Shown here piece after piece: positions 1-61,189 of a stretch of DNA of 61,189 nucleotides. Origin of the DNA: a virus; the IMG/VR virus record IMGVR_UViG_3300045454_000015, positions 1 through 61,189 of that record, one strand, 5' to 3'. A program made the translations under genes and the position numbers. The notes beneath the pieces were generated by a model that was not told where the DNA came from, made no database searches, and worked only from the letters and a program-made list of their open reading frames with translations. Numbering within the stretch: position 1 is the first letter of the stretch; each line of letters opens with the position of its first letter.

Positions 1-127
1 CTCGATCATGCTGCAAGCTCCAGCGCCATCTGGCGCGGATCGGTTTCGGGTTGCGCGCTGCGGATGCGCACGGCCTTGCGCCTGGGCTGGATCAGGCCGG
101 CCAGGCGGGCGCACTTCGGTCCCCAGT
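1..127. repeat. Terminal direct repeat, identical to 61063..61189 (circular closure overlap)
   Basis: The first 127 nt (ctcgatcatgctgcaagctcc...cggtccccagt) recur exactly as the last 127 nt. Minus-strand genes continue across the junction. Confidence 0.9.
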
Positions 128-200
128 GCTGGTAGCCCCGGCGCGTCAGGATCGACAGCGCGGAGCGGGAAAGGGGCTTTTTGCAGCGTGTGCAGCGCAT
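6..200 (-). CDS. Small Cys-containing (zinc-ribbon-like) protein, 64 aa
   Basis: Internal ATG of track ORF 6..650 (MRCTRCKKPL...GPKCARL). Its start overlaps the upstream stop by 1 nt (TGATG). Its stop overlaps the next gene's ATG (7..9 = 61069..61071). Confidence 0.5.
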   Translation of the reverse strand: MRCTRCKKPLSRSALSILTRRGYQHWGPKCARLAGLIQPRRKAVRIRSAQPETDPRQMALELAA

Positions 201-781
201 CAGGCGGCCTCCCGCATTACGCTGGACCGGCGGGCGACCTCGCACAGCCACTCCGCAAGCTCCGGAGGGGTCGCCTCGAACTCCCGCTTGCTGATGGATG
301 GCCGGCAGCGCGCCTTGTCCCTGCCGCTCCACAGGCCCACCGTGTGCGTCGCCTCGCCAAGGCGCATTGGAATGGGTGGAATGTCCGCCGGCTCGCATCC
401 GACGATGTACAGGCGGGTCCGCTTGCGTGCGCGATGGCCCCACCAGTGCTGGTCGATGATGAGCGTCCAACCCCCATGCTCGTCCCGCATCCCCGGTTCG
501 GGAAGGCCCGCGACCTTCCAGAGAGTAGAGAGCTGCGGGTGCTCGAGGACGCCACCCCACTGACGAACATGGCGGATGGCGAGGTGAGCCAGGTCCTTCT
601 CGCCATCCCTCGGCTTCGCGCAGTGTCGAAGACTTGCCCAGGCCCGGCACGGCGGATGCGCCACCACCGGCACGCCGCCAGGCCAGTTTCGGGCGTCCCT
701 CGCCTCGTCCCAGGCATCGACCCCGGGCATGGTCTTGTAGATCGAGTCCGCGCGCACGAACAGGGCGGCTACCTCACGCAT
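200..781 (-). CDS. Hypothetical protein, 193 aa
   Basis: Track ORF 200..802, with the start chosen at MREVAAL (8-nt overlap with the upstream stop). HPPCRAWS and VLEHP resemble C5-MTase motifs IV/VI only faintly, and no SAM motif I is seen. Confidence 0.55.
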   Translation of the reverse strand: MREVAALFVRADSIYKTMPGVDAWDEARDARNWPGGVPVVAHPPCRAWASLRHCAKPRDGEKDLAHLAIRHVRQWGGVLEHPQLSTLWKVAGLPEPGMRDEHGGWTLIIDQHWWGHRARKRTRLYIVGCEPADIPPIPMRLGEATHTVGLWSGRDKARCRPSISKREFEATPPELAEWLCEVARRSSVMREAA

Positions 782-968
782 GCTCGGCCTCCTCCGGCGC
801 AATCCTGAACTCGCACTCGAACGCGATCACCGCAGGAGGTGCCATGTGCGCCACTCGCGGGTGGTCGATCGGTGCGGCTGTGCGGCGCAGGCAGTCCTCG
901 CAGCCCTCGCGCCATTGGCCTTCGGCTTGCACTCCTGGGCAGCGGGCGACATCGGCGGGTAGGTTCAT
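774..968 (-). CDS. Small Cys-rich protein, 64 aa
   Basis: Internal ATG (MNLPADVARCPG...CEDCLRR) of track ORF 774..1232. ATGA overlap with the ninB stop. Confidence 0.5.
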   Translation of the reverse strand: MNLPADVARCPGVQAEGQWREGCEDCLRRTAAPIDHPRVAHMAPPAVIAFECEFRIAPEEAEHA

Positions 969-1426
969 GCCACCTCCTCCATCAGCCCGGCCCACTCTCG
1001 GCCCAGGCTCGCCGGGCGCCACTGCACGCCATGCTCGTCGCCCCAGGCCATGATGTAGTCGCTCAACTCCACGCACTCCGCCCGCGTCAGCTTCGAGGTG
1101 TGGCGAAACACCACGTCCACGCCGTGCCCGTCGATGGCCGGCAGGAACTCCACCGGGTCGCCCCGCGAGCGCAGCCACGCCGCCGTGAGAAGGCGCTTCC
1201 AGGTATCGGTGTCGCGCTTTCGGCCCATCCACTCCACCTGCCGGGCGATGTCGCCGATGCGGGAATGCAGGAGCCGGTTCTGGGCATCGCTGCGCGTCTC
1301 CAGGCGCACCTCGAGCACCAGCCTGTGGCCGGCGACCAGCATGGCCTTGATCCAGGCCCAGACCTGCGGCAACTGCTGCGCGGCCTGCTGCGCGGTGGCC
1401 AGCACCAGGGTTTGCTTGTCGCTCAC
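965..1426 (-). CDS. ninB: NinB/Orf-family recombination mediator, 153 aa
   Basis: The RSDAQNRLLHSRIGDIARQVEW...DTWKRLLTAAW pattern is typical of lambda NinB. GTG start in a GTGA overlap with the upstream stop. Confidence 0.7.
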   Translation of the reverse strand: MSDKQTLVLATAQQAAQQLPQVWAWIKAMLVAGHRLVLEVRLETRSDAQNRLLHSRIGDIARQVEWMGRKRDTDTWKRLLTAAWLRSRGDPVEFLPAIDGHGVDVVFRHTSKLTRAECVELSDYIMAWGDEHGVQWRPASLGREWAGLMEEVA

Positions 1427-1716
1427 TGCACCTCCTCCACCATCCGCACCACCTCGGGCCGGCGCCCGGTGCGGAAGTGCACAGCCTCCTTCACCACTTC
1501 GGCCCGACCCTCCACGAAAGCACGGCCCAGGGGCGTGATGCGGCACACCTGGTTGCGGCCGTGGCCCGTGGCGGGCTCGATGAGTCCCAGCTCGCGCAGC
1601 CGCTCAATAGGCCAGTAGACGTTCGCCTTACCCCTCACGTGCCCGGTGATCTGAGAGGACATGGCAAGGCCGTCCATCTCGTACAGGCGGCGGATGGCGA
1701 CCTTCCAGGCGCTCAT
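1423..1716 (-). CDS. Winged-helix-like DNA-binding protein, 97 aa
   Basis: Internal ATG (MSAWKVAIRRLYEMDG...) of track ORF 1423..1890. ATGA overlap with the upstream stop. ...WPIERLRELGLIE... resembles a wHTH. Confidence 0.5.
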   Translation of the reverse strand: MSAWKVAIRRLYEMDGLAMSSQITGHVRGKANVYWPIERLRELGLIEPATGHGRNQVCRITPLGRAFVEGRAEVVKEAVHFRTGRRPEVVRMVEEVQ

Positions 1717-2477
1717 GCACCAACCTCCTGGCGCATGGCCGGCGGCAAGGCGCCTGCCTCGACGCCAGCGAAACCCGTGCTCGCGGGCGGCGCTTCTTCG
1801 TGAGCCATCAGGGCACACCTGGCCATGTCCACATGCGCCACCGGCAGGCGCTCGCCAGCTTTCACGCGGTCCAGCAGGCGCTCGGCCCACTCGGTGCCGC
1901 GGCGGATCGTCGGGGCCTCGACCTTGAGCGCGGCTGCGCGCACCTTGGCCTCGTCCCTTGACAGCGGCTCGGGCGCCGGCAGCGCCTTCGGCGGCGGCGG
2001 GATCTCGGCAGGCAGCTCGCCGCGCTCGACCTTGGCCTTGGCCTTCTCGAGCTCACCCTTCCACCGCTCGCCGTGCTTGGCGAGCTCGCCTGTGCGCAGC
2101 TCGTGCGCCATCTCGCGGTAGGCGTGGAAGACCCACGGCGCCGACCAGGTGCCCACCTCGCCGGCCTCGCGCTCCTTGGCGGCCGCCTGGGCCTCGTACC
2201 ACAGCAGCGTGGGGTTCATCGGCGGGCGGCAGAGCTTCAGGAACTCGGGCAGGGTCGGGGGCCAGTCGCGCTGCTCGCACGCGGTCAACCCACGGCGCAG
2301 TTCGTCGCCAGACAGGCCGGCCAGCTTCTGCGCCCAGAAGGCCTTGAGCGTGGCCGGGTCTTGGCTCCCCCACTGGTCCACGAACTTCGAGCCGTACAGA
2401 GCGCCAAGCTCGGCAAAGATGCGCTCGATCCACTTCGTCGGCAAAGGCTCAGACGTCGATGTAGTCGCCAGTTGCAT
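1713..2477 (-). CDS. Replication protein P-like (helicase loader), 254 aa
   Basis: W..RIFAELGALYGSKF and DWPPTLPEFLKLCR resemble the lambda P family. It follows the O-like gene. Confidence 0.6.
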   Translation of the reverse strand: MQLATTSTSEPLPTKWIERIFAELGALYGSKFVDQWGSQDPATLKAFWAQKLAGLSGDELRRGLTACEQRDWPPTLPEFLKLCRPPMNPTLLWYEAQAAAKEREAGEVGTWSAPWVFHAYREMAHELRTGELAKHGERWKGELEKAKAKVERGELPAEIPPPPKALPAPEPLSRDEAKVRAAALKVEAPTIRRGTEWAERLLDRVKAGERLPVAHVDMARCALMAHEEAPPASTGFAGVEAGALPPAMRQEVGA

Positions 2478-3270
2478 GGCTTGCTCCCTTCACGAACTCG
2501 CCGCCCAGGGCGGCCATGGTTTCCTTGCGCTGGTCCATCCGCGTGCCGCCGCGCTCGCCGCTGGAGCGCTGGCACGCGGCCTTGAGGAACGATGGGGGGT
2601 CGGCGGGCCGCTCGAGCACCGCGACGCGCACTGCCTGGACGACGATCTCAGCGCCGTAGTCCTTGACCAGCTTTCCGACGAAGTAGCCGCACTGCTTGGC
2701 AGGCATGCCGCTCTGCTCCAGCAGCGACTTCCCAGCTGCCCAAAGCTCGTCCTTGGTCATCTGCTCAATGGTCTTGGCCGGCGGCGAGCCGCCCGCTCCG
2801 TCAGGAGCGGAAGAAGCGAACGTAGTGAGCGGTGTAGGTGATGGTGGAGGGCATTCCTCATGCATATGCTCTGGCAATGCTTGTGGCATGCTTGGAGCAT
2901 TGCTTGAGGAATGCTCTTGAGGCTTCTTCCATCGTGCTTGTGCTGCCCTGCCGGCTTTCTCCGCGGCCTTCTTGGAGCGTTCATCAGCCTCCGCAATCTC
3001 GGCTTCGACACGCTTGTGCCACCACACGCCGTCACCGACCCTGAAGAACTTGGCCAGCACCGGGCGAACCCTCTTCCATTCGGAGCGCTCCAGCTTCGTG
3101 ATCGCTCGCAGCTCCTCGTCATCGTCAGCCAACGCCTTGCGCTCGCGCCAGTAGGCAATGAGCAGCAGCAGGTAGGCCCCGTGCTGAAGCGTGGTGAGCT
3201 TCATGGTGTCGGCCAGGTAGGCGCCGATCCACAGCGGCATCCAGGTGTCGGCCTTCTTGTCACCGGCCAT
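2449..3270 (-). CDS. DUF1376/YdaU-family replication initiation (O-like) protein, 273 aa
   Basis: WMPLWIGAYLADTMKLTTLQHGAYLLLLIAYW is the DUF1376 signature. Start MAGDKK overlaps the upstream stop (TGATG). Confidence 0.7.
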   Translation of the reverse strand: MAGDKKADTWMPLWIGAYLADTMKLTTLQHGAYLLLLIAYWRERKALADDDEELRAITKLERSEWKRVRPVLAKFFRVGDGVWWHKRVEAEIAEADERSKKAAEKAGRAAQARWKKPQEHSSSNAPSMPQALPEHMHEECPPPSPTPLTTFASSAPDGAGGSPPAKTIEQMTKDELWAAGKSLLEQSGMPAKQCGYFVGKLVKDYGAEIVVQAVRVAVLERPADPPSFLKAACQRSSGERGGTRMDQRKETMAALGGEFVKGASHATGDYIDV

Positions 3271-3920
3271 CAGGCTGCCTCCCACGAGAAAAGGTCCATG
3301 GTTGCTGGCGGCTCTGGCTGGGCAAGAGTGCGCTCCACGTGTTCAATGCGTGCCCGAGCAATCGCCACATATTCCTCCTCACGCTCGATGCCGACGAACC
3401 TGAAGCCCTCCAGGACGGCGCCTCTTCCAGTGCTGCCGCTGCCCATGAACGGGTCCAGCACCACGCCGCCGGGAGGTGTCACCAGGCGGCAGAGGTAGCG
3501 CATCAGGTCGGTGGGCTTGACGGTGGGGTGGTTGTTCTTGCCCTGGGCGGGCGGCTTGCCGTCGATGCGCGTGTCGTTGCCGACCATGCGTCGGCCGCGA
3601 TGTTGGCCGTAGGGGTCGGCCGTCACGGTCGGCATGTGGCCCAAGCCTTCGTCCCGCTCCCGCTTGCTCGCCTTGGCGCAGTAGAAGAACCGGGCGGCGC
3701 TGCCGGTGTCGCCCCTTGGGGTGGTGGCCGGGCGCCCGTTGAACTGCCCGTAGACGGCGTTCGTCTTGCTGCTCGGCTCATTGCCAGTAACGGCGCCCTG
3801 CTGACCGTTGGCCTGCGGGAACGCCGCCAGCACCTCGTCGCGCGCCGGGTTCGGCTCCGCCCGAAACAGCGCCTGCAGGTGCGCCGGCATGGCCTTGTAT
3901 GTCTCCTCGTCAATCCGCAT
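3270..3920 (-). CDS. DNA methyltransferase, C-terminal half (SAM-binding part), 216 aa
   Basis: ARFFYCAKASKRER, NHPTVKPTDLMRYL and DPFMGSGSTG (motif I) are typical of N6_N4 beta-class MTases. The catalytic DPPY is absent here. Confidence 0.85.
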   Translation of the reverse strand: MRIDEETYKAMPAHLQALFRAEPNPARDEVLAAFPQANGQQGAVTGNEPSSKTNAVYGQFNGRPATTPRGDTGSAARFFYCAKASKRERDEGLGHMPTVTADPYGQHRGRRMVGNDTRIDGKPPAQGKNNHPTVKPTDLMRYLCRLVTPPGGVVLDPFMGSGSTGRGAVLEGFRFVGIEREEEYVAIARARIEHVERTLAQPEPPATMDLFSWEAA

Positions 3921-4515
3921 AGCGAGTCCTTCCGTGTTCTTCGTAATGGCATGCGCGGCAGAGCGTCACGCCGTTGTCGAGCGCCCAGAGTTCGGCGGCA
4001 TGAAGGCGGGCGTCGTCTCGCGACGAGATGCCAAGCGCCTCGATCAGATCCGCAAGCGGTGTGCGGTGGTGGGCCTCAAGGGTTTCCGTGGCGGCGCAGC
4101 GCGTGCATTTATGGCCGTCCCGCGCCTTCACCGCATCCATCCAGCGACGGTTCTCGGTCATGCGCCGGATCGACGCATTCAGCTTGGACGCCCCTCCCTT
4201 CCATCGGTAGTGCGCCTCGCCGCGCACCTTTTCGCCGCGAGCCGCCACGCGATCCGGGTTCGCTGCGCACCAGGCTTTGTGGGACGCGGAAGTCTTGGCC
4301 TTAGACTCGGCGCGGTGCCGATAGCCGGCGCGTCGGTTGTCTCCGGGGCGGCGCCCCAGCTTCAGCGCAGCGGCTTGCGCCTCGGTCACGCCGGATGCGG
4401 CCTGCGCCTGCCCCCGATGCTCAAGGCAGGCGACGTGACGAACCCGCGCGAGATCGGAGGGCCGCCGATACAGCGGCTTCTGGCAGATCACGCAGGCGCA
4501 GTTAGGCGTTCGCAT
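3910..4515 (-). CDS. HNH homing-type endonuclease, 201 aa
   Basis: CTRCAATETLEAHHRTPL...NGVTLCRACHYEEH is an HNH motif, with an N-terminal CxxC. It lies between the two MTase halves and overlaps both. Confidence 0.85.
   Translation of the reverse strand: MRTPNCACVICQKPLYRRPSDLARVRHVACLEHRGQAQAASGVTEAQAAALKLGRRPGDNRRAGYRHRAESKAKTSASHKAWCAANPDRVAARGEKVRGEAHYRWKGGASKLNASIRRMTENRRWMDAVKARDGHKCTRCAATETLEAHHRTPLADLIEALGISSRDDARLHAAELWALDNGVTLCRACHYEEHGRTRYAD
3910..4515 (-). mobile_element. Free-standing homing endonuclease gene inserted in the MTase gene
   Basis: The HNH ORF separates MTase motif IV and motif I, which are contiguous in this enzyme class. Confidence 0.6.
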
Positions 4516-5665
4516 CCATCCACTCCGAGAGTTGTCGAAGCTGGCCGGGCGTCACGTCGTCGCGCAGCGCGTACTGGTCTTCGGGAACCGACAGGATCAG
4601 GTTGGCGGGCCAGCGGCCAACATAGGTCTTCGGATCGCCCTGCGTGCCGCGCCGCGCCTCAGCGGTACCGGCTGCGCCCAGCGCGTTGCCGTGGCAGGGC
4701 GCTAGCGAAGTGAAAGCCGCGACGCGCACTTCATCGCCCACCCTGCATCCGTCGATGTTCAACGCCCCAGTGCCATGCGCCTGCACGTTCTCGGCCACGG
4801 TACCGGCCAGGGGCTTGCGGGCCACCACAATGCTTTCCCATGCGGGCTTGAGCGCTGTTCCCCAGCCCTCCCATTCGCCGCTCAGGTTGTGACTCTTGGG
4901 GAATCCCGAGCCAAAAATCCAGCCGATGCAATCCCGCACCTCGAAGCCTGCGTCCTCGATTCCGGCTGCCAGTCGGTGATACTGCCGCGGCGCGCCAAAG
5001 GCGAGCATGTGCCCGCCCGGCTTCAGGACGCGCAAGCACTCGGCTGCCCAAACCCGGCACCAGTCTTGGAATCGGTGCCCAGACCACGGAACGTCGGTGT
5101 AGCGCCGAACATCCTCCAGTCGCGCCTTCAAGAGCGCGGCGCGCGACTGGTCGGCTTGACCATGCCAGCGGTTTCCGCGCGGGCGCTCCAGCCACTCCCA
5201 CACAGCCTGAGCCCACACCTCGAAGTCGTTCGCCTTCTTGGCCGTCAAGGGGTAACGCCGAAACAGGCCGACCAAAGCCTCACACCCCTCTTTGTCCTGC
5301 ACGACGTAGACCGCTTGAGGGCTGCTACTGCCCTCGCCGTCCGCATCCCGAACGGTACCGTGGCCGACGAACCGCCGGATGCGCTCCAACACCGCCCGGT
5401 CGTCGCGGCGCAACTTGATCTGAAAGGCGCAGATATGCGTTCCTCTTTCGTGGCGCTGAACCCGGAAACACCCCTCGCCGTCCGTGAATCCGGCCAGCCA
5501 GTAGCCGAACCCGGCATCCTCACGCCCGTCGTGTTTATCCCATTGCTTGCCCATGAATCCGCCGGGCAGCGCATAGGGCGGATCGGTGACGATCGCGTCG
5601 ATGCTGTTCTCGGGCATGCCGCGCAGCACCTCCAGACAGTCGCCGTGGTGGATATCGAACGGCAT
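4502..5665 (-). CDS. DNA methyltransferase, N-terminal half, with an in-frame LAGLIDADG domain, 387 aa
   Basis: GDCLEVL...IVTDPPY (motif IV), RVLKPGG and GRWPANLIL are present. An inserted segment YWLAGFTDGEGCFRV...YPLTAKKANDFEVW lies at about nt 5081-5527. Confidence 0.85.
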   Translation of the reverse strand: MPFDIHHGDCLEVLRGMPENSIDAIVTDPPYALPGGFMGKQWDKHDGREDAGFGYWLAGFTDGEGCFRVQRHERGTHICAFQIKLRRDDRAVLERIRRFVGHGTVRDADGEGSSSPQAVYVVQDKEGCEALVGLFRRYPLTAKKANDFEVWAQAVWEWLERPRGNRWHGQADQSRAALLKARLEDVRRYTDVPWSGHRFQDWCRVWAAECLRVLKPGGHMLAFGAPRQYHRLAAGIEDAGFEVRDCIGWIFGSGFPKSHNLSGEWEGWGTALKPAWESIVVARKPLAGTVAENVQAHGTGALNIDGCRVGDEVRVAAFTSLAPCHGNALGAAGTAEARRGTQGDPKTYVGRWPANLILSVPEDQYALRDDVTPGQLRQLSEWMDANA

Positions 5666-6018
5666 CAGTGCACACATCGGATCAGGTACACGGCCACCGG
5701 GTGACTGCGGGTCTTGACGGCTGCGGCCTTCGCGTACACCTGCGATCCATCCGGGTGTGTCTTCGGCGCGATCAGCCCGGCGCGCATCAGTAGGCGCGGC
5801 GCGGAGCCCCAGGCCGCCGAGCTGGGCGGCTGCTGCTTGGCTGCTGCTCTGAACTCTTCAACTCTGAAATCGCGCAGGCCCATCGCCACGCGCCTGGCGG
5901 CCCAGGCCCGGAACTCGGCCAACATGCGGTCGGCCCAGCTCTCGTCGATGTCGAGCGCGAGCTGCTGGCCAAGAGCCTTGCGGCGCTGGCCTTCTTGGGG
6001 GTCGAGGAGCACTGTCAT
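5665..6018 (-). CDS. Hypothetical protein, 117 aa
   Basis: Internal ATG (MTVLLDPQEG) of track ORF 5665..6066. ATGA overlap with the upstream stop. Confidence 0.5.
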   Translation of the reverse strand: MTVLLDPQEGQRRKALGQQLALDIDESWADRMLAEFRAWAARRVAMGLRDFRVEEFRAAAKQQPPSSAAWGSAPRLLMRAGLIAPKTHPDGSQVYAKAAAVKTRSHPVAVYLIRCVH

Positions 6019-6218
6019 GCCAGCGCCTCCACCCAGGTCGCACGAGGGCGCGGCGCTACGTGCCACGCGCCCTGCGGCACCCAGACGACACCGGACGACT
6101 CGGCCTTCAAGGGCGGCAGGTCGCCCGTCACACGAAGGGCTGCGGTGATCGTCTTGCGTGAGACTTCGACGCCAGCACGCGCTGCGTCGAGAATCTCCTT
6201 GGCTTCAGCCTTGGTCAT
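6015..6218 (-). CDS. Hypothetical protein, 67 aa
   Basis: Track ORF on the operon strand, coupled to its neighbours. Confidence 0.5.
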   Translation of the reverse strand: MTKAEAKEILDAARAGVEVSRKTITAALRVTGDLPPLKAESSGVVWVPQGAWHVAPRPRATWVEALA

Positions 6219-6450
6219 TGCTCTTGCTCCTGAATCGCCACACCGTCTCGCTCTCGATCCACCCAGCAGTGCGCAAGAACGCCAGGGCGTTGCGGGCGTA
6301 GCGCACGGTCACACCGAACTTCGTGGCAACGTCGTGAGCGCTGAGGGTTTCGTTGGGCCCTGCCGCGCGGAACCACTCGGCGAGCTGCTCGCGCAGGGCT
6401 GGGCGAAGGAGCTTGCCGCGGCGACGGATCTGGAAGTCCATGGGCGTCAC
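6205..6450 (-). CDS. Hypothetical, possibly wHTH, protein, 81 aa
   Basis: GTG at 6450 (GTGA overlap) or ATG at 6441. HDVATKFGVTVRYARNALAFL is HTH-like. Confidence 0.5.
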   Translation of the reverse strand: MTPMDFQIRRRGKLLRPALREQLAEWFRAAGPNETLSAHDVATKFGVTVRYARNALAFLRTAGWIESETVWRFRSKSNDQG

Positions 6451-6635
6451 TCATGCTTGGCCACCTGGCGCATCACCAGCAGCAGCGGGTACTCGCCCTC
6501 GGCTCGGTCGTCGCATGTGGCGATGCGCTCGGCCTGTGGCTCGCTTTCGATGCGGGCGTAGCGCTCACAGTCCAGGTGGTGCGTGCAGCACACGCCGAAG
6601 CACGCCGGGTTCGTGGGGGTGATGGGGTGGATCAC
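6447..6635 (-). CDS. Small Cys-rich protein, 62 aa
   Basis: GTG start in a GTGA overlap. Sequence includes PACFGVCCTHHLDCERY. Confidence 0.45.
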   Translation of the reverse strand: MIHPITPTNPACFGVCCTHHLDCERYARIESEPQAERIATCDDRAEGEYPLLLVMRQVAKHE

Positions 6636-7108
6636 GATGCCTCCTTGATCAGGGTTTCCGTGCCATCCGGGTTGCGGCGCGTGACGCGGCCGTCGCGGTA
6701 GTGCAGCAAGTCGCCGTGGCGGCTCGGGCAGTTGAGGTAGTCCAGCCCGCCGCGGCGGATGGGGGCCGGCGGGAGTTCGCGGGCGGTGAACTGGGTGGTG
6801 TCGCGCGGGGTGGCGATGCTGGTGTCTGTGCACACACTCAGCACCGGCGGGTAGCCGGGATGCTCCTCGCCGTAGGGCAGCTTGCAGGAGGGGCCGAACC
6901 AGTAGCGCGCATCCTGGCCCACGCCGGGGCTGTCTGAGGCGAGGTAGCCTTGCTGCTTGAGATTGCCCACCACCCTGAAGAGCTTGTAGTGCCCGGCCCT
7001 GCAGGCCTTCACCACGTCGGGATGCTCGGCAATCTCAGACATGAGGACCTTGCGGCGGAACGACACCACCGCGCGCCACGTCATCAGGGTCACTTCCGCC
7101 AGCCTCAT
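6632..7108 (-). CDS. Hypothetical protein, 158 aa
   Basis: Track ORF with an ATGA overlap with the upstream stop. Confidence 0.55.
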   Translation of the reverse strand: MRLAEVTLMTWRAVVSFRRKVLMSEIAEHPDVVKACRAGHYKLFRVVGNLKQQGYLASDSPGVGQDARYWFGPSCKLPYGEEHPGYPPVLSVCTDTSIATPRDTTQFTARELPPAPIRRGGLDYLNCPSRHGDLLHYRDGRVTRRNPDGTETLIKEAS

Positions 7109-7389
7109 GCGCTGACCTCAGCAGGCTTGACGGCCTGGCGCTTGAGCCAGTCAGGGTCGCAGCGCCCCGCCTTGCTCATCGCGTAGGCGTGCTTCGATGC
7201 GCAATCAGCGCAGAAAGAAAATGAGGTGTTGAACACCCCTTTCCCCTTGACCACGATGACCACCTGGGGCTCGCCGGCCGAGTTCTGGGCAGCAGCAGCG
7301 GCCTTGAGGTATTCGACCCACTGGGTGCGCGAGTCAAAGCATGGCGGCGCCTTGGGGGCCGCGTGGTCGATGAAGTCGGCAAGGTTCAT
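7105..7389 (-). CDS. Hypothetical protein, 94 aa
   Basis: Track ORF. The first 16 nt (ATGAACCTTGCCGACT) are identical to the cro-like gene start. Confidence 0.55.
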   Translation of the reverse strand: MNLADFIDHAAPKAPPCFDSRTQWVEYLKAAAAAQNSAGEPQVVIVVKGKGVFNTSFSFCADCASKHAYAMSKAGRCDPDWLKRQAVKPAEVSA

Positions 7390-7757
7390 CAGGCGCTCCC
7401 TGTGCGTCGGTTGAAGGCTGCGAGTTGAGCCATCACGCCCTCAAGGGCAGCGGTCAAGCGCCGCCGCTCCTCGGACTCGTGCTCTTCCTTGGTGATGGGC
7501 TCGGGGTGCCGGTAGCCCAGGTCGGCACAGATGAACTCCAGGGCCGCGTGGCATCCGCGCTCGCGCGCCATGCGCATGAGCATCAGCACCTCTTCCGGGC
7601 CCAGCTTCTCGTTGCGCTCCGGGTTCAGGCAGGCCAGCAGCCGACGCTGCGCGGCCTCCACGCCCAGGGCGGGCCACAACGCCACACCCACCGACTTGGA
7701 GCCGCCGCAGACCTTCACGCAGTCGATCAGGGCATCGTTGAAGGACTCAGCGACCAT
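7389..7757 (-). CDS. Putative regulatory protein in the cII position, 122 aa
   Basis: Internal ATG (MVAESFNDALIDCVK...) of track ORF 7389..8054. It is the first gene after the cro-like gene. Confidence 0.5.
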   Translation of the reverse strand: MVAESFNDALIDCVKVCGGSKSVGVALWPALGVEAAQRRLLACLNPERNEKLGPEEVLMLMRMARERGCHAALEFICADLGYRHPEPITKEEHESEERRRLTAALEGVMAQLAAFNRRTGSA

Positions 7758-7841
7758 CGTGAGAGCCCTTTCCAAACGACCACAAATCGCGGCCAGACGT
7801 TTGGGATGCGTGTGGAAAGCCCGCCCGGCACAGTGAGTGCC

Positions 7842-8036
7842 ATGACGACGAACCGACCGAAGAAAAACCCGCCGCGGCCGAAGCCGCAGCGGAAGGCCGC
7901 GCCGCGAGGAGACAGTTGCGAGGAGTCGGCGCGGGATGCGATGTGGGCCAGCCTGCGCGTGAGCGAGATGCTGGCCCGCGTGCAGCGGTGGGCACAGCAC
8001 GAGCTGCGCTCGGGCTGGCGCGATGGGGATGCGTGA
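7842..8036 (+). CDS. Possible reverse-oriented small basic protein, 64 aa
   Basis: MTTNRPKKNPPRPKPQRK.... By hand count about 55 of 64 codons end in G/C. It lies in the otherwise empty 300-nt gap of the minus-strand operon. No clear SD or promoter. Confidence 0.35.
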   Translation: MTTNRPKKNPPRPKPQRKAAPRGDSCEESARDAMWASLRVSEMLARVQRWAQHELRSGWRDGDA

Positions 8037-8059
8037 CCATGTGGGGACTGGCACTCACG

Positions 8060-8320
8060 TCACACCCCCTCTTGCTCGGGGATCTTGGGGGCGCCCTTGG
8101 CCTTCCTCAATTCAGGCCACAGCAGCCACCAGTCGTTGGGGCGCAGGTCCCAGCGCTTCACCGCCCCACCAGTTGCGACCTCGATGGCGGTCGCCCTCAG
8201 AGCTGGGACGGGACGTGTGCCACGGCTCCACTGCCACACCAGCTGCGGGGGGCAGCGCAGCAACTTGGCCAGCTCGGTCTGGCGCCCGTGGGCCTGGTCA
8301 ACGTAGTCGGCAAGGTTCAT
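8060..8320 (-). CDS. Cro-like (YdaS-type HTH) regulator, 86 aa
   Basis: QTELAKLLRCPPQLVWQWSRGTRPVP is an HTH. It is divergent from the repressor gene. Alternative starts exist at 8329 and 8356. Confidence 0.7.
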   Translation of the reverse strand: MNLADYVDQAHGRQTELAKLLRCPPQLVWQWSRGTRPVPALRATAIEVATGGAVKRWDLRPNDWWLLWPELRKAKGAPKIPEQEGV

Positions 8321-8327
8321 GGCCGAC

Positions 8328-8356
8328 ATATTAAGCGCGTCGCTTGATGTTTGCAA
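8328..8356 (-). promoter_or_regulatory. PR-like promoter (TTGCAA-17-TAATAT)
   Basis: The -35 lies at 8356..8351 and the -10 at 8333..8328 on the minus strand, overlapped by operator copies 1 and 2. The ATG at 8320 lies about 7 nt after the -10. Confidence 0.5.
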
Positions 8357-8392
8357 GCGCGGCGCTTCTTGGTCTTTCTAAGCGGTTCGCTT
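8333..8392. promoter_or_regulatory. Tripartite operator (3 x AAGCG-N3-CGCTT)
   Basis: Copies at 8333..8345 (aagcgcgtcgctt), 8355..8367 (aagcgcggcgctt) and 8380..8392 (aagcggttcgctt), all between the divergent cro-like and cI-like genes. Confidence 0.75.
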
Positions 8393-8397
8393 GCAAT
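8369..8397 (+). promoter_or_regulatory. Candidate weak PRM-like promoter (TTGGTC-17-TGCAAT)
   Basis: The -10 ends 6 nt before the ATG at 8404. Operator 2 abuts the -35 and operator 3 covers the spacer and -10. Confidence 0.3.
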
Positions 8398-8403
8398 CCG
8401 CAG

Positions 8404-8856
8404 ATGAAGACCGTCAGCGATATTCGGAGAGCCAACCTGGAGGCCCTAATCCAGGAGCACGGGACACTTGAGGCCGTGGCCGCCAAGGGATCAACCTCAT
8501 CGGTCTACCTGAGCCAGATTCGCAACTCGGCCAAGGACGCAAAGACAGGCCGGCCCAGGCAGATGGGCGACAAGATGGCTCGAGCATTGGAGCGCGGCTG
8601 CGGCAAGCCGCCTGGCTGGATGGACGCTGACCACTCAGGTCAGTCACCCGTGATCTACGATCCCGAGGCTGGGTCAGGAATGACGCTGGCCACCGCGATT
8701 GCTTACCTTGGTAGGCGCCTGCAGGACGTGGACGCCATGGACCGCCGGGCGGTGCTGGAGATGCTGAGGGGGCTGGAGACGCGCCCGGCCGATGCGCCGA
8801 GGATTGGTCAGGTCATCGAGCGACTGATGGAGGCAGCCAAACAGTCCATCGCATGA
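8404..8856 (+). CDS. CI-type repressor (HTH only, no peptidase domain), 150 aa
   Basis: MKTVSDIRRANLEALIQEHG...YLSQIRN...MGDKMARALERGCGKPPGWMD matches the phage CI-repressor HTH pattern. No S24 (LexA-like) C-terminal motifs. Confidence 0.7.
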   Translation: MKTVSDIRRANLEALIQEHGTLEAVAAKGSTSSVYLSQIRNSAKDAKTGRPRQMGDKMARALERGCGKPPGWMDADHSGQSPVIYDPEAGSGMTLATAIAYLGRRLQDVDAMDRRAVLEMLRGLETRPADAPRIGQVIERLMEAAKQSIA

Positions 8857-8996
8857 GGCCCCCCGCGCGAATTTATCCCATTCGCCCCCACTTGTTACAA
8901 GATGCAAGTCAGGAAAAGCCCTCGCCTCCCCCTTCAGGGGGATGTAACAGCGGTTGACCGCTGGCAATCTATCAGCATCCCTTAAGGAGAGACAGC

Positions 8997-9215
8997 ATGA
9001 AGACGTTTGCAGCCGCCGCGCTTCTTGTGCTCAGCTCGGCCAGCCACGCTTGGGGCCTGGACGCCGCGTTGCGCAGCGCTGGCATCCCGATTTCCGGCCC
9101 TTCCTACAACCTCTCGTGCGGCATCGCCCCGATCCCGCCCATAGGGTGCCGAGTCGGCCAGTGCGTGTGTGATGGCATGGGGCAAAACTGCAGGTGGACG
9201 TTCGTATGCAGTTGA
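8997..9215 (+). CDS. Secreted 6-Cys mini-protein, 72 aa
   Basis: Strong SD (taaggagag), signal peptide MKTFAAAALLVLSSASHA, and a mature part with six Cys. The region has lower GC. Confidence 0.6.
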   Translation: MKTFAAAALLVLSSASHAWGLDAALRSAGIPISGPSYNLSCGIAPIPPIGCRVGQCVCDGMGQNCRWTFVCS

Positions 9216-9661
9216 GGGCATGCGCCGCGGCAATGCTTCTGTGGGTTGGCCTTGCCGGCGGTGCCAAGGCGTCACCACCGATGCCGATCTACATCGACTC
9301 GACGTCCAATGACTCTGTTGGGCAGACGCTTTCGTATGCCATACGAGAGCGGGTCAGGCGCAGCGCCAGCATGGCCCTGGCTGCACAAGATCGTGATGCC
9401 AAGATCGTTCTACGCATCGTGACGATCGACCCGGATCAAGGCGCAAACAGCGCTCAGAACATGACCGTGTACTCCGCCACGATCACAATGTGGTCCGCCC
9501 ACAACTTTCCCCTTGAGGTGTACCTGAACTCTCGGGTGGGGCTCTGCGGAGCACAGCGCATCGAGCAGTGCGCGCTGCGAATCACCGCTCAGCTCGATGA
9601 AGAGGTGACACAACTGCGCGCCGTCTGGCGGCAGTTCGGGGTCGAGCCACCAAAAAACTGA
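9206..9661 (+). CDS. Secreted/periplasmic protein, 151 aa
   Basis: MQLRACAAAMLLWVGLAGGAKA is a signal peptide. The start overlaps the previous ORF by 10 nt. SD-like aggtgga. Confidence 0.6.
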   Translation: MQLRACAAAMLLWVGLAGGAKASPPMPIYIDSTSNDSVGQTLSYAIRERVRRSASMALAAQDRDAKIVLRIVTIDPDQGANSAQNMTVYSATITMWSAHNFPLEVYLNSRVGLCGAQRIEQCALRITAQLDEEVTQLRAVWRQFGVEPPKN

Positions 9662-9677
9662 AGCGCCACCCCGGCCG

Positions 9678-9701
9678 ACCGCCTGCGGGCGGTTTTCTTT
9701 T
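9678..9701 (+). terminator. Rho-independent terminator
   Basis: The accgcc-tgcg-ggcggt stem-loop is followed by ttttctttt, right after the moron. Confidence 0.75.
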
Positions 9702-9753
9702 GCCTTCGCGCTGATACGTAGTTGCATAGGTAATCGCGTTGCGCCGCTTAATT

Positions 9754-9788
9754 AAGCGTGTCGCTTGACAGCAGGAAGCGCCCCGCTT
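9754..9788. promoter_or_regulatory. OL-like operators (2 x AAGCG-N3-CGCTT)
   Basis: Copies at 9754..9766 (aagcgtgtcgctt) and 9776..9788 (aagcgccccgctt), plus the cgctt-aatt-aagcg palindrome at 9745..9758. Confidence 0.7.
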
Positions 9789-9793
9789 AAATT
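9765..9793 (+). promoter_or_regulatory. PL-like early promoter (TTGACA-17-TAAATT)
   Basis: Consensus -35 with a 17-nt spacer. Both hexamers are overlapped by operator copies. It is followed by SD GGAGAGG and the ATG at 9826. Confidence 0.65.
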
Positions 9794-9825
9794 CCTCTCC
9801 ACACCAACCACACGGAGAGGACGCG

Positions 9826-10128
9826 ATGAAGATCACCGCCATCCATGCGCCCGAGCGCCAGGCTCACGAAACCCAAGTCGAATACCGCTCCCGTCAGCGC
9901 GCCAGCAAGCGCCACCACCAGAAGATCGCGCTGAGCGGCCCGTATCGCTCGCCCGGCCGCAACACCGGCGGCAGCCGCCAGAACCTGCGCGACCTGCAGC
10001 GCCGCAACGGTTCCCTGTTCGCCGGTCTGTTCGGCGCCGGTCTGCGCGAGGCGATCACGCGCAAGAACCTCGCGGACATTGCCGAGCGCAAAGCGAAGGC
10101 CCTTCGTCTGGCTTCACGCGAGGCCTGA
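9826..10128 (+). CDS. Basic Arg-rich protein, first gene of the PL operon, 100 aa
   Basis: Track ORF with a good SD. RSRQRASKRHHQK is Arg-rich. It occupies the position of lambda N, but no homology is claimed. Confidence 0.6.
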   Translation: MKITAIHAPERQAHETQVEYRSRQRASKRHHQKIALSGPYRSPGRNTGGSRQNLRDLQRRNGSLFAGLFGAGLREAITRKNLADIAERKAKALRLASREA

Positions 10129-10129
10129 C

Positions 10130-10507
10130 ATGGCCCTCACCCTCGCCTACGACGCCGCCCAGGAGCGGCAGCACCAAGCCCGGCTTGAGGCCGGCCAGCG
10201 GCTGGCCGAGCGCACCGAGCACTGGCACCACCGCCTCAAGGCCCTGGTCGCGCTCGGCATGACCGGCGTTGAGCGCGTCGAGTTGCCCTACCGCATCTGC
10301 GGGTCGACCAGCTCGCGCATCGCCTTCGACAAGCTTCCCGAGGCCATCTACGACGCCTTCGACAGCGCCGGGGTGATGGCTGGGCTGATGCACGTGCTGG
10401 CCGAGAGCACCGACCCGCTCGTCGCCGAACTGCGCATCGTCATCGCCGAGCAGATCGCCCGCAGCCGAGCCACCGGCATCGCGGAATGCGAAGCCGAGAA
10501 CGCCTGA
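10130..10507 (+). CDS. Hypothetical protein, 125 aa
   Basis: Internal ATG (MALTLAYD) directly after the upstream stop. Confidence 0.55.
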   Translation: MALTLAYDAAQERQHQARLEAGQRLAERTEHWHHRLKALVALGMTGVERVELPYRICGSTSSRIAFDKLPEAIYDAFDSAGVMAGLMHVLAESTDPLVAELRIVIAEQIARSRATGIAECEAENA

Positions 10508-10518
10508 AGGAGCCCGCC

Positions 10519-10821
10519 ATGCACACCCAAACGCACGAAGCCCGCCTTCACACCATCGTGCGCAGCGACGGCACGCAGCGCGACCGCATGACGCTGGTGG
10601 ACCCGAAGCTGGACAACCCGCCGGTCGATCTTCCGGCGCCCACTGGCGGCTTGTGGACAGAGCCGCCGCCTCATCGCGCCGCGGCCTGCTTCGAGGACGA
10701 CAGCGACAGCAGCATGCGTGGTGCCGGCGTTGCCTTCGCGGCGGCCGGAATCATCGGAGCGTGCCTCGTCATCTATCACGCCCACACGATCGCCACGTGG
10801 ATCTTGGAGGTGCTGAAGTGA
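10519..10821 (+). CDS. Hypothetical protein with C-terminal TM helix, 100 aa
   Basis: SD aaggag precedes the ATG (MHTQTHEAR). C-terminal GVAFAAAGIIGACLVIY. Confidence 0.55.
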   Translation: MHTQTHEARLHTIVRSDGTQRDRMTLVDPKLDNPPVDLPAPTGGLWTEPPPHRAAACFEDDSDSSMRGAGVAFAAAGIIGACLVIYHAHTIATWILEVLK

Positions 10822-10922
10822 AGAACCGCAACAACGACCGCAAGCTCACGCTGATGCGCGCCCTGGGGGTGGTCTTCGTGATCGGCATTGCTGTGGGCCT
10901 GAGCTTCTGGGGGCTGCTGTGA
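10818..10922 (+). CDS. Possible small membrane protein, 34 aa
   Basis: GTG in a GTGA overlap. ALGVVFVIGIAVGLSFWGLL is hydrophobic. Confidence 0.3.
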   Translation: MKNRNNDRKLTLMRALGVVFVIGIAVGLSFWGLL

Positions 10923-11107
10923 TCCAGCACGCCCACGAACGCCCCAACCTGCCGCAGGACCACCGCGGCTATGCCTGGCTGCCCAGTGGCCGGGTGGTCT
11001 TCTGGACCGGCCGCGTGGCCATCGGCCTGCGGTACTCCCCGAACAAGCCCGCGCCCGCACCCCACGGGATGGAAGCGGTGCAAGACGCCATGAAGGTGAA
11101 GCAATGA
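10919..11107 (+). CDS. Hypothetical protein, 62 aa
   Basis: Track ORF with a GTG start overlapping the upstream stop. Confidence 0.4.
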   Translation: MIQHAHERPNLPQDHRGYAWLPSGRVVFWTGRVAIGLRYSPNKPAPAPHGMEAVQDAMKVKQ

Positions 11108-11931
11108 ACGCAGCAGTGAAACAAGACGCGCTCGAACTGGTCGAGCAGGATCAGCCGAAGTCTGGCGCACTGCAGGCGCGCCCTGCGCAATCCGTGGCCA
11201 TGGTGTCGGATCACGAAGCCGCCAGCCTCATCCAGGTGATCGCCGCTGCAGCCCGCGACCCGAACGTCGACATCGAGAAGATGGAGCGACTGTGGGCCAT
11301 GCACGAGCGCATGAAGGACCGCGCCGCAGAAGAGGCGTTCAACGACGCCATGAACAAGGCCCAGTCGGAGATGGGACGGATCGCCGCTGACGCTGAGAAC
11401 AAGCAGACGCGCAGCAGGTATGCCACCTACGGCAAGCTCGATGCTGCCGTGCGGCCGATCTACACGCGCCACGGCTTCTCGATCAGCTTCAACGAAGGCG
11501 AAGGGGCGCCCGAAGGCTGCGCCCGCATCCTGGCCTACGTGTCCCACACCGCTGGGCACACCCGCACCTACAAGGCCGATGTCCCGAACGACGGCAAGGG
11601 AGCCAAGGGCGGCGACGTGATGACCAAGACCCACGCCACCGGATCGGCTCACAGCTATGGCCGCCGCTACCTGCTGAAGGACATCTTCAACATCGCCATC
11701 GGCGAGGAAGACGACGACGGCAACGGCGGCGATGGCGGCGGATACACCCCTGAGGACAAGCTCGTCGAAGCCATGCTGGACACGGCGCGCGCTGAAGCCT
11801 TGAAGGGAACCACCGCCCTCCGGACGTGGTGGGACAAGCAGCTCAGCGAATCGGACCGGGAGAAGCTCGTTCCGCACCTGCGCTCGCTCAAGCAAGCCGC
11901 CCTCAAGGCAGACAAGGAGAGCGCGCAATGA
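11104..11931 (+). CDS. erf: ERF-family single-strand annealing protein, 275 aa
   Basis: ...NKQTRSRYATYGKLDAAVRPIY...THATGSAHSYGRRYLLKDIF... is a typical ERF core. It is followed by an exonuclease gene. Confidence 0.8.
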   Translation: MNAAVKQDALELVEQDQPKSGALQARPAQSVAMVSDHEAASLIQVIAAAARDPNVDIEKMERLWAMHERMKDRAAEEAFNDAMNKAQSEMGRIAADAENKQTRSRYATYGKLDAAVRPIYTRHGFSISFNEGEGAPEGCARILAYVSHTAGHTRTYKADVPNDGKGAKGGDVMTKTHATGSAHSYGRRYLLKDIFNIAIGEEDDDGNGGDGGGYTPEDKLVEAMLDTARAEALKGTTALRTWWDKQLSESDREKLVPHLRSLKQAALKADKESAQ

Positions 11932-12701
11932 AGTGCTTCAACTATCCGCAGGGCTCCGAGGACTGGTTGCGTGCAAGGGCTGGCGTTATCACCGCCTCGC
12001 GCTTTTCTGACGCACGCAAGAAGCTGGCGCGCGCCAGCGGTGACCGCAAGGCAGGCGACCCACACGGGGACGCGCTCAGCTACGCATGGCTGGTCGCCCT
12101 CGAAACCATCGCCCGCGAGCCGCTGGACGACACCTATGTCACTCGGGCGATGCAGCGGGGCCGCGACCTGGAACCGATCGCGCGCTCAGTCTACGAGGCT
12201 CGCACCGGCGCCTGGGTTGATGAAGTCAGCCTGATCCTGACGGACGACGAGCGCTTCGGCTACAGCGCCGATGGCATGGTCGCAGAGGACGGTCTGGTCG
12301 AGATCAAGGTCCCCATGAACGCCCAGAAGATCGGCGAGGTCTGGGCGAGCCCCGAAACCGCTCACCTCGAGTACATCGACCAGATCAACGGCGGCCTGTG
12401 GATCACCGGACGCAAGTGGTGCGACCTGATCGTGTACTGCCCCTGGCTGGCCCCGGTCGGCAAGGACCTGTTCGTCAAGCGCATCCACCGCGACGAGGAG
12501 GCCATCCAGTCCCTGGAGGACGACCTCGTGCGCTTCATGCGCCTGGTGGACGCGAACCTCGAAGTGCTGCGCCGCCCGACCAAGATGACTGGGCGCCCCA
12601 AGGACGAGCCCACTGACGTGGACGCCAATGACTTGCCCCCCTGGGAACCCACCGAGCCCAAGCCCGCCGGCAAGCCGGTGGTCGCAAACCCCTTTGCCTG
12701 A
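11928..12701 (+). CDS. YqaJ-type (lambda Exo-like) exonuclease, 257 aa
   Basis: QGSEDWLRARAGVITASRFSD, GYSADGMV and LVEIKVP match the PD-(D/E)XK YqaJ pattern. ATGA overlap with erf. Confidence 0.8.
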   Translation: MKCFNYPQGSEDWLRARAGVITASRFSDARKKLARASGDRKAGDPHGDALSYAWLVALETIAREPLDDTYVTRAMQRGRDLEPIARSVYEARTGAWVDEVSLILTDDERFGYSADGMVAEDGLVEIKVPMNAQKIGEVWASPETAHLEYIDQINGGLWITGRKWCDLIVYCPWLAPVGKDLFVKRIHRDEEAIQSLEDDLVRFMRLVDANLEVLRRPTKMTGRPKDEPTDVDANDLPPWEPTEPKPAGKPVVANPFA

Positions 12702-12713
12702 CCAGGAGCCCCC

Positions 12714-13928
12714 ATGTCTGCACAACCCGACCTCGCTTTCCCGCCCATTGCGCAGCCTGAAGCCGGTGCGGTGGCCACTCGGCCCACCAGCATTGCCGAG
12801 GCTGCCCTTGCGCTGTTCTCGCCCCACGAAGCCACGATGAAGGCCCTGGCCGAGAAGTACCGCAACGTGGCCTACGACCTGAGCACCCCGAAGGGCCTGA
12901 AGGCCGCGAAGGATGCGCGCCTGGAACTGCGCGAGCAGGGGCGCTTTGCCATCCAGCGGCTGCGCGACAAGACCAAGGACCAGCTCAACGACTGCAAGAA
13001 GGTGGTCGAGTCCGAGGCCACGCGGCTGATCGCCCTGGTGGAGCCGGTCGAGAACGCCGTGCACCAGCAGATCACGGCCCACGAAGAGAAGCTGGCCGCC
13101 GAGAAAGCCGAGCGCGACCGCATCGAGGCCGAGCGCAAGCAGAAGCACCTGGACGCCATCGCCGTGATTGCCTCCTACGTGGACAAGGCCCAGGGCCTGC
13201 CGGTGGAGCGCGTCGAGGCGGGCATCGCCTACGTGCAGGCCATCGACGTGAGCGCCGAGGTGTTCGAGGAGTTCGCCGCACGCGCGGCCGAACAGAAGCA
13301 GGTGACGATTGAGCGGCTGCAGAAGATGGTGGCCGAACTGAAGGCGGCGGCCGAGGCCGAGCGTCTGCGCCTGGAGAACGAGCGCATTGCCGCCGAGCTG
13401 GCCGCCCAGAAGCGAGCCCTGGAGGAGCAGGCTGCCGAGCTGGCCCGCCAGCAGCGAGAGATTGAAGAGACGCGGCAACGCGCCGCCACGCCGGCCGCAC
13501 CCGTGGCCACTGAAGGGAAGGCGGACACCCCTGAGCATGGCACGCTCGAAGCCGCCCCGATTCAATGGAGCGAGATGGCCGTATCGACGAGCGCCGGCCA
13601 GCACAGCCAAGAAAGCGCCTGTTCGACTCAGGCGGGAGGACAGGATGACGCGCCCACGGCGGCCGAAGGGCGGGGCGATCATGCGGAGGACAGCGAGGAC
13701 CTACCCGGAGTCGCGCCCGGGCCGCTCCACCAAACCTGCGTTGCCGCCGTGTCTGGCGACAACGCCCTCCTGGCCCAGTGCCTGGAACTGACCGAGTACG
13801 CCGCTGCTGCCTTCGCCGGCCGCTTCCCCTCGCACCCCAAACCCGGCCCCGACTGGTGGGCTGGCTTGCGCGAGCGCATCGAGCGCCTGCAGCCGCTGCT
13901 GCAGCAGGCCACTGGGAGCGCGAGATGA
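12714..13928 (+). CDS. Coiled-coil protein of the recombination module, 404 aa
   Basis: Track ORF with a long Ala/Glu/Arg/Lys coiled-coil centre. Its position next to erf/exo recalls DUF1351-type proteins. Confidence 0.55.
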   Translation: MSAQPDLAFPPIAQPEAGAVATRPTSIAEAALALFSPHEATMKALAEKYRNVAYDLSTPKGLKAAKDARLELREQGRFAIQRLRDKTKDQLNDCKKVVESEATRLIALVEPVENAVHQQITAHEEKLAAEKAERDRIEAERKQKHLDAIAVIASYVDKAQGLPVERVEAGIAYVQAIDVSAEVFEEFAARAAEQKQVTIERLQKMVAELKAAAEAERLRLENERIAAELAAQKRALEEQAAELARQQREIEETRQRAATPAAPVATEGKADTPEHGTLEAAPIQWSEMAVSTSAGQHSQESACSTQAGGQDDAPTAAEGRGDHAEDSEDLPGVAPGPLHQTCVAAVSGDNALLAQCLELTEYAAAAFAGRFPSHPKPGPDWWAGLRERIERLQPLLQQATGSAR

Positions 13929-14437
13929 CCAAGCCGCTGACCATCGAGCTGATCCATTCCCGCTGCGAGGAAGTCGGGGACTGCTGGATTTGGACTGGTG
14001 CGCTCACGGGGCCCGGCTATCCGTCGATGACCTACGGCGGAAAGCGCGGCATGAACCTCAGGCGCGAAGTGCTGCGCATCGAGGGCCGCCCGTCGCCTGC
14101 CGGCCACCGCGTCATCAACACGTGCCTCAACCCGAAGTGCCTCAACCCGGCGCACCTGAAGTCGCTCACGCCTGCCCAGTTCAATGCGTGGCTTGGCCGA
14201 CGTGGGCGCCTGAGCACGCCGGCCGTGAGGGCCGCACGGACCCGCTCGGCTCGAGAGCTGCGCGCGAAGCTCACCATCGAAGCTGCTCGTGCGATCCGAG
14301 CCAGGCGCGCCGAGGGCGCAACGATTGAGCAGATCGGCGCCGAGTTCGGCGTGCACAAGTCGCTCGCGGCGCGCATCTGCCGCGGCGAGGCATGGCGCGA
14401 GGCGCCGGCTGGCGCCTCTGTGTTCACGATGCGCTGA
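13925..14437 (+). CDS. HNH_3-type endonuclease with C-terminal HTH, 170 aa
   Basis: CWIWTGALTGPGYPSM...VINTCLNPKCLNPAHL is present. The C-terminal GATIEQIGAEFGVHKSLAARICRGEAW is HTH-like. Confidence 0.7.
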   Translation: MTKPLTIELIHSRCEEVGDCWIWTGALTGPGYPSMTYGGKRGMNLRREVLRIEGRPSPAGHRVINTCLNPKCLNPAHLKSLTPAQFNAWLGRRGRLSTPAVRAARTRSARELRAKLTIEAARAIRARRAEGATIEQIGAEFGVHKSLAARICRGEAWREAPAGASVFTMR

Positions 14438-14479
14438 ACAAGTTTCCACTGCAACAACCCGCCACCACAGGAGAACCAC

Positions 14480-14845
14480 GTGCACGAAGTCACGAAGCCC
14501 GAAACCACCGCCGCCGTCACCGACGTGAGCGAGTTCATGTCCGACCTCGATGGCGGCCAACTGGAGCGCAAGCTCTCGGTCGCCCTCTCGCAAACCGCCG
14601 CCGCCGTGATCGACAACGGCCGCGCGGGCGAGGTGAAGCTCATCTTCTCGTTCAAGCGCATCGAGGGGACCCACCAGGTCGCGCTCGAGCACAAGCTCAT
14701 CTTCGCCAGGCCCACCCTCGACGGCAAGGCCACCGAGGAAGAGAAGCGCGTCACGGTCATGCACGTCGGCAAGTTCGGCCGCCTGACCCTCGTGCCGGAG
14801 TCGCAGATTCCGCTGCTGGACCGCCAGGGCCAACCCACCAACTGA
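14480..14845 (+). CDS. Hypothetical protein, 121 aa
   Basis: Track ORF with a GTG start and SD aggaga. Confidence 0.55.
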   Translation: MHEVTKPETTAAVTDVSEFMSDLDGGQLERKLSVALSQTAAAVIDNGRAGEVKLIFSFKRIEGTHQVALEHKLIFARPTLDGKATEEEKRVTVMHVGKFGRLTLVPESQIPLLDRQGQPTN

Positions 14846-14866
14846 TCCACCACCAGGAAGACCACC

Positions 14867-15697
14867 ATGTTCGACAAGGAAGCCATCCAGGAACTGCAGG
14901 CCAGTGCGGCCACTTACATGCTCGCCGAGGCCGCGAAGGAAGCGATCGAGCTGGGCCACGCCACGGTCTTTGCGCCCGAGGGCTACACCCGCCACGATCT
15001 CGAAAGCCTGCTGAATCATCGGCGTCACGCCCGCGGCACGATGTCCACCAACCAGATCGAGAGCTTCGCGGCCTTCGCGGGCGCTCACAAGGGAGAAGGG
15101 GCCCGCGTGTTCGTGGACCCCGACACGATGAAGGCCGTGGCCGTGCTGAACCTCGGGACCGACGAGAAGCCCGGCCATGCCGACAACCACGCCGTGTTCA
15201 GCGCAGAGAAGACCTCTGCCTACAAGGCCCTGCAGCAGATCTCCGGCGGCCACCCACGCAGCCAAGCAACGCTGGCCGAGTTCCTGGAAGACTGGTCCGA
15301 CAAGATCTTGTGCTTCCGTGAAGGTGCCCAGATTGCGGTCGGCCACGCCACCGCAGCAGTGCGCAAGGTGACGATCGAGGCGATGCGCAAGCTGGAGGCC
15401 ACGGAGCAGCAACTGAGCGCGAGCCGCTCCACGCTGGAGAGCATTTCTGCCGCCTCCACGGTCAACCTGCCCACGCACATCTACTTCACCACCGTGCCCT
15501 ATATGGGCCTGTCGGAGCGCTGCTTTGTGCTGCGCCTGGGGGTTCTCACCTCCGGCGACAAGCCTGCGCTCAACCTGCGCACGGTGAACCAGGAGAAGCA
15601 CGACGAGGAGATGGCTGTCGAGCTGGTGGAGTTGGTGCGCAAGGCGCTCGGCGACAGCATGCCCGCCCACGTCGGCAAGTACGAAGCCAAGCGCTGA
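14867..15697 (+). CDS. DUF2303 (YfdQ-like) protein, 276 aa
   Basis: ...ARVFVDPDTMKAVAVLNLGTDEKPGHADNHAVF...LAEFLEDWSD...AAVRKVTIEA... follows the YfdQ family pattern. Confidence 0.6.
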   Translation: MFDKEAIQELQASAATYMLAEAAKEAIELGHATVFAPEGYTRHDLESLLNHRRHARGTMSTNQIESFAAFAGAHKGEGARVFVDPDTMKAVAVLNLGTDEKPGHADNHAVFSAEKTSAYKALQQISGGHPRSQATLAEFLEDWSDKILCFREGAQIAVGHATAAVRKVTIEAMRKLEATEQQLSASRSTLESISAASTVNLPTHIYFTTVPYMGLSERCFVLRLGVLTSGDKPALNLRTVNQEKHDEEMAVELVELVRKALGDSMPAHVGKYEAKR

Positions 15698-15804
15698 CCC
15701 AGTTTCCGGGGCCATGGCCACCAGCCTCCTCCTCCCGACGTCCCTCCCTCCTTGCTGGTGACCGCCCCTTTTTCTTCTCAACCGCTCACGAAAGGAGCAC
15801 TGCT

Positions 15805-16224
15805 GTGAACGATGACCAGATCGAACAGGAAATCCAGGCCAAGGGCCTGACCGCGCCGCGGGTCACGCCGGCCGACATCGAGGCGAACATCGCCAGCGAG
15901 CACTACTTCACTGCTGCTGATGGCGATTTTGCGGTACGTGGTAAGAGGCCGTGCGCGTTGCCTGAAGACCCGCTCGCACTTCTCACCTTCTGCGTCCTGG
16001 TCCTGCGCAATGGCTTCACCGTCACCGGCGAGTCGGCCTGCGCGAGCCCCGAGAACTTCAATGCCGAGATCGGCCGCAAACTCGCCCGCGCGAAGGCATT
16101 CGAGAAGGTCTGGCCGCTGCTGGGCTTCCGGCTGCGCGACGAGCTGTCCCGGCCGCGCCTGACCGCCGCTGATGCCCAGGCCGACACCGCTGGCACGCCC
16201 CGCCCCGACAACCCCACTGTCTGA
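15805..16224 (+). CDS. Gp49-like (Phage_gp49_66) protein, 139 aa
   Basis: LTFCVLVLRNGFTVTGESACASPENFNAEIGRKLARAKAFEKVW is present. SD aaggag, GTG start. Confidence 0.6.
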   Translation: MNDDQIEQEIQAKGLTAPRVTPADIEANIASEHYFTAADGDFAVRGKRPCALPEDPLALLTFCVLVLRNGFTVTGESACASPENFNAEIGRKLARAKAFEKVWPLLGFRLRDELSRPRLTAADAQADTAGTPRPDNPTV

Positions 16225-16266
16225 CCACAAGGGCGGCAGTGCTGCCCTTCCCCACGGAGCCCCACC

Positions 16267-16548
16267 ATGCCCACCCCTGAAGACACCCAGGCCCGAGTCA
16301 TCCGCGTGATCGAGCAGCAGCTCGGCACGAAAGTCCAACTCAGCCACAAGATCGTGGAGGACCTCGGCGCTGACAGCCTGGACACCATCGAACTCGTGAT
16401 GGCCGTCGAAGACGAGTTCGGCATCGAGATCAGCGACGACGAGGCCGAGGCCTGCCGCACGGTGCAGGACTGCGTTGATCTCGTGGCCCGCAAGCTGGGC
16501 ATGGTGGCGGCTGGTGCCAGCGACAGCGAGGGCGGGGAGGCGACATGA
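16267..16548 (+). CDS. Acyl carrier protein, 93 aa
   Basis: [39 protein letters not shown] is near-canonical AcpP helix II, including the DSL phosphopantetheine serine. Confidence 0.9.
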
Positions 16549-16955
16549 TCGCACTCTCCATCCGCCAGCCCTGGGCCAGCCTGATCCTGAAGTGCGGCAA
16601 GGACATCGAGAACCGGAACTGGCGAACCAAGTTCCGTGGGCGCGTGCTGATACACGCAGCCAAGGGCATGACGCGCGGCGAACACATGGACGCGATCATG
16701 TTCGCGGTGGACGCCATCAAGCGGGACTCTGGCAAGGCGCGTTTCACGACCAGGGTGACGCTGCGCGAACTGGGCTTTGCCTACGAGGAACTTCCGCGCG
16801 GCGGGATCATCGGCAGCGTGGAGATCGTGGACTGCGTGGAGGCCAGCGAATCGCCCTGGTTCGTTGGCCCCTACGGGTTCGTGCTGCGCGACCCGCAGCC
16901 GCTTCCGTTCCGTGAGTTCAAGGGCCAGCTCGGCTTCTTCGAGGTGCCAGCATGA
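16545..16955 (+). CDS. ASCH-domain protein, 136 aa
   Basis: [22 protein letters not shown]...RVLIHA is present. ATGA overlap with the ACP stop. Confidence 0.75.
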
Positions 16956-17140
16956 CACCCCGCCGCAACGCCCGCCGCCTGGCGCGAGAGCTGAAGCACG
17001 CGCCCCCCGACTTCACCGCGCTGATGGACAGCACCAGCGCCTGGGACTTCACTGCTGACCGTTGCGAGCACGGCAAGCGGTGGAAAGACGATTGCTCGCA
17101 ATGTGAGGCTGAGGCCTCGGAAGAAGATCAGGAGGAATGA
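16952..17140 (+). CDS. Hypothetical protein, 62 aa
   Basis: Track ORF with an ATGA overlap. Confidence 0.45.
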   Translation: MTPRRNARRLARELKHAPPDFTALMDSTSAWDFTADRCEHGKRWKDDCSQCEAEASEEDQEE

Positions 17141-17310
17141 TGCAGCACTACGAAGTGACCTACCGCGCGACCGTTGACACGCCCATTGGCCACGTGAGCG
17201 AGGAGCGCATCAAGGCCGTGCTGGACAAGGCCATGAACGTCGAGATGTCCAAGCAGCGCGGCGCGGCCTGGCCGGGCAGCGTGGAAGTGCAGCCGATCAC
17301 GAAGGACTGA
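17137..17310 (+). CDS. Hypothetical protein, 57 aa (below the track size cutoff)
   Basis: Hand translation gives MMQHYEVTYRATVDTPIGHVSEERIKAVLDKAMNVEMSKQRGAAWPGSVEVQPITKD. SD aggagga, high GC3. Confidence 0.5.
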   Translation: MMQHYEVTYRATVDTPIGHVSEERIKAVLDKAMNVEMSKQRGAAWPGSVEVQPITKD

Positions 17311-17313
17311 GCG

Positions 17314-17622
17314 ATGAACCGAACCGACGACGAGTGCTACACGGGAACCGGGCCTGCGGCTGAGGTGGCGAACGGCTGGGGCAAGCCCTGCTATTCCGAC
17401 GTTGCCGCGCATGCAGGCCAAACCAACCAAGGACAGCCCACCTACGCCGAACTCCTCGCACAGAGGGATGAGCTTGCGGCAGCGCTGCGCGGGATGCTGA
17501 ACATCGTCAACGACAGCCGCGGGGTCGCTGGCTATCACCTGAACGGTGCTGTCGCCGATTGGAGTGAATTTGAAGAGGTTGACGCTGCCAGCGCCGCCAT
17601 CTCTCGCATCAAAGGAGCCTGA
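17314..17622 (+). CDS. Hypothetical protein, 102 aa
   Basis: Track ORF in the operon orientation. Confidence 0.5.
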   Translation: MNRTDDECYTGTGPAAEVANGWGKPCYSDVAAHAGQTNQGQPTYAELLAQRDELAAALRGMLNIVNDSRGVAGYHLNGAVADWSEFEEVDAASAAISRIKGA

Positions 17623-17623
17623 C

Positions 17624-17989
17624 ATGGACACCAAAGACAGCGACCGCGAGTTGCTGAGGTGGGCCGCGAAGGCGGCTGGGCACTCGCTTGTGTGGGGAGA
17701 GAAACACAAGCTAGGCGACGACACCATTGACTGCACAGACATAGCCTACATCCGAAGCGGTCAATCCGATGATGGGGACGTTTATTGGAACCCACTCGAA
17801 GACTACGGTGATGCGCTGGAGCTGGCGGTGAGGCTTGAGCTTTCAGTGTCCGTGAGTCGCCTTGCGTGTACTGCATCTCATCTGCACATCTGGCATGTTA
17901 TCAGCGAACCTGGTGGGCGTGATATTGGAGCGGCCACAAGGCTCGCCATCGTCCGCGCTGCCGCTGAACTTGGAAGGCTGAGATCGTGA
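17624..17989 (+). CDS. Hypothetical protein, 121 aa
   Basis: SD aaaggag precedes the ATG (MDTKDSDREL). Lower-GC segment. Confidence 0.5.
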   Translation: MDTKDSDRELLRWAAKAAGHSLVWGEKHKLGDDTIDCTDIAYIRSGQSDDGDVYWNPLEDYGDALELAVRLELSVSVSRLACTASHLHIWHVISEPGGRDIGAATRLAIVRAAAELGRLRS

Positions 17990-18064
17990 GCCCAACAACT
18001 GCCTACTGGATCGGCGCTGCGGTTGCGTCGGTCTTTTGGAATCTCTTTTACTTAGGGTGCTGAC

Positions 18065-18439
18065 ATGAGCAACATCGACAAGGCAGCGGAGGCGCTGCGG
18101 CTGGCTGACAAACTCGCCGCGCTGGTGGACACCTATCCGCAGGAGGATGAAGATACTCCGGGTGGTTACTGCTCAGTCTTTGATGAGCAGCTAGACACTG
18201 CCGCCTCATGGCTCCGCGAGTACGCCGCACTGCTTCAGGCCCAGCCCGTCGCTTGCCTGGTCGAGAACGAGGCGCTGAGGAAGGATGCGCAGCGGCTGGA
18301 CGCCATCGAGCGCAACGCCCGGTGCGATCCGAAGATGTGCGGGAATCACGTGTGGTGGCCGACGACCTGGAAGCATCAACTGACCGGCCCGACCCTGCGC
18401 GCCGCCATCGACGCAGCCATGACCAAGGGGGAAGCATGA
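18065..18439 (+). CDS. Hypothetical protein, 124 aa
   Basis: Track ORF. Confidence 0.5.
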   Translation: MSNIDKAAEALRLADKLAALVDTYPQEDEDTPGGYCSVFDEQLDTAASWLREYAALLQAQPVACLVENEALRKDAQRLDAIERNARCDPKMCGNHVWWPTTWKHQLTGPTLRAAIDAAMTKGEA

Positions 18440-18732
18440 GAGCCAGGCGCATCAGCATCAGCGCCTCAATCGAGCGTGAAACGCTGCCGCAGTTTTTTCA
18501 GAGGGTGCGCAATGGTGGCGCTAGGAAGCCGCTGCGCAGCCTTCGTGAACTAGCCGATGAATTCGGCGTGCCACATAAGACCTTGCAGGCCAAGCTAGGC
18601 CGATGCAAAAACGCGCCACAACCCATATACAGCACCGGCGACCAAAAGACGGCCTCGCAGCGCAACACATGGTATGACCCGCAAGAGGTACGCAGATGGT
18701 GGGCAGCCATGACCAAGGAGCAGAAGACATGA
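18436..18732 (+). CDS. Hypothetical protein, possibly HTH, 98 aa
   Basis: Internal ATG in an ATGA overlap. LRELADEFGVPHKTLQAKL is HTH-like. Confidence 0.5.
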   Translation: MRARRISISASIERETLPQFFQRVRNGGARKPLRSLRELADEFGVPHKTLQAKLGRCKNAPQPIYSTGDQKTASQRNTWYDPQEVRRWWAAMTKEQKT

Positions 18733-18932
18733 CCGTAATCCGCTGGGTGGGCTTCATAGGCGCCGGAGCGCTGCTGTGGATGTTTGGCCTGCTAGCGCTG
18801 GACGTTCCAGCCGATCTGCCTCACTGGCGCATCATCGCGGGCGCAGCATTGCTGACGTGTGCCGTGCATTTGTTCCAGTGGGCCGCCCTCACCACCACAG
18901 CCGACAACCAGGAACCACCGAAAGGACAGTGA
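18729..18932 (+). CDS. Small two-TM membrane protein, 67 aa
   Basis: MTVIRWVGFIGAGALLWMFGLLAL...IIAGAALLTCAVHLF. ATGA overlap. Confidence 0.45.
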   Translation: MTVIRWVGFIGAGALLWMFGLLALDVPADLPHWRIIAGAALLTCAVHLFQWAALTTTADNQEPPKGQ

Positions 18933-18933
18933 G

Positions 18934-19200
18934 ATGCGCATTGACAATGATGGCCGCGTGAGCCCGGAAGCATTCAAGGCGCAGATTCGCTCGATGCCTG
19001 ACTCGCAGCTCATCGCCCAGGATCTGGTGCAGCAGGGCGCGGTGCATGCGATCAGCTTCCTTCTCAACTACGGATGCACAGAAGAGAACGCCGCCGACAT
19101 GCTCGCGTCTCTGCGCGAAAACGCTCGGCTGATCCGAGAGGAGGCTGCACTGCGTGGGCGCCCTCAATTGTTCGAGCGCGATCAGACCGTGTTTTCGTGA
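18934..19200 (+). CDS. Hypothetical protein, 88 aa
   Basis: Internal ATG (MRIDNDGRV) 2 nt after the upstream stop. Confidence 0.5.
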   Translation: MRIDNDGRVSPEAFKAQIRSMPDSQLIAQDLVQQGAVHAISFLLNYGCTEENAADMLASLRENARLIREEAALRGRPQLFERDQTVFS

Positions 19201-19225
19201 GCCAGAGACAGGGAAGGAGTGAGAG

Positions 19226-19462
19226 ATGCTGATAAATGACGGCTACATCGTTCCGAGTCGGGAGCCTGCTGTCGCGCCGCGATGGGTCGATGGTGAGCCT
19301 GAAAACCTTCAAGCCGCAGCACTCGACGCACTAGAGTGGCTTGAACTCATCAAGCGCCTAAACGACGCAGGGCGATGGAAGTTCAGCGAGCGCGACAGTC
19401 GCAAAAAGCTGGACCGCTGCATCGCGCTGCTGCGCGAGCACATCAGGAGCGCCCAATGCTGA
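19226..19462 (+). CDS. Hypothetical protein, 78 aa
   Basis: Track ORF with SD ggaaggag. Confidence 0.5.
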   Translation: MLINDGYIVPSREPAVAPRWVDGEPENLQAAALDALEWLELIKRLNDAGRWKFSERDSRKKLDRCIALLREHIRSAQC

Positions 19463-19701
19463 CCGACGAGCAATGCAACGAGTTCCGAAGCCTGCCGGTG
19501 TCCTTCAACGACATGGTGCGCGCGATCCATGCGGACGGCTACGCCCAGGCCCTCAAGGATGCGGCAGCGGCGTGCGAGCGCGTGGGCGACGAATACACCG
19601 AGCGAGAGCGCTTCAAGTGCCTGGAAATGCGTTCGGACGCCGAGACGGGGGCAGCAAGCTGCGCCGCCGCCATCCTGGCGCTGGGGAAGGAGAAACCTTG
19701 A
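19456..19701 (+). CDS. Hypothetical protein, 81 aa
   Basis: Internal ATG (MLTDEQCNEF) overlapping the upstream stop. Confidence 0.5.
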   Translation: MLTDEQCNEFRSLPVSFNDMVRAIHADGYAQALKDAAAACERVGDEYTERERFKCLEMRSDAETGAASCAAAILALGKEKP

Positions 19702-19702
19702 A

Positions 19703-20038
19703 ATGCTCACAGCCGCTCAGCTTGCCTCAGCCCTCGGCATCAGCGAACGCCAGGTGTATCGTCTGGGCAGCGAGGGGATGCCGTCTGTCCCGATCGGAGC
19801 CCGTGGGAGGCGCTACGATCTGGATGAGTGTCGCACCTGGTTGCGGGAGTCGTACCCATGCCTGTCAAGAGAACGCCGGCCGGTGGCTGGGAGGTCAGCG
19901 TCTGCGTCAACTATCAGCGAGTTCACCGACGCCTGCCGGCGGGTACATCTGCGGGTGAAGCCAAGCGCGTCGAAGCCGAGCTGCGAAGCGCCCTCAGCCG
20001 AGGTCGAGCGCCGGTTGTCCCTGGTGACCCAGGACTGA
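19703..20038 (+). CDS. xis: Excisionase (MerR/HTH_17-like); the frame stays open 181 nt into int
   Basis: MLTAAQLASALGISERQVYRLGSEGMPSVPIGARGRRYDLDECRTWL is the classic Xis HTH. It lies immediately upstream of int. Confidence 0.6.
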   Translation: MLTAAQLASALGISERQVYRLGSEGMPSVPIGARGRRYDLDECRTWLRESYPCLSRERRPVAGRSASASTISEFTDACRRVHLRVKPSASKPSCEAPSAEVERRLSLVTQD

Positions 20039-20859
20039 CGGAGATGATGGCGCTCTACATGCAGCACCTGAAGACGCTGCGCAGCCCCGACACGGCGAGG
20101 TATCACGCCCTGCGCATCGGCCAGTGGGTCGAGCGATACCGCGCCTCCGAGGCCCGGCAGGCGGCCGCCCACATCGTGCGCGACATGACCGGCTCCTACG
20201 CCCCGGCCACGATCAACCGCAGCCTGGGCGCACTGAAGAAGGCCCTGAAACTGGCCTGGGAGTCGGGGCGGACCGCTCTAGACTACAGCCAGCACATCAA
20301 GCGCCTGGCCGAGCGCAACGAGCGCACGGTGTACCTGAGCATGGAGGAGGTCAAGAGGATCGCCGACTGCGCCAGCGATGCCGTGCGAGCGGCGATCTGG
20401 ATTTCGCTACTGACCGGATGCCGCAGGGGCGAGGTGTGCAAGATCCGGCGCGAGGACATCGGCGCCGACACCATCCGCATCCAGGCCGGCAACACCAAGA
20501 CGCTGCGCTACCGTGAGGTGCCCATCGTGCCAGCACTGCGACCGTGGCTGCAATGGCTGCCGTTGCCGATTGGCTTTGAGGGGGTCAAGACGGGTTTTCG
20601 GCGGGCGCGCGAGGCGGCCGGGATGCGCCATGTCCACTTCCACGACCTGCGCCACTCGTGCGCGACGATCATGCTGGACCTTGGGGTGCCGCTGGACGTG
20701 GTGCGAGACATCCTCGGCCACACCTCGGTGCGCACCACCGAGCGGTACGCGCACCGGCTGGTGCAACACAAGCGCGAAGCGATGGAGCGCCTGGGGGTTT
20801 TGCATCAGGTCTTGCACCAGGAAGAAGAACGGCCCCGTCGGGGGCCGCTAAGTGCTTGA
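19858..20859 (+). CDS. int: Tyrosine integrase, 333 aa
   Basis: TGCRRGE, HFHDLRHSCAT and GHTSVRTTERYAH supply the R...HxxR...Y catalytic motifs. Start chosen at MPVKRTPAGG. Confidence 0.9.
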   Translation: MPVKRTPAGGWEVSVCVNYQRVHRRLPAGTSAGEAKRVEAELRSALSRGRAPVVPGDPGLTEMMALYMQHLKTLRSPDTARYHALRIGQWVERYRASEARQAAAHIVRDMTGSYAPATINRSLGALKKALKLAWESGRTALDYSQHIKRLAERNERTVYLSMEEVKRIADCASDAVRAAIWISLLTGCRRGEVCKIRREDIGADTIRIQAGNTKTLRYREVPIVPALRPWLQWLPLPIGFEGVKTGFRRAREAAGMRHVHFHDLRHSCATIMLDLGVPLDVVRDILGHTSVRTTERYAHRLVQHKREAMERLGVLHQVLHQEEERPRRGPLSA

Positions 20860-20865
20860 TTTTAT

Positions 20866-20915
20866 TGGTGGGTGGTGCAGGGTTCGAACCTGCGACCCCT
20901 GCCGTGTGAAGGCAA
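20866..20915 (-). other. attP core: 3' part of a tRNA-Val(CAC) gene (anticodon arm to CCA)
   Basis: The minus strand reads ttgcc-TTCACAC-ggcag-gggtc-GCAGG-TTCGAAC-CCTGC-ACCACCC-A-CCA. No D-arm or 5' acceptor lies upstream. It starts 7 nt after the int stop. Confidence 0.75.
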
Positions 20916-20977
20916 GGCAGGCCCAGTCAGCATGCAGCTCTACGCCTTGCGTGGCGCGGCTCGGCAGACACTGGCGG

Positions 20978-20998
20978 CCCTGTTCGGACAGGGTTTTT
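20978..20998 (+). terminator. Rho-independent terminator downstream of int/attP
   Basis: The ccctgt-tcgg-acaggg hairpin is followed by ttttt. Confidence 0.6.
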
Positions 20999-21016
20999 CA
21001 CCAGATTTGCACCAGA

Positions 21017-21520
21017 TCACGGGACACACCTCAATCCCTGCCGCTCGGCCCACAGTGCTCGGGCATCGGCAGCGTGACGTTCAGCCGCTGCTGCGAGATC
21101 TCCAACCAGGCGCACACCTTCGCCCAGTACGTCCCCGAGGGCACCAGCTCGGGCCTCACCGCTGGGGGTGGGAGTTCTGCCGGCTTGACCACCACCGGCG
21201 GCGTAGGCGGCGAAGGCGTTGCGCACGCCGTCAAGATCACGGCGCAGGCTGTCAGCAGTGCGGCGCAGGGCCAGCGTCTCGGCTTCGTGTGCACGGCGGT
21301 TCTCCTCGGCCTTCTTGGCCTGGTCTTCCTGGTGGCGGCGCATGCCCTCAGAGGCGTCCAGCGCCGCCCGGGTGGCCGCGGCGTTGATGCGGTCGCGCTC
21401 GGCCCGGGTGTCGGCGTGGGCCTGGGCCTCTGCTGAAAGCCTCAGCGTCTGGATGCCCAGCAGCACCACAAGGCTGGCGATCAGGTACGGCGCCAGGGTG
21501 GCCAGAGGGTTGCGGATCAC
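21017..21520 (-). CDS. i-spanin (Rz-like, DUF2514-type), 167 aa
   Basis: N-terminal TM (LAPYLIASLVVLLGI) followed by a long charged coiled coil. GTG start in a GTGA overlap. Last gene of the lysis block. Confidence 0.65.
   Translation of the reverse strand: MIRNPLATLAPYLIASLVVLLGIQTLRLSAEAQAHADTRAERDRINAAATRAALDASEGMRRHQEDQAKKAEENRRAHEAETLALRRTADSLRRDLDGVRNAFAAYAAGGGQAGRTPTPSGEARAGALGDVLGEGVRLVGDLAAAAERHAADARALWAERQGLRCVP
21031..21294 (-). CDS. o-spanin (Rz1-like lipoprotein) embedded in the i-spanin gene, 87 aa
   Basis: Lies in the +1 frame inside the Rz-like gene. The KPRR n-region is followed by lipoboxes LLTAC / ILTAC and a Pro-rich mature part (ATPSPPTPP...). Confidence 0.65.
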   Translation of the reverse strand: MHTKPRRWPCAALLTACAVILTACATPSPPTPPVVVKPAELPPPAVRPELVPSGTYWAKVCAWLEISQQRLNVTLPMPEHCGPSGRD

Positions 21521-21858
21521 AGGCGCACCTCGAGCACTTTCATGGCCCTGGTCTGGGCGGCGTTGAGCATGGCCAGGATGTCGCGGTCGAAGCCCTGCCA
21601 CAGCACGATCAGGGCATCAGCGGCTTGGAGCATGGCTTCGAGCTGCTTGCGCCGGGCGGCGTGGCCGTGGCGGCTGATCTCGGCGGCGATGATGTGCGTG
21701 GCCCGATGGTTGGCCGCGGCCCATTTGCAGGCGGCCTCCTCCACGCCGGGGCGTGGGCCGGTCACCACCTCGGTGATGTCCCACCCGCAGGTCAGGCAGG
21801 CCCGGGCCACGTCGAGCGGCTCGGCCAGCGTCAGGCTGCCGGTGATGGCGGTTCTCAT
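21517..21858 (-). CDS. Possible SLOG/DUF2493-like protein, 113 aa
   Basis: GVEEAACKWAAANHRATHIIAAEISRHGHAARRKQLEAMLQAADALIVLWQG resembles the DUF2493 C-terminal pattern. ATGA overlaps on both sides. Confidence 0.4.
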   Translation of the reverse strand: MRTAITGSLTLAEPLDVARACLTCGWDITEVVTGPRPGVEEAACKWAAANHRATHIIAAEISRHGHAARRKQLEAMLQAADALIVLWQGFDRDILAMLNAAQTRAMKVLEVRL

Positions 21859-22037
21859 CGCCCGGCCCAGGTGTCGCCGATGTTGCCGGCCATGTAGAGC
21901 CCGACATCCCACTTGACGATTTCTACCCACTGCCCGGCGTCGATCTGGCCAGCGATCAGCAGCCCAGTGGCCGAGATGAGAACAGCGCACGCGATGCCGA
22001 ACTTGCGGCTCTTGAAGCGGCGGTCGGGGTCGGCCAT
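21855..22037 (-). CDS. Holin-like small membrane protein, 60 aa
   Basis: Charged N-terminus and one TM (FGIACAVLISATGLLIAG). Adjacent to the muralytic gene. Confidence 0.5.
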   Translation of the reverse strand: MADPDRRFKSRKFGIACAVLISATGLLIAGQIDAGQWVEIVKWDVGLYMAGNIGDTWAGR

Positions 22038-22038
22038 G

Positions 22039-22989
22039 TCACACCTCCAGGAGAGGGCGGTACTTCGGGAGCCGGGTGCGCACCACGTCTTGAACGTGGT
22101 GGCGGTTGATGTCGCAGGCGCTGCGGTTGCCGTACAGCGGGGCGCGGCTCTTCAGGCAGGTCGTCTCGACATGGCCCCACCATCGGCCCGGGTCGCAGCC
22201 CGCTTTGAGCCCGCAGGCGCGGCGCTCGCGCTGCAGCCCGCCGAGCCCGCCGTTGTAGGCGGCGTCGGCCATGGCCAGGCGCTCCATGGGGTCGCCCACC
22301 ATGCGCAGGGCCTGCCAGTTGTCGCGGCTCATCAGCACCATCGAGCGCAGCTGGAGGTCGGGCCGGAGGTAGATCGTCTCCCAGGCCAGCTCCGACAGCG
22401 CGGGGTGGCGGGCGCGGATCTCGGCCAGCGCGTCGAAGCGCAGCCGGCCGTCAGGGTGCCACGCCCGGGTGAGTTGCCCCAGGCCGGCGCCCTCCTCCCT
22501 CGCGCTCTTCAGGCGGCTGGATGGGTTCCAGCAGCGCGAGTGGCGAAGGCTGATGCAGCTTTCGTGTTCGACCAGGGCGCCGAAGTAGGCCGGCGTCGGG
22601 TGGTCAGGCCACGTTCGCTCGATCTCGGCGCGCAGGGTGGGCAGGTGCTGGTGGGCCGCGGGCGGGATGTAGCTGCGCACGTCCTGGGCGCGCACCGCAT
22701 TGCCGAACAGGCCCAGCAATCCGTAGGCGACGATGGCCAGCGCCACAAGGGCCAGCCCAGCGCCGATCGGGTGCTCGCCCGCCTTGGCAAACAGCCGCCG
22801 GGCATCGGCTTCGGGGTAGTCGTGCATGGCCTTGCGGGCGTAGTGCACGAAGCCCACGGCGATCACAGGCACCACCAGGCTCAACAGCAGCATGCCGGTG
22901 GAGATGCCGCCATCCGGGTCGGTCGCCAGCAGAGTGCCCAGCACCAGGGCCGAACCCAGGCCCATGAAGACGTAGCGGAAGCGAATCAT
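22039..22989 (-). CDS. Membrane-anchored lytic transglycosylase (endolysin), 316 aa
   Basis: Three N-terminal hydrophobic helices are followed by SLT motifs: ALVEHES (catalytic Glu), GLGQLT and AAYNGG. Confidence 0.75.
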   Translation of the reverse strand: MIRFRYVFMGLGSALVLGTLLATDPDGGISTGMLLLSLVVPVIAVGFVHYARKAMHDYPEADARRLFAKAGEHPIGAGLALVALAIVAYGLLGLFGNAVRAQDVRSYIPPAAHQHLPTLRAEIERTWPDHPTPAYFGALVEHESCISLRHSRCWNPSSRLKSAREEGAGLGQLTRAWHPDGRLRFDALAEIRARHPALSELAWETIYLRPDLQLRSMVLMSRDNWQALRMVGDPMERLAMADAAYNGGLGGLQRERRACGLKAGCDPGRWWGHVETTCLKSRAPLYGNRSACDINRHHVQDVVRTRLPKYRPLLEV

Positions 22990-23282
22990 TGCCCTACTCC
23001 TTTCCTGTCCAGCCGGTCACTGATGCGCTCGACGTTGCGCTTGATCTCGCTCAGGCTCTCCCGGATCTGCTGCATGTTCTGCTGCGAGGTCTGATCCTGG
23101 TGGCGGTCGATCTGATCCTGGGTCTTGCGCTGCTCTTCCAGCACCACCACGCGCTTGTCCAGGGTGGACCAGGCGCCGAAGCCAGCCACCAGCATCACCA
23201 CCGCGGTCAGCAGGTGCCCGGCGTTAATCGTCGGGTCGAACTGCAGGCGGCGCTGCTTTGAGGTGTCGGCTGGGTCTGGCAT
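22986..23282 (-). CDS. TM plus coiled-coil protein of the lysis cassette, 98 aa
   Basis: Start at the internal ATG (MPDPADTS). The track start at 23336 is the TTG of the promoter motif. TM LLTAVVMLVAGFGAW. Confidence 0.5.
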   Translation of the reverse strand: MPDPADTSKQRRLQFDPTINAGHLLTAVVMLVAGFGAWSTLDKRVVVLEEQRKTQDQIDRHQDQTSQQNMQQIRESLSEIKRNVERISDRLDRKGVGQ

Positions 23283-23308
23283 GGTCGGCCTCGTCGGATG
23301 CTCATTGA

Positions 23309-23338
23309 ATGGTCGGTGAGGTTTCGCCGGGGTCAACG
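23309..23338 (-). promoter_or_regulatory. Late-promoter-like motif, copy 1 (CGTTGACCCCGG-...-GACCAT)
   Basis: Variant of the 12-mer, located between the tailspike stop and the lysis cassette. Confidence 0.45.
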
Positions 23339-24886
23339 TCAGAACGGCGTGGGCACCGGGCGGGTGTTGGTGGATTCCACGATGTAGGGTCCATCCCAGC
23401 CGGAAGGAATCCTGTTTGCGTTCACGCCGGTCGAGGTGGTAACGTTCCCGCCGCTTGCGTAGCGAATGCCACGAGCAGAAAGGTTTCGACCGCCAAGCTG
23501 CGTCTGATCGTTGAAGTTGCTAACTGGGGCGTTGCTGAAATAAGCGATGTTCTCGAAAGCAACGAATTCGGCGCCCTCTCTCGGGGACCCAGAGTCGTTA
23601 TTCTGAGGCGCAGCCCCGATGGTTCCGTTCGGCAGAGTTTGCCCAGCCCCACCCAGCAAACTGTCAGCGAATACGACCTTTGAAATCGGGTAAGGATATC
23701 TCTGACCGTTGGAAGCGTCACCTACACGAAGGTTGTTTGCCCCCCAATCAGCCGGTGTGTTCGTGAATGTGGACTCCAAACCACCAAATTTGACCAAACT
23801 GGTAGTAGTCCCCGTGCAGAGCAGATTGTTGTGCCGCCACACACTCTTGAAGTGTGTACCTCGAACCACATGGGCTCCACCAGTCGCGTTGTTTTTATTC
23901 AGCCGCACTCCTTGAACAATGGCCTGAGCTATCGTCAAGAAGAACACATAACTGTCACCTGAATTCCCGCCAATCTCACCGCAGTTCCACAGGGTTGTCC
24001 CGCGGGAGTAGCGAATATTGTTCAGCTCGTTGACGGTTCTCCCGCTGGAGTAACCGTTGTCAAAGTAGTATTCTTGTGCGGCGCCTTGCACCTGCCCAAG
24101 TGACCCATTAATCACTCCACAGAAGTCATGCCCCACTTGCCCGTCGTAAAAAGCGCGGCAGTCAATATTAAGCAGGCGTACATTAGCTGCCCGCTTAAGG
24201 TTCGGAGTGTTCACCCACAGGCGGTTGTCAGGGCGAAACCCTGAAACGATCGGATCGGCCCCAGTCCCTGTCTTGGATATGAGGATGTTATCCAGGCCGG
24301 AAGTGATGATGTCGCCAAGCGATCTGTAATCCCCCCCAGCCTGGAGGGCGTAGTGGGTCCCGCTGGCCCACGCAGGCCATGCACCGGCTCCAGTGGGAAT
24401 CACCACAGGCGCGGCAGGGGCGGTAGTCGTGACGCTGAACGACACTGAGCCTTCGTCACCTACCGCATTCCGGCAACGCACACGCACTTGCCGAGTACCA
24501 ACCTGCGTGATGACGCGACCGAACAGAGGGGGGCCTACATCTTGGTCGCGGGACAAGCCTGAATATGGCCAGGTGCCGCCGAGCGCTTCTCCGTAGTCAG
24601 CACGGTAGCCAATGTTGTGCCATGCGCCCGCTTCCGTGTCGCTGGACGTGTGGTCGCTGCGAGTCCCAGAAGCATCAATGTGCAAAATCAGCGGAGCTAC
24701 ACCAGAGATCGAAGTCACGCCGTCTTGTACGACTACGCTCTGCACAACACCGGAAGCGTCCGCATATGTCACAACCACATGAGCGGCGATGCCAGGCGGC
24801 GGCGGTGGCGGCGGCGGCGGGGGGGGGTCTGCACTGAAACCCGTGAGCTTCTTCGTCGCCAACAGGGCGTGAATGATCTGCTGCAT
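23339..24886 (-). CDS. Tailspike / putative depolymerase with poly-Pro linker, 515 aa
   Basis: Start MQQIIHALL overlaps the upstream stop. An 11-Pro linker is followed by a C-terminal part rich in N/G/T beta-helix-like repeats, with clearly lower GC. Confidence 0.5.
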   Translation of the reverse strand: MQQIIHALLATKKLTGFSADPPPPPPPPPPPGIAAHVVVTYADASGVVQSVVVQDGVTSISGVAPLILHIDASGTRSDHTSSDTEAGAWHNIGYRADYGEALGGTWPYSGLSRDQDVGPPLFGRVITQVGTRQVRVRCRNAVGDEGSVSFSVTTTAPAAPVVIPTGAGAWPAWASGTHYALQAGGDYRSLGDIITSGLDNILISKTGTGADPIVSGFRPDNRLWVNTPNLKRAANVRLLNIDCRAFYDGQVGHDFCGVINGSLGQVQGAAQEYYFDNGYSSGRTVNELNNIRYSRGTTLWNCGEIGGNSGDSYVFFLTIAQAIVQGVRLNKNNATGGAHVVRGTHFKSVWRHNNLLCTGTTTSLVKFGGLESTFTNTPADWGANNLRVGDASNGQRYPYPISKVVFADSLLGGAGQTLPNGTIGAAPQNNDSGSPREGAEFVAFENIAYFSNAPVSNFNDQTQLGGRNLSARGIRYASGGNVTTSTGVNANRIPSGWDGPYIVESTNTRPVPTPF

Positions 24887-25506
24887 CAGTCGAACCTCAA
24901 CACCAGCTCGGGCCGGAAACCGTTGGTTCCTGCGTTGGTGTGGTAGCTCGAATACTGGCCGTCTCCGCGGAGTTGGATGCCATTGGCCGGGGCTGCGCCA
25001 GCCTGCCTCCAAGCCTCCACCACAGCAGGATCTAGCTCAATCTCGATCCACACGCCGTTCGATGCCGGCGTGCTCTGCGACCCAATGGTCGATGCGGAGC
25101 GGTCGCCGCTACCAGTACCGCCGGGCGTTGTCCAAGCCAGGGAGCCACCGATGTCGTAATGGGTCCACGAGATCGTTTGCCAGGCCCTCAGGTTCTCGTG
25201 CACGTTGACCACAGAAGCGCCGAACTGCTCGAACATATAGATGCGGAACGTCGCCCCAGTAATCGGGTTCGGGATGCTTGAGGTGTTGAAGTTAGCGGAG
25301 GGGCGCCACAGCATCGTGTCGCTGTTGACGCCAGGCTCCCAGGTACCTCCGGCAACATTGGACCCGCCGGAAGACCGCATGCCTTCGTTCTGGACGGTGT
25401 TGAAATCGGCGCCGGTGTTTGCGCTGAAAACGATCTGCGACCCACCGCCGCCGCCTGGCTGCCTGCGGCGCGTCACCGCGCCGGCCGTGATGAGGAAGGG
25501 CCTCAT
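24886..25506 (-). CDS. Tail-fibre-associated beta-sandwich-like protein, 206 aa
   Basis: Track ORF with ATGA overlap with the fibre gene. The ending ...GFRPELVLRFD recalls DNRLRE-type domains only weakly. Confidence 0.45.
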   Translation of the reverse strand: MRPFLITAGAVTRRRQPGGGGGSQIVFSANTGADFNTVQNEGMRSSGGSNVAGGTWEPGVNSDTMLWRPSANFNTSSIPNPITGATFRIYMFEQFGASVVNVHENLRAWQTISWTHYDIGGSLAWTTPGGTGSGDRSASTIGSQSTPASNGVWIEIELDPAVVEAWRQAGAAPANGIQLRGDGQYSSYHTNAGTNGFRPELVLRFD

Positions 25507-27842
25507 GCGTAGCTCCAGGTGTTGGCGATGCCGGTGTGGTTCAGCACGATGGTGTCGTTCTGGGCCAAGCCGGATCGAGGGCTGCCTAGGATGGTTGCGC
25601 CACTGCCCGTGAAGGTCGGCACGCCGGTGCCTTGAATGAAGACCGCAAGGGTGGCTTTGCCCGGAGTCACGCCCAGCGTGGAATCGCTGGGCACCGTCAG
25701 GGCGGCAGTGCTGCCGGAGTTGAAGCGCACCGTGACGTTCACGTCCGCAGTGCCCAGCGTGGCGGCTCCGGTGATTTCCCGAGTCGCACCCTGGGCGGGG
25801 AGGCTGTCCAGCTTGGTCTTATCAGCGGCGCTCAGGAAGCCGGCCACCGAGGTCGTCGCGTTGGCGTGGGCCGTCCCGCCTGACCCCACATGCGACTGGG
25901 CCGCCACGTCAGTACCAACCACCAGGCCGAGCAGGGTACGCATGGCTGCGTAGTCGGCCGCCGTCAGGATGGCGCGCCCGTTGGCTGTCGAGTCGCTGAT
26001 GTCGGCCGCCGTCAGTTCGCCGATGGAGCCCACACCAAGGAAGGCATTCGTGCCCACCGGGATCAGGTTCAGCGAGCCCAGTCCCTGGCTGAGCACCAGG
26101 GCGCTCGATCCGCCGTTGACCGTCACGCCGGTCAGGTTGACCGTGATCGTGCCGGCGGATGCGGCCCAGGCCAGCACCACCCCTCGGCCGTTGAAATCCG
26201 TATTGACGGTGACCGAGATTGCGCCGGTGTTGGTGAACACCAGGATCTTGCCGTTGTCGCCAGCAGTCAGTGTGCGGCTTGTGCCGCTCACCACTTCGAT
26301 GACCGGGATCAGGCCAGCTTTGGCATTCAGGGCGGCCTGCAGGTCGGTCTGGTCAGAAAGCGTGCCAGTGATGGAGCCCCAGGAACCACCACCCGCAGAT
26401 CCGCCCCACCACACCGCCGAGCCGGTGCTGGCGTTTGTGCAGAAATAGACGCGGTTGGCCACGGTGTCCACCCACATCGAGCCCACCGCATAGCCCTGAG
26501 TGTTGTCGTTGCCTGTCCCGGGCGCGGTGGCCGCAACGAGGTTGTTCCGCGCGCCCCCATCACCAGCCAGGATGTAGACCGATCCTGTGTAGTGGAACAT
26601 CAGCAGCAGCTGACCACCAGCGGGAACGGTAACTGTCGTGATGTTGGCCTGCCTGGCCAAAGAGAAGCTGCTCGGGATCGTCACCACGCGGTCTGCGCCG
26701 CTGGCGTTCGCTACCCTGAGCATGAACCAGGCATTCGTGCTCGGGACAGCGCTGAAGGTCAAGGTGGTATCTGCGCTGATCTCTTTGAAGTTCAGCCTGC
26801 GGGTAACGTCGATCGCCGTGCCGCCCCCCATGACAAACGGCGCCGTGACATCCACCCCCGACACCGTGACGGGTCCAGTGAAGACAGGAGAGGCAGAGTT
26901 CGCCTTGGCATCCAGCGCCGCCTGCAGGCCGGTCACGGTGCTGATGGCTTGGCTTCCCGTGTGGGTCGCCCGGTCCCTGAGCTGCGCATCTGTGGCATTC
27001 GCCGTCGCGCCGGTGGCGATGCCGTCCAGCTTGGTCTTGTCGCCGCTGGACATGAAACCCGCCACACTGGTGGTGGCGTTTGCGTGCAGCGAGCCGCCGG
27101 CCTGGTTGCCGTGGGCGTGCACGTGATCGGCGCGGGCAGCCGAGGCCGCCACCCCTACATCCGCCGCCCCCACCGCCGCCGGGGTGGTGCTGGCCAGCGG
27201 GGTCGCCGTGGCGCCGGTGGCCACGCCATCAAGCTTGGTCTTGTCGGCTGCCGACATGAAGCCAGCCGCCGAAGTGCTGGCGTTGCTGTGGCCGTGGCTG
27301 GTGTCGGACTTGCCGGCCAGGGCGGACGCCAAGTCGGCCTGGTTACCGATCAACCCTCCGATCTCGCCCCAGTTCGCCCCGCCACCGCCGCCGCCGCCAG
27401 TGGCTCCGAGCGTGATCTGCTCGGCCACGTCGTTGGGCGTCTTGGTGACGTTGGCGCCGGGCTGGATGATCTCGCGGACCTTGAGATAGATCGCGGTGTT
27501 CAGCCCCGTGATGTCGCCCGGCACGTGGGTGTGCACGACTGGCGCCTTGCCGTCCAGCGCGGCCTGCAGCCCGTCCACAGTCGAAATCGCTTGCGTGCCG
27601 GTGTGCGTGGCCCGGTCGCGTAGCTGCGCGTCAGAGGCGTTGGCGGTCGCCCCGGCCTGGATGCCGTCGAGCTTGGCCTTGTCTGCCGTGGACATGGCGC
27701 CTTGGGCGCTCGGCGTGGCCGGCGGCAGGGCGCGGGCCACGTCTACAGACGCCATCCGCTTGGTGATACCGCCCTGGACGACAGGCAGCTCCTCCGAGCC
27801 GCTCGGCGGGTCGGCAGGAGGCAGGTTGGAAATCTCCGGCAT
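25503..27842 (-). CDS. Tail fibre with repeated SxADKxKLDG modules, 779 aa
   Basis: Four copies of (G)F(M/L)SAADKTKLDG..., two of them extended to about 50 aa (..GATANA.DAQLRDRATHTG.QAISTV.GLQAALD.KA). Gly-rich spacers. Confidence 0.7.
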   Translation of the reverse strand: MPEISNLPPADPPSGSEELPVVQGGITKRMASVDVARALPPATPSAQGAMSTADKAKLDGIQAGATANASDAQLRDRATHTGTQAISTVDGLQAALDGKAPVVHTHVPGDITGLNTAIYLKVREIIQPGANVTKTPNDVAEQITLGATGGGGGGGANWGEIGGLIGNQADLASALAGKSDTSHGHSNASTSAAGFMSAADKTKLDGVATGATATPLASTTPAAVGAADVGVAASAARADHVHAHGNQAGGSLHANATTSVAGFMSSGDKTKLDGIATGATANATDAQLRDRATHTGSQAISTVTGLQAALDAKANSASPVFTGPVTVSGVDVTAPFVMGGGTAIDVTRRLNFKEISADTTLTFSAVPSTNAWFMLRVANASGADRVVTIPSSFSLARQANITTVTVPAGGQLLLMFHYTGSVYILAGDGGARNNLVAATAPGTGNDNTQGYAVGSMWVDTVANRVYFCTNASTGSAVWWGGSAGGGSWGSITGTLSDQTDLQAALNAKAGLIPVIEVVSGTSRTLTAGDNGKILVFTNTGAISVTVNTDFNGRGVVLAWAASAGTITVNLTGVTVNGGSSALVLSQGLGSLNLIPVGTNAFLGVGSIGELTAADISDSTANGRAILTAADYAAMRTLLGLVVGTDVAAQSHVGSGGTAHANATTSVAGFLSAADKTKLDSLPAQGATREITGAATLGTADVNVTVRFNSGSTAALTVPSDSTLGVTPGKATLAVFIQGTGVPTFTGSGATILGSPRSGLAQNDTIVLNHTGIANTWSYA

Positions 27843-27886
27843 ATCGGCCCTCGTTGATGCGTGGGCAGCCGGTGGGGACTGCCGAA

Positions 27887-27916
27887 AGCATCACACGGGG
27901 CGGGCCGGAGTCAACG
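27887..27916 (-). promoter_or_regulatory. Late-promoter-like motif, copy 2 (CGTTGACTCCGG-...-TGtGATGCT)
   Basis: Lies between the giant gene and the tail-fibre gene. An extended -10-like TG is present. Confidence 0.5.
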
Positions 27917-28030
27917 AGGCATAGCGGCCAGGAGAAGGGCGATGAGGATTGCCCCGACAACGGCCCCGGGGAGCCCGAACTCCCACACCAGGGCGGCGAA
28001 GCCGAAAACGATGGAGGCCACCGCGATCAC
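27911..28030 (-). CDS. Small hydrophobic protein, 39 aa (below the track cutoff)
   Basis: Hand translation gives (V)IAVASIVFGFAALVWEFGLPGAVVGAILIALLLAAMPR. GTG in a GTGA overlap with the giant gene stop. High GC3. Confidence 0.45.
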   Translation of the reverse strand: MIAVASIVFGFAALVWEFGLPGAVVGAILIALLLAAMPR

Positions 28031-31000
28031 TGCAAAGCCTCCCGGATGCCAGGGCGCAAGTGACGCGGCGCGCTTTCTTCCATGCGCTGGGCTCTCGGCT
28101 TGCGCATCTCCCGCACGCGCTTGAGGATGCCCGGCATGTTCACGCGGATGGGCATTTCGGGGTTCTTGGCGTTCCAGTCGGCCAAGCGGTCACGCGCATC
28201 CTGTACCCGCTGCGCATCCCCCTCGAACAGGCCTTTGGCCCAGTCCTCGCGGATGCGCTTGCTAACAGCGTCGTATTGGGCTTGCGCCTCGTACTGGGCT
28301 TGGGCTGCACGTGATTCACGGGCCACGCCAGCGGGTTGCAGTCCCAAGCCCTTGAGCACGGCATCCACCGCGTCAACGTCAGCCACCTTGTAGTCACGCG
28401 AGTTGCGGTACATGCCCGTCTGGTACATATCCAGGGCCTTGGCGGCATTGCGCAGTGCGATCGGCCTCACTTCGCCCTTGAGAGCATCCCGCACGAAGCT
28501 GCCGGCCACCCCGAAGGTTTCCAGCACCTCGTCTTCCTTGCGGCTTTCGCTGGCCTTGAGCACACCCGTGCCGGGCAGGAGGTTGCCGAGGCCGAGGCGG
28601 GCGGACACGTCGAGTGGCACACCCGGGAGTGTACTGAAACCGTGCTGCAAAAAGTCAGCCGCGCCCTGCCCCAGCGTGCGCGCCACCATCGCGTTCATGG
28701 CCTGCTTGGTGCTGAACTGGTAGCCCATGCCCTGGGCGATGCTGTCGAGCACGTCCTGCAGGTCTTCCGCGAACGGCAGGCCCTGGGAGCCGGCCGCGAC
28801 GACCAGGATGGCCAGGGCCAGGGCGCGCTCCTTGGGCGGCAGCCGCTTCAGGAACTCCACGTACTGGATGCTGAAGGTCTTGAAGGTGAACAGCGTCGCG
28901 CCCACCGCGCCGCGGCTCCAATCGGGTCGGTTTCCGCGGTTAAAGACAGACTGCGTCTCGTCGACCGCGTCCTCGGCGAACTTGAAGGGGTCGGCCATGC
29001 CCTGCTCGCGCGCCGTGTTGTAGGCGGCGATGAAGGCCACCCGGCGGTTGAACACCTCGGCCATCTGGAACATGGAGCCCCAGGCCGACAGCAGCGAGCG
29101 CACATACAGGTTCGAGCCCAGCGACCGGCTGGCCTCGGCCTGAAGCTGGAACACCTCCTGCGGCTTGATGACGCCGTCCTTCTCGGCGCGCGACAGGGCC
29201 GCGGCCAGTTCGGCGTCGTCCACCTTCTTGGCCAGCGCCATCTTCATGGCTGCCGTCACCCGGGAGCCGGCCTTGGCCGGGCCACCGAACTGGCTCAGAT
29301 AGGGGAAGGTCTGCGCGAAGGTCTGCGTCAGGTTGACCATCGCCGACGCGATGGAGCCACCGATGTACTGCACGAACAGCAGCGACCGGATGCCCTGCGC
29401 TTCCTCCTTCGGGTCGTTGACGTAGTCGGCCAGCGCGCGGGCCTCGTCCTGCACGTCGCCCTGGCGGATGTTCTCGACCGCGTCGCTGATCCGCTGCGAG
29501 TGCAGTGCGCGCGACGCGGCGCGGGCGTTGCTGGTGATGAAGGCGGCCAGCACGCGCGAGCCGTCGTCGTCGAAGCCCTCGATGCCCTTGCGGCGGATGT
29601 GACGCTTCAGGGCCGACTGCTCGGCCACGGCGTTCTGCAGCCACTTCTGCATCGCCTCGTTCTTCTCGACGCCGAGCATCTCGGCGAACAGCATGGCCGT
29701 CTCCGGCGACACGCCCTTCAGGGCCTCGAACTGCTTCTGAGGCATGACGCTCTGCGACACCTGCAGCCCGCTCTCGCGGAACTTGCGCGCCGCCTTGTTG
29801 GCCTCGGCCTGGCTCTCGTACAGGCCGAAGTAGACGCGCTGGCCTTCGCCGTCGATCACGTCCACGGCGTAGGGGCCGAAGCGCATCAGCGGGGCGTAGC
29901 CGGCCGCCTTGAGGTCGGCGATGCGGTTGACCTTCTCGGCGATGGTGGCCTGCAGCTTGCGCAGGTCTTGCCGGCGCTGCATCAGGTCCGGCGTGTGCTG
30001 GTTCGGCTGGCCGTCGAGGGCCTTCTGCACCGCCTCCAGCCGGCGCTCGACGGCCTCCTTGACGGCCCGCACCGCGTCGCCCGGGGTGTCCGACGAGGCG
30101 GCGCGGCGCAGCGCGTCCAGCATCGTCTCGTAGTCGGTCGGGTTGGCCGACACCATTTCCGGTGCCATGACGCTGACCTGCCGGTACAGGTCGGCCGCGA
30201 GCATGTTGTCCAGGCTCTGGTCGATGGCTGCCCGGCTCTGGCGGTACATCTTGATCGCGCGCTCGCTCATGCCGCGCTGACGGAGCTCGTCGTCTGTCCA
30301 GACGATCCCGCCAGGCTCGGCGCTGTCCGGGTCCACCGGCACGGCGCGGCCGTCCTCGTCGCGGGTGTAGCGCAGCGTGCCGTCGAACAGCGCATCGGAC
30401 GCGGCCTTGATGTCGGCCTTGCGCTGCTTGTAGGCCGCCGGGCTGGCCAGCGTCGGGGCGAGCTTGGCCAGGTCGGAAAGAGTTTCCACCTGGGGCAGCA
30501 TGTCCGGGGCCATCTCCGCGGCCACCGTCGCCATGCGGCTCACGTCCTTCATGAAGTCCTGCACCGCGTAGTAGGCGCGGCCGAACTCCTTGTTGATCTT
30601 GGCCTTGTGGAACTGCGTGCCGATGGTGCGGTGCCACACGCGGTTGAAGCCGCGCTGGGAGGTCGTGCGGTCGGTCAGCCAGTCCTGCACCCCCTGGGGG
30701 ATGGTGTCGCGCAGCACGGCGCGGCTGAAGCGCGTCGGGCCTACTCCTCCGCCTTCACCTTCTTGCGCGCGGCCTGCAGCCTGGCCTTGTGCGCGGGCGT
30801 CATATCCTTCACGCGCGCCTCGACTTCCTTGCGCACCTTGGCGCGGTGCTCGGCGGTCTGCCGCTGCGAAGGTTTGCCAGTTGAGGATGCCATCGTAGGC
30901 CCCTTCCACGTTCTGTTGCGGGATGCCCATGCGCTCCCAGAAGCCTCGGGCCTCGGGGACGATGTTGCTGATGTTGAGGTCGGCGGTCGGGTTGGCGGCC

Positions 31001-34000
31001 AGCAGGGTTTCGATCACGGCACGGCCGACGCCCTGGCCGCGGCCATTGTCGGCGTAGACCTCGATGTCCAGCAGCGACACCGGGCGGCCATTCTCCACCA
31101 GCAGTTCCACATGGCCCAGCACGTCGAAGCCTTCGGCGGGCATGATGGCGTAGCTGACGACCTCCTGGCCTGGCTCGGGGATGACCTCGAAGCGCTCGGT
31201 CGGCTGCGGGGCGGCCAGAACCACGGTGCTGCCGGTGTACTCGGGGAAGCCTTCGGGGGTGCGGGTGGTGGCCACCGTCGGGCGGTCTGGCGTGCGGCGG
31301 CTGAACAGCGGCAGGCCGTTCGCGGCGCGCTGGCGCATGGCGGGGGTGATGGTGAAGCCGGGTTGCTGCATCGGCTTGTAGTCGGGGTTCGCGCGATCCT
31401 GCACCCTGCCGCCGACGCTGGGGCCAACGTCCACCATCTCCACCGCCCCGCCGCCGGTCTTGCGCAGCACGTCCTTCAGCGCGGCCGGCACGATCTTGTC
31501 GTAGAAGGCGCGCATGCCTTCGCCGCCGACCTTGAGGCCGTTGCCACGCATGTCGCCGTAGGGCTGGCCCATGATCCGCTCGGCAACGTCTTTGCCGACG
31601 ATTTCGTCCAGGCGCTTGCCGTCGAACTCGTTGCCGATCGAGCCTCCACCCATTGAGCCGACTGCGCCGTCCGGCTGCAGCATGAACTCGATGTCGTTGC
31701 CATTGTTCGGCGTGATCGTGACGCGCTTCTCGGTGTCGTTGCCGCGGCCAGTCCACGCGATGCTGCGAACCTGCTTGCTCAGGTCATACCGCTCCGCGCT
31801 CTGCTCCCCGTTCACGAACGCCACCTTGTCGTAGCCCTCGTCCACGGCCATCTTGACGATGCGCTTCAGGGCCAGGGCCACCCACTTGTCGGTCTTGTCG
31901 ATGAAGGGGGCGGCAGGCACGCCGGCACGGTTCGGCGCCGTTTCCGTGGCGCTGCGGCTCTGCTCGATCACGCTCCACAGGGCGCCGTCGCGCTTGACCA
32001 CCAGCCGGTTTTCCATGCCGGGCTCGCGGTTGCGCTCCAAGAACGGCTGAAGCTCGCGCATCTTGGCCTGCGCCTGCGCCTCCGTCTCCAGCGTGTCCAG
32101 CGTGTCGGCGTCGAACCACTCGCGCGACTGGGGGATCATGTCAGTGCTCAGGCCCTTGCGGCGGGCGTCCTGGGCGTAGTCGCTCTGGATCTCCTCGACG
32201 AACAGCACGCGCTTGCCGTCCGCGTCGGTGCGGTCGTTGAGGCGGATGTGGGCCAGGACGTTCTTCTGGCTCCAGTGACTGGACGTGTAGTTTGTCTTGT
32301 CAGCACCAAGCGGCCCGCTGGTTCGCATGAAGTCGCGCGCCAAGTCCTGAGCGCGGTCTAGCGTGTAACCAGTCCTTAGCTCTCTGCCGTCAGGGAACAC
32401 GACATTGAAAAGACCGTCTCTCCTTTTAACGATTTTCGGCTGCGGCGCCTCCTTCTGTGGCAGCGTCAGCAGCACCTCCCGGTAGTTGGTGCCGCCGGGG
32501 AGGGTGTATTGGGCGTACTTGGTTGTGTCTGCCGGGACATCGGCGTTTTGCTGCCACTCGGCAATCGCGTCTTCTGGCGAATTGCCCGTGCCCTGAATCT
32601 CTCCGTTCTGGTCAAAGAGCGCGTACACATACTCAGTGTCTGCGCGCACTACCCATCCTCGGGGCAGGCTGGCTTTTGGGCTGCCGCCCAGCACCGTCTC
32701 TGTCACCCGCACGCCGTTGGCGCGCAGGTAGTCCGCCACGGCCTCACGCGACACCTTGCCGGCCTGCATGCCAAGCCAGTCCTCAACGCCGCTCCAAGTC
32801 ACCTCGTCCTGCTTGACGGCGCCCTTGGCCACCAAACCGCGCAGCAGCGTGCGCCAGCCGTCGGCGTTGGCCATCTTCTGGTTCGCGCCCACGATGGCGC
32901 GGTACAGCGGAGAGAAGAAGATCACAGGGTCGGAGTCTCGCCCGAAAACCGTCCCTGCCGTCCTGAACGTAGCCGCCCCGTTGACGCTGACGCTCTCGGC
33001 GGCCAGCACGAAGGCAGCGATGTCGTTGTCGGTCCAGCGGGCCGGGTCAATGGCCGCGGCCACCGTGGGCAGGTTCGCGCGGCGCAGGCTCACGGCAGTC
33101 TGGCGCAGCCACCGGCGGATCGCCGCGATCATGCGCTTGAAGCCGGTGAGCTTGGCCACCTGCTCCACCGGCATGTCGGCCAGTGCTTCCTCCACGGCCT
33201 CGACCCGCGACGAGGCCAGCCCGTCGTCGAGCTTGGCCTGGGCCGCCTGGCGCAGCGCCGGGTTGTCCTTCCACATGGCGTGCATGACCGCGCCCATCTC
33301 GTCCCCGGCACCGAGCATGGACCGGATGCCGTGGTGGCGGACCTCGTGGTAGCCCACCACGAAGCGCATGCGCTCGACGCTGGCGATGTTGCGCGGGAAG
33401 ACGTGGATCTCGCCCTCGTGGTAGGCCGCCTCGACATCGAACTCGGCGCCCTGGCTGCGGATGATGTCGCGCAGGGCCTTGGGCGCCTGCTGCAGCGTCT
33501 CGTGGATGTGGATCGGCGGGGCCTTGGGCAGCGCTTCGCGGATGGCTGCCGTGACGGCGCGGGCGTCGTCCATAGGCACACCGCCGCGGCGGGGGCCGGT
33601 GGAGCGGCTGAATGCTGCGTCGCCATCTCCAGCCGGGTAGTGCTTGTCCAGCACCGTCTTCGCGGCTCGGCGGGCGTTGTCGGTCAGTTGCCGCTGCCAT
33701 GCCTCGTTCTTCGGGCTCCACTTGAACCCGTTGGCCTTGAGGTCTTCGCGCACGGCGTCGCTCGGCTTGCCGTCGAAGATCAGGCGCAGCCTGTCGTCCT
33801 GCGCGTCCTCCACGATCCGCACGCCGTCACGCTCGGACTCCTGCGGGCCTGCCTGCGCCGCGGCCATGCGCGCCTCGGCGTCGGCCAGTCGCTCGCGCAG
33901 CCGGCGAATCTCGGCGTTGTTGTTGGTCAGGCGGTAGTCCGGGAACCCCTTGCGGCCGGCGAAGTCGCCCTTCTTCAGTTCGGCGATCTGCTCGGCCGTG

Positions 34001-37000
34001 AATCCCAACTCTTCCAGCGCCGCATCGTCACCCTTGCGGATGGCGACGTTCGCGGCCTTCATCGTCTCCTGCAGTTCCTCGCGCTCGGCAAGGCGCAGGC
34101 GCACGCTCTCCAGCTCGGACTCCGGGCTGTTGTCGATGGGGCCACGCGCGGCGCGGATCAGGCGCTTGATGCCGCGGGCAAGGTACTGCTGCGCCTCGTC
34201 GGCGCGCTTGCGCTCCGTTTCCATGCGCTTGCGGTTGCGCTCCACCGGGAAGCGGGCCGGGCCTGCAATCATGGATGACATGACGCGGCTGCGGGCCTCC
34301 AGCGTGCGCATGTAGCGTGCGCGGTAGCCCTGCGCCACGTCGGTGAACACCTCGCGGATGCGCTCTACGGCTTTCTCGTCTTGGCCGGCAATCCGTGCGG
34401 CACGGCTCCAGGCATCCTCCAGCGCAGCCATGAACGACTGCTGCTCCTGGCCAGCGCGGACTTCCGGCACATGCGACGTGCCCCGGTGCGCGTTCTGCGC
34501 CACCTCGCGCGGGATGCCAGCGACGGCGGGCATTGGCGCGGGTTCTGCCGGCGCCTCCCCCTCTGCTTCCGCCTCGGCTTGGGGCTGGGCGGCGGGGGCG
34601 GCCTTGCCCCACGCCATGAACGCATCTACTGCGGCCTGCGCATCCTTGGTTCGGTTGTAGACCGAGGTGGCGGCGTCCAGCGCCTCGTCCAGCGCATCCT
34701 CGCTCTTGAAGTCTCGGCGCAGAATCGGCAGGCGGTCGTACTTGACTTCAGCCGGCACGTTGCGGCCTTCATCCAGGGCCTTTCGCAGAGCCTTATCCCT
34801 CTCGATTGACCACAGAGCGAAGTTGCCACTGCCGAACTTCGCCGCGGCGATGGCATCTCGCAACTGGTCGTCCGTGGTGGCCCATGCCGGCTGCGTCAGC
34901 TTCAGGTCAAGCAGACTTCCGCCGTACTCGATCGTCAGCGTGGTGTCGTCTTCCTCCGGCTGCACAGCGGGCGCGGCATCCACCTCCGGTTGCGCGGCAG
35001 GGGCCTCGGCTTCGGGCTCGAACTCACCCACCGCTTCAGCGGTCGGCGTCAGGCCCGCGACCTTTCCAAGGCGCTCCTTGTCGCCCTTCAGCACCTCGGT
35101 GATGTCCAGGGCGCGCGCCGCGGCATAGTCCACTGCGGCTTGAGGGTCGCCTTCGTCAATCATGTTCTCGACTGCGGCCTTGGCCCCTCCGCTACCCCCC
35201 TCAACGCCGAACGTGCTGCCGGCCTCCTTGCGCATGCCGTAGCCGTTGACGCGAGGCGCCACGAACACGGGGAGCTTGTCGCTGAAGCCCGGGGACTTCT
35301 CCACCTTGCGGCGGAAGTCCGCCAGGGCCTCTCGGGTGTTGAGGATGGTGAAAGTCCCGTCGCCCGGCACCTTGATCTTCACGGTGTCTGGTGGTCTGAC
35401 CTTGCCCTCGACGTCCATGCGCCGCAGCAACGTGGCCAGTTGAGTGCGAGCCGCTTCCGGACCGCCGTTGAGCGTGCCGACCAGCTTGTTGCGCGTCTTT
35501 CCGGTGCCGCTGCCGTCGTAGGAGGTGTCGCGCACCTCCCAGTTCCCGTCGCTCGACTGCCGAGCATCGACAGAAAGCGTGCGGTCGCCGAACCTTCGGA
35601 ATCCGCTGATCTCCTTCTTGCCCCTGCGGGTGACGGCTTGACCGACGGCGATATCTGCGTTCAAGACTTCCTCGGTCGGAGCCTTCTCCATCGCTGCGTC
35701 GATCAACCGCAGCGCCTCGCGCTTCATCGTGGAGCGCGGCACGTCCTTGTTCTCGGCCGCCTTAGTGATGGCCTCGTTCACCACCGCCCGGTTCACGGGC
35801 TCGGCGGGCTCGCCAGGGTCTTTGTGGGTTGCCTGCGCCTCCAGCGTCACCGCGCCCGTCGGTCGTAGTGCTGGTTCCTGCTGCGCGCCGCGGCGAGCAA
35901 TGGCCACGATCTCTCGCGCAGTCGCTTCAATAAGCATCGAATCGGAAGGAGCCTTGAACTTTCCGTTGCGCTTGACGCTCTTGATCTTGGCGTTGGCGCG
36001 ACGCTCGAACTCCTTTTCTCCGACAGTAGCGATGGCCTCGCGCATGACTTCAACAGTCGGAACATCATTGATGGCGTTGATCTCCTCCATCGTCGGGCCG
36101 TCGTAAACCTCTGGCGCTGGCCCGTCCTGCTCAGCATCCGACCGCGCCCCCTCATCCCACCCGGCCAGCCATTCGGCCTTCTGGGCCTCGTTGAGTGTGT
36201 CCGGCGGCGTGGCCGGCTCGCCGCGGGCCTGCGCCTTCTTGCCGCGCAGGCGCGGGTCGCGCTGATCGCGCCCGCGCTCGATGGCCGGCGTGCCCACCCG
36301 GGACTCGACCAGGTTGCCCAGCGACATCTCGTCGTTGGCGTTGAGCCCATAGGACTCGGCCACCTTGGCACGCTCTTCGACGTAGGCGTCGTAGCCCTGC
36401 TCGCGCAGCACTTCGGCCAGGCGGTCGGCTTCCACGTCCGCCGGTGCCCGTCCTTGACCGGCTCCAACGGCACGGGTCTTCGCGCGCGCAATGAAGCCAC
36501 CCGTAACCGGCACCACCTCATGGCTGTCCGACAGGCCGCGCTTGTTCACCTCGCGCTGGGCGGCCATCTTCGTGGCGAAGGGCTCCCCGCCTTTGCGGGT
36601 GACCTCTACCCCATCGGCTTGTACGGCGGGGGCTCCGGCATCGGCAGGTCCTGGGGCTCGGGCTGCATCGCCCTCCACTGCCGCTCGCGCTTGACCTGCC
36701 GGGGCTTGGGTTTCGGGCTGGCGGGCTCGGGTCGGTGCGTCCTGGACATCACGGGTCTGGGGCTCCTGTGCTCGTCGGCGCAGGGCCGACAGTTCTCGGG
36801 CGGCGGCCATCATGCCCTGGCTGTCGCCGGCCTCCTTGGCGGCGTCGTAGCGGGCCGTGAGGGTCTCCTCGGTCAGTGCCGCGTCATCTCCTGCGGGTCC
36901 AGCTCCACCAGCCGCAGCCGGCGCAGCATCGGCCGGAACTCGTCCGGGTACGGCTCCTCGGGGTTCAGCAGCCGGTCGTCCATCAGCACCCACGCCTCGG

Positions 37001-38958
37001 CCTGCGTCAGCACCCCTAGCAGCACGGCCTCCTCCAGGTCCTCGTCCAGCTCCCATCGCCACGTCATTGGCCTGCTCCTTGCGCACGACAAAGCCGCCCT
37101 CCACGGGCACCACGGCGCCGCCATCCTTCTTGGCCGCGCGGTCGGCCGCCATGCGGGTCTTGAAAGGCTCGCCGCTGGGGTTCAGGGTGTCGCCCGGGCG
37201 CACCATGCGCGCCTGGGCGGCCTCCACGTCGGGCGTCAGGCCCAGCTCGTCGCGGCGCTGGCGCTCGGCGGCCGCCTCGTTCTGACCCTGGCGCGCGCTG
37301 ATCTCGTCCGCCCGGGTTTCCGGGGCCGCGCGGCCTGCACCGTCCACCCGGATCGTGCCGGTGGGGGCGGTGTCCAGCCCGATCTGGGGCACCCCGGGCG
37401 CGGCGCCGATCTGCTCGGGGCGCTGGTTGGCCCCGACGTTCGGGCGGCTCGGGATGGGCCGCAGCAAGGCTTCTCCGACCCCGCGCTCGGCCAGCTCCAG
37501 CAGGCGCGAGCGGGTGAGGTCTGGCAGGTCCACATCGGGGCGGTCGGCCAGCGAGGTGTAGTAGGTGATCTCGTTCAGCGCGTCATCGCCGAAGCGCTCA
37601 CGCACCTGCTCGCGCACGCGCTCGTCGGCCAGTTGCTCGCGCAGTGCGAGCACCCGGTCACTGAAAGCCGCGTCGGGCACGAACTGCGCCGTACCCTCCT
37701 TGCCCGGCTGGGGCGGGGTCTGACGGCCCGTCGGCACACCCCGGCGCACCACCTCGGGCGTGGAGCGGCCGGTGAAGTCGCGCAGGCCCTGCAGGTCGGA
37801 CTGGGCCTGCGCCTCCATGCGCGACAGTGCAGCGGCCTCCTGCTCTTCGGTGAGGCCAGCCGCCGAAAGGCCCGGCTCCTGGCCAGCAGGCGCGTCAACC
37901 ACGGGCGGCACCACCGGCGCCGCAGGGTCCTGTCCGCCGGCTTTGACGGCACGGGTCAGCGGCCCGTCGTTGGGCGCGGGCTCCACCGGCGCGCTGGAGA
38001 ACGCCGACACCCCTCCACCGAGAAGCCCGCCGGCCGCGCCCTCAAGCGCTGCCTGCCCGGCCACGCCCTGCCACGTCGGCACTTCGAACCCTTCGCGCTG
38101 CAGGGCCACGTTCGAGGCGTAGCGCTCCTGCCCACCCTGAACCGCCTCCGGGATGCCTTCGGCCACCGCACCGGCGGCCACGCGGCCCGCCAGCCCACCC
38201 GTGGCGCCCCCGCGCCCGATGATGCGCTCGATACCCGTCGAGCCGGCAGCCGCGCCTAGGCCGGCACCGGCGGCGATGTTGCCCTGGTTCGGGCCGTCAT
38301 AGGCCTGCGCTTCAGCGGCGCGGGCGGCGGCTTCCTCCGGCGGCACACCCGCCTCCAGCAGCCGGCGCTCCACCGCTTCGTAGATCTCGCCCTTGACCAC
38401 GCCAGCGCCCTGCACGGCACCCATGCCGGCGGTGGCCACGGTGCGCGCGAGATTGGCCTGCCCCAGGCCGGGGATGGCGGCCATGGCGACGGTCGGCGCC
38501 ATCGTGCCGGCGGCCTCCAGCAGCGTGTCCAGCGGGGCTTCGTAGAGCGCCCCGAGGTTGGCCTTGATGCTCTCCCAGGTGGAGCCCGATTCGTCGGCCT
38601 CCTTGATGCGCTGCGCGCGGCGCTGGCGCTCGGCCTTGCGGTAGTCGCTCTCCAGCGTGCTCAGGCTGTCCCGGGCGCCGCCCAGGGCTTCGGACACGGC
38701 GTTGTCGGCGCCGAAGGCATCGGACACCATCTTCACGCCCGACACCAGCCCGCGGCCCAGGGCCACGCCGGAGTCGCCCAGGCTGCGCAGCAGGCCGGGA
38801 TCTTCGGGCATCGGCGCCTCGAATTTCACCCCCAGACGCTCGGCCAGCACGGCCTTGTCCACCTTGGGGTAGTAGATGCGCTGAACGACGTCGATCAGGT
38901 GGGCGTCATCGAGCTGCGCCAGGTGGGGCAGCTTCTGCCGGAGTTGCTTGATGTCCAT
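28027..38958 (-). CDS. Giant polyvalent virion/ejection protein, 3,643 aa
   Basis: Single ORF. HEVRH zincin-like motif at 33334..33348, GNAT RGQGVGRAV at 31015..31041, PLMRFG (PLxRFG domain) at 29875..29892, and a hydrophobic C-terminal third. Confidence 0.8.
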   Translation of the reverse strand: MDIKQLRQKLPHLAQLDDAHLIDVVQRIYYPKVDKAVLAERLGVKFEAPMPEDPGLLRSLGDSGVALGRGLVSGVKMVSDAFGADNAVSEALGGARDSLSTLESDYRKAERQRRAQRIKEADESGSTWESIKANLGALYEAPLDTLLEAAGTMAPTVAMAAIPGLGQANLARTVATAGMGAVQGAGVVKGEIYEAVERRLLEAGVPPEEAAARAAEAQAYDGPNQGNIAAGAGLGAAAGSTGIERIIGRGGATGGLAGRVAAGAVAEGIPEAVQGGQERYASNVALQREGFEVPTWQGVAGQAALEGAAGGLLGGGVSAFSSAPVEPAPNDGPLTRAVKAGGQDPAAPVVPPVVDAPAGQEPGLSAAGLTEEQEAAALSRMEAQAQSDLQGLRDFTGRSTPEVVRRGVPTGRQTPPQPGKEGTAQFVPDAAFSDRVLALREQLADERVREQVRERFGDDALNEITYYTSLADRPDVDLPDLTRSRLLELAERGVGEALLRPIPSRPNVGANQRPEQIGAAPGVPQIGLDTAPTGTIRVDGAGRAAPETRADEISARQGQNEAAAERQRRDELGLTPDVEAAQARMVRPGDTLNPSGEPFKTRMAADRAAKKDGGAVVPVEGGFVVRKEQANDVAMGAGRGPGGGRAARGADAGRGVGADGRPAAEPRGAVPGRVPADAAPAAAGGAGPAGDDAALTEETLTARYDAAKEAGDSQGMMAAARELSALRRRAQEPQTRDVQDAPTRARQPETQAPAGQARAAVEGDAARAPGPADAGAPAVQADGVEVTRKGGEPFATKMAAQREVNKRGLSDSHEVVPVTGGFIARAKTRAVGAGQGRAPADVEADRLAEVLREQGYDAYVEERAKVAESYGLNANDEMSLGNLVESRVGTPAIERGRDQRDPRLRGKKAQARGEPATPPDTLNEAQKAEWLAGWDEGARSDAEQDGPAPEVYDGPTMEEINAINDVPTVEVMREAIATVGEKEFERRANAKIKSVKRNGKFKAPSDSMLIEATAREIVAIARRGAQQEPALRPTGAVTLEAQATHKDPGEPAEPVNRAVVNEAITKAAENKDVPRSTMKREALRLIDAAMEKAPTEEVLNADIAVGQAVTRRGKKEISGFRRFGDRTLSVDARQSSDGNWEVRDTSYDGSGTGKTRNKLVGTLNGGPEAARTQLATLLRRMDVEGKVRPPDTVKIKVPGDGTFTILNTREALADFRRKVEKSPGFSDKLPVFVAPRVNGYGMRKEAGSTFGVEGGSGGAKAAVENMIDEGDPQAAVDYAAARALDITEVLKGDKERLGKVAGLTPTAEAVGEFEPEAEAPAAQPEVDAAPAVQPEEDDTTLTIEYGGSLLDLKLTQPAWATTDDQLRDAIAAAKFGSGNFALWSIERDKALRKALDEGRNVPAEVKYDRLPILRRDFKSEDALDEALDAATSVYNRTKDAQAAVDAFMAWGKAAPAAQPQAEAEAEGEAPAEPAPMPAVAGIPREVAQNAHRGTSHVPEVRAGQEQQSFMAALEDAWSRAARIAGQDEKAVERIREVFTDVAQGYRARYMRTLEARSRVMSSMIAGPARFPVERNRKRMETERKRADEAQQYLARGIKRLIRAARGPIDNSPESELESVRLRLAEREELQETMKAANVAIRKGDDAALEELGFTAEQIAELKKGDFAGRKGFPDYRLTNNNAEIRRLRERLADAEARMAAAQAGPQESERDGVRIVEDAQDDRLRLIFDGKPSDAVREDLKANGFKWSPKNEAWQRQLTDNARRAAKTVLDKHYPAGDGDAAFSRSTGPRRGGVPMDDARAVTAAIREALPKAPPIHIHETLQQAPKALRDIIRSQGAEFDVEAAYHEGEIHVFPRNIASVERMRFVVGYHEVRHHGIRSMLGAGDEMGAVMHAMWKDNPALRQAAQAKLDDGLASSRVEAVEEALADMPVEQVAKLTGFKRMIAAIRRWLRQTAVSLRRANLPTVAAAIDPARWTDNDIAAFVLAAESVSVNGAATFRTAGTVFGRDSDPVIFFSPLYRAIVGANQKMANADGWRTLLRGLVAKGAVKQDEVTWSGVEDWLGMQAGKVSREAVADYLRANGVRVTETVLGGSPKASLPRGWVVRADTEYVYALFDQNGEIQGTGNSPEDAIAEWQQNADVPADTTKYAQYTLPGGTNYREVLLTLPQKEAPQPKIVKRRDGLFNVVFPDGRELRTGYTLDRAQDLARDFMRTSGPLGADKTNYTSSHWSQKNVLAHIRLNDRTDADGKRVLFVEEIQSDYAQDARRKGLSTDMIPQSREWFDADTLDTLETEAQAQAKMRELQPFLERNREPGMENRLVVKRDGALWSVIEQSRSATETAPNRAGVPAAPFIDKTDKWVALALKRIVKMAVDEGYDKVAFVNGEQSAERYDLSKQVRSIAWTGRGNDTEKRVTITPNNGNDIEFMLQPDGAVGSMGGGSIGNEFDGKRLDEIVGKDVAERIMGQPYGDMRGNGLKVGGEGMRAFYDKIVPAALKDVLRKTGGGAVEMVDVGPSVGGRVQDRANPDYKPMQQPGFTITPAMRQRAANGLPLFSRRTPDRPTVATTRTPEGFPEYTGSTVVLAAPQPTERFEVIPEPGQEVVSYAIMPAEGFDVLGHVELLVENGRPVSLLDIEVYADNGRGQGVGRAVIETLLAANPTADLNISNIVPEARGFWERMGIPQQNVEGAYDGILNWQTFAAADRRAPRQGAQGSRGAREGYDARAQGQAAGRAQEGEGGGVGPTRFSRAVLRDTIPQGVQDWLTDRTTSQRGFNRVWHRTIGTQFHKAKINKEFGRAYYAVQDFMKDVSRMATVAAEMAPDMLPQVETLSDLAKLAPTLASPAAYKQRKADIKAASDALFDGTLRYTRDEDGRAVPVDPDSAEPGGIVWTDDELRQRGMSERAIKMYRQSRAAIDQSLDNMLAADLYRQVSVMAPEMVSANPTDYETMLDALRRAASSDTPGDAVRAVKEAVERRLEAVQKALDGQPNQHTPDLMQRRQDLRKLQATIAEKVNRIADLKAAGYAPLMRFGPYAVDVIDGEGQRVYFGLYESQAEANKAARKFRESGLQVSQSVMPQKQFEALKGVSPETAMLFAEMLGVEKNEAMQKWLQNAVAEQSALKRHIRRKGIEGFDDDGSRVLAAFITSNARAASRALHSQRISDAVENIRQGDVQDEARALADYVNDPKEEAQGIRSLLFVQYIGGSIASAMVNLTQTFAQTFPYLSQFGGPAKAGSRVTAAMKMALAKKVDDAELAAALSRAEKDGVIKPQEVFQLQAEASRSLGSNLYVRSLLSAWGSMFQMAEVFNRRVAFIAAYNTAREQGMADPFKFAEDAVDETQSVFNRGNRPDWSRGAVGATLFTFKTFSIQYVEFLKRLPPKERALALAILVVAAGSQGLPFAEDLQDVLDSIAQGMGYQFSTKQAMNAMVARTLGQGAADFLQHGFSTLPGVPLDVSARLGLGNLLPGTGVLKASESRKEDEVLETFGVAGSFVRDALKGEVRPIALRNAAKALDMYQTGMYRNSRDYKVADVDAVDAVLKGLGLQPAGVARESRAAQAQYEAQAQYDAVSKRIREDWAKGLFEGDAQRVQDARDRLADWNAKNPEMPIRVNMPGILKRVREMRKPRAQRMEESAPRHLRPGIREALQ
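36873..37067 (-). CDS. Embedded +1-frame acidic protein, 64 aa
   Basis: AAGGAG lies 7 nt before the ATG. 62 of 64 codons end in G/C, versus about 23 of 65 in the overlapping giant-gene frame. MTWRWELDEDLEEAVLLGVLTQAEAWVLMDD... Confidence 0.6.
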   Translation of the reverse strand: MTWRWELDEDLEEAVLLGVLTQAEAWVLMDDRLLNPEEPYPDEFRPMLRRLRLVELDPQEMTRH

Positions 38959-38970
38959 GAGGGTCCGGGT

Positions 38971-40362
38971 TCAGGGGGCCATGCCGTAGCCGGCGCGCAC
39001 GGCGGCCTCGTCTTGAGCGCTCTGCTGGGCACGCTGCGCGGCCCGGGCGGCGAGGATCGCGGCGGCCCGCTGCTGGTTTGCGTGGCCCGGGATGTCGGCG
39101 ATGCGCTGAAGATCGCGGTCGCTGGCCATCTCCAGCGGATCGCGGGCGACCTCCTGCATGCGCGCGCGCGGCGCCGGCCGGGTGGGGGCTTGTGCCGGGG
39201 CTTGGCCCGCGGGCTTCTGCCCTTGCGCGCCCTGGTCCCCGCCCATGATCCCCAGCGGGTCGTCCCCGCCTGCGCCTCGAACCTCCGGCGGCAGGTAGGG
39301 CGTGAGCAGCCGGTCGGCACTGGCTTGCAGCACCGCCAAGTTCGCCAGGATGGCCTGGGCGCCGGGCCCCTCGGGGTTCCACGAGCCTTCGGCCTGCGCC
39401 TTGGTCATTGCGGCGTTGATGGCCTTGATCTGCTCGCGCACGCTGTCGTACTGCGCGCGCACGGCGGGCGGCAGCTTGCTCTCTGCTGCTTGCTTGGCAG
39501 CCTCGCGTGCAGCGGCTGCAGCGGCGCGTCGATCTGCGTTGACACGCAAGCCGTGCTCAGCCTCCCATCGCCGCTGGTTTTCCGCCGTCTCCTCGCGCCG
39601 ACCAGCAGCCTGCATCCACAGCTTCGGGTCGAAGCCGCCGGCCACCTGCTCGAAGAACTCCAGCAGGCTGCCGAACTTGTGCTCTCCGGTGGGCTTGCCG
39701 TCCGGGCCGATCACCGTCACCACCGCGCCGCCCTTGCCGTCGGGCTTCACGGTCGCCGTGTTGCCGTCCTGGTAGCGGTCGTACACCTGGGGCACCGAGG
39801 CCCAGCCGCCCTTGAGGATCAGGCCGCCCATCTCGCGCAACGCTTGGTCACGCTTGATGGCCTCCTGGGCCTGGGTGAGCTGCACCTCGGCGGCGTCCGT
39901 CTGCAGGCCCTGGGCGCGGAACTGTTCGGCCTTCATCGGGTCGCTGGCAGCCAGGACGTCCACCATGCGCGAGCGCCGGGCCTGGGGCGTGTTGGCCTCA
40001 CTTGCTGCCTTGGTGGCCTCGGCCATGCCGGTGAACACGCGCTTGCGCGCCCCGGTGGGCGTCGTCTCGCGGTCGATGATGAACGTGCCGGCCGTCGGGT
40101 TGGCCGGCATGGGGTTGCCGTCGTCGTCCACCGCGGGCTGGTAGAGCTCACCGGACTGGGCCTCGCGCGGCGCGGCCGCGGCCTGCAGGTCGTTGCGCAT
40201 CTGGTCTTCCTGCATCCAGGCCTTGCGCTGGCGCTCACGCACCTCACGCTGGTAGGCGCGGTCTTCCTCGCGGGCCTTGTTGTCGTCGTAGATGCGCTTG
40301 CCCTGGGCATAGCCGCCCATGCCAGCACCCAGCAGGGCAATCGCTTGTGCAATGCGGCTCAT
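38971..40362 (-). CDS. Internal virion protein, 463 aa
   Basis: Internal ATG (MSRIAQAIALLGAG) in an ATGA overlap. Coiled-coil and Gln/Ala-rich. Confidence 0.55.
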   Translation of the reverse strand: MSRIAQAIALLGAGMGGYAQGKRIYDDNKAREEDRAYQREVRERQRKAWMQEDQMRNDLQAAAAPREAQSGELYQPAVDDDGNPMPANPTAGTFIIDRETTPTGARKRVFTGMAEATKAASEANTPQARRSRMVDVLAASDPMKAEQFRAQGLQTDAAEVQLTQAQEAIKRDQALREMGGLILKGGWASVPQVYDRYQDGNTATVKPDGKGGAVVTVIGPDGKPTGEHKFGSLLEFFEQVAGGFDPKLWMQAAGRREETAENQRRWEAEHGLRVNADRRAAAAAAREAAKQAAESKLPPAVRAQYDSVREQIKAINAAMTKAQAEGSWNPEGPGAQAILANLAVLQASADRLLTPYLPPEVRGAGGDDPLGIMGGDQGAQGQKPAGQAPAQAPTRPAPRARMQEVARDPLEMASDRDLQRIADIPGHANQQRAAAILAARAAQRAQQSAQDEAAVRAGYGMAP

Positions 40363-41063
40363 CGCTGCGCTCCTTTGATCTTGGCGATGCGGGCCTCGAC
40401 GTCCGCGATTTCCTTGTTCAGCGCCTTGATGGCGCCGATCTGCACGCCAGCGGCGTCGATGGGGTGCCCGCCCTTGGCGCCACGCTCCAGCACGGCGGAC
40501 ATGCCAACGGCGGGGCGCTTGGCGGCCTTCGTGGACAGCGCGTAGAGATTGGCTTGCCCCTCTCCGACATCCACCCATTCCGGGTCCACCACATCGGGAG
40601 GAGGCTGCTGCTGGCCGAACATGCGCCCGCCCATTTGCATCATCCGACCCCACTTGCCGATAGAGCTGGCCGTGCTGCCAGAAGACGCACCACCGGCCGA
40701 CCCGCCCGATGAGCCCCCGGCAGACCCACCCGTGGCACCGCCAGAAGCTCCACCGGCACCGCTTCCACCCGCGGCCCCGCCAGCAGCCGCAGCCGCCCCG
40801 TACAGCAGCGCCGCCGTCGCAGCCCCACGCCCGATGCCACGCACGGGGTCGCGGACCACTTCGCTGGACTCGTCCTTGGCATCGCCCATCCACTGCTTGA
40901 GCTTGCCGCCGGTGTTCTTCTCGCCGAAACGAAAGCCCTCGCGGATGATCTTGGTGTCGCCGCGGATGATCTCTTCCAGGCCTTTGGCCCCGATGGGGTC
41001 GATGAACTTCTTGTGTCCGCCCCAGAACTTCTTGAACAGGCGATCGAAGCCGGTCTTGCTCAT
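40359..41063 (-). CDS. Internal virion protein with Gly/Ser/Ala tract, 234 aa
   Basis: Internal ATG (MSKTGFDRLF) in an ATGA overlap. Low-complexity AAGGAAGGSGAGGASGG... tract. Confidence 0.55.
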   Translation of the reverse strand: MSKTGFDRLFKKFWGGHKKFIDPIGAKGLEEIIRGDTKIIREGFRFGEKNTGGKLKQWMGDAKDESSEVVRDPVRGIGRGAATAALLYGAAAAAGGAAGGSGAGGASGGATGGSAGGSSGGSAGGASSGSTASSIGKWGRMMQMGGRMFGQQQPPPDVVDPEWVDVGEGQANLYALSTKAAKRPAVGMSAVLERGAKGGHPIDAAGVQIGAIKALNKEIADVEARIAKIKGAQR

Positions 41064-42151
41064 GCAGCCTCCAGCTCGGCCAGTTCGGCCTTCAGGCTGG
41101 TGAGCTTGGCCTCCAGCGCCCGGATGCCCTGGTGGTTCTTGCCCATCAGGGCCTGCATGTTCACCACCTTGCCGCGCGGCGCCACGCCATCGCCCATCCA
41201 GCGGCGCACGTCCTCGGCGTAGGGGCCAACGTGCTTGCCGCCATCGCCGGCCCCCGGCTTGTAGGTCCACACGTCGTTGTCGAGCTTGGTGACGGCCTTC
41301 AGCGCGGCCTCGTCGCTGGTGTCGGCGTCCTTGGTCTTGGTCTTCTTGCTGGACCCCCAGATGGCGCCGATGCCCTGCATGATCCCGCCGACACCCCCCA
41401 GCATTGAGCCGAAGTCGCTTCCGCCACTGGCTTGGATCTGCGCCTGCTGGCCGTACAGGTTCCCGGCCACCTGCTTGCCCTGCAGCGCCGTGTTGAAACC
41501 CGTCTGCATCAGACCGGCCCCGGACTGCTGGGCCTGCAGGCCGGCGTTGGCATTGGCCACCGACGAATTGCCGCCTTGCGTGGCAACCTGCTGCATGGTG
41601 GCCTGGCTTCCGAACACGCCCTGGCCCATGCCGGCAGCATCCATGCGGCGGGCATAGCCCTGCTGCTCGACGTTGCGCACGGCGCCGGTGGCGGCACCGG
41701 CTCGCGCCTTGGCCTGTGCGCCAGCCACGTCGGACATCATCGCCAGGGCCTTGGCCCCGCCTGGTGCCACCCCAGAGCGGGCCAGCGCACGCTGCGTGGC
41801 CTGCTGCGTGGCCGAGAAGCCCGCGTCCACATCGGCCCGCGCCGAAGCAGCGGCATCCGCCCGGCGCTCGGCCGTGTCGTAGCCCTCGGCGTCGGCGGCG
41901 ATGCGGTCCTGCAGCGGCTCGAAGATCGACTGCATGCGCTGGTCGGCACGCCGGGCCGACTCGTTGGAAAGCTCCATGCCCTGCAGCTGCGCGTCGGACA
42001 CCGCATTGGCGCGTTCCTGGGCCGCATCGCGGTCGCCCTGCGTGCGGTCGTACTCGCTCTTGAACCACTCGAAGGCATCGCGGCTGAGTTGTGCGCTCTC
42101 GACCGCAGCTTGGTTCATGCCCTTGGTGTTCGGGGCCTTGGACTTACACAT
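41060..42151 (-). CDS. Virion protein with S74-like (intramolecular chaperone) C-terminus, 363 aa
   Basis: The C-terminal ...LDNDVWTYKPGAGDGGKHVGPYAEDVRRWMGDGVAP...ALEAKLTSLKAEL resembles the fibre chaperone/autoprotease domain. Confidence 0.5.
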   Translation of the reverse strand: MCKSKAPNTKGMNQAAVESAQLSRDAFEWFKSEYDRTQGDRDAAQERANAVSDAQLQGMELSNESARRADQRMQSIFEPLQDRIAADAEGYDTAERRADAAASARADVDAGFSATQQATQRALARSGVAPGGAKALAMMSDVAGAQAKARAGAATGAVRNVEQQGYARRMDAAGMGQGVFGSQATMQQVATQGGNSSVANANAGLQAQQSGAGLMQTGFNTALQGKQVAGNLYGQQAQIQASGGSDFGSMLGGVGGIMQGIGAIWGSSKKTKTKDADTSDEAALKAVTKLDNDVWTYKPGAGDGGKHVGPYAEDVRRWMGDGVAPRGKVVNMQALMGKNHQGIRALEAKLTSLKAELAELEAA

Positions 42152-42752
42152 GGGGTTCTCCCAGGAACTTCACGAACTTCAGGGCGAACGGGGTGTAGCC
42201 CATGCGCTTCATCAGCACGTCCGCCTTGTTGATGAGCTTGCTGTCGGCCTGGATCTCGGTCACGCCCAGGGCGGCCAGGGCGCGCTCGGCGTAGCGCAGC
42301 AGGTGCATGGCCAGGAAGCCGCCGCGGTGGTCGGCCCGAAGAAAGAGGGTGTCCTCCTCGGCCAGCGGCACGCCGGTGTGCAGGCTGGTGCCGAGGAACA
42401 TGCGCAAGTGGCCCACGAGTTCGCCGCCGCAGCGCACCGTGAACTGCAGCATCTGGCCGGCCTTCTCGCTGGCCTCCAGCACGTCGTGTTGCACCGCCAG
42501 CGTCTGGCCGTGTCGGTAGCGTTCGGTTTCCAGCCAGTGGGCTTGGTGCAGAGGCTCGATCTCGCCCCTGGTGGCCCGGAAGCTTTCCACCTGGATGGTG
42601 TAGCCGCCATGCCGTGCGGGCTCGAAGCGGCCCGGCTCGATGGCCTGCTCGGGCTCCTCCAGCGCCGCCTGGAAGATGGCCGCAGCCGCCTCGGCGGTCA
42701 GTTCCTTTCCGAGGTGCTTGGCGAGGGCTTGGCGCAGAGCGAGGGCGTTCAC
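42144..42752 (-). CDS. GNAT-family acetyltransferase, 202 aa
   Basis: ...LQFTVRCGGELVGHLRMFL...ADHRGGFLAMHLLRYAERALAALGV... follows the GNAT core pattern. GTG start. Confidence 0.6.
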   Translation of the reverse strand: MNALALRQALAKHLGKELTAEAAAAIFQAALEEPEQAIEPGRFEPARHGGYTIQVESFRATRGEIEPLHQAHWLETERYRHGQTLAVQHDVLEASEKAGQMLQFTVRCGGELVGHLRMFLGTSLHTGVPLAEEDTLFLRADHRGGFLAMHLLRYAERALAALGVTEIQADSKLINKADVLMKRMGYTPFALKFVKFLGEPHV

Positions 42753-42776
42753 GGCGGGCTTCCAGGGGTTGGGGCT

Positions 42777-42806
42777 ACCGTACCCCCCGCCGCCCCGGAG
42801 TCAACG
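42777..42806 (-). promoter_or_regulatory. Late-promoter-like motif, copy 3 (CGTTGACTCCGG-...-TACGGT)
   Basis: Located in the intergenic gap upstream of the GNAT gene. Confidence 0.45.
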
Positions 42807-42820
42807 AAAGCCCGCTGGCG

Positions 42821-43078
42821 TCACCGCGAGCCCTCGACCCGATCCCTCGTCCACTGGGCGAACTCCAGGGCCCACTGCACGTCCTTGGCGTGGGCGCCTC
42901 GGCAATGGTTGGCCTGCCAGAAGAACAGGCCGTTGATGATCTTCATCAGCACGGTCCAGTTCTCGCGGTAGGCGCGGCCCGAGATCGACTCGTTGGAGTG
43001 GCCCGCCAGCAGCGCCACGTTGAGGAACTGGCTGACGATGTTGCCCAGGTGGGCGAAGTAGAACTTCACGGTGTCCAT
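42821..43078 (-). CDS. Hypothetical protein, 85 aa
   Basis: Internal ATG (MDTVKFYFAHLGN) of track ORF 42821..43462. Confidence 0.5.
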   Translation of the reverse strand: MDTVKFYFAHLGNIVSQFLNVALLAGHSNESISGRAYRENWTVLMKIINGLFFWQANHCRGAHAKDVQWALEFAQWTRDRVEGSR

Positions 43079-43653
43079 GTGATGCTCTCCAGGTCTTGAA
43101 GGGTGGTGGCGGCCTCGATCTGGGCGCGAAGCTGGCGCCCGCGCTGGTGGGCGGCGTCGATGTGGGCCGCCAGGGCCACGCCGACGGAGATCATCTGGTT
43201 CGCGTCCAGGGGCACGCTGGTGTTGTCCTGAAGCGTCCACTCGATGCCGAAGGGGGCGCCCTGGGCCAGCGCAATGCTGGCGAGCTGCGCGGCGCCGATC
43301 AGCTTGGTCTGGCTGGCGGGGTCGCTGTCGAAGCGCCCCCAGGCCGTGTCGAAGCCGCCGTTCTCGTCGGCGTCCCGGGCGGCCTTGATCTGGGACCACT
43401 TTGCGGCTCGCGCAGGCTCCATGTCGGCGGGTTCGTGCCACTGCTTGGTGGCCCAGTCCCACTCATGATGTGGGCTGGGCGGCGCCGGCATGGGCTGAAA
43501 GCCCCCCATGACGTAGTGCGTGGCATCGCTGATGTCCTGGCCGGCTGGCGTGGCCGCCTCGCCGACCCCGAGCTGGGCCTCGATCATCGTCTCGGGGCAG
43601 TCCACCATGCGCAGGATCTGGCCGGTGGCTGGGGTGAAGATGGCGTATTTCAT
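43066..43653 (-). CDS. Tail fibre assembly / chaperone-like protein, 195 aa
   Basis: Internal ATG (MKYAIFTPATGQI) in an ATGA overlap. The C-terminal ...VPLDANQMISVGVALAAHIDAAHQRGRQLRAQIEAA pattern is as in DUF4376-type chaperones. Confidence 0.5.
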   Translation of the reverse strand: MKYAIFTPATGQILRMVDCPETMIEAQLGVGEAATPAGQDISDATHYVMGGFQPMPAPPSPHHEWDWATKQWHEPADMEPARAAKWSQIKAARDADENGGFDTAWGRFDSDPASQTKLIGAAQLASIALAQGAPFGIEWTLQDNTSVPLDANQMISVGVALAAHIDAAHQRGRQLRAQIEAATTLQDLESITWTP

Positions 43654-46600
43654 CGCTTCATCTCGATGGCCACGATGGATCGCATGCGCACGTTGAGTCG
43701 CCCGTTGGTGCCAGCCGTGTTGGCGTCCGCGCGAACCTGAAGCTCGAAGGTGTCTGTCCCGCCGCCCGTGACGATCAACTGCGGTAGCGGCACTGGGGTT
43801 GGGAGCTGGTTCACGGGATAAAAACCAGAGAACTCGTACACCACGCTGCCATTGCGCAGCAGGCGAAAAGATGCGAACGGGCCGTTGTTCGTGGCGTCGT
43901 TGTCGAAGCTGGACACGACCAGTCCGGCCAACACCAGCTTGGGCGCCCCTGTGCCTGGAACTGTGAGCGAAACCGTGGTGTGCCAAGTTGTGGCGCCGCC
44001 GTAGTTGGCTGACCCGGCGGTATAGGCAGATAGCGGGATCGTTACCGCCTGCCCCGCCAGGTTGATGGTGTTGACCGCGTTCACGGCGGCGGCGGTGAGC
44101 GAGCCGCTGAAGGTGCCCGTGGCGGCGCTCAGGCTGCCCGCAAAGGTGCCCGTGGCCGCCTGCAGTGCGCCGCTGAAGGTGCCCCCTCCACGGAACGTTC
44201 CGTTGTTGGCCTCGAAGTTGCCGTTGCGGTCCAGGCGCCACCCCGCCGACCCGGCGCTGTAGTTGCTCGAGCGGATGTGGTCGGTGCCCACCACAAAGCC
44301 GCCGATCTGCCCGGTGCCGTTGCTGTTGAGCCGCCACCCTGCCACGTTGGCCGTGTAGGTGGACGACTGCATGCCGGTGGCGTCAATGGTGTTGCCGCCG
44401 ATCGAGCCGGCCGTGGCGATGATCGTGCCGCGCACGATGACACCCGAGAACTCGGCGCTGCCGTTGCCGTTGATGCGCCACCCCGAAGTGCCGGCCACGT
44501 AGCCGGTGCTCTGGATGAACTGGCCCACGGCGATGGATCCGGCCGTGAGCTTGGCCGCCGACACGCTGATGAGCTTGGCGTTGTCCACCGTCAGGTCGGC
44601 GATCTTCGCGCCGATGATGGTGCCGTTCTTGATGAAGGCGGCATCCATGTAGACGCCTGGCGGCACGCTCACGCCGTTGACGGTCTGCGTGGTGGTGTTC
44701 ACCACGAAGGGAACGATGGGCGGCAGCCCCGGCCCGCTGGGGCTGGCGATGTAGAAGCGGTCGGCCCGGATGGCGAACTCGCTGAAAGGCGTGGCGTTGT
44801 TGGCGGTGCTGGCCAGGCCGAAGCCCGACACGTAGCCGTTCACGTCTACCTTGACGGTGTACTGGGCCTGCAGCGCGCCGTCGGCGCTGGCGCGCACAGA
44901 GGCCTCCTGCTGCAGGCTGGCTTCGCTGCTGTACGGGGTGTAGGGCAGCCGGCCGCGCTCGACCTTGATCTGCCTGCAGCCCATCACGGTGGCGCCCGTC
45001 ACGCCTGACCACACGAACCGGGCCCTGGCATAGGTCGCGCCGCCCGGGGCCTGGGCTTCCACTGCGGTGGCGGCCCGGTTGGTGTCGTCTGCCGCGAAGT
45101 CGTGGGAGGCCGCCCTCGGGTTCTGCGGCCCATCCAGCACCACCTGGTCGCTGGCGTTGTAGAAGATCAGGTCGAAGTAGACCGACCCACCAGTGGCAAA
45201 CAACAGGGAGTCGCCACTGACCGTGTACCACTCGCCAGCGGCCACAGGAATCTGTGGCGAGTAGATTGCGTTGGTGCCGTTGGTGGCATTGCGCTTGGCG
45301 GTGCGCCCCCAGATGCTGTCCTCGATGTACCAGCCCGCAATGTCCCCGCTCCAGCCCTGGAGGCCCTGCTCGAAGCCGCCGTTGCTGAGCAAGTTCGGGC
45401 GGCTGGCCATCCTGGCCTGCAGTGTGGTGATGGCGCTGGCGTTGGCGCTGTCACCAGCCACGCGTGCTGCCGTCTCAGTGGCGACCATCGCCGTGCTCGC
45501 GCCAGGCGCAGGCCGGCCGATGGCCACCCAGTCGATCTCAAAGTAATTGCTGGCATCCGAGCTGGTGGACAGGTCCAACCGGATGCGGTTGATCGTGCCG
45601 TCCCACGCCGGGTTGAAGGTGAGCACCGCGATGCCGTTGCCGTCGTAGGTCGGCTCGGTCACGGTCACCGCCCTGGCTTCGTCGAAACCCGTGTCGGTCG
45701 TGCGCTCCCAATAGAGCTTGCCTTCCCATGCTGGCGTGCCGACCCTGCGGATGCGCGCTTTCACCTGGGGGTAATTGGTGGCCGCGACGGCGAGACTGGC
45801 GGGTGACGCCACGTTCGGGTCGGAACCGGCTCCAGGCCTCAGGAACCCGCCAACCGCTGATGGCCCGCCGTTCGATCCTGACCAACCATCCACGGTGGCA
45901 TCGAAGTACCAGATGCGCAGCGAGTCGAACTGCTCCGTGCCGCCGCCGGCCAACAGCACGATCTGCTGGGCGAGGTAGTCGTCACCCTGCTTGATGCGGT
46001 AGTTCACCGAGCCCGGCGTGAACTCGTCGGCGTCGATCAGGTCGATGCGCTCGCCCAGGCCGCTGAAGAGCTGGCTTTCCGTGATCTGCCCGGTCAGCAC
46101 CTCCAGCAGCTGTGTCACGTCCTGGCCGGTGGTGGCCTGCACGCCGTTGGTCCCGCCGGCTGGGCTGGTGGACTCCACCCCGTCGCGGCTCTTCCACTTC
46201 ATCCAGATGCACCAGCGGGTGTTCGGGTTGGTGGCGTAGGCGATCGGGGCCGCGCTGGCGCTGGTGATGCGCACCGCGTTGGCGAACGTCGGCGGGGTGG
46301 GCTCATTGAAAGGCCACTGGGCGCCGTAGACGATGGTTTCGGCGTGCCCGCGGCCTTGGGTGTAGATCTCGGGGTCGCACTCGATCAGCAAGAAGCTGAT
46401 GCCGGCCGTCACGGTCAGGCCCGTGGGCGTCGGCGGCGGCGTGAGGTCGGGCACGTAGGGCTCTTCGCCGCCCCCTCCCCCGCCCACGCCGGGGCCGGGC
46501 CGCACGCCGGGGCCGGTGTTGCTGCGCGCGATCGAGACAATGCCGGCGTCGATCAGTTCGCCCAGGCGCACCGCGCGGTCGCGGTCGTCGCCGCGCGTGC

Positions 46601-46694
46601 CCATGATGCGCTGCAGTTCCTCGCGGACACGCGCCAGCGGCTTGCGCAGCGCCACATGCAGGGCATCCTCGGGGATCTTCGGCAGGTCCTTCAT
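43650..46694 (-). CDS. Tail host-specificity (J-like) protein, 1,014 aa
   Basis: Start MKDLPKIPED is in an ATGA overlap. PPPTPTGLTVTAG... is FN3-like, and DVTQLLEVLTGQITESQL is as in gpJ-type proteins. C-terminal GTF.GSL.AA repeats. Confidence 0.6.
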   Translation of the reverse strand: MKDLPKIPEDALHVALRKPLARVREELQRIMGTRGDDRDRAVRLGELIDAGIVSIARSNTGPGVRPGPGVGGGGGGEEPYVPDLTPPPTPTGLTVTAGISFLLIECDPEIYTQGRGHAETIVYGAQWPFNEPTPPTFANAVRITSASAAPIAYATNPNTRWCIWMKWKSRDGVESTSPAGGTNGVQATTGQDVTQLLEVLTGQITESQLFSGLGERIDLIDADEFTPGSVNYRIKQGDDYLAQQIVLLAGGGTEQFDSLRIWYFDATVDGWSGSNGGPSAVGGFLRPGAGSDPNVASPASLAVAATNYPQVKARIRRVGTPAWEGKLYWERTTDTGFDEARAVTVTEPTYDGNGIAVLTFNPAWDGTINRIRLDLSTSSDASNYFEIDWVAIGRPAPGASTAMVATETAARVAGDSANASAITTLQARMASRPNLLSNGGFEQGLQGWSGDIAGWYIEDSIWGRTAKRNATNGTNAIYSPQIPVAAGEWYTVSGDSLLFATGGSVYFDLIFYNASDQVVLDGPQNPRAASHDFAADDTNRAATAVEAQAPGGATYARARFVWSGVTGATVMGCRQIKVERGRLPYTPYSSEASLQQEASVRASADGALQAQYTVKVDVNGYVSGFGLASTANNATPFSEFAIRADRFYIASPSGPGLPPIVPFVVNTTTQTVNGVSVPPGVYMDAAFIKNGTIIGAKIADLTVDNAKLISVSAAKLTAGSIAVGQFIQSTGYVAGTSGWRINGNGSAEFSGVIVRGTIIATAGSIGGNTIDATGMQSSTYTANVAGWRLNSNGTGQIGGFVVGTDHIRSSNYSAGSAGWRLDRNGNFEANNGTFRGGGTFSGALQAATGTFAGSLSAATGTFSGSLTAAAVNAVNTINLAGQAVTIPLSAYTAGSANYGGATTWHTTVSLTVPGTGAPKLVLAGLVVSSFDNDATNNGPFASFRLLRNGSVVYEFSGFYPVNQLPTPVPLPQLIVTGGGTDTFELQVRADANTAGTNGRLNVRMRSIVAIEMKR

Positions 46695-48364
46695 GGCTGG
46701 CGCAGGTCCTTGGCGGTGAGCGCCAGGCGCAGGGCCTGCACGGAGCCGGCCGATGTTTCCACTTCGGCCTGCCACTCGTCGGCCAGGTTGCCGTCGAGCA
46801 GACGCACCGGATCGCGGCTCCCGACCTCACGATTCAGGCGCTCCACACCATCAGCCCACACACTCACACGCACGGGGTATGACCGCGCCACCACCTGAAG
46901 CCACGAGTAGTTCACGGGCGCGGGGTGGCTGAAGACCTTGGACCGAAACCTCGCCGTCAGCAGCTCCTCTCCGGCATCGAAGCGGCGGATGTCGCCGCCC
47001 TCCAGCAGGTACAGCGCGTCCGAAATGGGGTCGCGGAAGACCGCATCGGCGCGTTGGGTCAGTTCGTAAACGCCGACCGGGTTGCGCGGATCGAGCGCGA
47101 AGCCGCGCCGCACGCCGCCGCCGGCGTCGTAGAAGACGAAGATCAGGCCCTGGTAGCGCCCGGCCACCATCGAAGCGGGGTTGACGTCGGACCATGCCGG
47201 GCCCGGGTTGTCGGCATCGGGCTGGCGGTCGAAGATGCCCCGGGTGAGCACCCGGAAGCCGTCATTGCCGATCCAGCACAGGCCGTCCGGGCCCGCCCAG
47301 GCCGCGCCGTCCTCGAAGGCCACCACCGAGCGCGCCGACAGGCACGGCTGGTTGATCTTGAGCGGGTCGGCCTCCAGGCTGGACGGGTCGGAGCCCGTCA
47401 CCATGTAGACGTCGCCTGTCGTGAAGATGACCATGCGCTGGCCCCACACGGCCTGGGCCACGGCGGTGTGGTTCAGCGCCAGCTCGTTGCGCAGCGGGTA
47501 GGCGTAGAGCTTGAACGGCTCGCAGATGCGCGCGCCCTTGCCGCTGAGGATGCTGGCCATGCCGTTCCACATCGCCACCATGCCGTGCCCGTCGGCCGGC
47601 GGCGGCAGCCACGAGGAGCCCGTGCCCTGAAACCCAGTCTCGAGCACGTCCGAGCCCAGCGCGCCTCCAGCGTCGAAGTAGGTGGTGTCGCCGATGGGGA
47701 TCTCGGCCAGGAAGAAGTATTCGGCGTTGCCGCTGGTGCCCACCTTGCTGCGGTAGATGCGGCGCAGCGTGATGACGTAGTTCCCGGCCGGTGGCGCCGG
47801 CAGGTTGCTCAGGTCCACCGTCGAGCCGGGCCGGGCGAAGATGGCGTTGCTCACGGGCGCCGGGGCGCTTTCCCAGCCGATGTCGTTGACGAAGGTGTGG
47901 GTGTAGGTCCACTCCTCTTGAGGCTCGGTGGTGCCGGCTTCGGTGTTGAGGGTTGCGGTCAGTGCCTGGGTAGGCTGCGGCACGGCCAGCTCACGAACTG
48001 CCACCGGATAGGGCGGCGTGGCCAGGGCGATGGTGTTGTCCGTCCACTTCGGCGTGCCCGAGCCGGTGAAGTAGGTGCGCTCGGTCGGGTCGTCCGTCTC
48101 GAAGCCGCGGATGGCGTGCACCACGGTCGTCCACGACAGCCAGTAGAGGGCCTCGTTGGCCACGTCCTGGCCCATGCGCCAGATGGTCAGGCGCTGCGGC
48201 GAGGTCGGCACGGTGGCCACGGTCTGGGGCGCGCGCCAGGGCCGGAAGTCGCCCTTGCCGGGGCGCTGGTTGACCGAAGCCACGCCCACGCCGTCGGGCA
48301 GTTGCTTGGCGTCCAGCGACTGGTTGGCGCCGATGAAACCGTTGATGGTGAGCGGTGCAGGCAT
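46691..48364 (-). CDS. Tail structural protein, 557 aa
   Basis: Track ORF in the tail block. No motif recognised. Confidence 0.5.
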   Translation of the reverse strand: MPAPLTINGFIGANQSLDAKQLPDGVGVASVNQRPGKGDFRPWRAPQTVATVPTSPQRLTIWRMGQDVANEALYWLSWTTVVHAIRGFETDDPTERTYFTGSGTPKWTDNTIALATPPYPVAVRELAVPQPTQALTATLNTEAGTTEPQEEWTYTHTFVNDIGWESAPAPVSNAIFARPGSTVDLSNLPAPPAGNYVITLRRIYRSKVGTSGNAEYFFLAEIPIGDTTYFDAGGALGSDVLETGFQGTGSSWLPPPADGHGMVAMWNGMASILSGKGARICEPFKLYAYPLRNELALNHTAVAQAVWGQRMVIFTTGDVYMVTGSDPSSLEADPLKINQPCLSARSVVAFEDGAAWAGPDGLCWIGNDGFRVLTRGIFDRQPDADNPGPAWSDVNPASMVAGRYQGLIFVFYDAGGGVRRGFALDPRNPVGVYELTQRADAVFRDPISDALYLLEGGDIRRFDAGEELLTARFRSKVFSHPAPVNYSWLQVVARSYPVRVSVWADGVERLNREVGSRDPVRLLDGNLADEWQAEVETSAGSVQALRLALTAKDLRQP

Positions 48365-48370
48365 GCGTTG

Positions 48371-48400
48371 AGCATCCGGCCAGACGGGCCGGAGTCAACG
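48371..48400 (-). promoter_or_regulatory. Late-promoter-like motif, copy 4 (CGTTGACTCCGG-...-GATGCT)
   Basis: Located in the 37-nt gap between the 237-aa and 557-aa genes. Confidence 0.5.
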
Positions 48401-48401
48401 A

Positions 48402-49115
48402 TCAGAACCAGTACGCCTTGGTGCGCAGCGGGCCGCGGCTGAAACCCCGCGCCACCTGCGCGCCCACGGTGCCGATGCGATCCGAGAACATGCGCATCAG
48501 GTCCGCGCCGGTGCCGGGGTCGCTCCAGTCCTGCTTGGGCATGAGCAGCAGCGAGGCCACGGCGCCCTTGGCGATGTCCTGGCGGTACAGGTCCGCGAAC
48601 TCGTCGGGCAGCCCGGTGGCATCATCCGATGGGCGCAGGGCCGCCTCCACGTGGATCACGGTGCCGGCCTCGGGCGCCGGGTAGACCGCCAGGGTCTTGC
48701 GGTCGCGCGTGAAAGCCAGGTCGGTGTGGGTGCCGCGGCGCCGGAAGGCCACCCCCTTGGAGGCTTCCACCACCTCGATGGGGTCATCGTCCACGGCCAC
48801 CGACAGCAGCTTGACGATCTCCGACTCGGCAGGCGGCGACATCGTGAACTCGGTGGCCACACCATCGGTGGCCGGCACCTCGAAGCCCTCGGTGAGCAAG
48901 GGCTCGCCGCTCTCGGTGAGCAGGGGCGAGCCGCCGGTCGTGAGGATGGGCTCCAGGCCGCCGCGCGTGCCCTCGATGGGGTCGATTTCCATCTGCCACG
49001 CCAGGGTGCGCCGGCAGAAGTCGATGGCCGCATTGCGGATGTGGTGCACGGCCGTCGCGTCGGGCACGCCGGGCACGTAGGGCAGCACGTAGGGGAAGAG
49101 GTCGCGCCAGATCAC
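48402..49115 (-). CDS. Virion structural protein, 237 aa
   Basis: Track ORF with an ATGA-type overlap upstream. Confidence 0.5.
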   Translation of the reverse strand: MIWRDLFPYVLPYVPGVPDATAVHHIRNAAIDFCRRTLAWQMEIDPIEGTRGGLEPILTTGGSPLLTESGEPLLTEGFEVPATDGVATEFTMSPPAESEIVKLLSVAVDDDPIEVVEASKGVAFRRRGTHTDLAFTRDRKTLAVYPAPEAGTVIHVEAALRPSDDATGLPDEFADLYRQDIAKGAVASLLLMPKQDWSDPGTGADLMRMFSDRIGTVGAQVARGFSRGPLRTKAYWF

Positions 49116-49903
49116 GATGCCGCACCCAGGGGCTCAACGGCCAGCGGCAGGCGCTGCAGGTTGGGGTTCACGCCCGTGATGGCGGTCACCTTGGCGTTCA
49201 GGCTGCCGGTGAACATCTGCGTGTAGGCCACGGCCTTGGCGGGGTCGCCGAACTCCGCTTCCTTCATGTGCGCCCGGGCCACCACGTAGTGCACCAGGTC
49301 GTCCAGGTACTCGTCGGAGATCGTGATGGTCTGCGTCGAGGCGCCGCCCACGTGGTAGATCGGCGAGCCCGGAGGGCCACCGGCCGGGATCTTCAACGGC
49401 TGGGCCGTGAGCACCATCTCCACCCACACCGCGGGGCTGGCCGGCACGGCGGGCGTGACGTAGAAGTCCTTGGGGGCACGAGGGTCGAAGGTGAAGTTCG
49501 TGACCTCGGTGCCGGTGATCGTGTGCCAGTTCTCGGTCTGGCTGTCCAGGGTCTTGCGGTCCACCAGGCGCACCACCCGGCCCGGCGTCTGGCCGTTGGC
49601 GCCCATGTTGCGGGGCACGTCGATCAGCAGCGTGCCGTACAGCGGCTGGCTGGGCGTGCCGCCGTTCTCGTCGCGGTAGTCGGCCGGGGCGATCGTGTCG
49701 ATGCTCTGCTTGGAGCCTGGGCGCAGGCGGCGCGAGATGTAGCGCGAGCACGCCGAGGGCAGGAACTTCGTGATCGCCACCTGGGCGTCGTTGAGCCAGT
49801 GCACCAGTTCGCGCTCGGACCACTTCTGGTACTGCGGGTTGTGGTCCTGCAGGATCAGGCTGACCCTCCAGAGCACGTCCTTGACCAGCTCGGTCGAAGC
49901 CAT
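49112..49903 (-). CDS. Virion structural protein (head-tail region), 263 aa
   Basis: Track ORF. Confidence 0.5.
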   Translation of the reverse strand: MASTELVKDVLWRVSLILQDHNPQYQKWSERELVHWLNDAQVAITKFLPSACSRYISRRLRPGSKQSIDTIAPADYRDENGGTPSQPLYGTLLIDVPRNMGANGQTPGRVVRLVDRKTLDSQTENWHTITGTEVTNFTFDPRAPKDFYVTPAVPASPAVWVEMVLTAQPLKIPAGGPPGSPIYHVGGASTQTITISDEYLDDLVHYVVARAHMKEAEFGDPAKAVAYTQMFTGSLNAKVTAITGVNPNLQRLPLAVEPLGAAS

Positions 49904-49906
49904 GGA

Positions 49907-50218
49907 TTACCCCTCGGTGATGAGGTCGAAGTGATGCTGCAGGTGGGCCTTGCAGTTCTGGCGCAGGCGGTCCACGGTCAGGCCCTCGACATCGCGCTTG
50001 GACACGCCGATGGCGGCCGCATAGTTGCGCAGCGAGGGCTCGTTGAGCGCGTCGATGTCCACGCTCTTGGGCGGGCGGCCGGGCTCGAAGGTCATGACCG
50101 GCGTGGCCTTGGGCTGCGCAGAGGTTTTGTGTGCATCTGGGGTGGCCGCCCGGGCGCACTTGAAACCCGGCTTCGGGCCGGGCTTCTTGTGCTGCTCGGG
50201 CGGCTTGCGCTTGGTCAT
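49907..50218 (-). CDS. Hypothetical basic protein, 103 aa
   Basis: Internal ATG (MTKRKPPEQHKK) overlapping the upstream stop. Confidence 0.45.
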   Translation of the reverse strand: MTKRKPPEQHKKPGPKPGFKCARAATPDAHKTSAQPKATPVMTFEPGRPPKSVDIDALNEPSLRNYAAAIGVSKRDVEGLTVDRLRQNCKAHLQHHFDLITEG

Positions 50219-50679
50219 CAGGCGCCCTCGACCGCCGGGCGGCACAGCACGGTGAGGCGCACGCGCGCCCCCGCCGTCGGCGTGGTGATGGTCGTGCAGG
50301 CCAGGCCGATGCCTCGGTCAGCCGTGGTCGGAGCGATGCGGCCACCGCCCGCGGCCGACATGCGCTTGATGCCGGCGGTCTGGAAGGCCTGGGCCGACAT
50401 GAACTCGGCGCCGCAGGTGCGAGCCTGATCGTTGCTGCCGTAGGCGCCCGAGAGGATGCCCACGTTGAACGTCATCGTCGCGCCCAGGGCCTCGTTGTCC
50501 GCGATCACGTCCACCGGCACGTAACCGGCGGGCAGCGGCGCCATCTCGACCACATCGCCGCTGGCAAAGCCAGCCGCGGGGACCGTGAAGTCGCCGAAGA
50601 TCGGGATGAGGTCCATCGCCGCATCGGCATTGGGCACCGGCAGGCCGGCCGCCACTTGGGTTGCTTTGTGAAGAGCCAT
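50218..50679 (-). CDS. Possible head decoration/cement protein, 153 aa
   Basis: Track ORF directly after the major capsid gene. SD aaggaga. Confidence 0.45.
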   Translation of the reverse strand: MALHKATQVAAGLPVPNADAAMDLIPIFGDFTVPAAGFASGDVVEMAPLPAGYVPVDVIADNEALGATMTFNVGILSGAYGSNDQARTCGAEFMSAQAFQTAGIKRMSAAGGGRIAPTTADRGIGLACTTITTPTAGARVRLTVLCRPAVEGA

Positions 50680-50706
50680 TTCAGTTCTCCTTGAGGGTCA
50701 GTGGCG

Positions 50707-51831
50707 TCACTGGGCCGCGGTGAAGGCGTGGTCGCACGCGATCACACCGAAGTCCATGCCGTTGAAGCGGCACTTCGAGAAGCCGGCGACCATGCGGACG
50801 ATGATGACGCCCTCCTCGCCGTAGTCCTCGTCGTCCTCGCGCAGCTCGTACTTCATGCCGCCCCGCTGGCCCTTGGTGCCGTGCGCCACAGCCACGGCGT
50901 TGGCGCCGAGGAACAGCGAGCGCGTGGCCGGGAAGGCGTAGGTGCTGCCGTTCATCGTGCTGGAGGTGCCGAACTTCACGACCGTCTGCGTCTCGTCCAG
51001 CAGCACGCCGTTGTAGTAGGCCTTGCCGCCGGTGAAGATCGGGTTCTTGCCGCCGTCGGCCGCCGCCTTGGCCTTCTCCAGGGTCAGCCAGCCGGCGTCA
51101 CCCACCTCGCGGCGGATGTCGTACATGCCTTCGGGCGCCGTGAGGAACACGAAGTGCTTGCCGCCTTCGACCTGGATCGGCTCCATGCGCACCGCCTTGT
51201 CGGGCTGGCCGCCGATCTGCTTCTTGGCCCGCAGCACCAGCTTGTCGATCACGTTGGTCGAGAGCTTGTCGCCGCTGGTCAGGGCTGCCACGTTCGCCCG
51301 GCTGCCGTCCCACACCATGTAGTGCTGGGCGTCGGGCTGGTCGAAGGTGTTGGGGAAGCCTGCGTAGCCCACCGGGTAGTGCTGGATCTCGTCGCCGACA
51401 CCGCGGTCACCCGAGGCGGTCATGGTGATCTGCTCGTCGTAGATCTCGGCCATGTAGTCGCTCAGGCGATCACGGGCCTGCTCTTCGATGTTCCAGTTCA
51501 CCCGCTTCTGGTCCATGATGTCGCCGACGTTGACCGCCTGGCGGTGCTTGTCGATGCGCATCTTGTGGGTGGCGTGCGAGAGCTTGTGCACGCGGCCGGC
51601 CAGCTTCTCGTTGCCCTCGACCGGCTTGCCCTTGATCTTGGCGATCAGGGTCGTGGTCACCTCGTCACCGGGCCCGGATTCCAGGTCGGTCTTGTTGACC
51701 ACCGGCATGTAGGAGCCTTCCTTGCCGGTCATCTTGTTGAAGTAGGTCTTCTTCTTCGAGTCCAGGGCGACTTTCGCCGCCCAAACTTTGACTGCCCCCG
51801 GATCGGTCGGCAGGATGCTGGTACGTGCCAT
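50707..51831 (-). CDS. Major capsid protein, 374 aa
   Basis: Assigned from size, its position after the scaffold gene, and strong SD ggagg. The N-terminal MARTSILPTDPGAVKVWAAKVA... is typical of podovirus HK97-fold capsid proteins. Confidence 0.7.
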   Translation of the reverse strand: MARTSILPTDPGAVKVWAAKVALDSKKKTYFNKMTGKEGSYMPVVNKTDLESGPGDEVTTTLIAKIKGKPVEGNEKLAGRVHKLSHATHKMRIDKHRQAVNVGDIMDQKRVNWNIEEQARDRLSDYMAEIYDEQITMTASGDRGVGDEIQHYPVGYAGFPNTFDQPDAQHYMVWDGSRANVAALTSGDKLSTNVIDKLVLRAKKQIGGQPDKAVRMEPIQVEGGKHFVFLTAPEGMYDIRREVGDAGWLTLEKAKAAADGGKNPIFTGGKAYYNGVLLDETQTVVKFGTSSTMNGSTYAFPATRSLFLGANAVAVAHGTKGQRGGMKYELREDDEDYGEEGVIIVRMVAGFSKCRFNGMDFGVIACDHAFTAAQ

Positions 51832-51895
51832 GAGTTACCTCCATTGAGGGCACACATGAGCACTCCTGCGCTCGAACTCCCCGGTTTCCCGGGAC

Positions 51896-52075
51896 CTATT
51901 GCGGGGTCAACTCCCGCAGTTTTTCGGGTCGGCCCACCGTGACGGCATCGCCGGCCTGAACTCTCATCCGAGCCACTCGCCCGGATTTCGATTCGAGTGT
52001 CACAAGGATTTCGCCGGAGTCAACGGCCCCGGGTTTCAGGGTGAAACGCACCGTCTCACCCTCCCTGACATCCAT
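51896..52075 (-). CDS. Doubtful small ORF, 59 aa (CsrA-like pattern?)
   Basis: MDVREGETVRFTL...GEILVTLESKSGRVARMRVQAGDAVTVGRPE. GC3 is only about 40 of 59 codons. Promoter-motif copy 5 lies inside it. Confidence 0.3.
   Translation of the reverse strand: MDVREGETVRFTLKPGAVDSGEILVTLESKSGRVARMRVQAGDAVTVGRPEKLRELTPQ
51996..52025 (-). promoter_or_regulatory. Late-promoter-like motif, copy 5 (CGTTGACTCCGG-...-TGtGACACT)
   Basis: Located in the 284-nt scaffold-capsid gap. An extended -10-like TG is present. Confidence 0.45.
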
Positions 52076-52115
52076 CAGCAATCCGCGGCCTTTGCTCACC
52101 GGCGCTCCTTGTGTC

Positions 52116-53075
52116 TCAGTGGGCCTGGCGCAGCAGGCGCTCCACCACAGCGGGCGGCTGCTTGGCCAGGAACAGCTCGGCTTCCTCGCCTTCCAGATTG
52201 GCGAACTGGTTGAAGAGGTCATCGCCCACCGGCGCTGCCGAGGCCGAGGGCAGACCGCCCAGCGTCTTCGGGCCCGGAGGCGGCGCGGTGCGCTGGGCAG
52301 CCGCGGGTGCCTGTGCCGGAGCCTGCGCAGGAGCCGCGGCCTGCTTGGGCTGCACGCCTCGCAGGGCCAGCAGCGCGCGGTGCGCTTGGGCGGCCACGTC
52401 TTCGAAGTCCGCTTGGGCGTTGTCCGGGTCCTCGAGCAGGCCGCTGAGCAGCGTGTCGTACTGGCGGCGTGCCTTCTCGTCGTTCGCGTAGTCGATCTCG
52501 CCGGCTTTCTTGGCCTGCTTGACAATGTTGGCGATGGCGCGCGCATGCAGCGAGGCCTGGGCCTGCTCGTTGGCCGCTTGCAGCGTCTCGGCGCGCACGC
52601 GGGCCGCGGTCAGGTTCTCCAGGGCCTCGGCCACCTCGGCATCGACGGCCGCGAACTCGTCGGCGTCGATCTCGCCGTCCATGAGCTGCTTCATGGCGCC
52701 AGCTTTCTTGGCCATGAGAGCCTTGCGCTGGTCGGCGTAGTCCTTGGGCACCTCGCCCTGGAACTTGGGCACGAACGGGGCTTCGCGCTGGTCGTCGTCC
52801 GCGATCTCGGCCAGGGCTTCGGCGCTGGATTGCTCGGCCGGGGTGCCTTCGCCGCCCGGCTTGCCGTCGCCCTCGGCTTGTCCATCGGTGCCGGCCTCGG
52901 AAGAGGCTTCGGCGACTGCGGCTTCTCCGGCCTCGCCGGTGTCATCGGCGCCCTGGGCTTCACTGGCAGGATTGCCAGCCAAGATGTCGGCAGCGTCCTC
53001 GCCTTGCAGCGCGGCCAGCTCTTCGGGGGTCAGGTCGGCCTTGTCGTCGGCCGAGAGTTCCAGTTGCTTTCCCAT
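52116..53075 (-). CDS. Scaffolding protein, 319 aa
   Basis: Acidic, Ala/Glu/Gln-rich and helical, lying between the portal and capsid genes. Confidence 0.6.
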   Translation of the reverse strand: MGKQLELSADDKADLTPEELAALQGEDAADILAGNPASEAQGADDTGEAGEAAVAEASSEAGTDGQAEGDGKPGGEGTPAEQSSAEALAEIADDDQREAPFVPKFQGEVPKDYADQRKALMAKKAGAMKQLMDGEIDADEFAAVDAEVAEALENLTAARVRAETLQAANEQAQASLHARAIANIVKQAKKAGEIDYANDEKARRQYDTLLSGLLEDPDNAQADFEDVAAQAHRALLALRGVQPKQAAAPAQAPAQAPAAAQRTAPPPGPKTLGGLPSASAAPVGDDLFNQFANLEGEEAELFLAKQPPAVVERLLRQAH

Positions 53076-53105
53076 GTCGTGCTCCTTGGGGTGGTGATGA
53101 AAGGC

Positions 53106-53291
53106 TTACTTCGTGGCCTGGGCGGCCTGCAGCGCCTGCATCTGCTCCTTGGCCTTGGCCTTCGCGGCGGCCAGGCGCTTGGGGTCCTTCTTGATCTCGG
53201 CGGCGCGCAGCAGGGTGCGCAGGTCATCCTCGGCGCGCCAGTCGGCTTCCTGTTTGGCGCTCACTTGCGCGGCGCTTAGGGTCTTGGCCAT
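53106..53291 (-). CDS. Small coiled-coil protein, 61 aa
   Basis: Track ORF lying between the portal and scaffold genes. Confidence 0.45.
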   Translation of the reverse strand: MAKTLSAAQVSAKQEADWRAEDDLRTLLRAAEIKKDPKRLAAAKAKAKEQMQALQAAQATK

Positions 53292-53292
53292 G

Positions 53293-55476
53293 TCACATCA
53301 CTCCTGGTTGCAGACCGTCAGCGGCCTGAGTTTCAATTCCAGCCATGGCCCCGTCGGCCTGCTGTGGTTCGGGGATCGCGGGCCCGGGCTGGGCCCCTTG
53401 CGCTGCGGCCGGGTCGATCACGCCGGCCCCGCCCTTGTCCTGGAAGCCCGCGGAGCGCAGCAGTTCATCGGCGATGGGGGTGATGCCCGGCGCCATGGCC
53501 AGCACCTGGGCACCCTGGGCGGCCATGTAGAGCGATTCCAGCCGCTTGGCCATCGCCTCGGCGTCCAGCTTCTCGCCCTTGGCCTGGGCCTCCTTGATCG
53601 CGGCCTGCATCTGGGCCATCTGGGCCTGGAACTGCGCCTGTGCAATCGCCTGCTGCTGCGCCTTGGCGGCCTGCTGCTCGGGCGTGTCTTCCTCGCCCGG
53701 GGCGTTCTGGCCGGTGACGCCGCGCACGCGCTGCAGGATCGTCTCGCGCTTGGGCAAGTTGGGGTGCATCTCGAAGACGAGATCGAGGATGGCCACCACC
53801 ACCTGCGGGGCGACCGGGGCAAGCTGGCCCAGCAGCTCCATCGTGCTGTCGAAAGCCCCCTCGGCCAGGCTCTGCTTCCACGGCTGCTCGCCGATCACGA
53901 AGTGGGCCTGCCGCGCGGTGATGTCGTTGAGCACCTCGCCGTTCGGCCCCGGCTGGTTGATCTTCACGTAGTCGAAGCGCGAGGACTCGCCCGGCACGCC
54001 GAAGGTCTTGGGCTGGTTCACGAACTGCTCGCACAGGCTCAGCGTGAGCTCGCCCTCCAGTTGCCGGGCCAGCAGCAGGTTGTCGAAGGGCTCGGTGGTG
54101 AGCATCGAGCCCTGTTCCTGCTTGGCGATGATGGCCTTGCCGGAGCGGGCGGTGGTGTCCAGGCCGCGGGCCTCGCCGTTGACACCCGAGCCCATGCGGA
54201 TGGCCTGGATGTTGTGCTCGGCCAGGCGCAGGTCGCCCTCCACGAAGGGTTGGCCCTCGCGGATCTGCACCTTGCTGCCCGAAAGCGCGCCGTCGGCGAA
54301 GGTGAGCACACCATCGGGGGCTGCTGCCTCGTCGCGCAGTTGCTCCTCGTCCATCACCTCACGGTCCAGGGCCGACTTTTCCAGGCGGATCTGGTTGGCC
54401 GACAGGCGCCACTGGGCCTTGGACATCTGCTTGTTCAGCACGTCCTGCGGCCCGCGCTGCTGGCGGATCATCCCGTAGGGCGCGCGGTCCTTCTTGCGCC
54501 GGTAGCACCACACCGGGACGAAGGGGAAGCGGTTGTGCTTGTACGGGCTCCAGGTTTCCAGCAGGGTGTCGTACTCGGTCATGATGGTCACGCGCTTGCG
54601 CATGCGAACCGGGTCGTTCAGGCTGGCGCCGCCGTCGCCCTCGCGGCTGGGCACATACACCTCGTTGGCCCAGCACTCGATCAGCAGCACCCGCTCGCGC
54701 GGGTTGGTGAGCCAGGCGTCGGCGTCGTAGGGCGCCCACTTCTGCGGCATCGCGCCCACCGGGCTGGTCATGCCGCTGATGGGCTCGCCGTTCCACCACT
54801 CCAGGTAGGTCGATCGCTGGTCGCCCTCGATCAGGGCCTTCCTGAGCAGGTCGCCGTGGCCGAGATAGGCCTCGGCAATGTCCAGGTCCACCTCCTTGAA
54901 GCGGAACTGGTAGCGCCAGTCATCGTCGGGGATCGGGCTCATGCCCAGGCTGTCGTACAGCATGTTGCGCCACGTCTCGGAGCGCACGTAGACCGGCTCG
55001 TCGCTCTCGTCATCGCGCACGCCCACCTCCAGCCACCCCAGGCCGGCCTTCACCGACTCCTCGAAGGCCCAGGAGCGTGCCCAGGGCGTGCGGTTGACGT
55101 CGGACAGGTACTTGAGCAGCTTGGTCTTGGCCTGGGCGTCCTCGTAGGCCTCCTTGCTGTCGTCGCTGCGGCTGGTCACCAGGTGATCGACGCGGGTGCG
55201 CCGCTCGGTGCCGATCATCCAGTCGATCGTGGGCTTGACCTCGTTGTAGACCACGGGGTTCTGGCCACGGGCCAGCAGGGCGGCCGCTTCGTCGGGCTGG
55301 TACTGCAGGCCGTCGTAGTAGTCCTCGTCCATCGCCATCTGGTAGCGGTTGGCCGCCTGGCGGGTGAGCTCCATCTGGAACCAAGCCTTGCGCGTGCGAA
55401 AGCGCTGGATCTTGGCTTCGTCGTGCTTGCGCTCTTCCGCGCGCTGGGAGCCCGTGCGGGCTTTGATGGTGGCCAT
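53293..55476 (-). CDS. Portal protein, 727 aa
   Basis: Assigned from size and position downstream of terL. The acidic, Gln-rich C-terminus is as in P22-type portals. Confidence 0.7.
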   Translation of the reverse strand: MATIKARTGSQRAEERKHDEAKIQRFRTRKAWFQMELTRQAANRYQMAMDEDYYDGLQYQPDEAAALLARGQNPVVYNEVKPTIDWMIGTERRTRVDHLVTSRSDDSKEAYEDAQAKTKLLKYLSDVNRTPWARSWAFEESVKAGLGWLEVGVRDDESDEPVYVRSETWRNMLYDSLGMSPIPDDDWRYQFRFKEVDLDIAEAYLGHGDLLRKALIEGDQRSTYLEWWNGEPISGMTSPVGAMPQKWAPYDADAWLTNPRERVLLIECWANEVYVPSREGDGGASLNDPVRMRKRVTIMTEYDTLLETWSPYKHNRFPFVPVWCYRRKKDRAPYGMIRQQRGPQDVLNKQMSKAQWRLSANQIRLEKSALDREVMDEEQLRDEAAAPDGVLTFADGALSGSKVQIREGQPFVEGDLRLAEHNIQAIRMGSGVNGEARGLDTTARSGKAIIAKQEQGSMLTTEPFDNLLLARQLEGELTLSLCEQFVNQPKTFGVPGESSRFDYVKINQPGPNGEVLNDITARQAHFVIGEQPWKQSLAEGAFDSTMELLGQLAPVAPQVVVAILDLVFEMHPNLPKRETILQRVRGVTGQNAPGEEDTPEQQAAKAQQQAIAQAQFQAQMAQMQAAIKEAQAKGEKLDAEAMAKRLESLYMAAQGAQVLAMAPGITPIADELLRSAGFQDKGGAGVIDPAAAQGAQPGPAIPEPQQADGAMAGIETQAADGLQPGVM

Positions 55477-55949
55477 CAGATGGTGTCCTCGCTGAGGGTC
55501 TTGCCGGTGGCCTCGTCGCTGAGCTCCACCTCGAGCAGGGCTTTGCCGGCCTCGGCCTGGCGCGCATCACGCGGCATGGGCGGCATGAGGATCAGCTCGG
55601 GGATGTAGTGCATCACCACGTCCACCAGGGTGCTGACCTCCACCTGCAGGGGCGCGCGGTCGAAGCACTCCACCAGCGCGGCGCGGGCCTCGGCGAAGGC
55701 CTCCGGCGTGGGCTTGCCGCTGGGGTCGGCGTACTTGCCCACCGAGCTCAGGCAAATGCCCCACACGCCGGCCTCGCGCCCACCGGCCACGGGCCAGATG
55801 GCCAGCATGGGCTCGGTGGTGCGGCGCCCAGAGAACCATTCCAGGCTCACGCAGTAGCCCTTGAAGGTGCCGGTCTTCCAGCTGGTCGGCCCGCCGAGCG
55901 AGTACAGGTCGCGCCCGAGGGTGTCCACGAGAGGGGTGTTGATGTTCAT
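55476..55949 (-). CDS. Hypothetical protein, 157 aa
   Basis: Track ORF with ATGA overlap with the terL stop. Confidence 0.5.
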   Translation of the reverse strand: MNINTPLVDTLGRDLYSLGGPTSWKTGTFKGYCVSLEWFSGRRTTEPMLAIWPVAGGREAGVWGICLSSVGKYADPSGKPTPEAFAEARAALVECFDRAPLQVEVSTLVDVVMHYIPELILMPPMPRDARQAEAGKALLEVELSDEATGKTLSEDTI

Positions 55950-57388
55950 AGGATCTTGGGGTTGCGCTCGCGCCGCTCACGGCGCGGCTGAGGTTCGGTG
56001 GTGGCCCTGGCCAGGCCTGAGACGATCAGGTAGCGCGTTGCGTCCATGAGGTGGTCGTTCTCCTTGACGATGGCGCCCTTCTCGTCGCGTCGGTACAGCC
56101 GGTACTCGCCGAGCCAGTTCTGCAGGCTGCGGAAGACCTTGAGGCGGCCGGTGGACAGGCGCTGCCACACGTCGTAGATGCCGGCCTCGCGTGCGTTGTT
56201 GGCCGGCTGTAGGTCCAGGCCGTGCTCCCGGTAGGTTTCGATGAGCTTCTCGCCGTCTTTCTGGCTTCGCCCCCGCGCGGCCGGGTCGATCACGCCGGGT
56301 ATCCACTTGCCCTTCGCCTTGATCGCGTCGGCGTGGATGCTTGGCTCTGCTTGACCGCGGTAGTGCTCGGCAGTCAGATACACCACGTCGTTCTCTCGGT
56401 CCCACGCTGCCCAGGCTGCGGCTGTGCGATTCCATCCCACGTCCATGCCATAGGATCGCGGCCAGTGCTCCGGGATGTCGAAGGGCGCCACCACGATGTC
56501 TTCCTCCGGCACCGGGTAGATCGCTCCCGCCCCCAGGCTGGGAATGCCCTTTGTTCGGGCGTCGCGCTGGTGGGGCATCAGCTTGGCCAGCATCTTGATC
56601 TTCACGTCCTCGTCCAGGTGAGGCACGTCGTCCCATCCGCACTGCACGATGGCCCGGCTGGCCGCGGCGTCTGTGCTGGTCTTCTGGAGGCTCACCACAA
56701 GCGGCGTCAAGCCGTTCAGGGGCGTGAAAGTGAGCATCGAGATGCCTCGGCGCGTCATCAAGCGCACCAGGCCCTCCTCGTACACGTCCTCGGGGCACTC
56801 TTCGTCGGCCCAGAACACGTCCAGCTCGAAGCCCTGGAAGATCTCGCGGCCCTGCTCGTAGCTGCGCAGCCACAGCTCCGACTCGCCGCCGGTCACGTGG
56901 CGCACGGTCACGCGCTCGATGGCGCCCTTGACGTGTGGCCGCGGGATGTAGCTGATGATGTCTTGACCAGGGATCAGCCCCGTGCCGATGTTCTCCGGGC
57001 GGTCGGTCGTCCCGCCCAGCAGCTTGAGCTGCAGGATGTCGCGCGTGGTTTCGTGGGTGTCGCCGGACGCTAGCGCCCGGATCGGCCGGTTGAACCTGCG
57101 CCCCTCCCACCACGCAGGGTACTTGCCCGTAAGGTGGTACGCGATCTCGCAGCCTGCGGCCACGGTCTTGCCGGTCCTGTTGCCCGCGATGAACGCCCGC
57201 TCGTCCTTCTCGGCGCCGAGCCGGAAGAACTCGACGTGCTTGGGGTACAGATCGCGTCGCAGCGGCCCATCGTCCGGGAACATGCCGTCGAGCAGGCGCA
57301 TGCGGCTACGCCGCTCGACCTCTCCCAGCAGCACCGCCAGTTCGGCCTTGTCCTCAGGGCTCAGAGTCGAAAGGTCAATCGCCCCCAT
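55946..57388 (-). CDS. terL: Terminase large subunit, 480 aa
   Basis: Walker A is IAGNRTGKT. The nuclease half contains ...DVGWNRTAAAWAAWD...HLMDATRY.... Start MGAIDLS overlaps the terS end. Confidence 0.85.
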   Translation of the reverse strand: MGAIDLSTLSPEDKAELAVLLGEVERRSRMRLLDGMFPDDGPLRRDLYPKHVEFFRLGAEKDERAFIAGNRTGKTVAAGCEIAYHLTGKYPAWWEGRRFNRPIRALASGDTHETTRDILQLKLLGGTTDRPENIGTGLIPGQDIISYIPRPHVKGAIERVTVRHVTGGESELWLRSYEQGREIFQGFELDVFWADEECPEDVYEEGLVRLMTRRGISMLTFTPLNGLTPLVVSLQKTSTDAAASRAIVQCGWDDVPHLDEDVKIKMLAKLMPHQRDARTKGIPSLGAGAIYPVPEEDIVVAPFDIPEHWPRSYGMDVGWNRTAAAWAAWDRENDVVYLTAEHYRGQAEPSIHADAIKAKGKWIPGVIDPAARGRSQKDGEKLIETYREHGLDLQPANNAREAGIYDVWQRLSTGRLKVFRSLQNWLGEYRLYRRDEKGAIVKENDHLMDATRYLIVSGLARATTEPQPRRERRERNPKIL

Positions 57389-58106
57389 CTGCGGCGCCCT
57401 CCGTCTTCGGCGGCGTGATGGCCGTGATCCCAAACCGTGCCAGCCGCTTGGCCAGCTCGTCGTCGCTCATGGACCGAGCATCGATGGTCGCGTCGACCTG
57501 CACCTTGTCGCCGTAGACCCGCGGCTTGAGCTTCGCCGCCACCCATTTGCGTGCATCAACGCGCAACTTCGCGCGCTGCACCGCTGCATGGTTCGTCACC
57601 GGCCGGCCGTCTTCGTCTTCTGCCAGGTCGCTGCCGTCGTCGTCGCTGATGGACACGATCTCGTCGGCCAGCTTGTCGGAGCGGTCCTCGCGCGCACGCG
57701 CGTATTTGGCGTCTCTCTCAGGGTCGGCGGCGATCCAATCGCGGATCGTGCTGTAGCTCAGGCCCTGCTCTTGTGAGTAGGCCCACAAGTTTCCGCCGGA
57801 CACGATGTAGTCGCACAGGGCCGTGATGGCACGAGCGGGGTCGGCGCTCCACTTCTGCCACGGGGTTTGCGGGGTCTCTGCGGCTGCTGCCGGTGCCGGC
57901 TTTGCCTTCTTGGAGCGGGCGCCCGGAGTTGAACCGGGCGACTCCGACGTAGAAGGACGGCGCCCTGCCAGTTGAGCTACGCCCCCCGCGGGTTGCTTGG
58001 GTTTGGCCGCGACCTTCTTGGCCGCCGGGCGCTTTGCCGGGGCCTTCTTCGGGTCAGGGGTGGTCGCCTTGGCCTTGGTGGGCTTCGGCGTACTCTTGCG
58101 CGCCAT
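57375..58106 (-). CDS. terS: Terminase small subunit, 243 aa
   Basis: Lys/Pro-rich N-terminus, LSYSTIRDWIA HTH-like segment, and KLRVDARKWVAAKLKPRVYGDK, a typical TerS C-terminal motif. Confidence 0.65.
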   Translation of the reverse strand: MARKSTPKPTKAKATTPDPKKAPAKRPAAKKVAAKPKQPAGGVAQLAGRRPSTSESPGSTPGARSKKAKPAPAAAAETPQTPWQKWSADPARAITALCDYIVSGGNLWAYSQEQGLSYSTIRDWIAADPERDAKYARAREDRSDKLADEIVSISDDDGSDLAEDEDGRPVTNHAAVQRAKLRVDARKWVAAKLKPRVYGDKVQVDATIDARSMSDDELAKRLARFGITAITPPKTEGAADGGD

Positions 58107-58223
58107 CCGTGTGTCCTCGTGGTGGTGGGCAGCCGCGAGGGAAAGAACGGCCCAGGGCACCAGGCCCCGGGCGTTCCACCAGTCCCCACTGGCTGCGATG
58201 GCAACTGCTTACCATCAAGGATG

Positions 58224-58253
58224 AGTAGAACCTGGGTTTTGCCGGAGTCAACG
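58224..58253 (-). promoter_or_regulatory. Late-promoter-like motif, copy 6 (CGTTGACTCCGG-...-TCTACT)
   Basis: Lies about 120-140 nt upstream of terS, back-to-back with the plus-strand cassette promoter. Confidence 0.5.
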
Positions 58254-58269
58254 AGGCCGCATTGCGGGC

Positions 58270-58297
58270 TTGACTTCACACCAATGTGGTGTATAGT
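58270..58297 (+). promoter_or_regulatory. Strong sigma70-type promoter with an operator palindrome
   Basis: TTGACT (58270..58275), a 16-nt spacer, then TATAGT (58292..58297). The palindrome CACCA-ATG-TGGTG (58279..58291) fills the spacer. Confidence 0.7.
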
Positions 58298-58364
58298 TCA
58301 GGCATGGTGATCGAGTTGATCGCCACCGACGCCAGGCGGGTCCTGGCTCTCTGAGGAGATCATC

Positions 58365-58637
58365 ATGAGCACCCGCACCACCTTTTTCACCCTCCGGGCA
58401 CCGGGCCCGGCAGTACTGGTCGCCGACGCCTGCGAGGCCCTGCCCGACACGGGCGAGCACGCGCGCCGGATGGCTCTGACCGAGCACTCGGTCATCAAGA
58501 CCGGCCACCGCGCCGGCCACTGGAGCCGCGAGGCGCTGGAGCGTCTGGCCACCCGTCACGGGATGGCGCTGGTATCCGCCTACTCGATCGCCCGCGACAG
58601 CAATGGATGGATCGAGGCGTCGCGCAGCAGTATCTAA
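58365..58637 (+). CDS. Cassette gene A, unknown, 90 aa
   Basis: Track ORF with SD gaggag. Oriented opposite to all flanking genes. Confidence 0.55.
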   Translation: MSTRTTFFTLRAPGPAVLVADACEALPDTGEHARRMALTEHSVIKTGHRAGHWSREALERLATRHGMALVSAYSIARDSNGWIEASRSSI

Positions 58638-58694
58638 CTCCCACCCCCGGCCCTGCACGCGGGGCCTGCGCACAGAACGCACGAAAGGACCATC

Positions 58695-59012
58695 ATGAGC
58701 ACCACCTACGTCATCCACTGCGAGCCCGGCTACTTCGAGGGCGACATCCACGGCCGTGACAAGCCCTACATCCTGCTCAGCGAGCGCGACGGGCGAGCCA
58801 TCGCCCTGGCCTCCAGCGACGAGGCCGAGCGCATCGCTGCGATGATGGAGCCCTCGGGCGGCGTGCAGCTCGACGACAACCAGCACTCCCTGCCGACCTA
58901 CAGCGTCCAGGCCGCCCCTGCCGGCACGGCGCCGATGACGATGCGCGAGGCCATGCGGGCGCTCGACCTGCACCACGACTACCGCGAAGACGGCTCCCGC
59001 ATCACGGCATGA
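58695..59012 (+). CDS. Cassette gene B, unknown, 105 aa
   Basis: Track ORF with SD aaaggac. Confidence 0.55.
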   Translation: MSTTYVIHCEPGYFEGDIHGRDKPYILLSERDGRAIALASSDEAERIAAMMEPSGGVQLDDNQHSLPTYSVQAAPAGTAPMTMREAMRALDLHHDYREDGSRITA

Positions 59013-59257
59013 CCAGCAAGCACTACAGGTGGCAGCAGCGCTGGCGGCGCGAGCCTTCGGGCCATCTGCTGCATGACAGCGGCCTGCGCGTGCTCGTGAC
59101 GCGAGGGCCGGACTACACCGACCTGCAGGCCTCGCCCGACACGCTGGAAGCCTGGCAGGCCTTCGAGGCTGCGCGCGGCGTGCCGATGCACGACATGCTG
59201 GCGAGGCTGCAGCGCCTGATCCGGGAGGCCGAGCAATGGCACAGACTGAATGCGTGA
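59009..59257 (+). CDS. Cassette gene C, unknown, 82 aa
   Basis: Track ORF with ATGA overlap with gene B. Confidence 0.55.
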   Translation: MTSKHYRWQQRWRREPSGHLLHDSGLRVLVTRGPDYTDLQASPDTLEAWQAFEAARGVPMHDMLARLQRLIREAEQWHRLNA

Positions 59258-59472
59258 TCTATTCCATCGCGCCACCGCTGCCCGAGGACATCGTGACTGC
59301 CCGGCTCATGGCTGGGCACACCCAGTCCCAGGCTGCTGCATGCGTCCACCGCCCAGGCTACCGCTCGTGGCAGAACTGGGAGCGCGGCACCGCCCAGATG
59401 CCCGCCGACACGTGGGAGCTGTACCTGCTCAAGACAGGGCAGCACCCCGTGCACACGCTCCGAAAACGATAG
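59236..59472 (+). CDS. Cassette gene D, XRE-type HTH regulator, 78 aa
   Basis: EDIVTARLMAGHTQSQAAACVHRPGYRSWQNWERGTAQMP is an XRE HTH pattern. Last gene of the cassette. Confidence 0.65.
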   Translation: MAQTECVIYSIAPPLPEDIVTARLMAGHTQSQAAACVHRPGYRSWQNWERGTAQMPADTWELYLLKTGQHPVHTLRKR

Positions 59473-59495
59473 CCGCCCGCGACCCGGAGTCAACG
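59466..59495 (-). promoter_or_regulatory. Late-promoter-like motif, copy 7 (CGTTGACTCCGG-...-TATCGT)
   Basis: The TGA inside TTGACT is the stop codon of the 75-aa gene. The -10 overlaps the stop of cassette gene D. It fires antisense into the cassette. Confidence 0.5.
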
Positions 59496-59717
59496 GGACG
59501 CCAGGATCTCCACGGCCCTTTGCCGGGCCTCGATGGTCTTGGTGTCGGCCTGCTGCCAGCGCTTGCAGGAGTGGCCGAAGGCGTGGAAGGTGGCCCGGTA
59601 GGCGCTGCCTGTGCAGTTGATGAGCCCGAGCCTGGCCATCTCGACCAGGATCTCGTTGCGCTTGGCGTCCCGGCGGTCACGCATGGCGGCGTGGGTGCAG
59701 GTCAGGCAGGTGGTCAT
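59490..59717 (-). CDS. Small Cys/His protein in the Q (late regulator) position, 75 aa
   Basis: MTTCLTCTHAAM...INCTG...HSCKRW. Last gene of the early-right operon, directly followed by a late-promoter motif. Confidence 0.5.
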   Translation of the reverse strand: MTTCLTCTHAAMRDRRDAKRNEILVEMARLGLINCTGSAYRATFHAFGHSCKRWQQADTKTIEARQRAVEILASR

Positions 59718-60124
59718 GTGTCCTTGCGATCCAGGAAACGCCGGATGCGCTCAACCAGTTCATCGCGGTTGTCTCCGGCGATGCCGAAGGCGCCCATGGA
59801 ACGCATGAAGCGCGCGGCCCATTCCAGCAGTTCTTTCGCTTCCTGCAGGTCCCTCCGAAGCAGCTTCTCTTCGGCGGTCACCACCCCCTGAGCCGGCTCG
59901 GCGTCCTGCGTTGGCTCCGAGGTGGCCTCCTTGATGGCCTGCTGGATCTGGAGGACGGCGCGGATTTCGTAGGCGGCAAACTCCCAGCGACAGCCTCTGA
60001 CCTGCAACCCTTCGACAAATCCGCGCAGGCCATTGAAGACCTCTTGGGTCACGCGCTCATCCGGGGCCTGCCCCCGCATCCTGCACAGCGCCCTGGCGGC
60101 GCGCTCGATCTGGTCTTCGGTCAT
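59714..60124 (-). CDS. Hypothetical protein, 136 aa
   Basis: Track ORF with an ATGA overlap downstream. Confidence 0.5.
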   Translation of the reverse strand: MTEDQIERAARALCRMRGQAPDERVTQEVFNGLRGFVEGLQVRGCRWEFAAYEIRAVLQIQQAIKEATSEPTQDAEPAQGVVTAEEKLLRRDLQEAKELLEWAARFMRSMGAFGIAGDNRDELVERIRRFLDRKDT

Positions 60125-60136
60125 CGTCGGGTCCTC

Positions 60137-60637
60137 TCAGAAGGGGTTGTTCACGTAGTCGGGCACCGGCACGCCCTTGGGCCACAGCCGGCGCTCCAGC
60201 AGTTCCTGCACGGTGTCCTGGTGGGCTTTCCACCACATCGCCTTGCGCTCGTGCTCGGTCAGCCGGGAGCCTTGGTCCAGGTCGCCGTGGCAGGTCGAGC
60301 ACAGGCTCGCGCAGCGGTTGTCGTCGGCCTTGATGCTCTTGCCTTTGCCGTGCACGGCCCAGTTGGAGTGCGCACCGCAGACCGTGCCGTCGTCCTTCCC
60401 GCAGTTCTGGCAGGGGATCAGGCGGTAGGCCTTCATGAGGTCTGCGCTGCGCACGTAGGCGCGCTTCTCGATCCTGGGTGACTGGCCCAGCCGGAACGGC
60501 GCGGCCTGGCGCTGCAGCTTCGGAGCCGGCCGGCGCTCGGACTTCAGCAGTTCGGCGGCCTCCAGGGCCTGCACCACTTCCCGGCGCTCGCAGCCGAGGG
60601 CGCGGGCCAGGGCGCGGATCTCGCGGTCGGGGGTCAT
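60137..60637 (-). CDS. YbcO/DUF1364-like putative nuclease, 166 aa
   Basis: IPCQNCGKDDGTVCGAHSNW...KADDNRCASLCSTCHGDLDQG follows the DUF1364 Cys/His pattern from the nin regions of lambdoid phages. Confidence 0.55.
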   Translation of the reverse strand: MTPDREIRALARALGCERREVVQALEAAELLKSERRPAPKLQRQAAPFRLGQSPRIEKRAYVRSADLMKAYRLIPCQNCGKDDGTVCGAHSNWAVHGKGKSIKADDNRCASLCSTCHGDLDQGSRLTEHERKAMWWKAHQDTVQELLERRLWPKGVPVPDYVNNPF

Positions 60638-61071
60638 GCTGCACCTACCGTTGATCGTTTCGCGGGCGACTTGGGGGGATGAGGCTTCTTGATCTTCCGT
60701 CGCTTGCTCAGACACACCCAGCACATGTCATCGTCGTCGGTGCCGAGCCACCTGAAAATGGACCGTCTGTGCTCGTAGTTGCCACAATCGCAGCGCACCA
60801 CCCACTTTGCACCCTGCTTGCCGCCCCCCTGGTTCGCTGCGTAGCCGATGATCGTCATTCGGCCTCGCCGACGCCCGGGAAGTTCGGCCAGCTCCGGCTT
60901 GTTCCTCAGCGCTTCCTGGGGAATCTTCCGTGTTGCCAGGGCCTCAGAGGAGAACACACGGTTGTCCTTGCGGATGTTTGGCGCCCACAAGTCCTCGGGC
61001 TTGGCCTTCTTGACCACCCTCATCGCCACCCGGTCGATGGGAATGTGGTTCACAAGCAACTTCTCGATCAT
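60634..61071 (-). CDS. Hypothetical Zn-ribbon-like protein, 145 aa
   Basis: Start MIEKLLVNH lies at the repeat boundary. WVVRCDCGNYEHRR...CWVC. Confidence 0.5.
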   Translation of the reverse strand: MIEKLLVNHIPIDRVAMRVVKKAKPEDLWAPNIRKDNRVFSSEALATRKIPQEALRNKPELAELPGRRRGRMTIIGYAANQGGGKQGAKWVVRCDCGNYEHRRSIFRWLGTDDDDMCWVCLSKRRKIKKPHPPKSPAKRSTVGAA

Positions 61072-61189
61072 GCTGCAAGCTCCAGCGCCATCTGGCGCGG
61101 ATCGGTTTCGGGTTGCGCGCTGCGGATGCGCACGGCCTTGCGCCTGGGCTGGATCAGGCCGGCCAGGCGGGCGCACTTCGGTCCCCAGT
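61063..61189. repeat. Terminal direct repeat, identical to 1..127
   Basis: See the first feature. Confidence 0.9.

Follow-up and report, generated by a model that had tools for sequence, protein, structure and literature searches.

A conserved small gene nested in the +1 frame of a giant virion-protein gene of an uncultured phage

Within the viral record analysed here (IMG/VR IMGVR_UViG_3300045454_000015, positions 1 to 61,189; hereafter the window, 61,189 nt in length), a short stretch of a 3,643-aa ORF appears to be dual-coding: an older small gene lies there in the +1 frame, the giant frame bridges it, and the 64-aa product is likely to be a partner of the giant protein. We hold this reading with a probability of roughly 0.8, and that both frames are translated is deduced from evolutionary evidence only. 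An earlier note on this DNA had proposed a small gene located within a linker of the giant protein, whose frame is kept open only as a spacer, and the family, the conserved nesting and the open frame described below all support that proposal.

The note had pointed to a loss of codon bias in the giant frame over 36873-37067. GC3 in this frame indeed drops to 0.36 (23/64) across the overlap, compared with 0.86 for the gene as a whole, and the +1 frame reaches 0.95 (62/65), compared with 0.72 gene-wide. In the per-frame GC3 scan that had been suggested, run here with 45 sliding codons, the overlap is the deepest frame-0 dip of the gene (minimum 0.31; mean 0.86, sd 0.11), and it coincides with the highest +1 value of the gene, 0.98. 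Bias is regained at once, as had been noticed, with giant-frame GC3 back to 90-100% from the codon overlapping the nested TGA. The G/C-rich third positions of the +1 frame, its ATG 7 nt past an AAGGAG, its TGA and its acidic 64-aa product were likewise all found as reported, on the minus strand, and the two flanking modules of about 45 aa are real, at approximately the positions in Table 1. The translation is exactly MTWRWELDEDLEEAVLLGVLTQAEAWVLMDDRLLNPEEPYPDEFRPMLRRLRLVELDPQEMTRH, an acidic protein (pI 4.3, 7.8 kDa) with three predicted helices; the giant-frame peptide across the same nucleotides is of low complexity (A20, G17, R7, P7 and D6 among 65 residues). The nested ORF is complete and lies wholly within the giant ORF on the same strand at an offset of +1, which meets the criterion for an embedded overlapping gene.

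Table 1. Features of the giant ORF and its overlap (window coordinates, except for the last two rows, which are given by locus)
Feature	Positions	Strand	Description
Giant ORF (frame 'G')	28027..38958	-	3643 aa; start ATG 38958; within virion structural module
Module copy 1	37075..37173	-	Giant frame; GEPFKTRMAAD..VVPVEGGFVVRKE; whole GEPFKTRMAADRAAKKDGGAVVPVEGGFVVRKE; ends in the Shine-Dalgarno sequence
Shine-Dalgarno AAGGAG	37075..37080	-	7-nt spacer to nested ATG; Lys-Glu in giant frame (..GGFVVRKE)
Giant-frame spacer over overlap	36874..37068	-	Ala/Gly/Arg/Pro-rich NDVAMGAGRGPGGGRAARGADAGRGVGADGRPAAEPRGAVPGRVPADAAPAAAGGAGPAGDDAAL; stop-free; poorly conserved
Nested small gene (frame 'S' = G+1)	36873..37067	-	ATG 37067; TGA end 36873; 64 aa
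Giant-frame stretches at junctions of overlap			..GGFVVRKEQANDVAMGAGR.., ..GDDAALTEETLTAR.., ..EQANDVAMGAGR..
ORF2, second +1 island (candidate)	36606..36749	-	47 aa; Pro-rich; MSRTHRPEP...PPYKPMG*; GC3 0.96 vs 0.54 in giant frame
Module copy 2	36478..36588	-	Giant frame; GEPFATKMAAQ..VVPVTGGFIARAK; whole GEPFATKMAAQREVNKRGLSDSHEVVPVTGGFIARAK
Candidate +1 island, locus L013	1478-1711
Candidate +1 island, locus L023	12176-12625

The small-protein family

The signal of the nested ORF is far beyond chance because it has homologues at E = 1e-19 to 1e-33, five of them close (70-97% identity). A profile search recovered about 35 protein clusters, all of them free-standing proteins of 62-86 aa and none an in-frame domain of a large protein. 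The family, about 65 aa long and unannotated, is recognizable by the pattern 'MSA..L..LE.AV..GALT..EAW.LQD..L'; the ORF in the window scores 102 bits against the family HMM and satisfies what we required of a member, namely a full-length profile match, a free-standing length and Met at column 1. Across the family the initial Met occupies one alignment column and the ends fall within a few residues of another. At 13 of 17 loci the conserved start has a strong Shine-Dalgarno sequence ahead of it, compared with 3.7% of background positions (P ~5e-16), and almost all relatives have such a sequence at a spacing of 5-9 nt despite differing giant-frame amino acids there. We conclude from these comparisons, in the absence of expression data, that the nested +1 ORF is a genuine gene: purifying selection acts on its protein, and it carries initiation signals of its own.

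GC-rich genomes contain many long spurious ORFs, and the arrangement could be suspected to be a chance ORF in GC-rich DNA or the result of paired assembly frameshifts, but the comparative data have already refuted this: homologues reach E = 1e-33, more than 20 independent assemblies from different samples have the same two-frame layout, and the selection pattern described below is specific to the small frame. A recoding event deserves slightly more credit, though we regard it as very improbable. Here ribosomes would shift by +1 near 37067 and return near 36873, and the 64 residues would end up as a folded domain within the giant protein, or else as the C-terminus of a shortened product; it is the +1 frame that has normal codon usage and a foldable sequence, and Shine-Dalgarno-like sequences are able to stimulate +1 shifting, as is known from prfB. 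What weighs against it is the combination of the Met column, the end column and a Shine-Dalgarno sequence at initiation spacing, together with the exclusively free-standing clusters and the existence of free-standing chromosomal copies. Moreover, neither boundary has a slippery motif, the CAC (His) codon that precedes the TGA is unable to re-pair in the -1 frame, and an Rfam search of 36300-37500 gave no match. Finally, a shifted-in domain would need no open giant frame, yet that frame is open everywhere.

The small protein had no match in Pfam, NCBIfam, PHROGs or PDB sequences, and a Foldseek search against the PDB returned nothing below E = 2.7; its best BFVD match, the unnamed 110-aa protein A8HNW3, is borderline at E = 0.14. 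One homologue (P0001) carries the JGI record name 'Ecotin', which has no support from a Pfam or NCBIfam match in the small protein or its relatives and fits neither the 64-aa length nor the all-helical prediction, so that it looks like an annotation error. Among GenBank phages, tblastn with three family members and blastn of 36000-38000 found nothing. Pattern scans of viral, genome and metagenome collections with the close alignment A2 yielded no confirmed relative; relatives were recovered with the broader alignments A3 and A5, of which A3 proved too degenerate to be used on the genome and metagenome collections. The family is almost invisible because gene callers forbid nested genes, and it has reached protein databases mainly through contigs broken about 100 nt 5' of it. 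That such contigs start 93-120 nt upstream had raised the idea of a physical DNA end, which we rejected since long contigs show the giant ORF continuing; the pattern is an ascertainment bias, the small gene being called only if the upstream part of the giant ORF is cut off.

Nesting and selection in two frames

More than 20 lineages of uncultured phages, with GC contents of 44-71%, share the +1 nesting in a stop-free giant frame, and wherever a phage or metagenome locus has the family inside a large ORF the small gene is in the +1 frame, without exception. The nested loci include nine IMG/VR viral contigs and seven metagenome contigs with full context, and there is only one copy of the family per locus. 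The small gene mostly lies 500-680 aa into the giant ORF; where the upstream context is complete, the giant-frame ORFs span 1,404 to >4,018 aa, with 515-1,169 aa 5' of the small gene. In GC-rich loci the giant-frame GC3 5' of the small gene is 0.80-0.95, and N-terminal parts of the giant proteins are homologous (L022 versus L026, E = 5e-130). The nesting position is conserved though the flanking giant-protein sequence is highly mosaic, and giant-frame conservation, like codon bias, picks up again from the codon that overlaps the small-gene TGA. A module of the copy-1 type also lies 5' of the nested gene in L001, L005/L006 and L008. For polyvalent or DarB-like genes, the literature we searched contains no earlier account of genes nested inside them.

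Copies of the family also occur outside giant genes. Those adjoining a bacterial GntP permease gene (L003, L004 and L007) have one or two stops in the frame that corresponds to the giant one, and these free-standing chromosomal copies indicate that the small protein can exist without the giant gene.

The openness of the giant frame was assessed against an empirical null, in which the giant gene of each locus was itself sampled in segments as long as the small gene (61-70 codons) and the fraction with an open -1 frame was taken. By this measure the chance of openness is 0.51 in the window, 0/199 in L022, 0/187 in L026, 0.008 in L027 and 0.031 in L028; for the AT-rich lineages it is stated as <1/190, the lowest fractions being 0/199 and 0/187. 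Since the GC-rich window would have an open giant frame by chance about half the time, the case rests on the relatives. All 20 of the 20 lineages have an open giant frame across the small gene, against an expectation of 4.1, and for the four AT-rich lineages alone the joint chance is ~6e-9, with the proviso that the lineages are not fully independent phylogenetically. A synonymous-codon resampling null was dropped as miscalibrated, real genes being open in 58% of segments compared with 38% predicted. We infer from the empirical null that the open giant frame across the overlap is kept by selection.

These figures bear on the proposal, which we think unlikely, that the locus holds three separate genes, N-terminal, small and C-terminal, and that the continuous 3,643-aa frame is a high-GC accident, the upstream gene merely lacking a stop and the downstream part being expressed from its own start or by reinitiation. 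The even odds of a -1 frame open over 65 codons in the window itself are in keeping with it, as are the splitting of truncated relatives by gene callers into a small gene and a large downstream gene, and the divergent gene upstream in L013-L016, which consequently have little or no N-terminal part. It does not account for the 20 open frames, AT-rich lineages included, when copies outside giant genes do gain stops; and with stopless giant-frame coding upstream, ribosomes must enter the overlap in the giant frame. Nor is a downstream entry point evident: a giant-frame start with a strong Shine-Dalgarno sequence within -60 to +150 nt of the small-gene stop was found in just 1 of 22 loci, and two of those 22 have no start codon at all in the interval. 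Judged by its start signals, the C-terminal part of the giant gene is without a start of its own, although an extra, separate C-terminal product made by termination-reinitiation at the small-gene stop cannot be excluded.

Substitutions point to the small frame as the constrained one. Of 15 pairs compared, 14 show higher identity for the small-frame protein than for the giant-frame peptide. The window differs from L001 by 13 substitutions, of which 11 lie at small-frame third positions, where they are synonymous, and identity is 97% in the small frame and 81% in the giant one. The outcome that would have refuted the earlier note, giant-frame residues conserved and the +1 frame broken, was thus not met: the small protein is spared and the giant-frame peptide scrambled. 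In five of six more distant pairs the small-frame third positions are also 2-4 times less diverged than third positions in the flanks, a signature of dual coding that is absent in the closest pair (window versus L001) and that could also come from mosaic recombination or RNA structure.

The direction of these substitutions suggests that the giant frame was laid over an older small gene, and it is the small frame that has normal codon usage, a conserved protein and free-standing copies, as would be expected if the giant frame were the younger. The comparative evidence as a whole points to the small gene having preceded the giant-frame reading. Of the two origins left open earlier, insertion and overprinting, the second stands in the form of a giant frame overprinted on a small gene; a recent 195-nt indel does not, as the 195 nt are present in every relative found through the small protein. 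Under this dual-coding reading, the small gene would have been the earlier occupant, and extension of the giant frame over it would have joined the upstream and downstream coding regions as one ORF that was kept stop-free thereafter. Ribosomes starting at ATG 38958 would read through 37068-36874 in frame 0, making an Ala/Gly-rich flexible spacer that links an N-terminal region of ~630 aa and a C-terminal region of ~2,950 aa; others would bind the internal AAGGAG, initiate at ATG 37067 in the +1 frame and terminate at the TGA at 36873, releasing a free 64-aa acidic protein, presumably a three-helix one.

The giant protein and a possible role for the small one

The giant ORF is surrounded by genes for terminase, portal, major head, internal virion and tail proteins, that is, a phage structural module, and the same neighbor genes recur at L019, L023 and L026. 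Against PHROGs, the last 900 aa of the giant protein match phrog_11358 and phrog_21376, a stretch at aa 2987-3367 is DarB-like (E = 9e-22), and there is also a primase-like stretch; tblastn of its first 1,000 aa against GenBank phages found nothing. The only Pfam match in it is one to SPOR below threshold, and no domain of the polyvalent-protein type was detected. Among the relatives, L009 has ART-PolyVal (PF18760) directly 3' of its small-gene copy, and one giant protein carries Eco57I/N6_Mtase and ResIII, i.e., an N6-methylase plus a helicase. The label 'polyvalent' used before finds only partial backing, in the DarB-like match and in these relatives' domains, and none in the Pfam profile of the window protein itself. 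We would describe that protein, from its matches and gene context, as virion-associated and of DarB-like or polyvalent type, its polyvalent nature being only partly shown.

Nesting would tie the small protein to the giant one in both inheritance and transcription, and its most likely role in the producing cell is that of a partner dedicated to the giant protein, a best guess that only the obligate linkage supports. It might help in assembly or packaging, or act as a keeper under which the giant protein stays inactive or unfolded up to its loading into the capsid. It is also possible, though we find it the less attractive choice, that it is an independent effector (an anti-defence inhibitor, a DNA mimic or a regulator) hitch-hiking in a tolerant linker. 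Like many anti-defence proteins it is small and acidic; giant-protein relatives bear domains of anti-restriction type (methylase plus helicase, ART-PolyVal, DarB-like); and the free-standing bacterial chromosomal copies suggest that solo action is possible. No similarity in fold or sequence to a known inhibitor or mimic was found, however, and the DNA-mimic idea raised previously has no fold or family match of the small protein in its support. The nesting position also persists amid mosaic flanks; it is linkage to the giant gene itself that is retained.

In lambda and many other phages, Bcep22-like podoviruses included, the embedded spanin pair Rz/Rz1 consists of a complete small +1 gene inside a larger gene on the same strand, both being needed; Rz1 is regarded as an overprinted newcomer, and both frames encode functional, constrained proteins. 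The embedded class has been described for phage JC1 (PMC9144972). The likeness lies in a whole small gene with its own start, in +1, within a larger same-strand gene, but sequence and function are unrelated, the host protein has 1,400 to >4,000 aa rather than ~150 aa, and here it is the nested gene that is conserved and normally biased and the host frame that is a poorly conserved, low-complexity spacer. Viral overprinting and overlapping genes such as phiX174 A/B/K and D/E have been reviewed (PMC8227390), and the present case resembles them in that two proteins would come from the same nucleotides and the overlap shows reduced synonymous change. In usual overprinting, however, the new frame is the atypical, accessory one, whereas here the atypical frame is that of the large host gene, which indicates that flanking coding regions were fused across a small gene already in place. 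Nested genes are accordingly a known kind; that the secondary reading is the large host frame rather than the small gene is what the comparative data validate here.

In Bcep22-like podoviruses, giant proteins of the DarB-like type belong to the virion (PMC9144972), and DarB of phage P1 works with small co-packaged partners such as Ulx that are needed for its incorporation and activity (PMC12810830). The P1 Dar system (DarB; Ulx, DdrA/B, Hdf, DarA) shares with the present one a giant virion protein, to which the DarB-like PHROGs match in the window corresponds, and the N6-methylase plus helicase of one relative is as in DarB. The P1 Dar partners are, as far as is known, encoded by separate rather than nested genes, which sets that system apart from the one here. 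It is tempting to speculate that the small protein would resemble the small P1 accessory proteins required alongside DarB, but this functional analogy is conjecture. Polyvalent proteins of phages and conjugative elements, reportedly the subject of work by Iyer et al. in 2017, are similar as giant, mosaic, multi-domain proteins of mobile elements, and L009 has ART-PolyVal; they differ in that the window protein lacks a Pfam polyvalent domain and nested small genes are undescribed for the class in the literature found.

Other codon-bias islands

Fusion across an intervening gene is thereby seen to be one route by which giant phage proteins can grow. Giant virion proteins of DarB-like or polyvalent type are poorly understood, and the small protein offers a concrete candidate for a partner of theirs. 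The results also suggest that further hidden genes may be marked by codon-bias 'islands' within giant-ORF linkers. More broadly, and only tentatively, the giant ejected proteins of a broad group of uncultured tailed phages may be fused across living genes in another frame, their linkers hiding obligate partners that go unreported by every annotation pipeline, of which the one in the window would be needed to fold, silence or package its giant protein.

ORF2 (Table 1) is a candidate for a second nested gene but unproven, with no homologue found in databases. Second islands are not detectable paralogues of the small family, and another +1 island of the window, ORF3, is missing from the closest relative, L001. 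Further candidate islands lie in L013 and L023, and a distinct 'family B', with the pattern SLEQQAKAWL..AQGWW.SD..EPLRSEVLR, occurs in L010 and L017. Together with the 65-aa family, this makes at least two hidden families in hand for a reading of such linkers.

A conserved gene in the +1 frame of the giant virion gene

The earlier note had described a strongly coding +1-frame ORF inside the gene for the 3,643-aa virion protein, and this observation is confirmed in all details: the small ORF, its AAGGAG, ATG and TGA, and the +1 offset are all present (see the table), the translation is identical to the one proposed, and both of the flanking ~45-aa modules exist. Over the 195 nt the giant frame does lose its codon bias, with a GC3 of 0.36 as compared to 0.95 in the +1 frame (0.86 and 0.72, respectively, over the whole giant gene), and a sliding 45-codon scan, the per-frame check that had been suggested, places the lowest giant-frame GC3 dip of the entire gene on this segment. 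The bias returns at once, to 90-100%, from the codon that overlaps the small-gene TGA. The giant-frame peptide across the segment is of low complexity and rich in Ala, Gly, Arg and Pro, and 630 aa of the giant ORF lie upstream of it.

Nested reading frames, associated features and small-gene copies in the window and in related loci (L numbers are contigs carrying relatives of the small gene)
Feature	Location	Strand	Frame	Remarks
Giant ORF	window 28027..38958	minus		3643 aa
Small ORF	window, ATG 37067 to TGA 36873	minus	+1 relative to giant frame	64 aa
AAGGAG	window 37080-37075	minus		7 nt before small-gene ATG
ORF2	window 36749-36606	minus	+1	ATG..TAG, 47 aa, Pro-rich, MSRTHRPEPASPKPKPRQVKRERQWRAMQPEPQDLPMPEPPPYKPMG; 120 nt downstream of nested gene
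ORF3	window 30893-30741	minus	+1	50 aa, basic, MASSTGKPSQRQTAEHRAKVRKEVEARVKDMTPAHKARLQAARKKVKAEE
Second nested family	L010 883-1077; L017 533-721		+1 in giant frame	62-64 aa, ..SLEQQAKAWL..AQGWW.SD..EPLRSEVLR..
Strong bias inversion	L013 1478-1711		+1	77 aa, GC3 0.83 vs 0.36
Strong bias inversion	L023 12176-12625		+1	
Strong bias inversion	L012 899-1117		+1	
Strong bias inversion	L019 10823-11032		+1	
Small-gene homologue P0001	L001 121-315			64 aa
Free-standing small-gene copies	L003/L004 1224-1421; L007 198-395			73-75% identical to the window's

The small ORF is a genuine gene. Five proteins of 64-65 aa, 70-97% identical to its product (E 1e-19 to 1e-33), came out of a word-indexed search; a profile search of 1.84 billion cluster representatives and a second search with a 25-sequence profile enlarged the family to about 35 clusters, all of them free-standing proteins of 62-86 aa and none an in-frame domain of a larger protein. 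Every member starts with a Met (typically MSA..) at the same alignment column, and the C-terminal ends differ by only a few residues. In 13 of 17 loci the conserved start is preceded, at 5-9 nt, by a strong Shine-Dalgarno motif, against a background rate of 3.7% in the same loci (P about 5e-16), and the giant-frame residues encoded at that site vary by locus (KE, QE, QGG and others). Compared with its closest relative, L001 (94% nucleotide identity), the window has 13 substitutions in the small gene, 11 of them at third codon positions of that gene; the small protein is 97% identical and the giant-frame peptide 81%, and it is the small protein that is more conserved in 14 of 15 pairs. AlphaFold2, given 33 sequences, models the acidic protein (pI 4.3) as three helices with a pLDDT of 78. 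Sequencing error is excluded, as more than 20 independent assemblies are available.

GenBank phage records contain no detectable relative of the small gene. That the family is so scarce in protein databases probably reflects ascertainment, since its members are called mainly where a contig breaks just upstream. Four independent contigs (L001, L002, L008 and L009) start 93-120 nt upstream of the small gene, most likely because it is called only when the upstream giant ORF has been cut off, although the assemblies could instead have broken at mosaic junctions.

An open giant frame across the small gene

The first contexts found were short contigs in which the called small gene is followed by a large one. 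Frame maps of these loci revealed sequence upstream of the small gene that is coding in the giant frame (GC3 0.80-0.95), a switch of bias to +1 exactly over the small gene and then back, and no giant-frame stop anywhere in the loci that share the pattern. Pattern scans provided full-context loci on nine IMG/VR viral contigs and seven metagenome contigs (44% to 66% GC), in all of which the small gene is +1-nested. Their stop-to-stop ORFs run from 1,404 to over 4,018 aa, with 496-1,169 aa (mostly 500-680 aa) upstream of the small gene, and, as in the window, they are flanked by genes for tail, internal-virion and virion-structural proteins. Read in the giant frame, the N-terminal parts form chains of related proteins (E = 5e-130 for L022 vs L026; E = 2e-4 for the window vs L026), and the regions downstream of the small gene are highly mosaic. 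The giant gene of the window is itself strongly mosaic: L001 is 93% identical to it over window aa 592-958, unrelated in the middle and 48% identical over window aa 2754-3101; relative to L005, nucleotide identity jumps from about 80% to over 95% near 36740.

A null model based on synonymous-codon resampling gave a chance of an open frame of 0.12-0.47 per lineage, but it was dropped because it underestimates openness (58% observed vs 38% predicted for the window's real genes). The empirical null used here is how often the -1 frame is open in stretches of small-gene length (61-70 codons) along each locus's own giant gene. This fraction is 0.51 for the window, 0.06-0.37 for most other loci, 0.031 for L028, 0.008 for L027, 0/199 for L022 and 0/187 for L026. 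The giant frame is open in 20 of 20 lineages, where 4.1 would be expected, and for the four AT-rich lineages on their own the figure is about 6e-9. Relatedness among the lineages makes the exact value less secure but leaves the conclusion intact; the window by itself is not decisive. A natural control is offered by the free-standing copies in L003, L004 and L007, which keep the Shine-Dalgarno motif while the equivalent frame has one or two stops. On one side of these copies is a divergently transcribed GntP-family permease gene and on the other a gene encoding a signal-peptide-like protein; the setting is apparently a bacterial chromosome.

It could be imagined that there are three separate genes rather than one giant ORF, but the open-frame statistics contradict this, and so does the lack of a downstream start. 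From -60 to +150 nt of the small-gene stop, only one of 22 loci has a giant-frame start with a strong Shine-Dalgarno motif, and two have no giant-frame start codon whatsoever; in the window's lineage, giant-frame conservation (ALTEE.L.ARY.AAK.AGD..) starts at the TGA-overlapping codon. No independent start serves the giant ORF downstream of the small gene. Another possibility, that the 64 residues are a domain of the giant protein reached by recoding, is unlikely, as the Met, Shine-Dalgarno motif and stop are all conserved, the homologues are exclusively free-standing, there is neither a slippery site nor an Rfam match, and a shifted-in domain would not need an open giant frame. In five of the six more distant pairs, though not in the closest, third positions within the small gene are 2-4 times less diverged than those of the flanks, which is what dual coding predicts, although recombination or RNA structure could contribute.

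In the absence of expression data, our reading of both frames rests on comparison, according to which nucleotides 37067-36873 would be read twice. The small frame has normal codon usage, its own initiation signals and a conserved, foldable product; in the giant frame codon usage is abnormal and the product is of low complexity and little conserved, yet stops are kept out. On these grounds the small gene came first, and the giant ORF was later lengthened to run across it, an extension that would join the ~500-680-aa N-terminal region to a variable C-terminal effector region. The nesting goes back a long way in this phage group, which rules out a recent insertion of the 195 nt in the window. The earlier note had envisaged a small gene inserted into, or overprinted on, a linker; the evidence points rather to a giant frame laid over an older small gene, and the idea that the host frame is merely an open spacer fits well with its lack of stops in 20 of 20 lineages and its low-complexity, poorly conserved peptide.

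Embedded phage genes are known, such as Rz1 inside Rz and the overlaps of phiX174. The case here differs in its new protein family and new class of host, giant virion proteins, and reverses the polarity of textbook overprinting, as the host frame is the secondary, spacer-coding one. Nesting is conserved across lineages with 44-71% GC, and the literature searched yielded no report of polyvalent or DarB-like genes with other genes nested in them.

Possible roles of the small protein and the phage that carries it

The small protein has no match in Pfam, PHROGs, NCBIfam or PDB sequences, nor does its fold match the PDB by Foldseek. The sole high-probability Foldseek match, a borderline one in BFVD, is to an unnamed 110-aa viral protein, A8HNW3 (prob 0.99, TM 0.66, 28% identity over 64 columns, E = 0.14). 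The JGI source name of P0001, 'serine protease inhibitor ecotin', has no support from family searches and looks like an annotation error.

In phage contexts the small protein always occurs alongside a giant protein, whose gene lies inside the virion module in loci with identifiable neighbours and which in relatives has DarB-type or polyvalent domains. In Bcep22-like podoviruses, giant DarB-like proteins form part of the virion (PMC9144972), and in P1, DarB relies on small proteins packaged with it, Ulx among them (PMC12810830). We favour, tentatively and at rather less than even odds, the view that the small protein serves the giant one as a dedicated partner, a helper or keeper in folding, silencing or packaging. 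The functional evidence for this is linkage only. The main functional rival is an independent anti-defence effector, and we found no specific support for the DNA mimic suggested in the earlier note.

The window (61,189 nt, 67% GC) looks like the complete or near-complete genome of a tailed phage, in which genes for terminase, portal, major head, internal virion and tail-fibre proteins share one strand with the giant virion gene. It resembles Bcep22-like podoviruses in size, GC and its giant DarB-like gene; one of these, JC1, has 61,182 bp and 65.4% GC (PMC9144972). Neither the N-terminal 1,000 aa of the giant protein nor the 36000-38000 region has a match in GenBank phages. A different setting is seen in L009, a 7,706-nt contig in which the small gene, a gene for a 2,028-aa ART-PolyVal protein and an opposite-strand tyrosine integrase gene form a compact unit, with the giant frame stop-free up to the contig start; the pair of small and giant genes may also be carried by integrative elements other than tailed-phage structural modules.

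Further +1-frame islands

A second +1-frame island, ORF2, is preceded at 13 nt by an AGGAG motif and has a GC3 of 0.96, vs 0.54 in the giant frame, which uses rare codons there (GTA CAA GCC GAT GGG GTA). ORF2 is shared with L001 and L005/L006, where it is conserved, and L009 has a similar ORF end (..PYKPMG*) just upstream of the small gene. It has no database homologue; either it is a second nested gene, or the island reflects the composition of an Ala/Pro-rich linker. ORF3 (GC3 0.86 vs 0.48) occupies the linker that immediately precedes the conserved C-terminal block of 900 aa (phrog_11358) and is not present in L001. Strong codon-bias inversion also marks +1-frame ORFs in the giant ORFs of four relatives (see the table), a hint that the linkers of giant ORFs may commonly harbour nested genes. 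In L010 and L017, a second nested family, unrelated to the first, follows the first nested gene at a distance of about 240 nt; its two copies each have a Shine-Dalgarno motif and an ATG, and are homologous to each other with E = 4e-19.

Follow-up and report, generated by a model that had tools for sequence, protein, structure and literature searches.

A reverse-oriented cassette between terS and the early-right genes

The window (the whole 61,189-nucleotide stretch of viral DNA analyzed here) contains a plus-strand cassette of four ORFs in the order A-B-C-D (Table 1). B and C overlap by 4 nt and C and D by 22 nt, and A and B are separated by 57 nt. The GC3 values of all four genes are of the coding type (genome GC 67%), no minus-strand ORF within the cassette interval passes the same coding filter, and Logan contigs of this phage yielded these four genes again with an independent gene caller. 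The genes on both flanks are on the minus strand: terS, which encodes an Sf6_terminase domain, and terL lie to the left, and early-right genes lie to the right. The first-pass annotation, which placed four plus-strand ORFs against the orientation of their neighbors between the early-right genes and terS, is borne out on these points. The phage is temperate, carrying an integrase gene (19828-20859) and a Cro-like gene (8060-8356), and its host lineage is probably Burkholderiales. A DNA search of the cassette region against cultured phages gave no match, and scans of IMG/VR for close relatives with B and D as queries returned nothing.

Table 1. Positions of the genes and regulatory features of the cassette
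Feature	Position	Strand	Description
12-mer copy upstream of terS	58242-58253	-	back-to-back with the cassette promoter; 16-nt spacer, then TCTACT
Cassette promoter TTGACT-16-TATAGT	58270-58297	+	found by promoter scan; sigma-70 match 10/12
Putative D operator ACACCA-ATG-TGGTGT	58278-58292	.	inverted repeat in the spacer, reaching the first -10 base
5' leader	58297-58367	+	P1 hairpin 58305-58325, linker CCGAC 58326-58330, P2 hairpin 58331-58347, P3 58348-58359
Gene A	58365-58637	+	90 aa, pI 9.3 (basic), GC3 0.88; putative payload
Gene B	58695-59012	+	105 aa, pI 4.9, charge -8 (acidic), GC3 0.94; putative payload
Gene C	59009-59257	+	82 aa, pI 9.7 (basic), GC3 0.89; directly upstream of regulator D
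Gene D	59236-59472	+	78 aa, GC3 0.81; Aca10-family HTH regulator, putative autorepressor
Second 12-mer copy with -10, TTGACT-16-TATCGT	59466-59495	-	12-mer at 59484-59495; antisense into the cassette

Related modules were identified in other phages, on one plasmid, and in chromosomal islands. In these relatives the promoter and the leader are retained, as is a terminal regulator of the Aca10-like, RHH or KorA-like type, but the small genes are shuffled: the same promoter and leader are found with different small orphan genes, and locus L004 has A and B in the opposite order to the window. Genes B and C themselves, at 69-90% identity, occur in phages of different architecture, a conjugative plasmid, and chromosomal islands. 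The regulator gene after C varies among the relatives: it is Aca10-like, RHH or KorA-like, or is missing altogether. A small RHH-like protein occupies the terminal place of the Aca10-like gene in L010-L014, and in L015, on a Caldimonas chromosome, C has no downstream regulator. Several relatives are neighbors of an integrase gene and att site, or lie at the end of a prophage beside SRAP genes. Upstream of 73 Aca10-like genes found in genomes, gene content is hypervariable, and many of the upstream genes are small and acidic. Family searches (NCBIfam, Pfam) with ten payload proteins from related modules found nothing.

Gene D is homologous to aca10

By sequence comparison, D is a clear homolog of Aca10. 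A phmmer search of the PDB with D returns the Aca10 structure 7XI5 (PMC9410881) with an E value of 9.9e-12 over 59 residues (10-68), followed by Aca2 at E 0.02, and tblastn gives 50% identity to the Pseudomonas citronellolis aca10 gene. The PDB search also gives weak matches to HigA-2 and MqsA (E about 1), and a plasmid homolog of D matches the MqsA family with E 0.005. Aca10 has been shown experimentally to repress the acrIC7-acrIC6-aca10 operon (PMC9410881). D had originally been described as an XRE-type HTH protein. The HTH assignment stands because D is homologous to the solved Aca10 structure; a Pfam search of D does not call an HTH domain. In an alignment with 7XI5, the Aca10 residues Q22, R34, Q37 and E52 are conserved in D. 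However, R44, a critical DNA-binding residue of Aca10, aligns with an alanine, and G49, a dimer-interface residue, with an aspartate (roles from PMC9410881). Because these two residues are not kept, the mode of DNA contact of D may differ from that of Aca10.

Promoter and putative operator

The promoter scan of the region found two sites compared with 0.2 expected, and recovered the near-consensus cassette promoter that had been proposed from inspection of the sequence. Across both strands of the whole 61-kb window there are two promoter sites that match at 10/12 positions, this one among them. The TATAGT -10 hexamer recurs in the promoters of the related modules L004 and L123, and the L025, L109 and L110 promoters have TTGACA-type -35 hexamers with TATATT or TATTAT as the -10.

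The palindrome CACCA-ATG-TGGTG reported within the promoter spacer is present, and is one base pair longer on each side than claimed. In this genome, any given 20-nt stretch would contain a perfect inverted repeat with arms of 6 bp with a probability of about 0.02. The inverted repeat bound by Aca10 has the form 10-1-10 and overlaps the -35 and -10 of a TTGCAA-N16-TATTCT promoter (PMC9410881). The window repeat occupies the same place in its 16-nt spacer as the Aca10 operator, and with its 6-bp perfect arms it has 7/10 matching positions in a 10-1-10 frame. Related Aca10-bearing modules have an inverted repeat of different sequence at the equivalent place in the promoter, and the regulator and the repeat co-vary among them. 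L110 encodes an Aca10-like protein with a GDRKM motif, and its half-sites ATACGCTCA / TGAGCGTAT are identical to the published IR2 (PMC9410881). L123 encodes a D-like protein and has in common with the window the arrangement ACAC-N7-GTGT, while L004, where the D protein is 61% identical, has a different perfect repeat, ACGTCAC-C-GTGACGT. By analogy with Aca10, D would bind the repeat in the cassette promoter.

A structured 5' leader

Between the promoter and gene A lies a structured leader whose P3 element pairs TCTC with GAGA across the Shine-Dalgarno sequence, ahead of the ATG at 58365. With a covariance model (R1), the window leader reaches 86.6 bits and that of P. citronellolis acrIC7 (L068) 56.8 bits; 11 related modules are also matched. 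Covariation is strong, with compensatory changes at 8/11 pairs and 93.6% of cells paired compared with 72% in shuffles; shuffles that were equally good numbered 0/500. A search of Rfam identified tRNA only and gave no family for the leader. An Aca10-associated RNA motif in the 5' UTR has been predicted independently (Feussner et al. 2026, PMC13551039), and the layout of the window leader agrees with that motif as far as its description allows comparison. Our result thus independently corroborates the predicted RNA. No binding of purified Aca10 to this predicted RNA was seen by EMSA (PMC13551039).

The leader is found with C in 11/13 modules that have usable upstream DNA. A specific tie between leader and C was considered, and is weakened by the leaders without C in L068, L079, L063 and L039. 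The leader of L123 is diverged; it was read by eye and is not detected by model R1. Shortened P2-P3 copies of the leader precede internal genes where the gene order is shuffled. In L010 the leader occurs in a module with an RHH regulator, and in L015 in one that lacks a regulator, and its partner therefore may not be the Aca protein. Both the shortened copies and the occurrence of the leader beside an RHH regulator or none bear on the mechanism of the element. We also considered P1 as a second Aca operator and rejected this, as by eye the P1 arms bear no resemblance to the promoter repeats in any module.

A phage promoter motif brackets the cassette

The 12-mer CCGGAGTCAACG (CGTTGACTCCGG on the minus strand) occurs in six exact copies in the phage (at 27905, 42795, 48389, 52014, 58242 and 59484). 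All have the same orientation and precede structural or packaging gene blocks, with a 16-nt spacer and then an nAnnnT hexamer after every copy. As the first-pass annotation had recognized, two copies of this late motif bracket the cassette, one back-to-back with its promoter and one antisense to it, and both prove to be exact 12-mers. Together they form an 18-nt direct repeat (family D4, the copy on the terS side at 58241-58258) with 78% identity, of which 12 bases are exact. The copy at 59484-59495 is scored by the promoter scan as a minus-strand promoter. Its -10 (59466-59471) does overlap the D stop codon (59470-59472), as had been described, and the element as a whole also overlaps the stop of the upstream 75-aa gene.

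Related loci outside this phage do not contain the late 12-mer, and the bracketing of the cassette is thus specific to this genome. The flanking motifs could act as an early-on, late-off switch. Antisense transcription of an acr-type operon from a phage promoter could add a further, temporal layer of shut-off.

Payload genes A, B and C

Consistent with their initial description as small ORFs without recognizable domains, A, B and C gave nothing significant in searches of Pfam, PHROGs, NCBIfam and PADLOC. More specifically, A-C have no match in PDB sequences, NCBIfam or Pfam, no significant match was obtained for A-D in Pfam or PHROGs, and a PADLOC search of A-D and their neighbors gave nothing significant for A-D. 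Compared with AcrIC6 and AcrIC7 (extracted from L068), A-C show hhalign probabilities below 2% and no BLASTP match. As AcrIC6 has a broad phylogenetic distribution and its gene immediately precedes aca10, we asked if C could be the same protein; however, AcrIC6 is 144 aa long and the hhalign probability is 0.4%. A relationship of B or a neighboring gene to AcrIC7 through a shared N-terminal motif was not significant.

Gene A has 42 homologs, all from metagenomes or MAGs, and no match in family databases or PDB sequences. It is also found as the second gene of L004, in L123 (in the order 75 aa - A - 93 aa - Aca10-like), and among the packaging genes of L122. B has only two homologous clusters (77% and 69% identity), both within related modules. 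Of the three payload genes C is the most widely shared, and its family has 17 close homologs and about 106 clusters at 50% identity. The members come from phages, plasmids and islands in the Beta-, Gamma- and Alphaproteobacteria, with one in PLSDB and none in the cultured-phage collection searched. C is not specifically tied to Aca10: 0/73 genomic Aca10-like loci contain C, and C is also found with RHH or KorA-like regulators, or with none.

A Foldseek comparison, which the first-pass annotation had proposed for the payload, was carried out with AF2 models of B (pLDDT 80) and C (pLDDT 88.9; four strands and two helices). Both models are confident and neither has a fold match: B yields nothing in the PDB at E below 0.1, and C nothing at E < 0.1 in the PDB or BFVD (best PDB E 0.36), with no likeness to RelE, HigB, MqsR or any PDB fold. 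The N-terminal motif of C, KHYNWHKAWRRE in the alignment consensus and KHYRWQQRWRRE in the window protein, is conserved and rich in aromatic and basic residues. One member of the C family, encoded on a plasmid contig, combines the C domain with a Cas5f-like domain and an RHH-like tail in a single polypeptide.

Interpretation of the cassette

We consider the cassette to be an Aca10-type accessory operon of the acr-aca10 kind, with a probability of about 0.6. Operons of this type are already known, and the window cassette is a further example. An acr-aca-like locus had been suspected from the gene layout, and this reading gains from the homology of D to Aca10, the repeat in the promoter spacer, the leader in common with the type locus, and the shuffling of the payload. 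The replacement of the terminal regulator by an RHH protein in L010 also counts for acr-like behavior of these loci. RHH Aca proteins (Aca14) are documented, and Cas5f homologs occur in Aca-regulated anti-defense operons (PMC13551039).

In the mechanism that we propose, host sigma-70 RNA polymerase would fire the cassette promoter soon after DNA entry. The transcript would start near 58304, just before the 5'-terminal P1 hairpin, continuing into the conserved P2 and the weak P3 that pairs with the gene A Shine-Dalgarno sequence. Given this layout, we propose that the leader sets mRNA stability, translation, or both. A, B and C would be the payload, most likely inhibitors of host immunity, for which CRISPR-Cas is the precedent and other defenses are possible targets. 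D, with a start codon overlapping C, would be translated last, dimerize, bind the ACACCA-ATG-TGGTGT repeat, and shut the operon as Aca10, Aca1 and Aca2 do. Late in infection, the motif at 59484-59495 would send antisense polymerase through the cassette towards terS, on a minus-strand transcript predicted to start near 59459, reinforcing the shut-off. The timing of expression and the role of the antisense promoter are predicted from the arrangement of these elements.

A putative anti-defense activity of A-C is assigned by association with the operon type, as no payload gene matches a known Acr among AcrIC6, AcrIC7 and the PDB, NCBIfam and Pfam entries searched. Guilt by association has a known false-positive rate, and many Acrs are acidic, whereas A and C are basic. 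In favor of the assignment, the confident models of B and C have no known fold, as is usual for Acr proteins. A tentative and on balance doubtful extension is that C represents a new, fairly widespread anti-CRISPR or anti-defense family with a novel fold that travels with the Aca10-type promoter and leader. Its target could be a type I-F-like Cascade, as hinted by the single C-Cas5f-like-RHH fusion in a Rosetta-stone type of argument. Less likely than a new family is a role for C as the missing protein partner of the Aca10-associated leader RNA, which Aca10 failed to bind.

The operon could also be regulated by an Aca10 homolog and carry a payload that acts outside immunity, for example in taking over the host, in mobile-element competition, or in the metabolism of DNA or RNA. 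Aca-regulated operons hold many non-Acr genes that may serve other conflicts (PMC13551039), A and C are basic with an N-terminal motif in C that would suit nucleic-acid binding, and C accompanies the leader in most modules. However, the C-less leaders and the diverged leader of L123 loosen that association, all payloads validated so far in this module family are anti-CRISPRs, and there is no positive evidence for any particular alternative function. We regard a non-immunity payload as unlikely, though a real possibility. Less probable again is a moron that protects the lysogen through a toxin-antitoxin, superinfection-exclusion or defense system, in which C, A or B would be the effector and D a HigA- or MqsA-like antitoxin and autorepressor. 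The 22-nt overlap of C and D, a pair that is kept in several elements, would suit such a system, as would the weak matches of D to HigA-2 and MqsA, the MqsA-family match of its plasmid homolog, and the location of several relatives by integrase and att sites or prophage-end SRAP genes. In addition, toxin-antitoxin systems are known to swap their terminal DNA-binding gene, here among HTH, RHH and KorA-like proteins. The match of D to Aca10 is nevertheless ten orders of magnitude better than that to any antitoxin, the confident model of C is unlike the toxins with which it was compared, PADLOC matches none of the proteins, and C stands without a downstream regulator in Caldimonas. Free shuffling of the payload is likewise a misfit with an obligate two-partner system.

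The first-pass annotation had offered as its alternative a second immunity region like immI of P22, with A, B or C as an antirepressor of the CI-like repressor and D silencing it in the lysogen. The phage is indeed temperate, and its candidate CI (8344-8856, 170 aa) has no recognizable peptidase domain, in agreement with the earlier claim that CI lacks a cleavage domain. The antisense promoter facing the cassette is loosely like that of the immI sar RNA. However, searches of Pfam and PHROGs with A-D found no Ant, KilAC, Bro, Arc or Mnt domain, D is the last gene whereas arc is the first, and a LexA-box-like sequence was not seen when the promoter was read by eye. The presence of the same B and C in differing phages, a conjugative plasmid and islands fits poorly with a single cognate repressor. 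This alternative is therefore not supported, with the regulator last and the module moving between unrelated replicons, and we judge it very improbable.

Comparison with known systems

Returning to the Aca10-type operon that we favor, the closest known system is the acrIC7-acrIC6-aca10 operon of P. citronellolis (Leon et al. 2021, PMC7913775; Lee et al. 2022, PMC9410881; PDB 7XI5). The two loci share a terminal homologous HTH regulator of ~65-78 aa (50% identity), a sigma-70-type promoter with an inverted repeat in its 16-nt spacer, a homologous structured leader that one covariance model matches in both, and small orphan genes upstream of the regulator. However, the window payload is unrelated to AcrIC6 (144 aa) and AcrIC7 (94 aa), and the window operator differs in sequence, with perfect arms of 6 bp compared with 10 bp in Aca10 IR2. 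The window regulator also differs at Aca10 R44 and G49, the host probably belongs to the Burkholderiales and not to Pseudomonas, and copies of a phage promoter motif lie on both sides of the window cassette, one of them antisense to it.

Like the window cassette, the P22 immI region (ant, arc, mnt, sar) is small and regulated, lies near the late genes of a P22-like temperate phage, and shows convergent or antisense transcription. It differs in that the window cassette has no Ant, Arc or Mnt homology, places its regulator last, and belongs to a module that crosses unrelated replicons.

The leader is similar to the 5' UTR motifs of Aca2 and Aca1 operons and to the predicted Aca10 motif (PMC13551039). 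In each case a DNA motif lies over the promoter, covariation-supported hairpins begin right after the predicted transcription start, and the first start codon is at a conserved distance. The Aca2 and Aca1 regulators bind RNA, whereas the Aca10 EMSA was negative (PMC13551039), and the window-type leader differs from these motifs in also accompanying an RHH regulator (L010) or none (L015).

The Aca14 operons (PMC13551039) provide a further parallel. The window regulator D is an HTH rather than an RHH protein, but the RHH-like terminal proteins of L010-L014 can be likened to Aca14 by type and position. Similarly, the plasmid fusion of a C-family protein with a Cas5f-like domain and an RHH-like tail recalls the Aca14 operon that contains AcrIF6 and a Cas5f homolog. 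A, B and C are three candidate anti-CRISPR or anti-defense proteins, novel in fold and from under-sampled Burkholderiales phages, and the C-Cas5f fusion suggests the type I-F Cascade as a concrete first target.

The cassette and its promoter region

The phage genome (61.2 kb, 67% GC) is circularly permuted and temperate, with a P22-type portal, an Sf6-type small terminase, an integrase and a Cro-like gene. In TerL its closest cultured relatives (EBPR podovirus 1) reach only ~54% identity. We confirmed four plus-strand genes, A to D, running against the flow of transcription between terS and the final gene of the early-right operon on the minus strand. Their third-position GC (0.81–0.94) indicates coding, and the minus strand of this interval offers no ORF as convincing. 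A–D were also called by an independent gene caller in two Logan assemblies carrying the same phage.

Features of the phage genome
Feature	Positions	Strand	Description
Gene A	58365-58637	+	ORF, pI 9.3
Gene B	58695-59012	+	ORF, pI 4.9
Gene C	59009-59257	+	ORF, pI 9.7
Gene D	59236-59472	+	ORF
Cassette promoter	58270-58297		TTGACT-16-TATAGT
Spacer palindrome	58278-58292		ACACCA-ATG-TGGTGT
Other 10/12 sigma-70 site	9765-9793	+	TTGACA-17-TAAATT
12-mer copy beyond gene D	59484-59495	-	promoter-type motif
Last early-right gene	59490-59717	-	75 aa, Cys/His-rich
Hairpin	58149-58172	-	GC-rich, terminator-like
terS ORF	57375-58160	-	Sf6_terminase domain from residue 112
tRNA-Arg(TCT)	57911-57986	-	ARAGORN; Rfam tRNA, 45 bits
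Long structural ORF	28027-38958	-	3643 aa
Split DNA methyltransferase	3270-5677	-	two ORFs
Methyltransferase ORF	4502-5677		LAGLIDADG homing-endonuclease domain, N-terminal part of N6_N4_Mtase
Methyltransferase ORF	3270-3920		C-terminal part of N6_N4_Mtase

The near-consensus promoter described in the first-pass annotation matches the sigma-70 consensus at 10 of 12 positions; just one other site in the window reaches this score, at the head of a plus-strand operon starting at 9826. The palindrome in its spacer, given earlier as CACCA-ATG-TGGTG, proved longer (chance of a repeat like this per 20-nt stretch, ~0.02).

The cassette is bracketed, as had been claimed, by two copies of a late-type 12-mer (CCGGAGTCAACG), which form an 18-nt direct repeat. 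This motif is specific to the phage and has exactly six exact copies, in one orientation throughout, ahead of structural or packaging gene blocks. On the minus strand it reads CGTTGACTCCGG-N12-nAnnnT: a -35 element between conserved bases is followed, after 16 nt of spacer, by a weak -10. The copy beyond gene D scores as an antisense promoter with its -10 overlapping the stop codon of D. The flanking repeat suggests an origin for the cassette: it may have entered between terS and a late promoter, duplicating the promoter motif.

Several neighboring features were observed. The stop codon of the last early-right gene abuts the 12-mer copy beyond D; its product has no family match and could be a late-gene activator adjoining its own promoter. 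The hairpin between the other flanking copy (at 58242) and the terS start is weakly and partially matched by the SorX sRNA model; it might serve in attenuation or antitermination of late transcripts. The tRNA gene lies in frame and on the same strand within an N-terminal Lys/Ala/Pro-rich extension of the terS ORF. Because no ATG, GTG or TTG occurs between the tRNA end and the Sf6_terminase domain, the terS coding sequence appears to read through the tRNA gene, and maturation of the tRNA would cleave the terS message. Elsewhere, the structural region of this podovirus-like genome contains a single very long ORF, and the apparent splitting of a methyltransferase suggests an intron- or intein-like insertion.

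Regulator D and its putative operators

Pfam does not recognise D; the HTH and Aca-like character given to it at first pass is supported by homology to the solved Aca10 structure. The best PDB sequence match (phmmer) is 7XI5 (E 9.9e-12, 59 residues), followed by Aca2 structures (E ~0.02) and HigA-2 and MqsA (E ~1). Structure 7XI5 shows Aca10 from Pseudomonas citronellolis. This HTH protein forms dimers and binds a 21-bp inverted repeat (10-1-10) in the promoter of acrIC7-acrIC6-aca10 (TTGCAA-N16-TATTCT), where the repeat overlaps both the -35 and the -10 (PMC9410881). Aca10 was named on the discovery of AcrIC7 and AcrIC6 next to its gene (PMC7913775). In the alignment D keeps Q22, R34, Q37 and E52 of Aca10, while the critical R44 is replaced by Ala and G49 by Asp, which marks D, by its sequence, as a diverged member of the Aca10 family.

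In all Aca10-bearing modules the promoter spacer contains an inverted repeat, which varies along with the regulator. In locus L110 the half-sites of the repeat, ATACGCTCA-A-TGAGCGTAT, are those of the published Aca10 IR2, and the protein keeps the GDRKM motif. The D-like protein of L123 has a recognition region in common with D, and the two repeats share ACAC-N7-GTGT. The L004 regulator D' (61% identity to D) has a different perfect repeat, ACGTCAC-C-GTGACGT, ahead of the same TATAGT.

A conserved leader RNA

The region between the -10 and the first ATG is a conserved leader common to the related modules compared. The RNA consists of a P1 hairpin that is variable in sequence but always paired, a CCGAC linker, a P2 hairpin (GCCAGG-CGGNU-CCUGGC) and a short P3 pairing between CUCU and the GGAG of the Shine-Dalgarno sequence. 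A covariance model trained on eight sequences scores the window leader at 86.6 bits and the P. citronellolis acrIC7 leader at 56.8 bits, and also finds the leader in eleven C-bearing modules and three other Aca10 loci. In the alignment of 18 sequences, which was fitted to the model, 93.6% of cells are paired compared with 72% in shuffles and 30–50% in slid controls, and 8 of 11 pairs show compensatory changes, with none of 500 shuffles as good.

Rfam has no family for this leader. An Aca10-associated RNA motif of exactly this layout, with significant covariation, was described in September 2026, and purified Aca10 did not bind that RNA in EMSA (PMC13551039). Matched by its description, the window leader is very probably this motif. 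The leader also occurs with RHH modules (L010, L025) and with no regulator (L015). Shortened P2–P3 copies with a ribosome-binding site precede the second gene in two modules (L004 1635-1685, L010 6341-6409), exactly where A/B gene order departs from the window, and the junction GAGGAGATCATCATG is the same at gene A of the window and the internal A of L004. Together these suggest gene-order shuffling by recombination at P2–P3 units.

Relatives of the module

Gene orders in related modules
Locus	Setting	Gene order
L004-L009	phage; reversed, as in the window, between early and packaging genes	B-A-116 aa-C-D'
L010-L014	siphovirus, after integrase and attP	B-75 aa-C-RHH-like
L026	after integrase	87-78-C-Aca10-like
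L109	facing portal and TerL	111 aa-C-Aca10-like
L110	after integrase; terminator and tRNA downstream	78 aa-C-Aca10-like
L022		85-76-C-KorA-like
L015	Caldimonas chromosome	88 aa-C, no regulator
pVEIS01	conjugative plasmid, Verminephrobacter	C, then gene 58% identical to Aca10
L123	between terS and early genes	75 aa-A-93 aa, then uncalled D-like ORF

Homologous clusters number 42 for A, 17 for C and only two for B, all from metagenomes, MAGs or one plasmid. The module is mobile and its content changes between contigs. The L004-L009 phage has the window's early-right genes (up to 96% identity) with another terminase and portal. A D/Aca10 profile scan of one genome per species found 73 loci, among them L068, the type locus of P. 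citronellolis; A, B and C occur at none of them, and the genes directly upstream of the regulator are almost all singletons, many small and acidic. Such a pairing of a constant regulator with small, hypervariable genes ahead of it is what typifies acr-aca loci.

Proteins A, B and C

As the first-pass annotation held, A, B and C lack recognisable domains, with no significant match in Pfam, PHROGs, NCBIfam, PADLOC or PDB sequences. The structural search that it proposed gave no PDB match for the AlphaFold models of B and C (pLDDT 80.1 and 88.9) and no BFVD match for C. Kinship with AcrIC6 or AcrIC7 was rejected, the three proteins being unrelated to both sequences as extracted from L068. The N-terminus of that AcrIC6 (L068 3555-4001), IHLRVQAATKGRWVRASRAAGMRLTDYIASAVEAYM, looks RHH-like by eye, a motif that would be unexpected in a protein reported only as a weak anti-CRISPR.

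A sensitive profile search gathers 106 clusters into the C family, mostly stand-alone proteins of 75–100 aa. In one member, P0158 (534 aa; L125 1349-2953), a C domain is fused to a Cas5f/Csy2-like domain and an RHH-like tail. Its gene belongs to a series of small orphan genes read in one direction, on a plasmid-like contig that also encodes RepA_C and KfrA_N proteins. The Cas5f/Csy2-like domain scores 30.1 bits in Pfam (gathering score 25) and matches Cas5f 8W1P across most of the chain (E 0.0012). Cas5f homologues are documented in Aca14-regulated anti-defence operons (PMC13551039). This single fusion ties C, weakly but suggestively, to the biology of type I-F CRISPR systems.

Proposed function and alternatives

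The homology of D to Aca10, the spacer repeat and the leader common with the type locus favor the acr-aca-type operon proposed at first pass, and an Aca10-type accessory operon is the best-supported reading of the cassette. Its payload would most likely be anti-defence; a non-immune accessory function for A–C is less likely. The first-pass alternative, an antirepressor region like P22 immI, is disfavored: Pfam and PHROGs give no Ant, Arc or Mnt homology, the regulator is misplaced for such a region, and unrelated replicons carry the module. A toxin-antitoxin system or exclusion moron is disfavored as well: the C model matches no toxin fold, C also occurs with no regulator, and D resembles Aca10 far more than it does antitoxins.

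In the acr-aca10-type operon, the consensus promoter would give early, strong expression, with the structured leader tuning stability or translation, and binding of D to the spacer repeat would then repress the operon. Silencing late in infection and a contribution to terS transcription are plausible further roles of the antisense late-type promoter.

Compared with the published RNA motif (PMC13551039), the leader's occurrence with RHH regulators or none and the shortened P2–P3 copies before internal genes are new. Operons of the acr-aca10 type are already known; to these the cassette adds three fold-novel candidate effectors.
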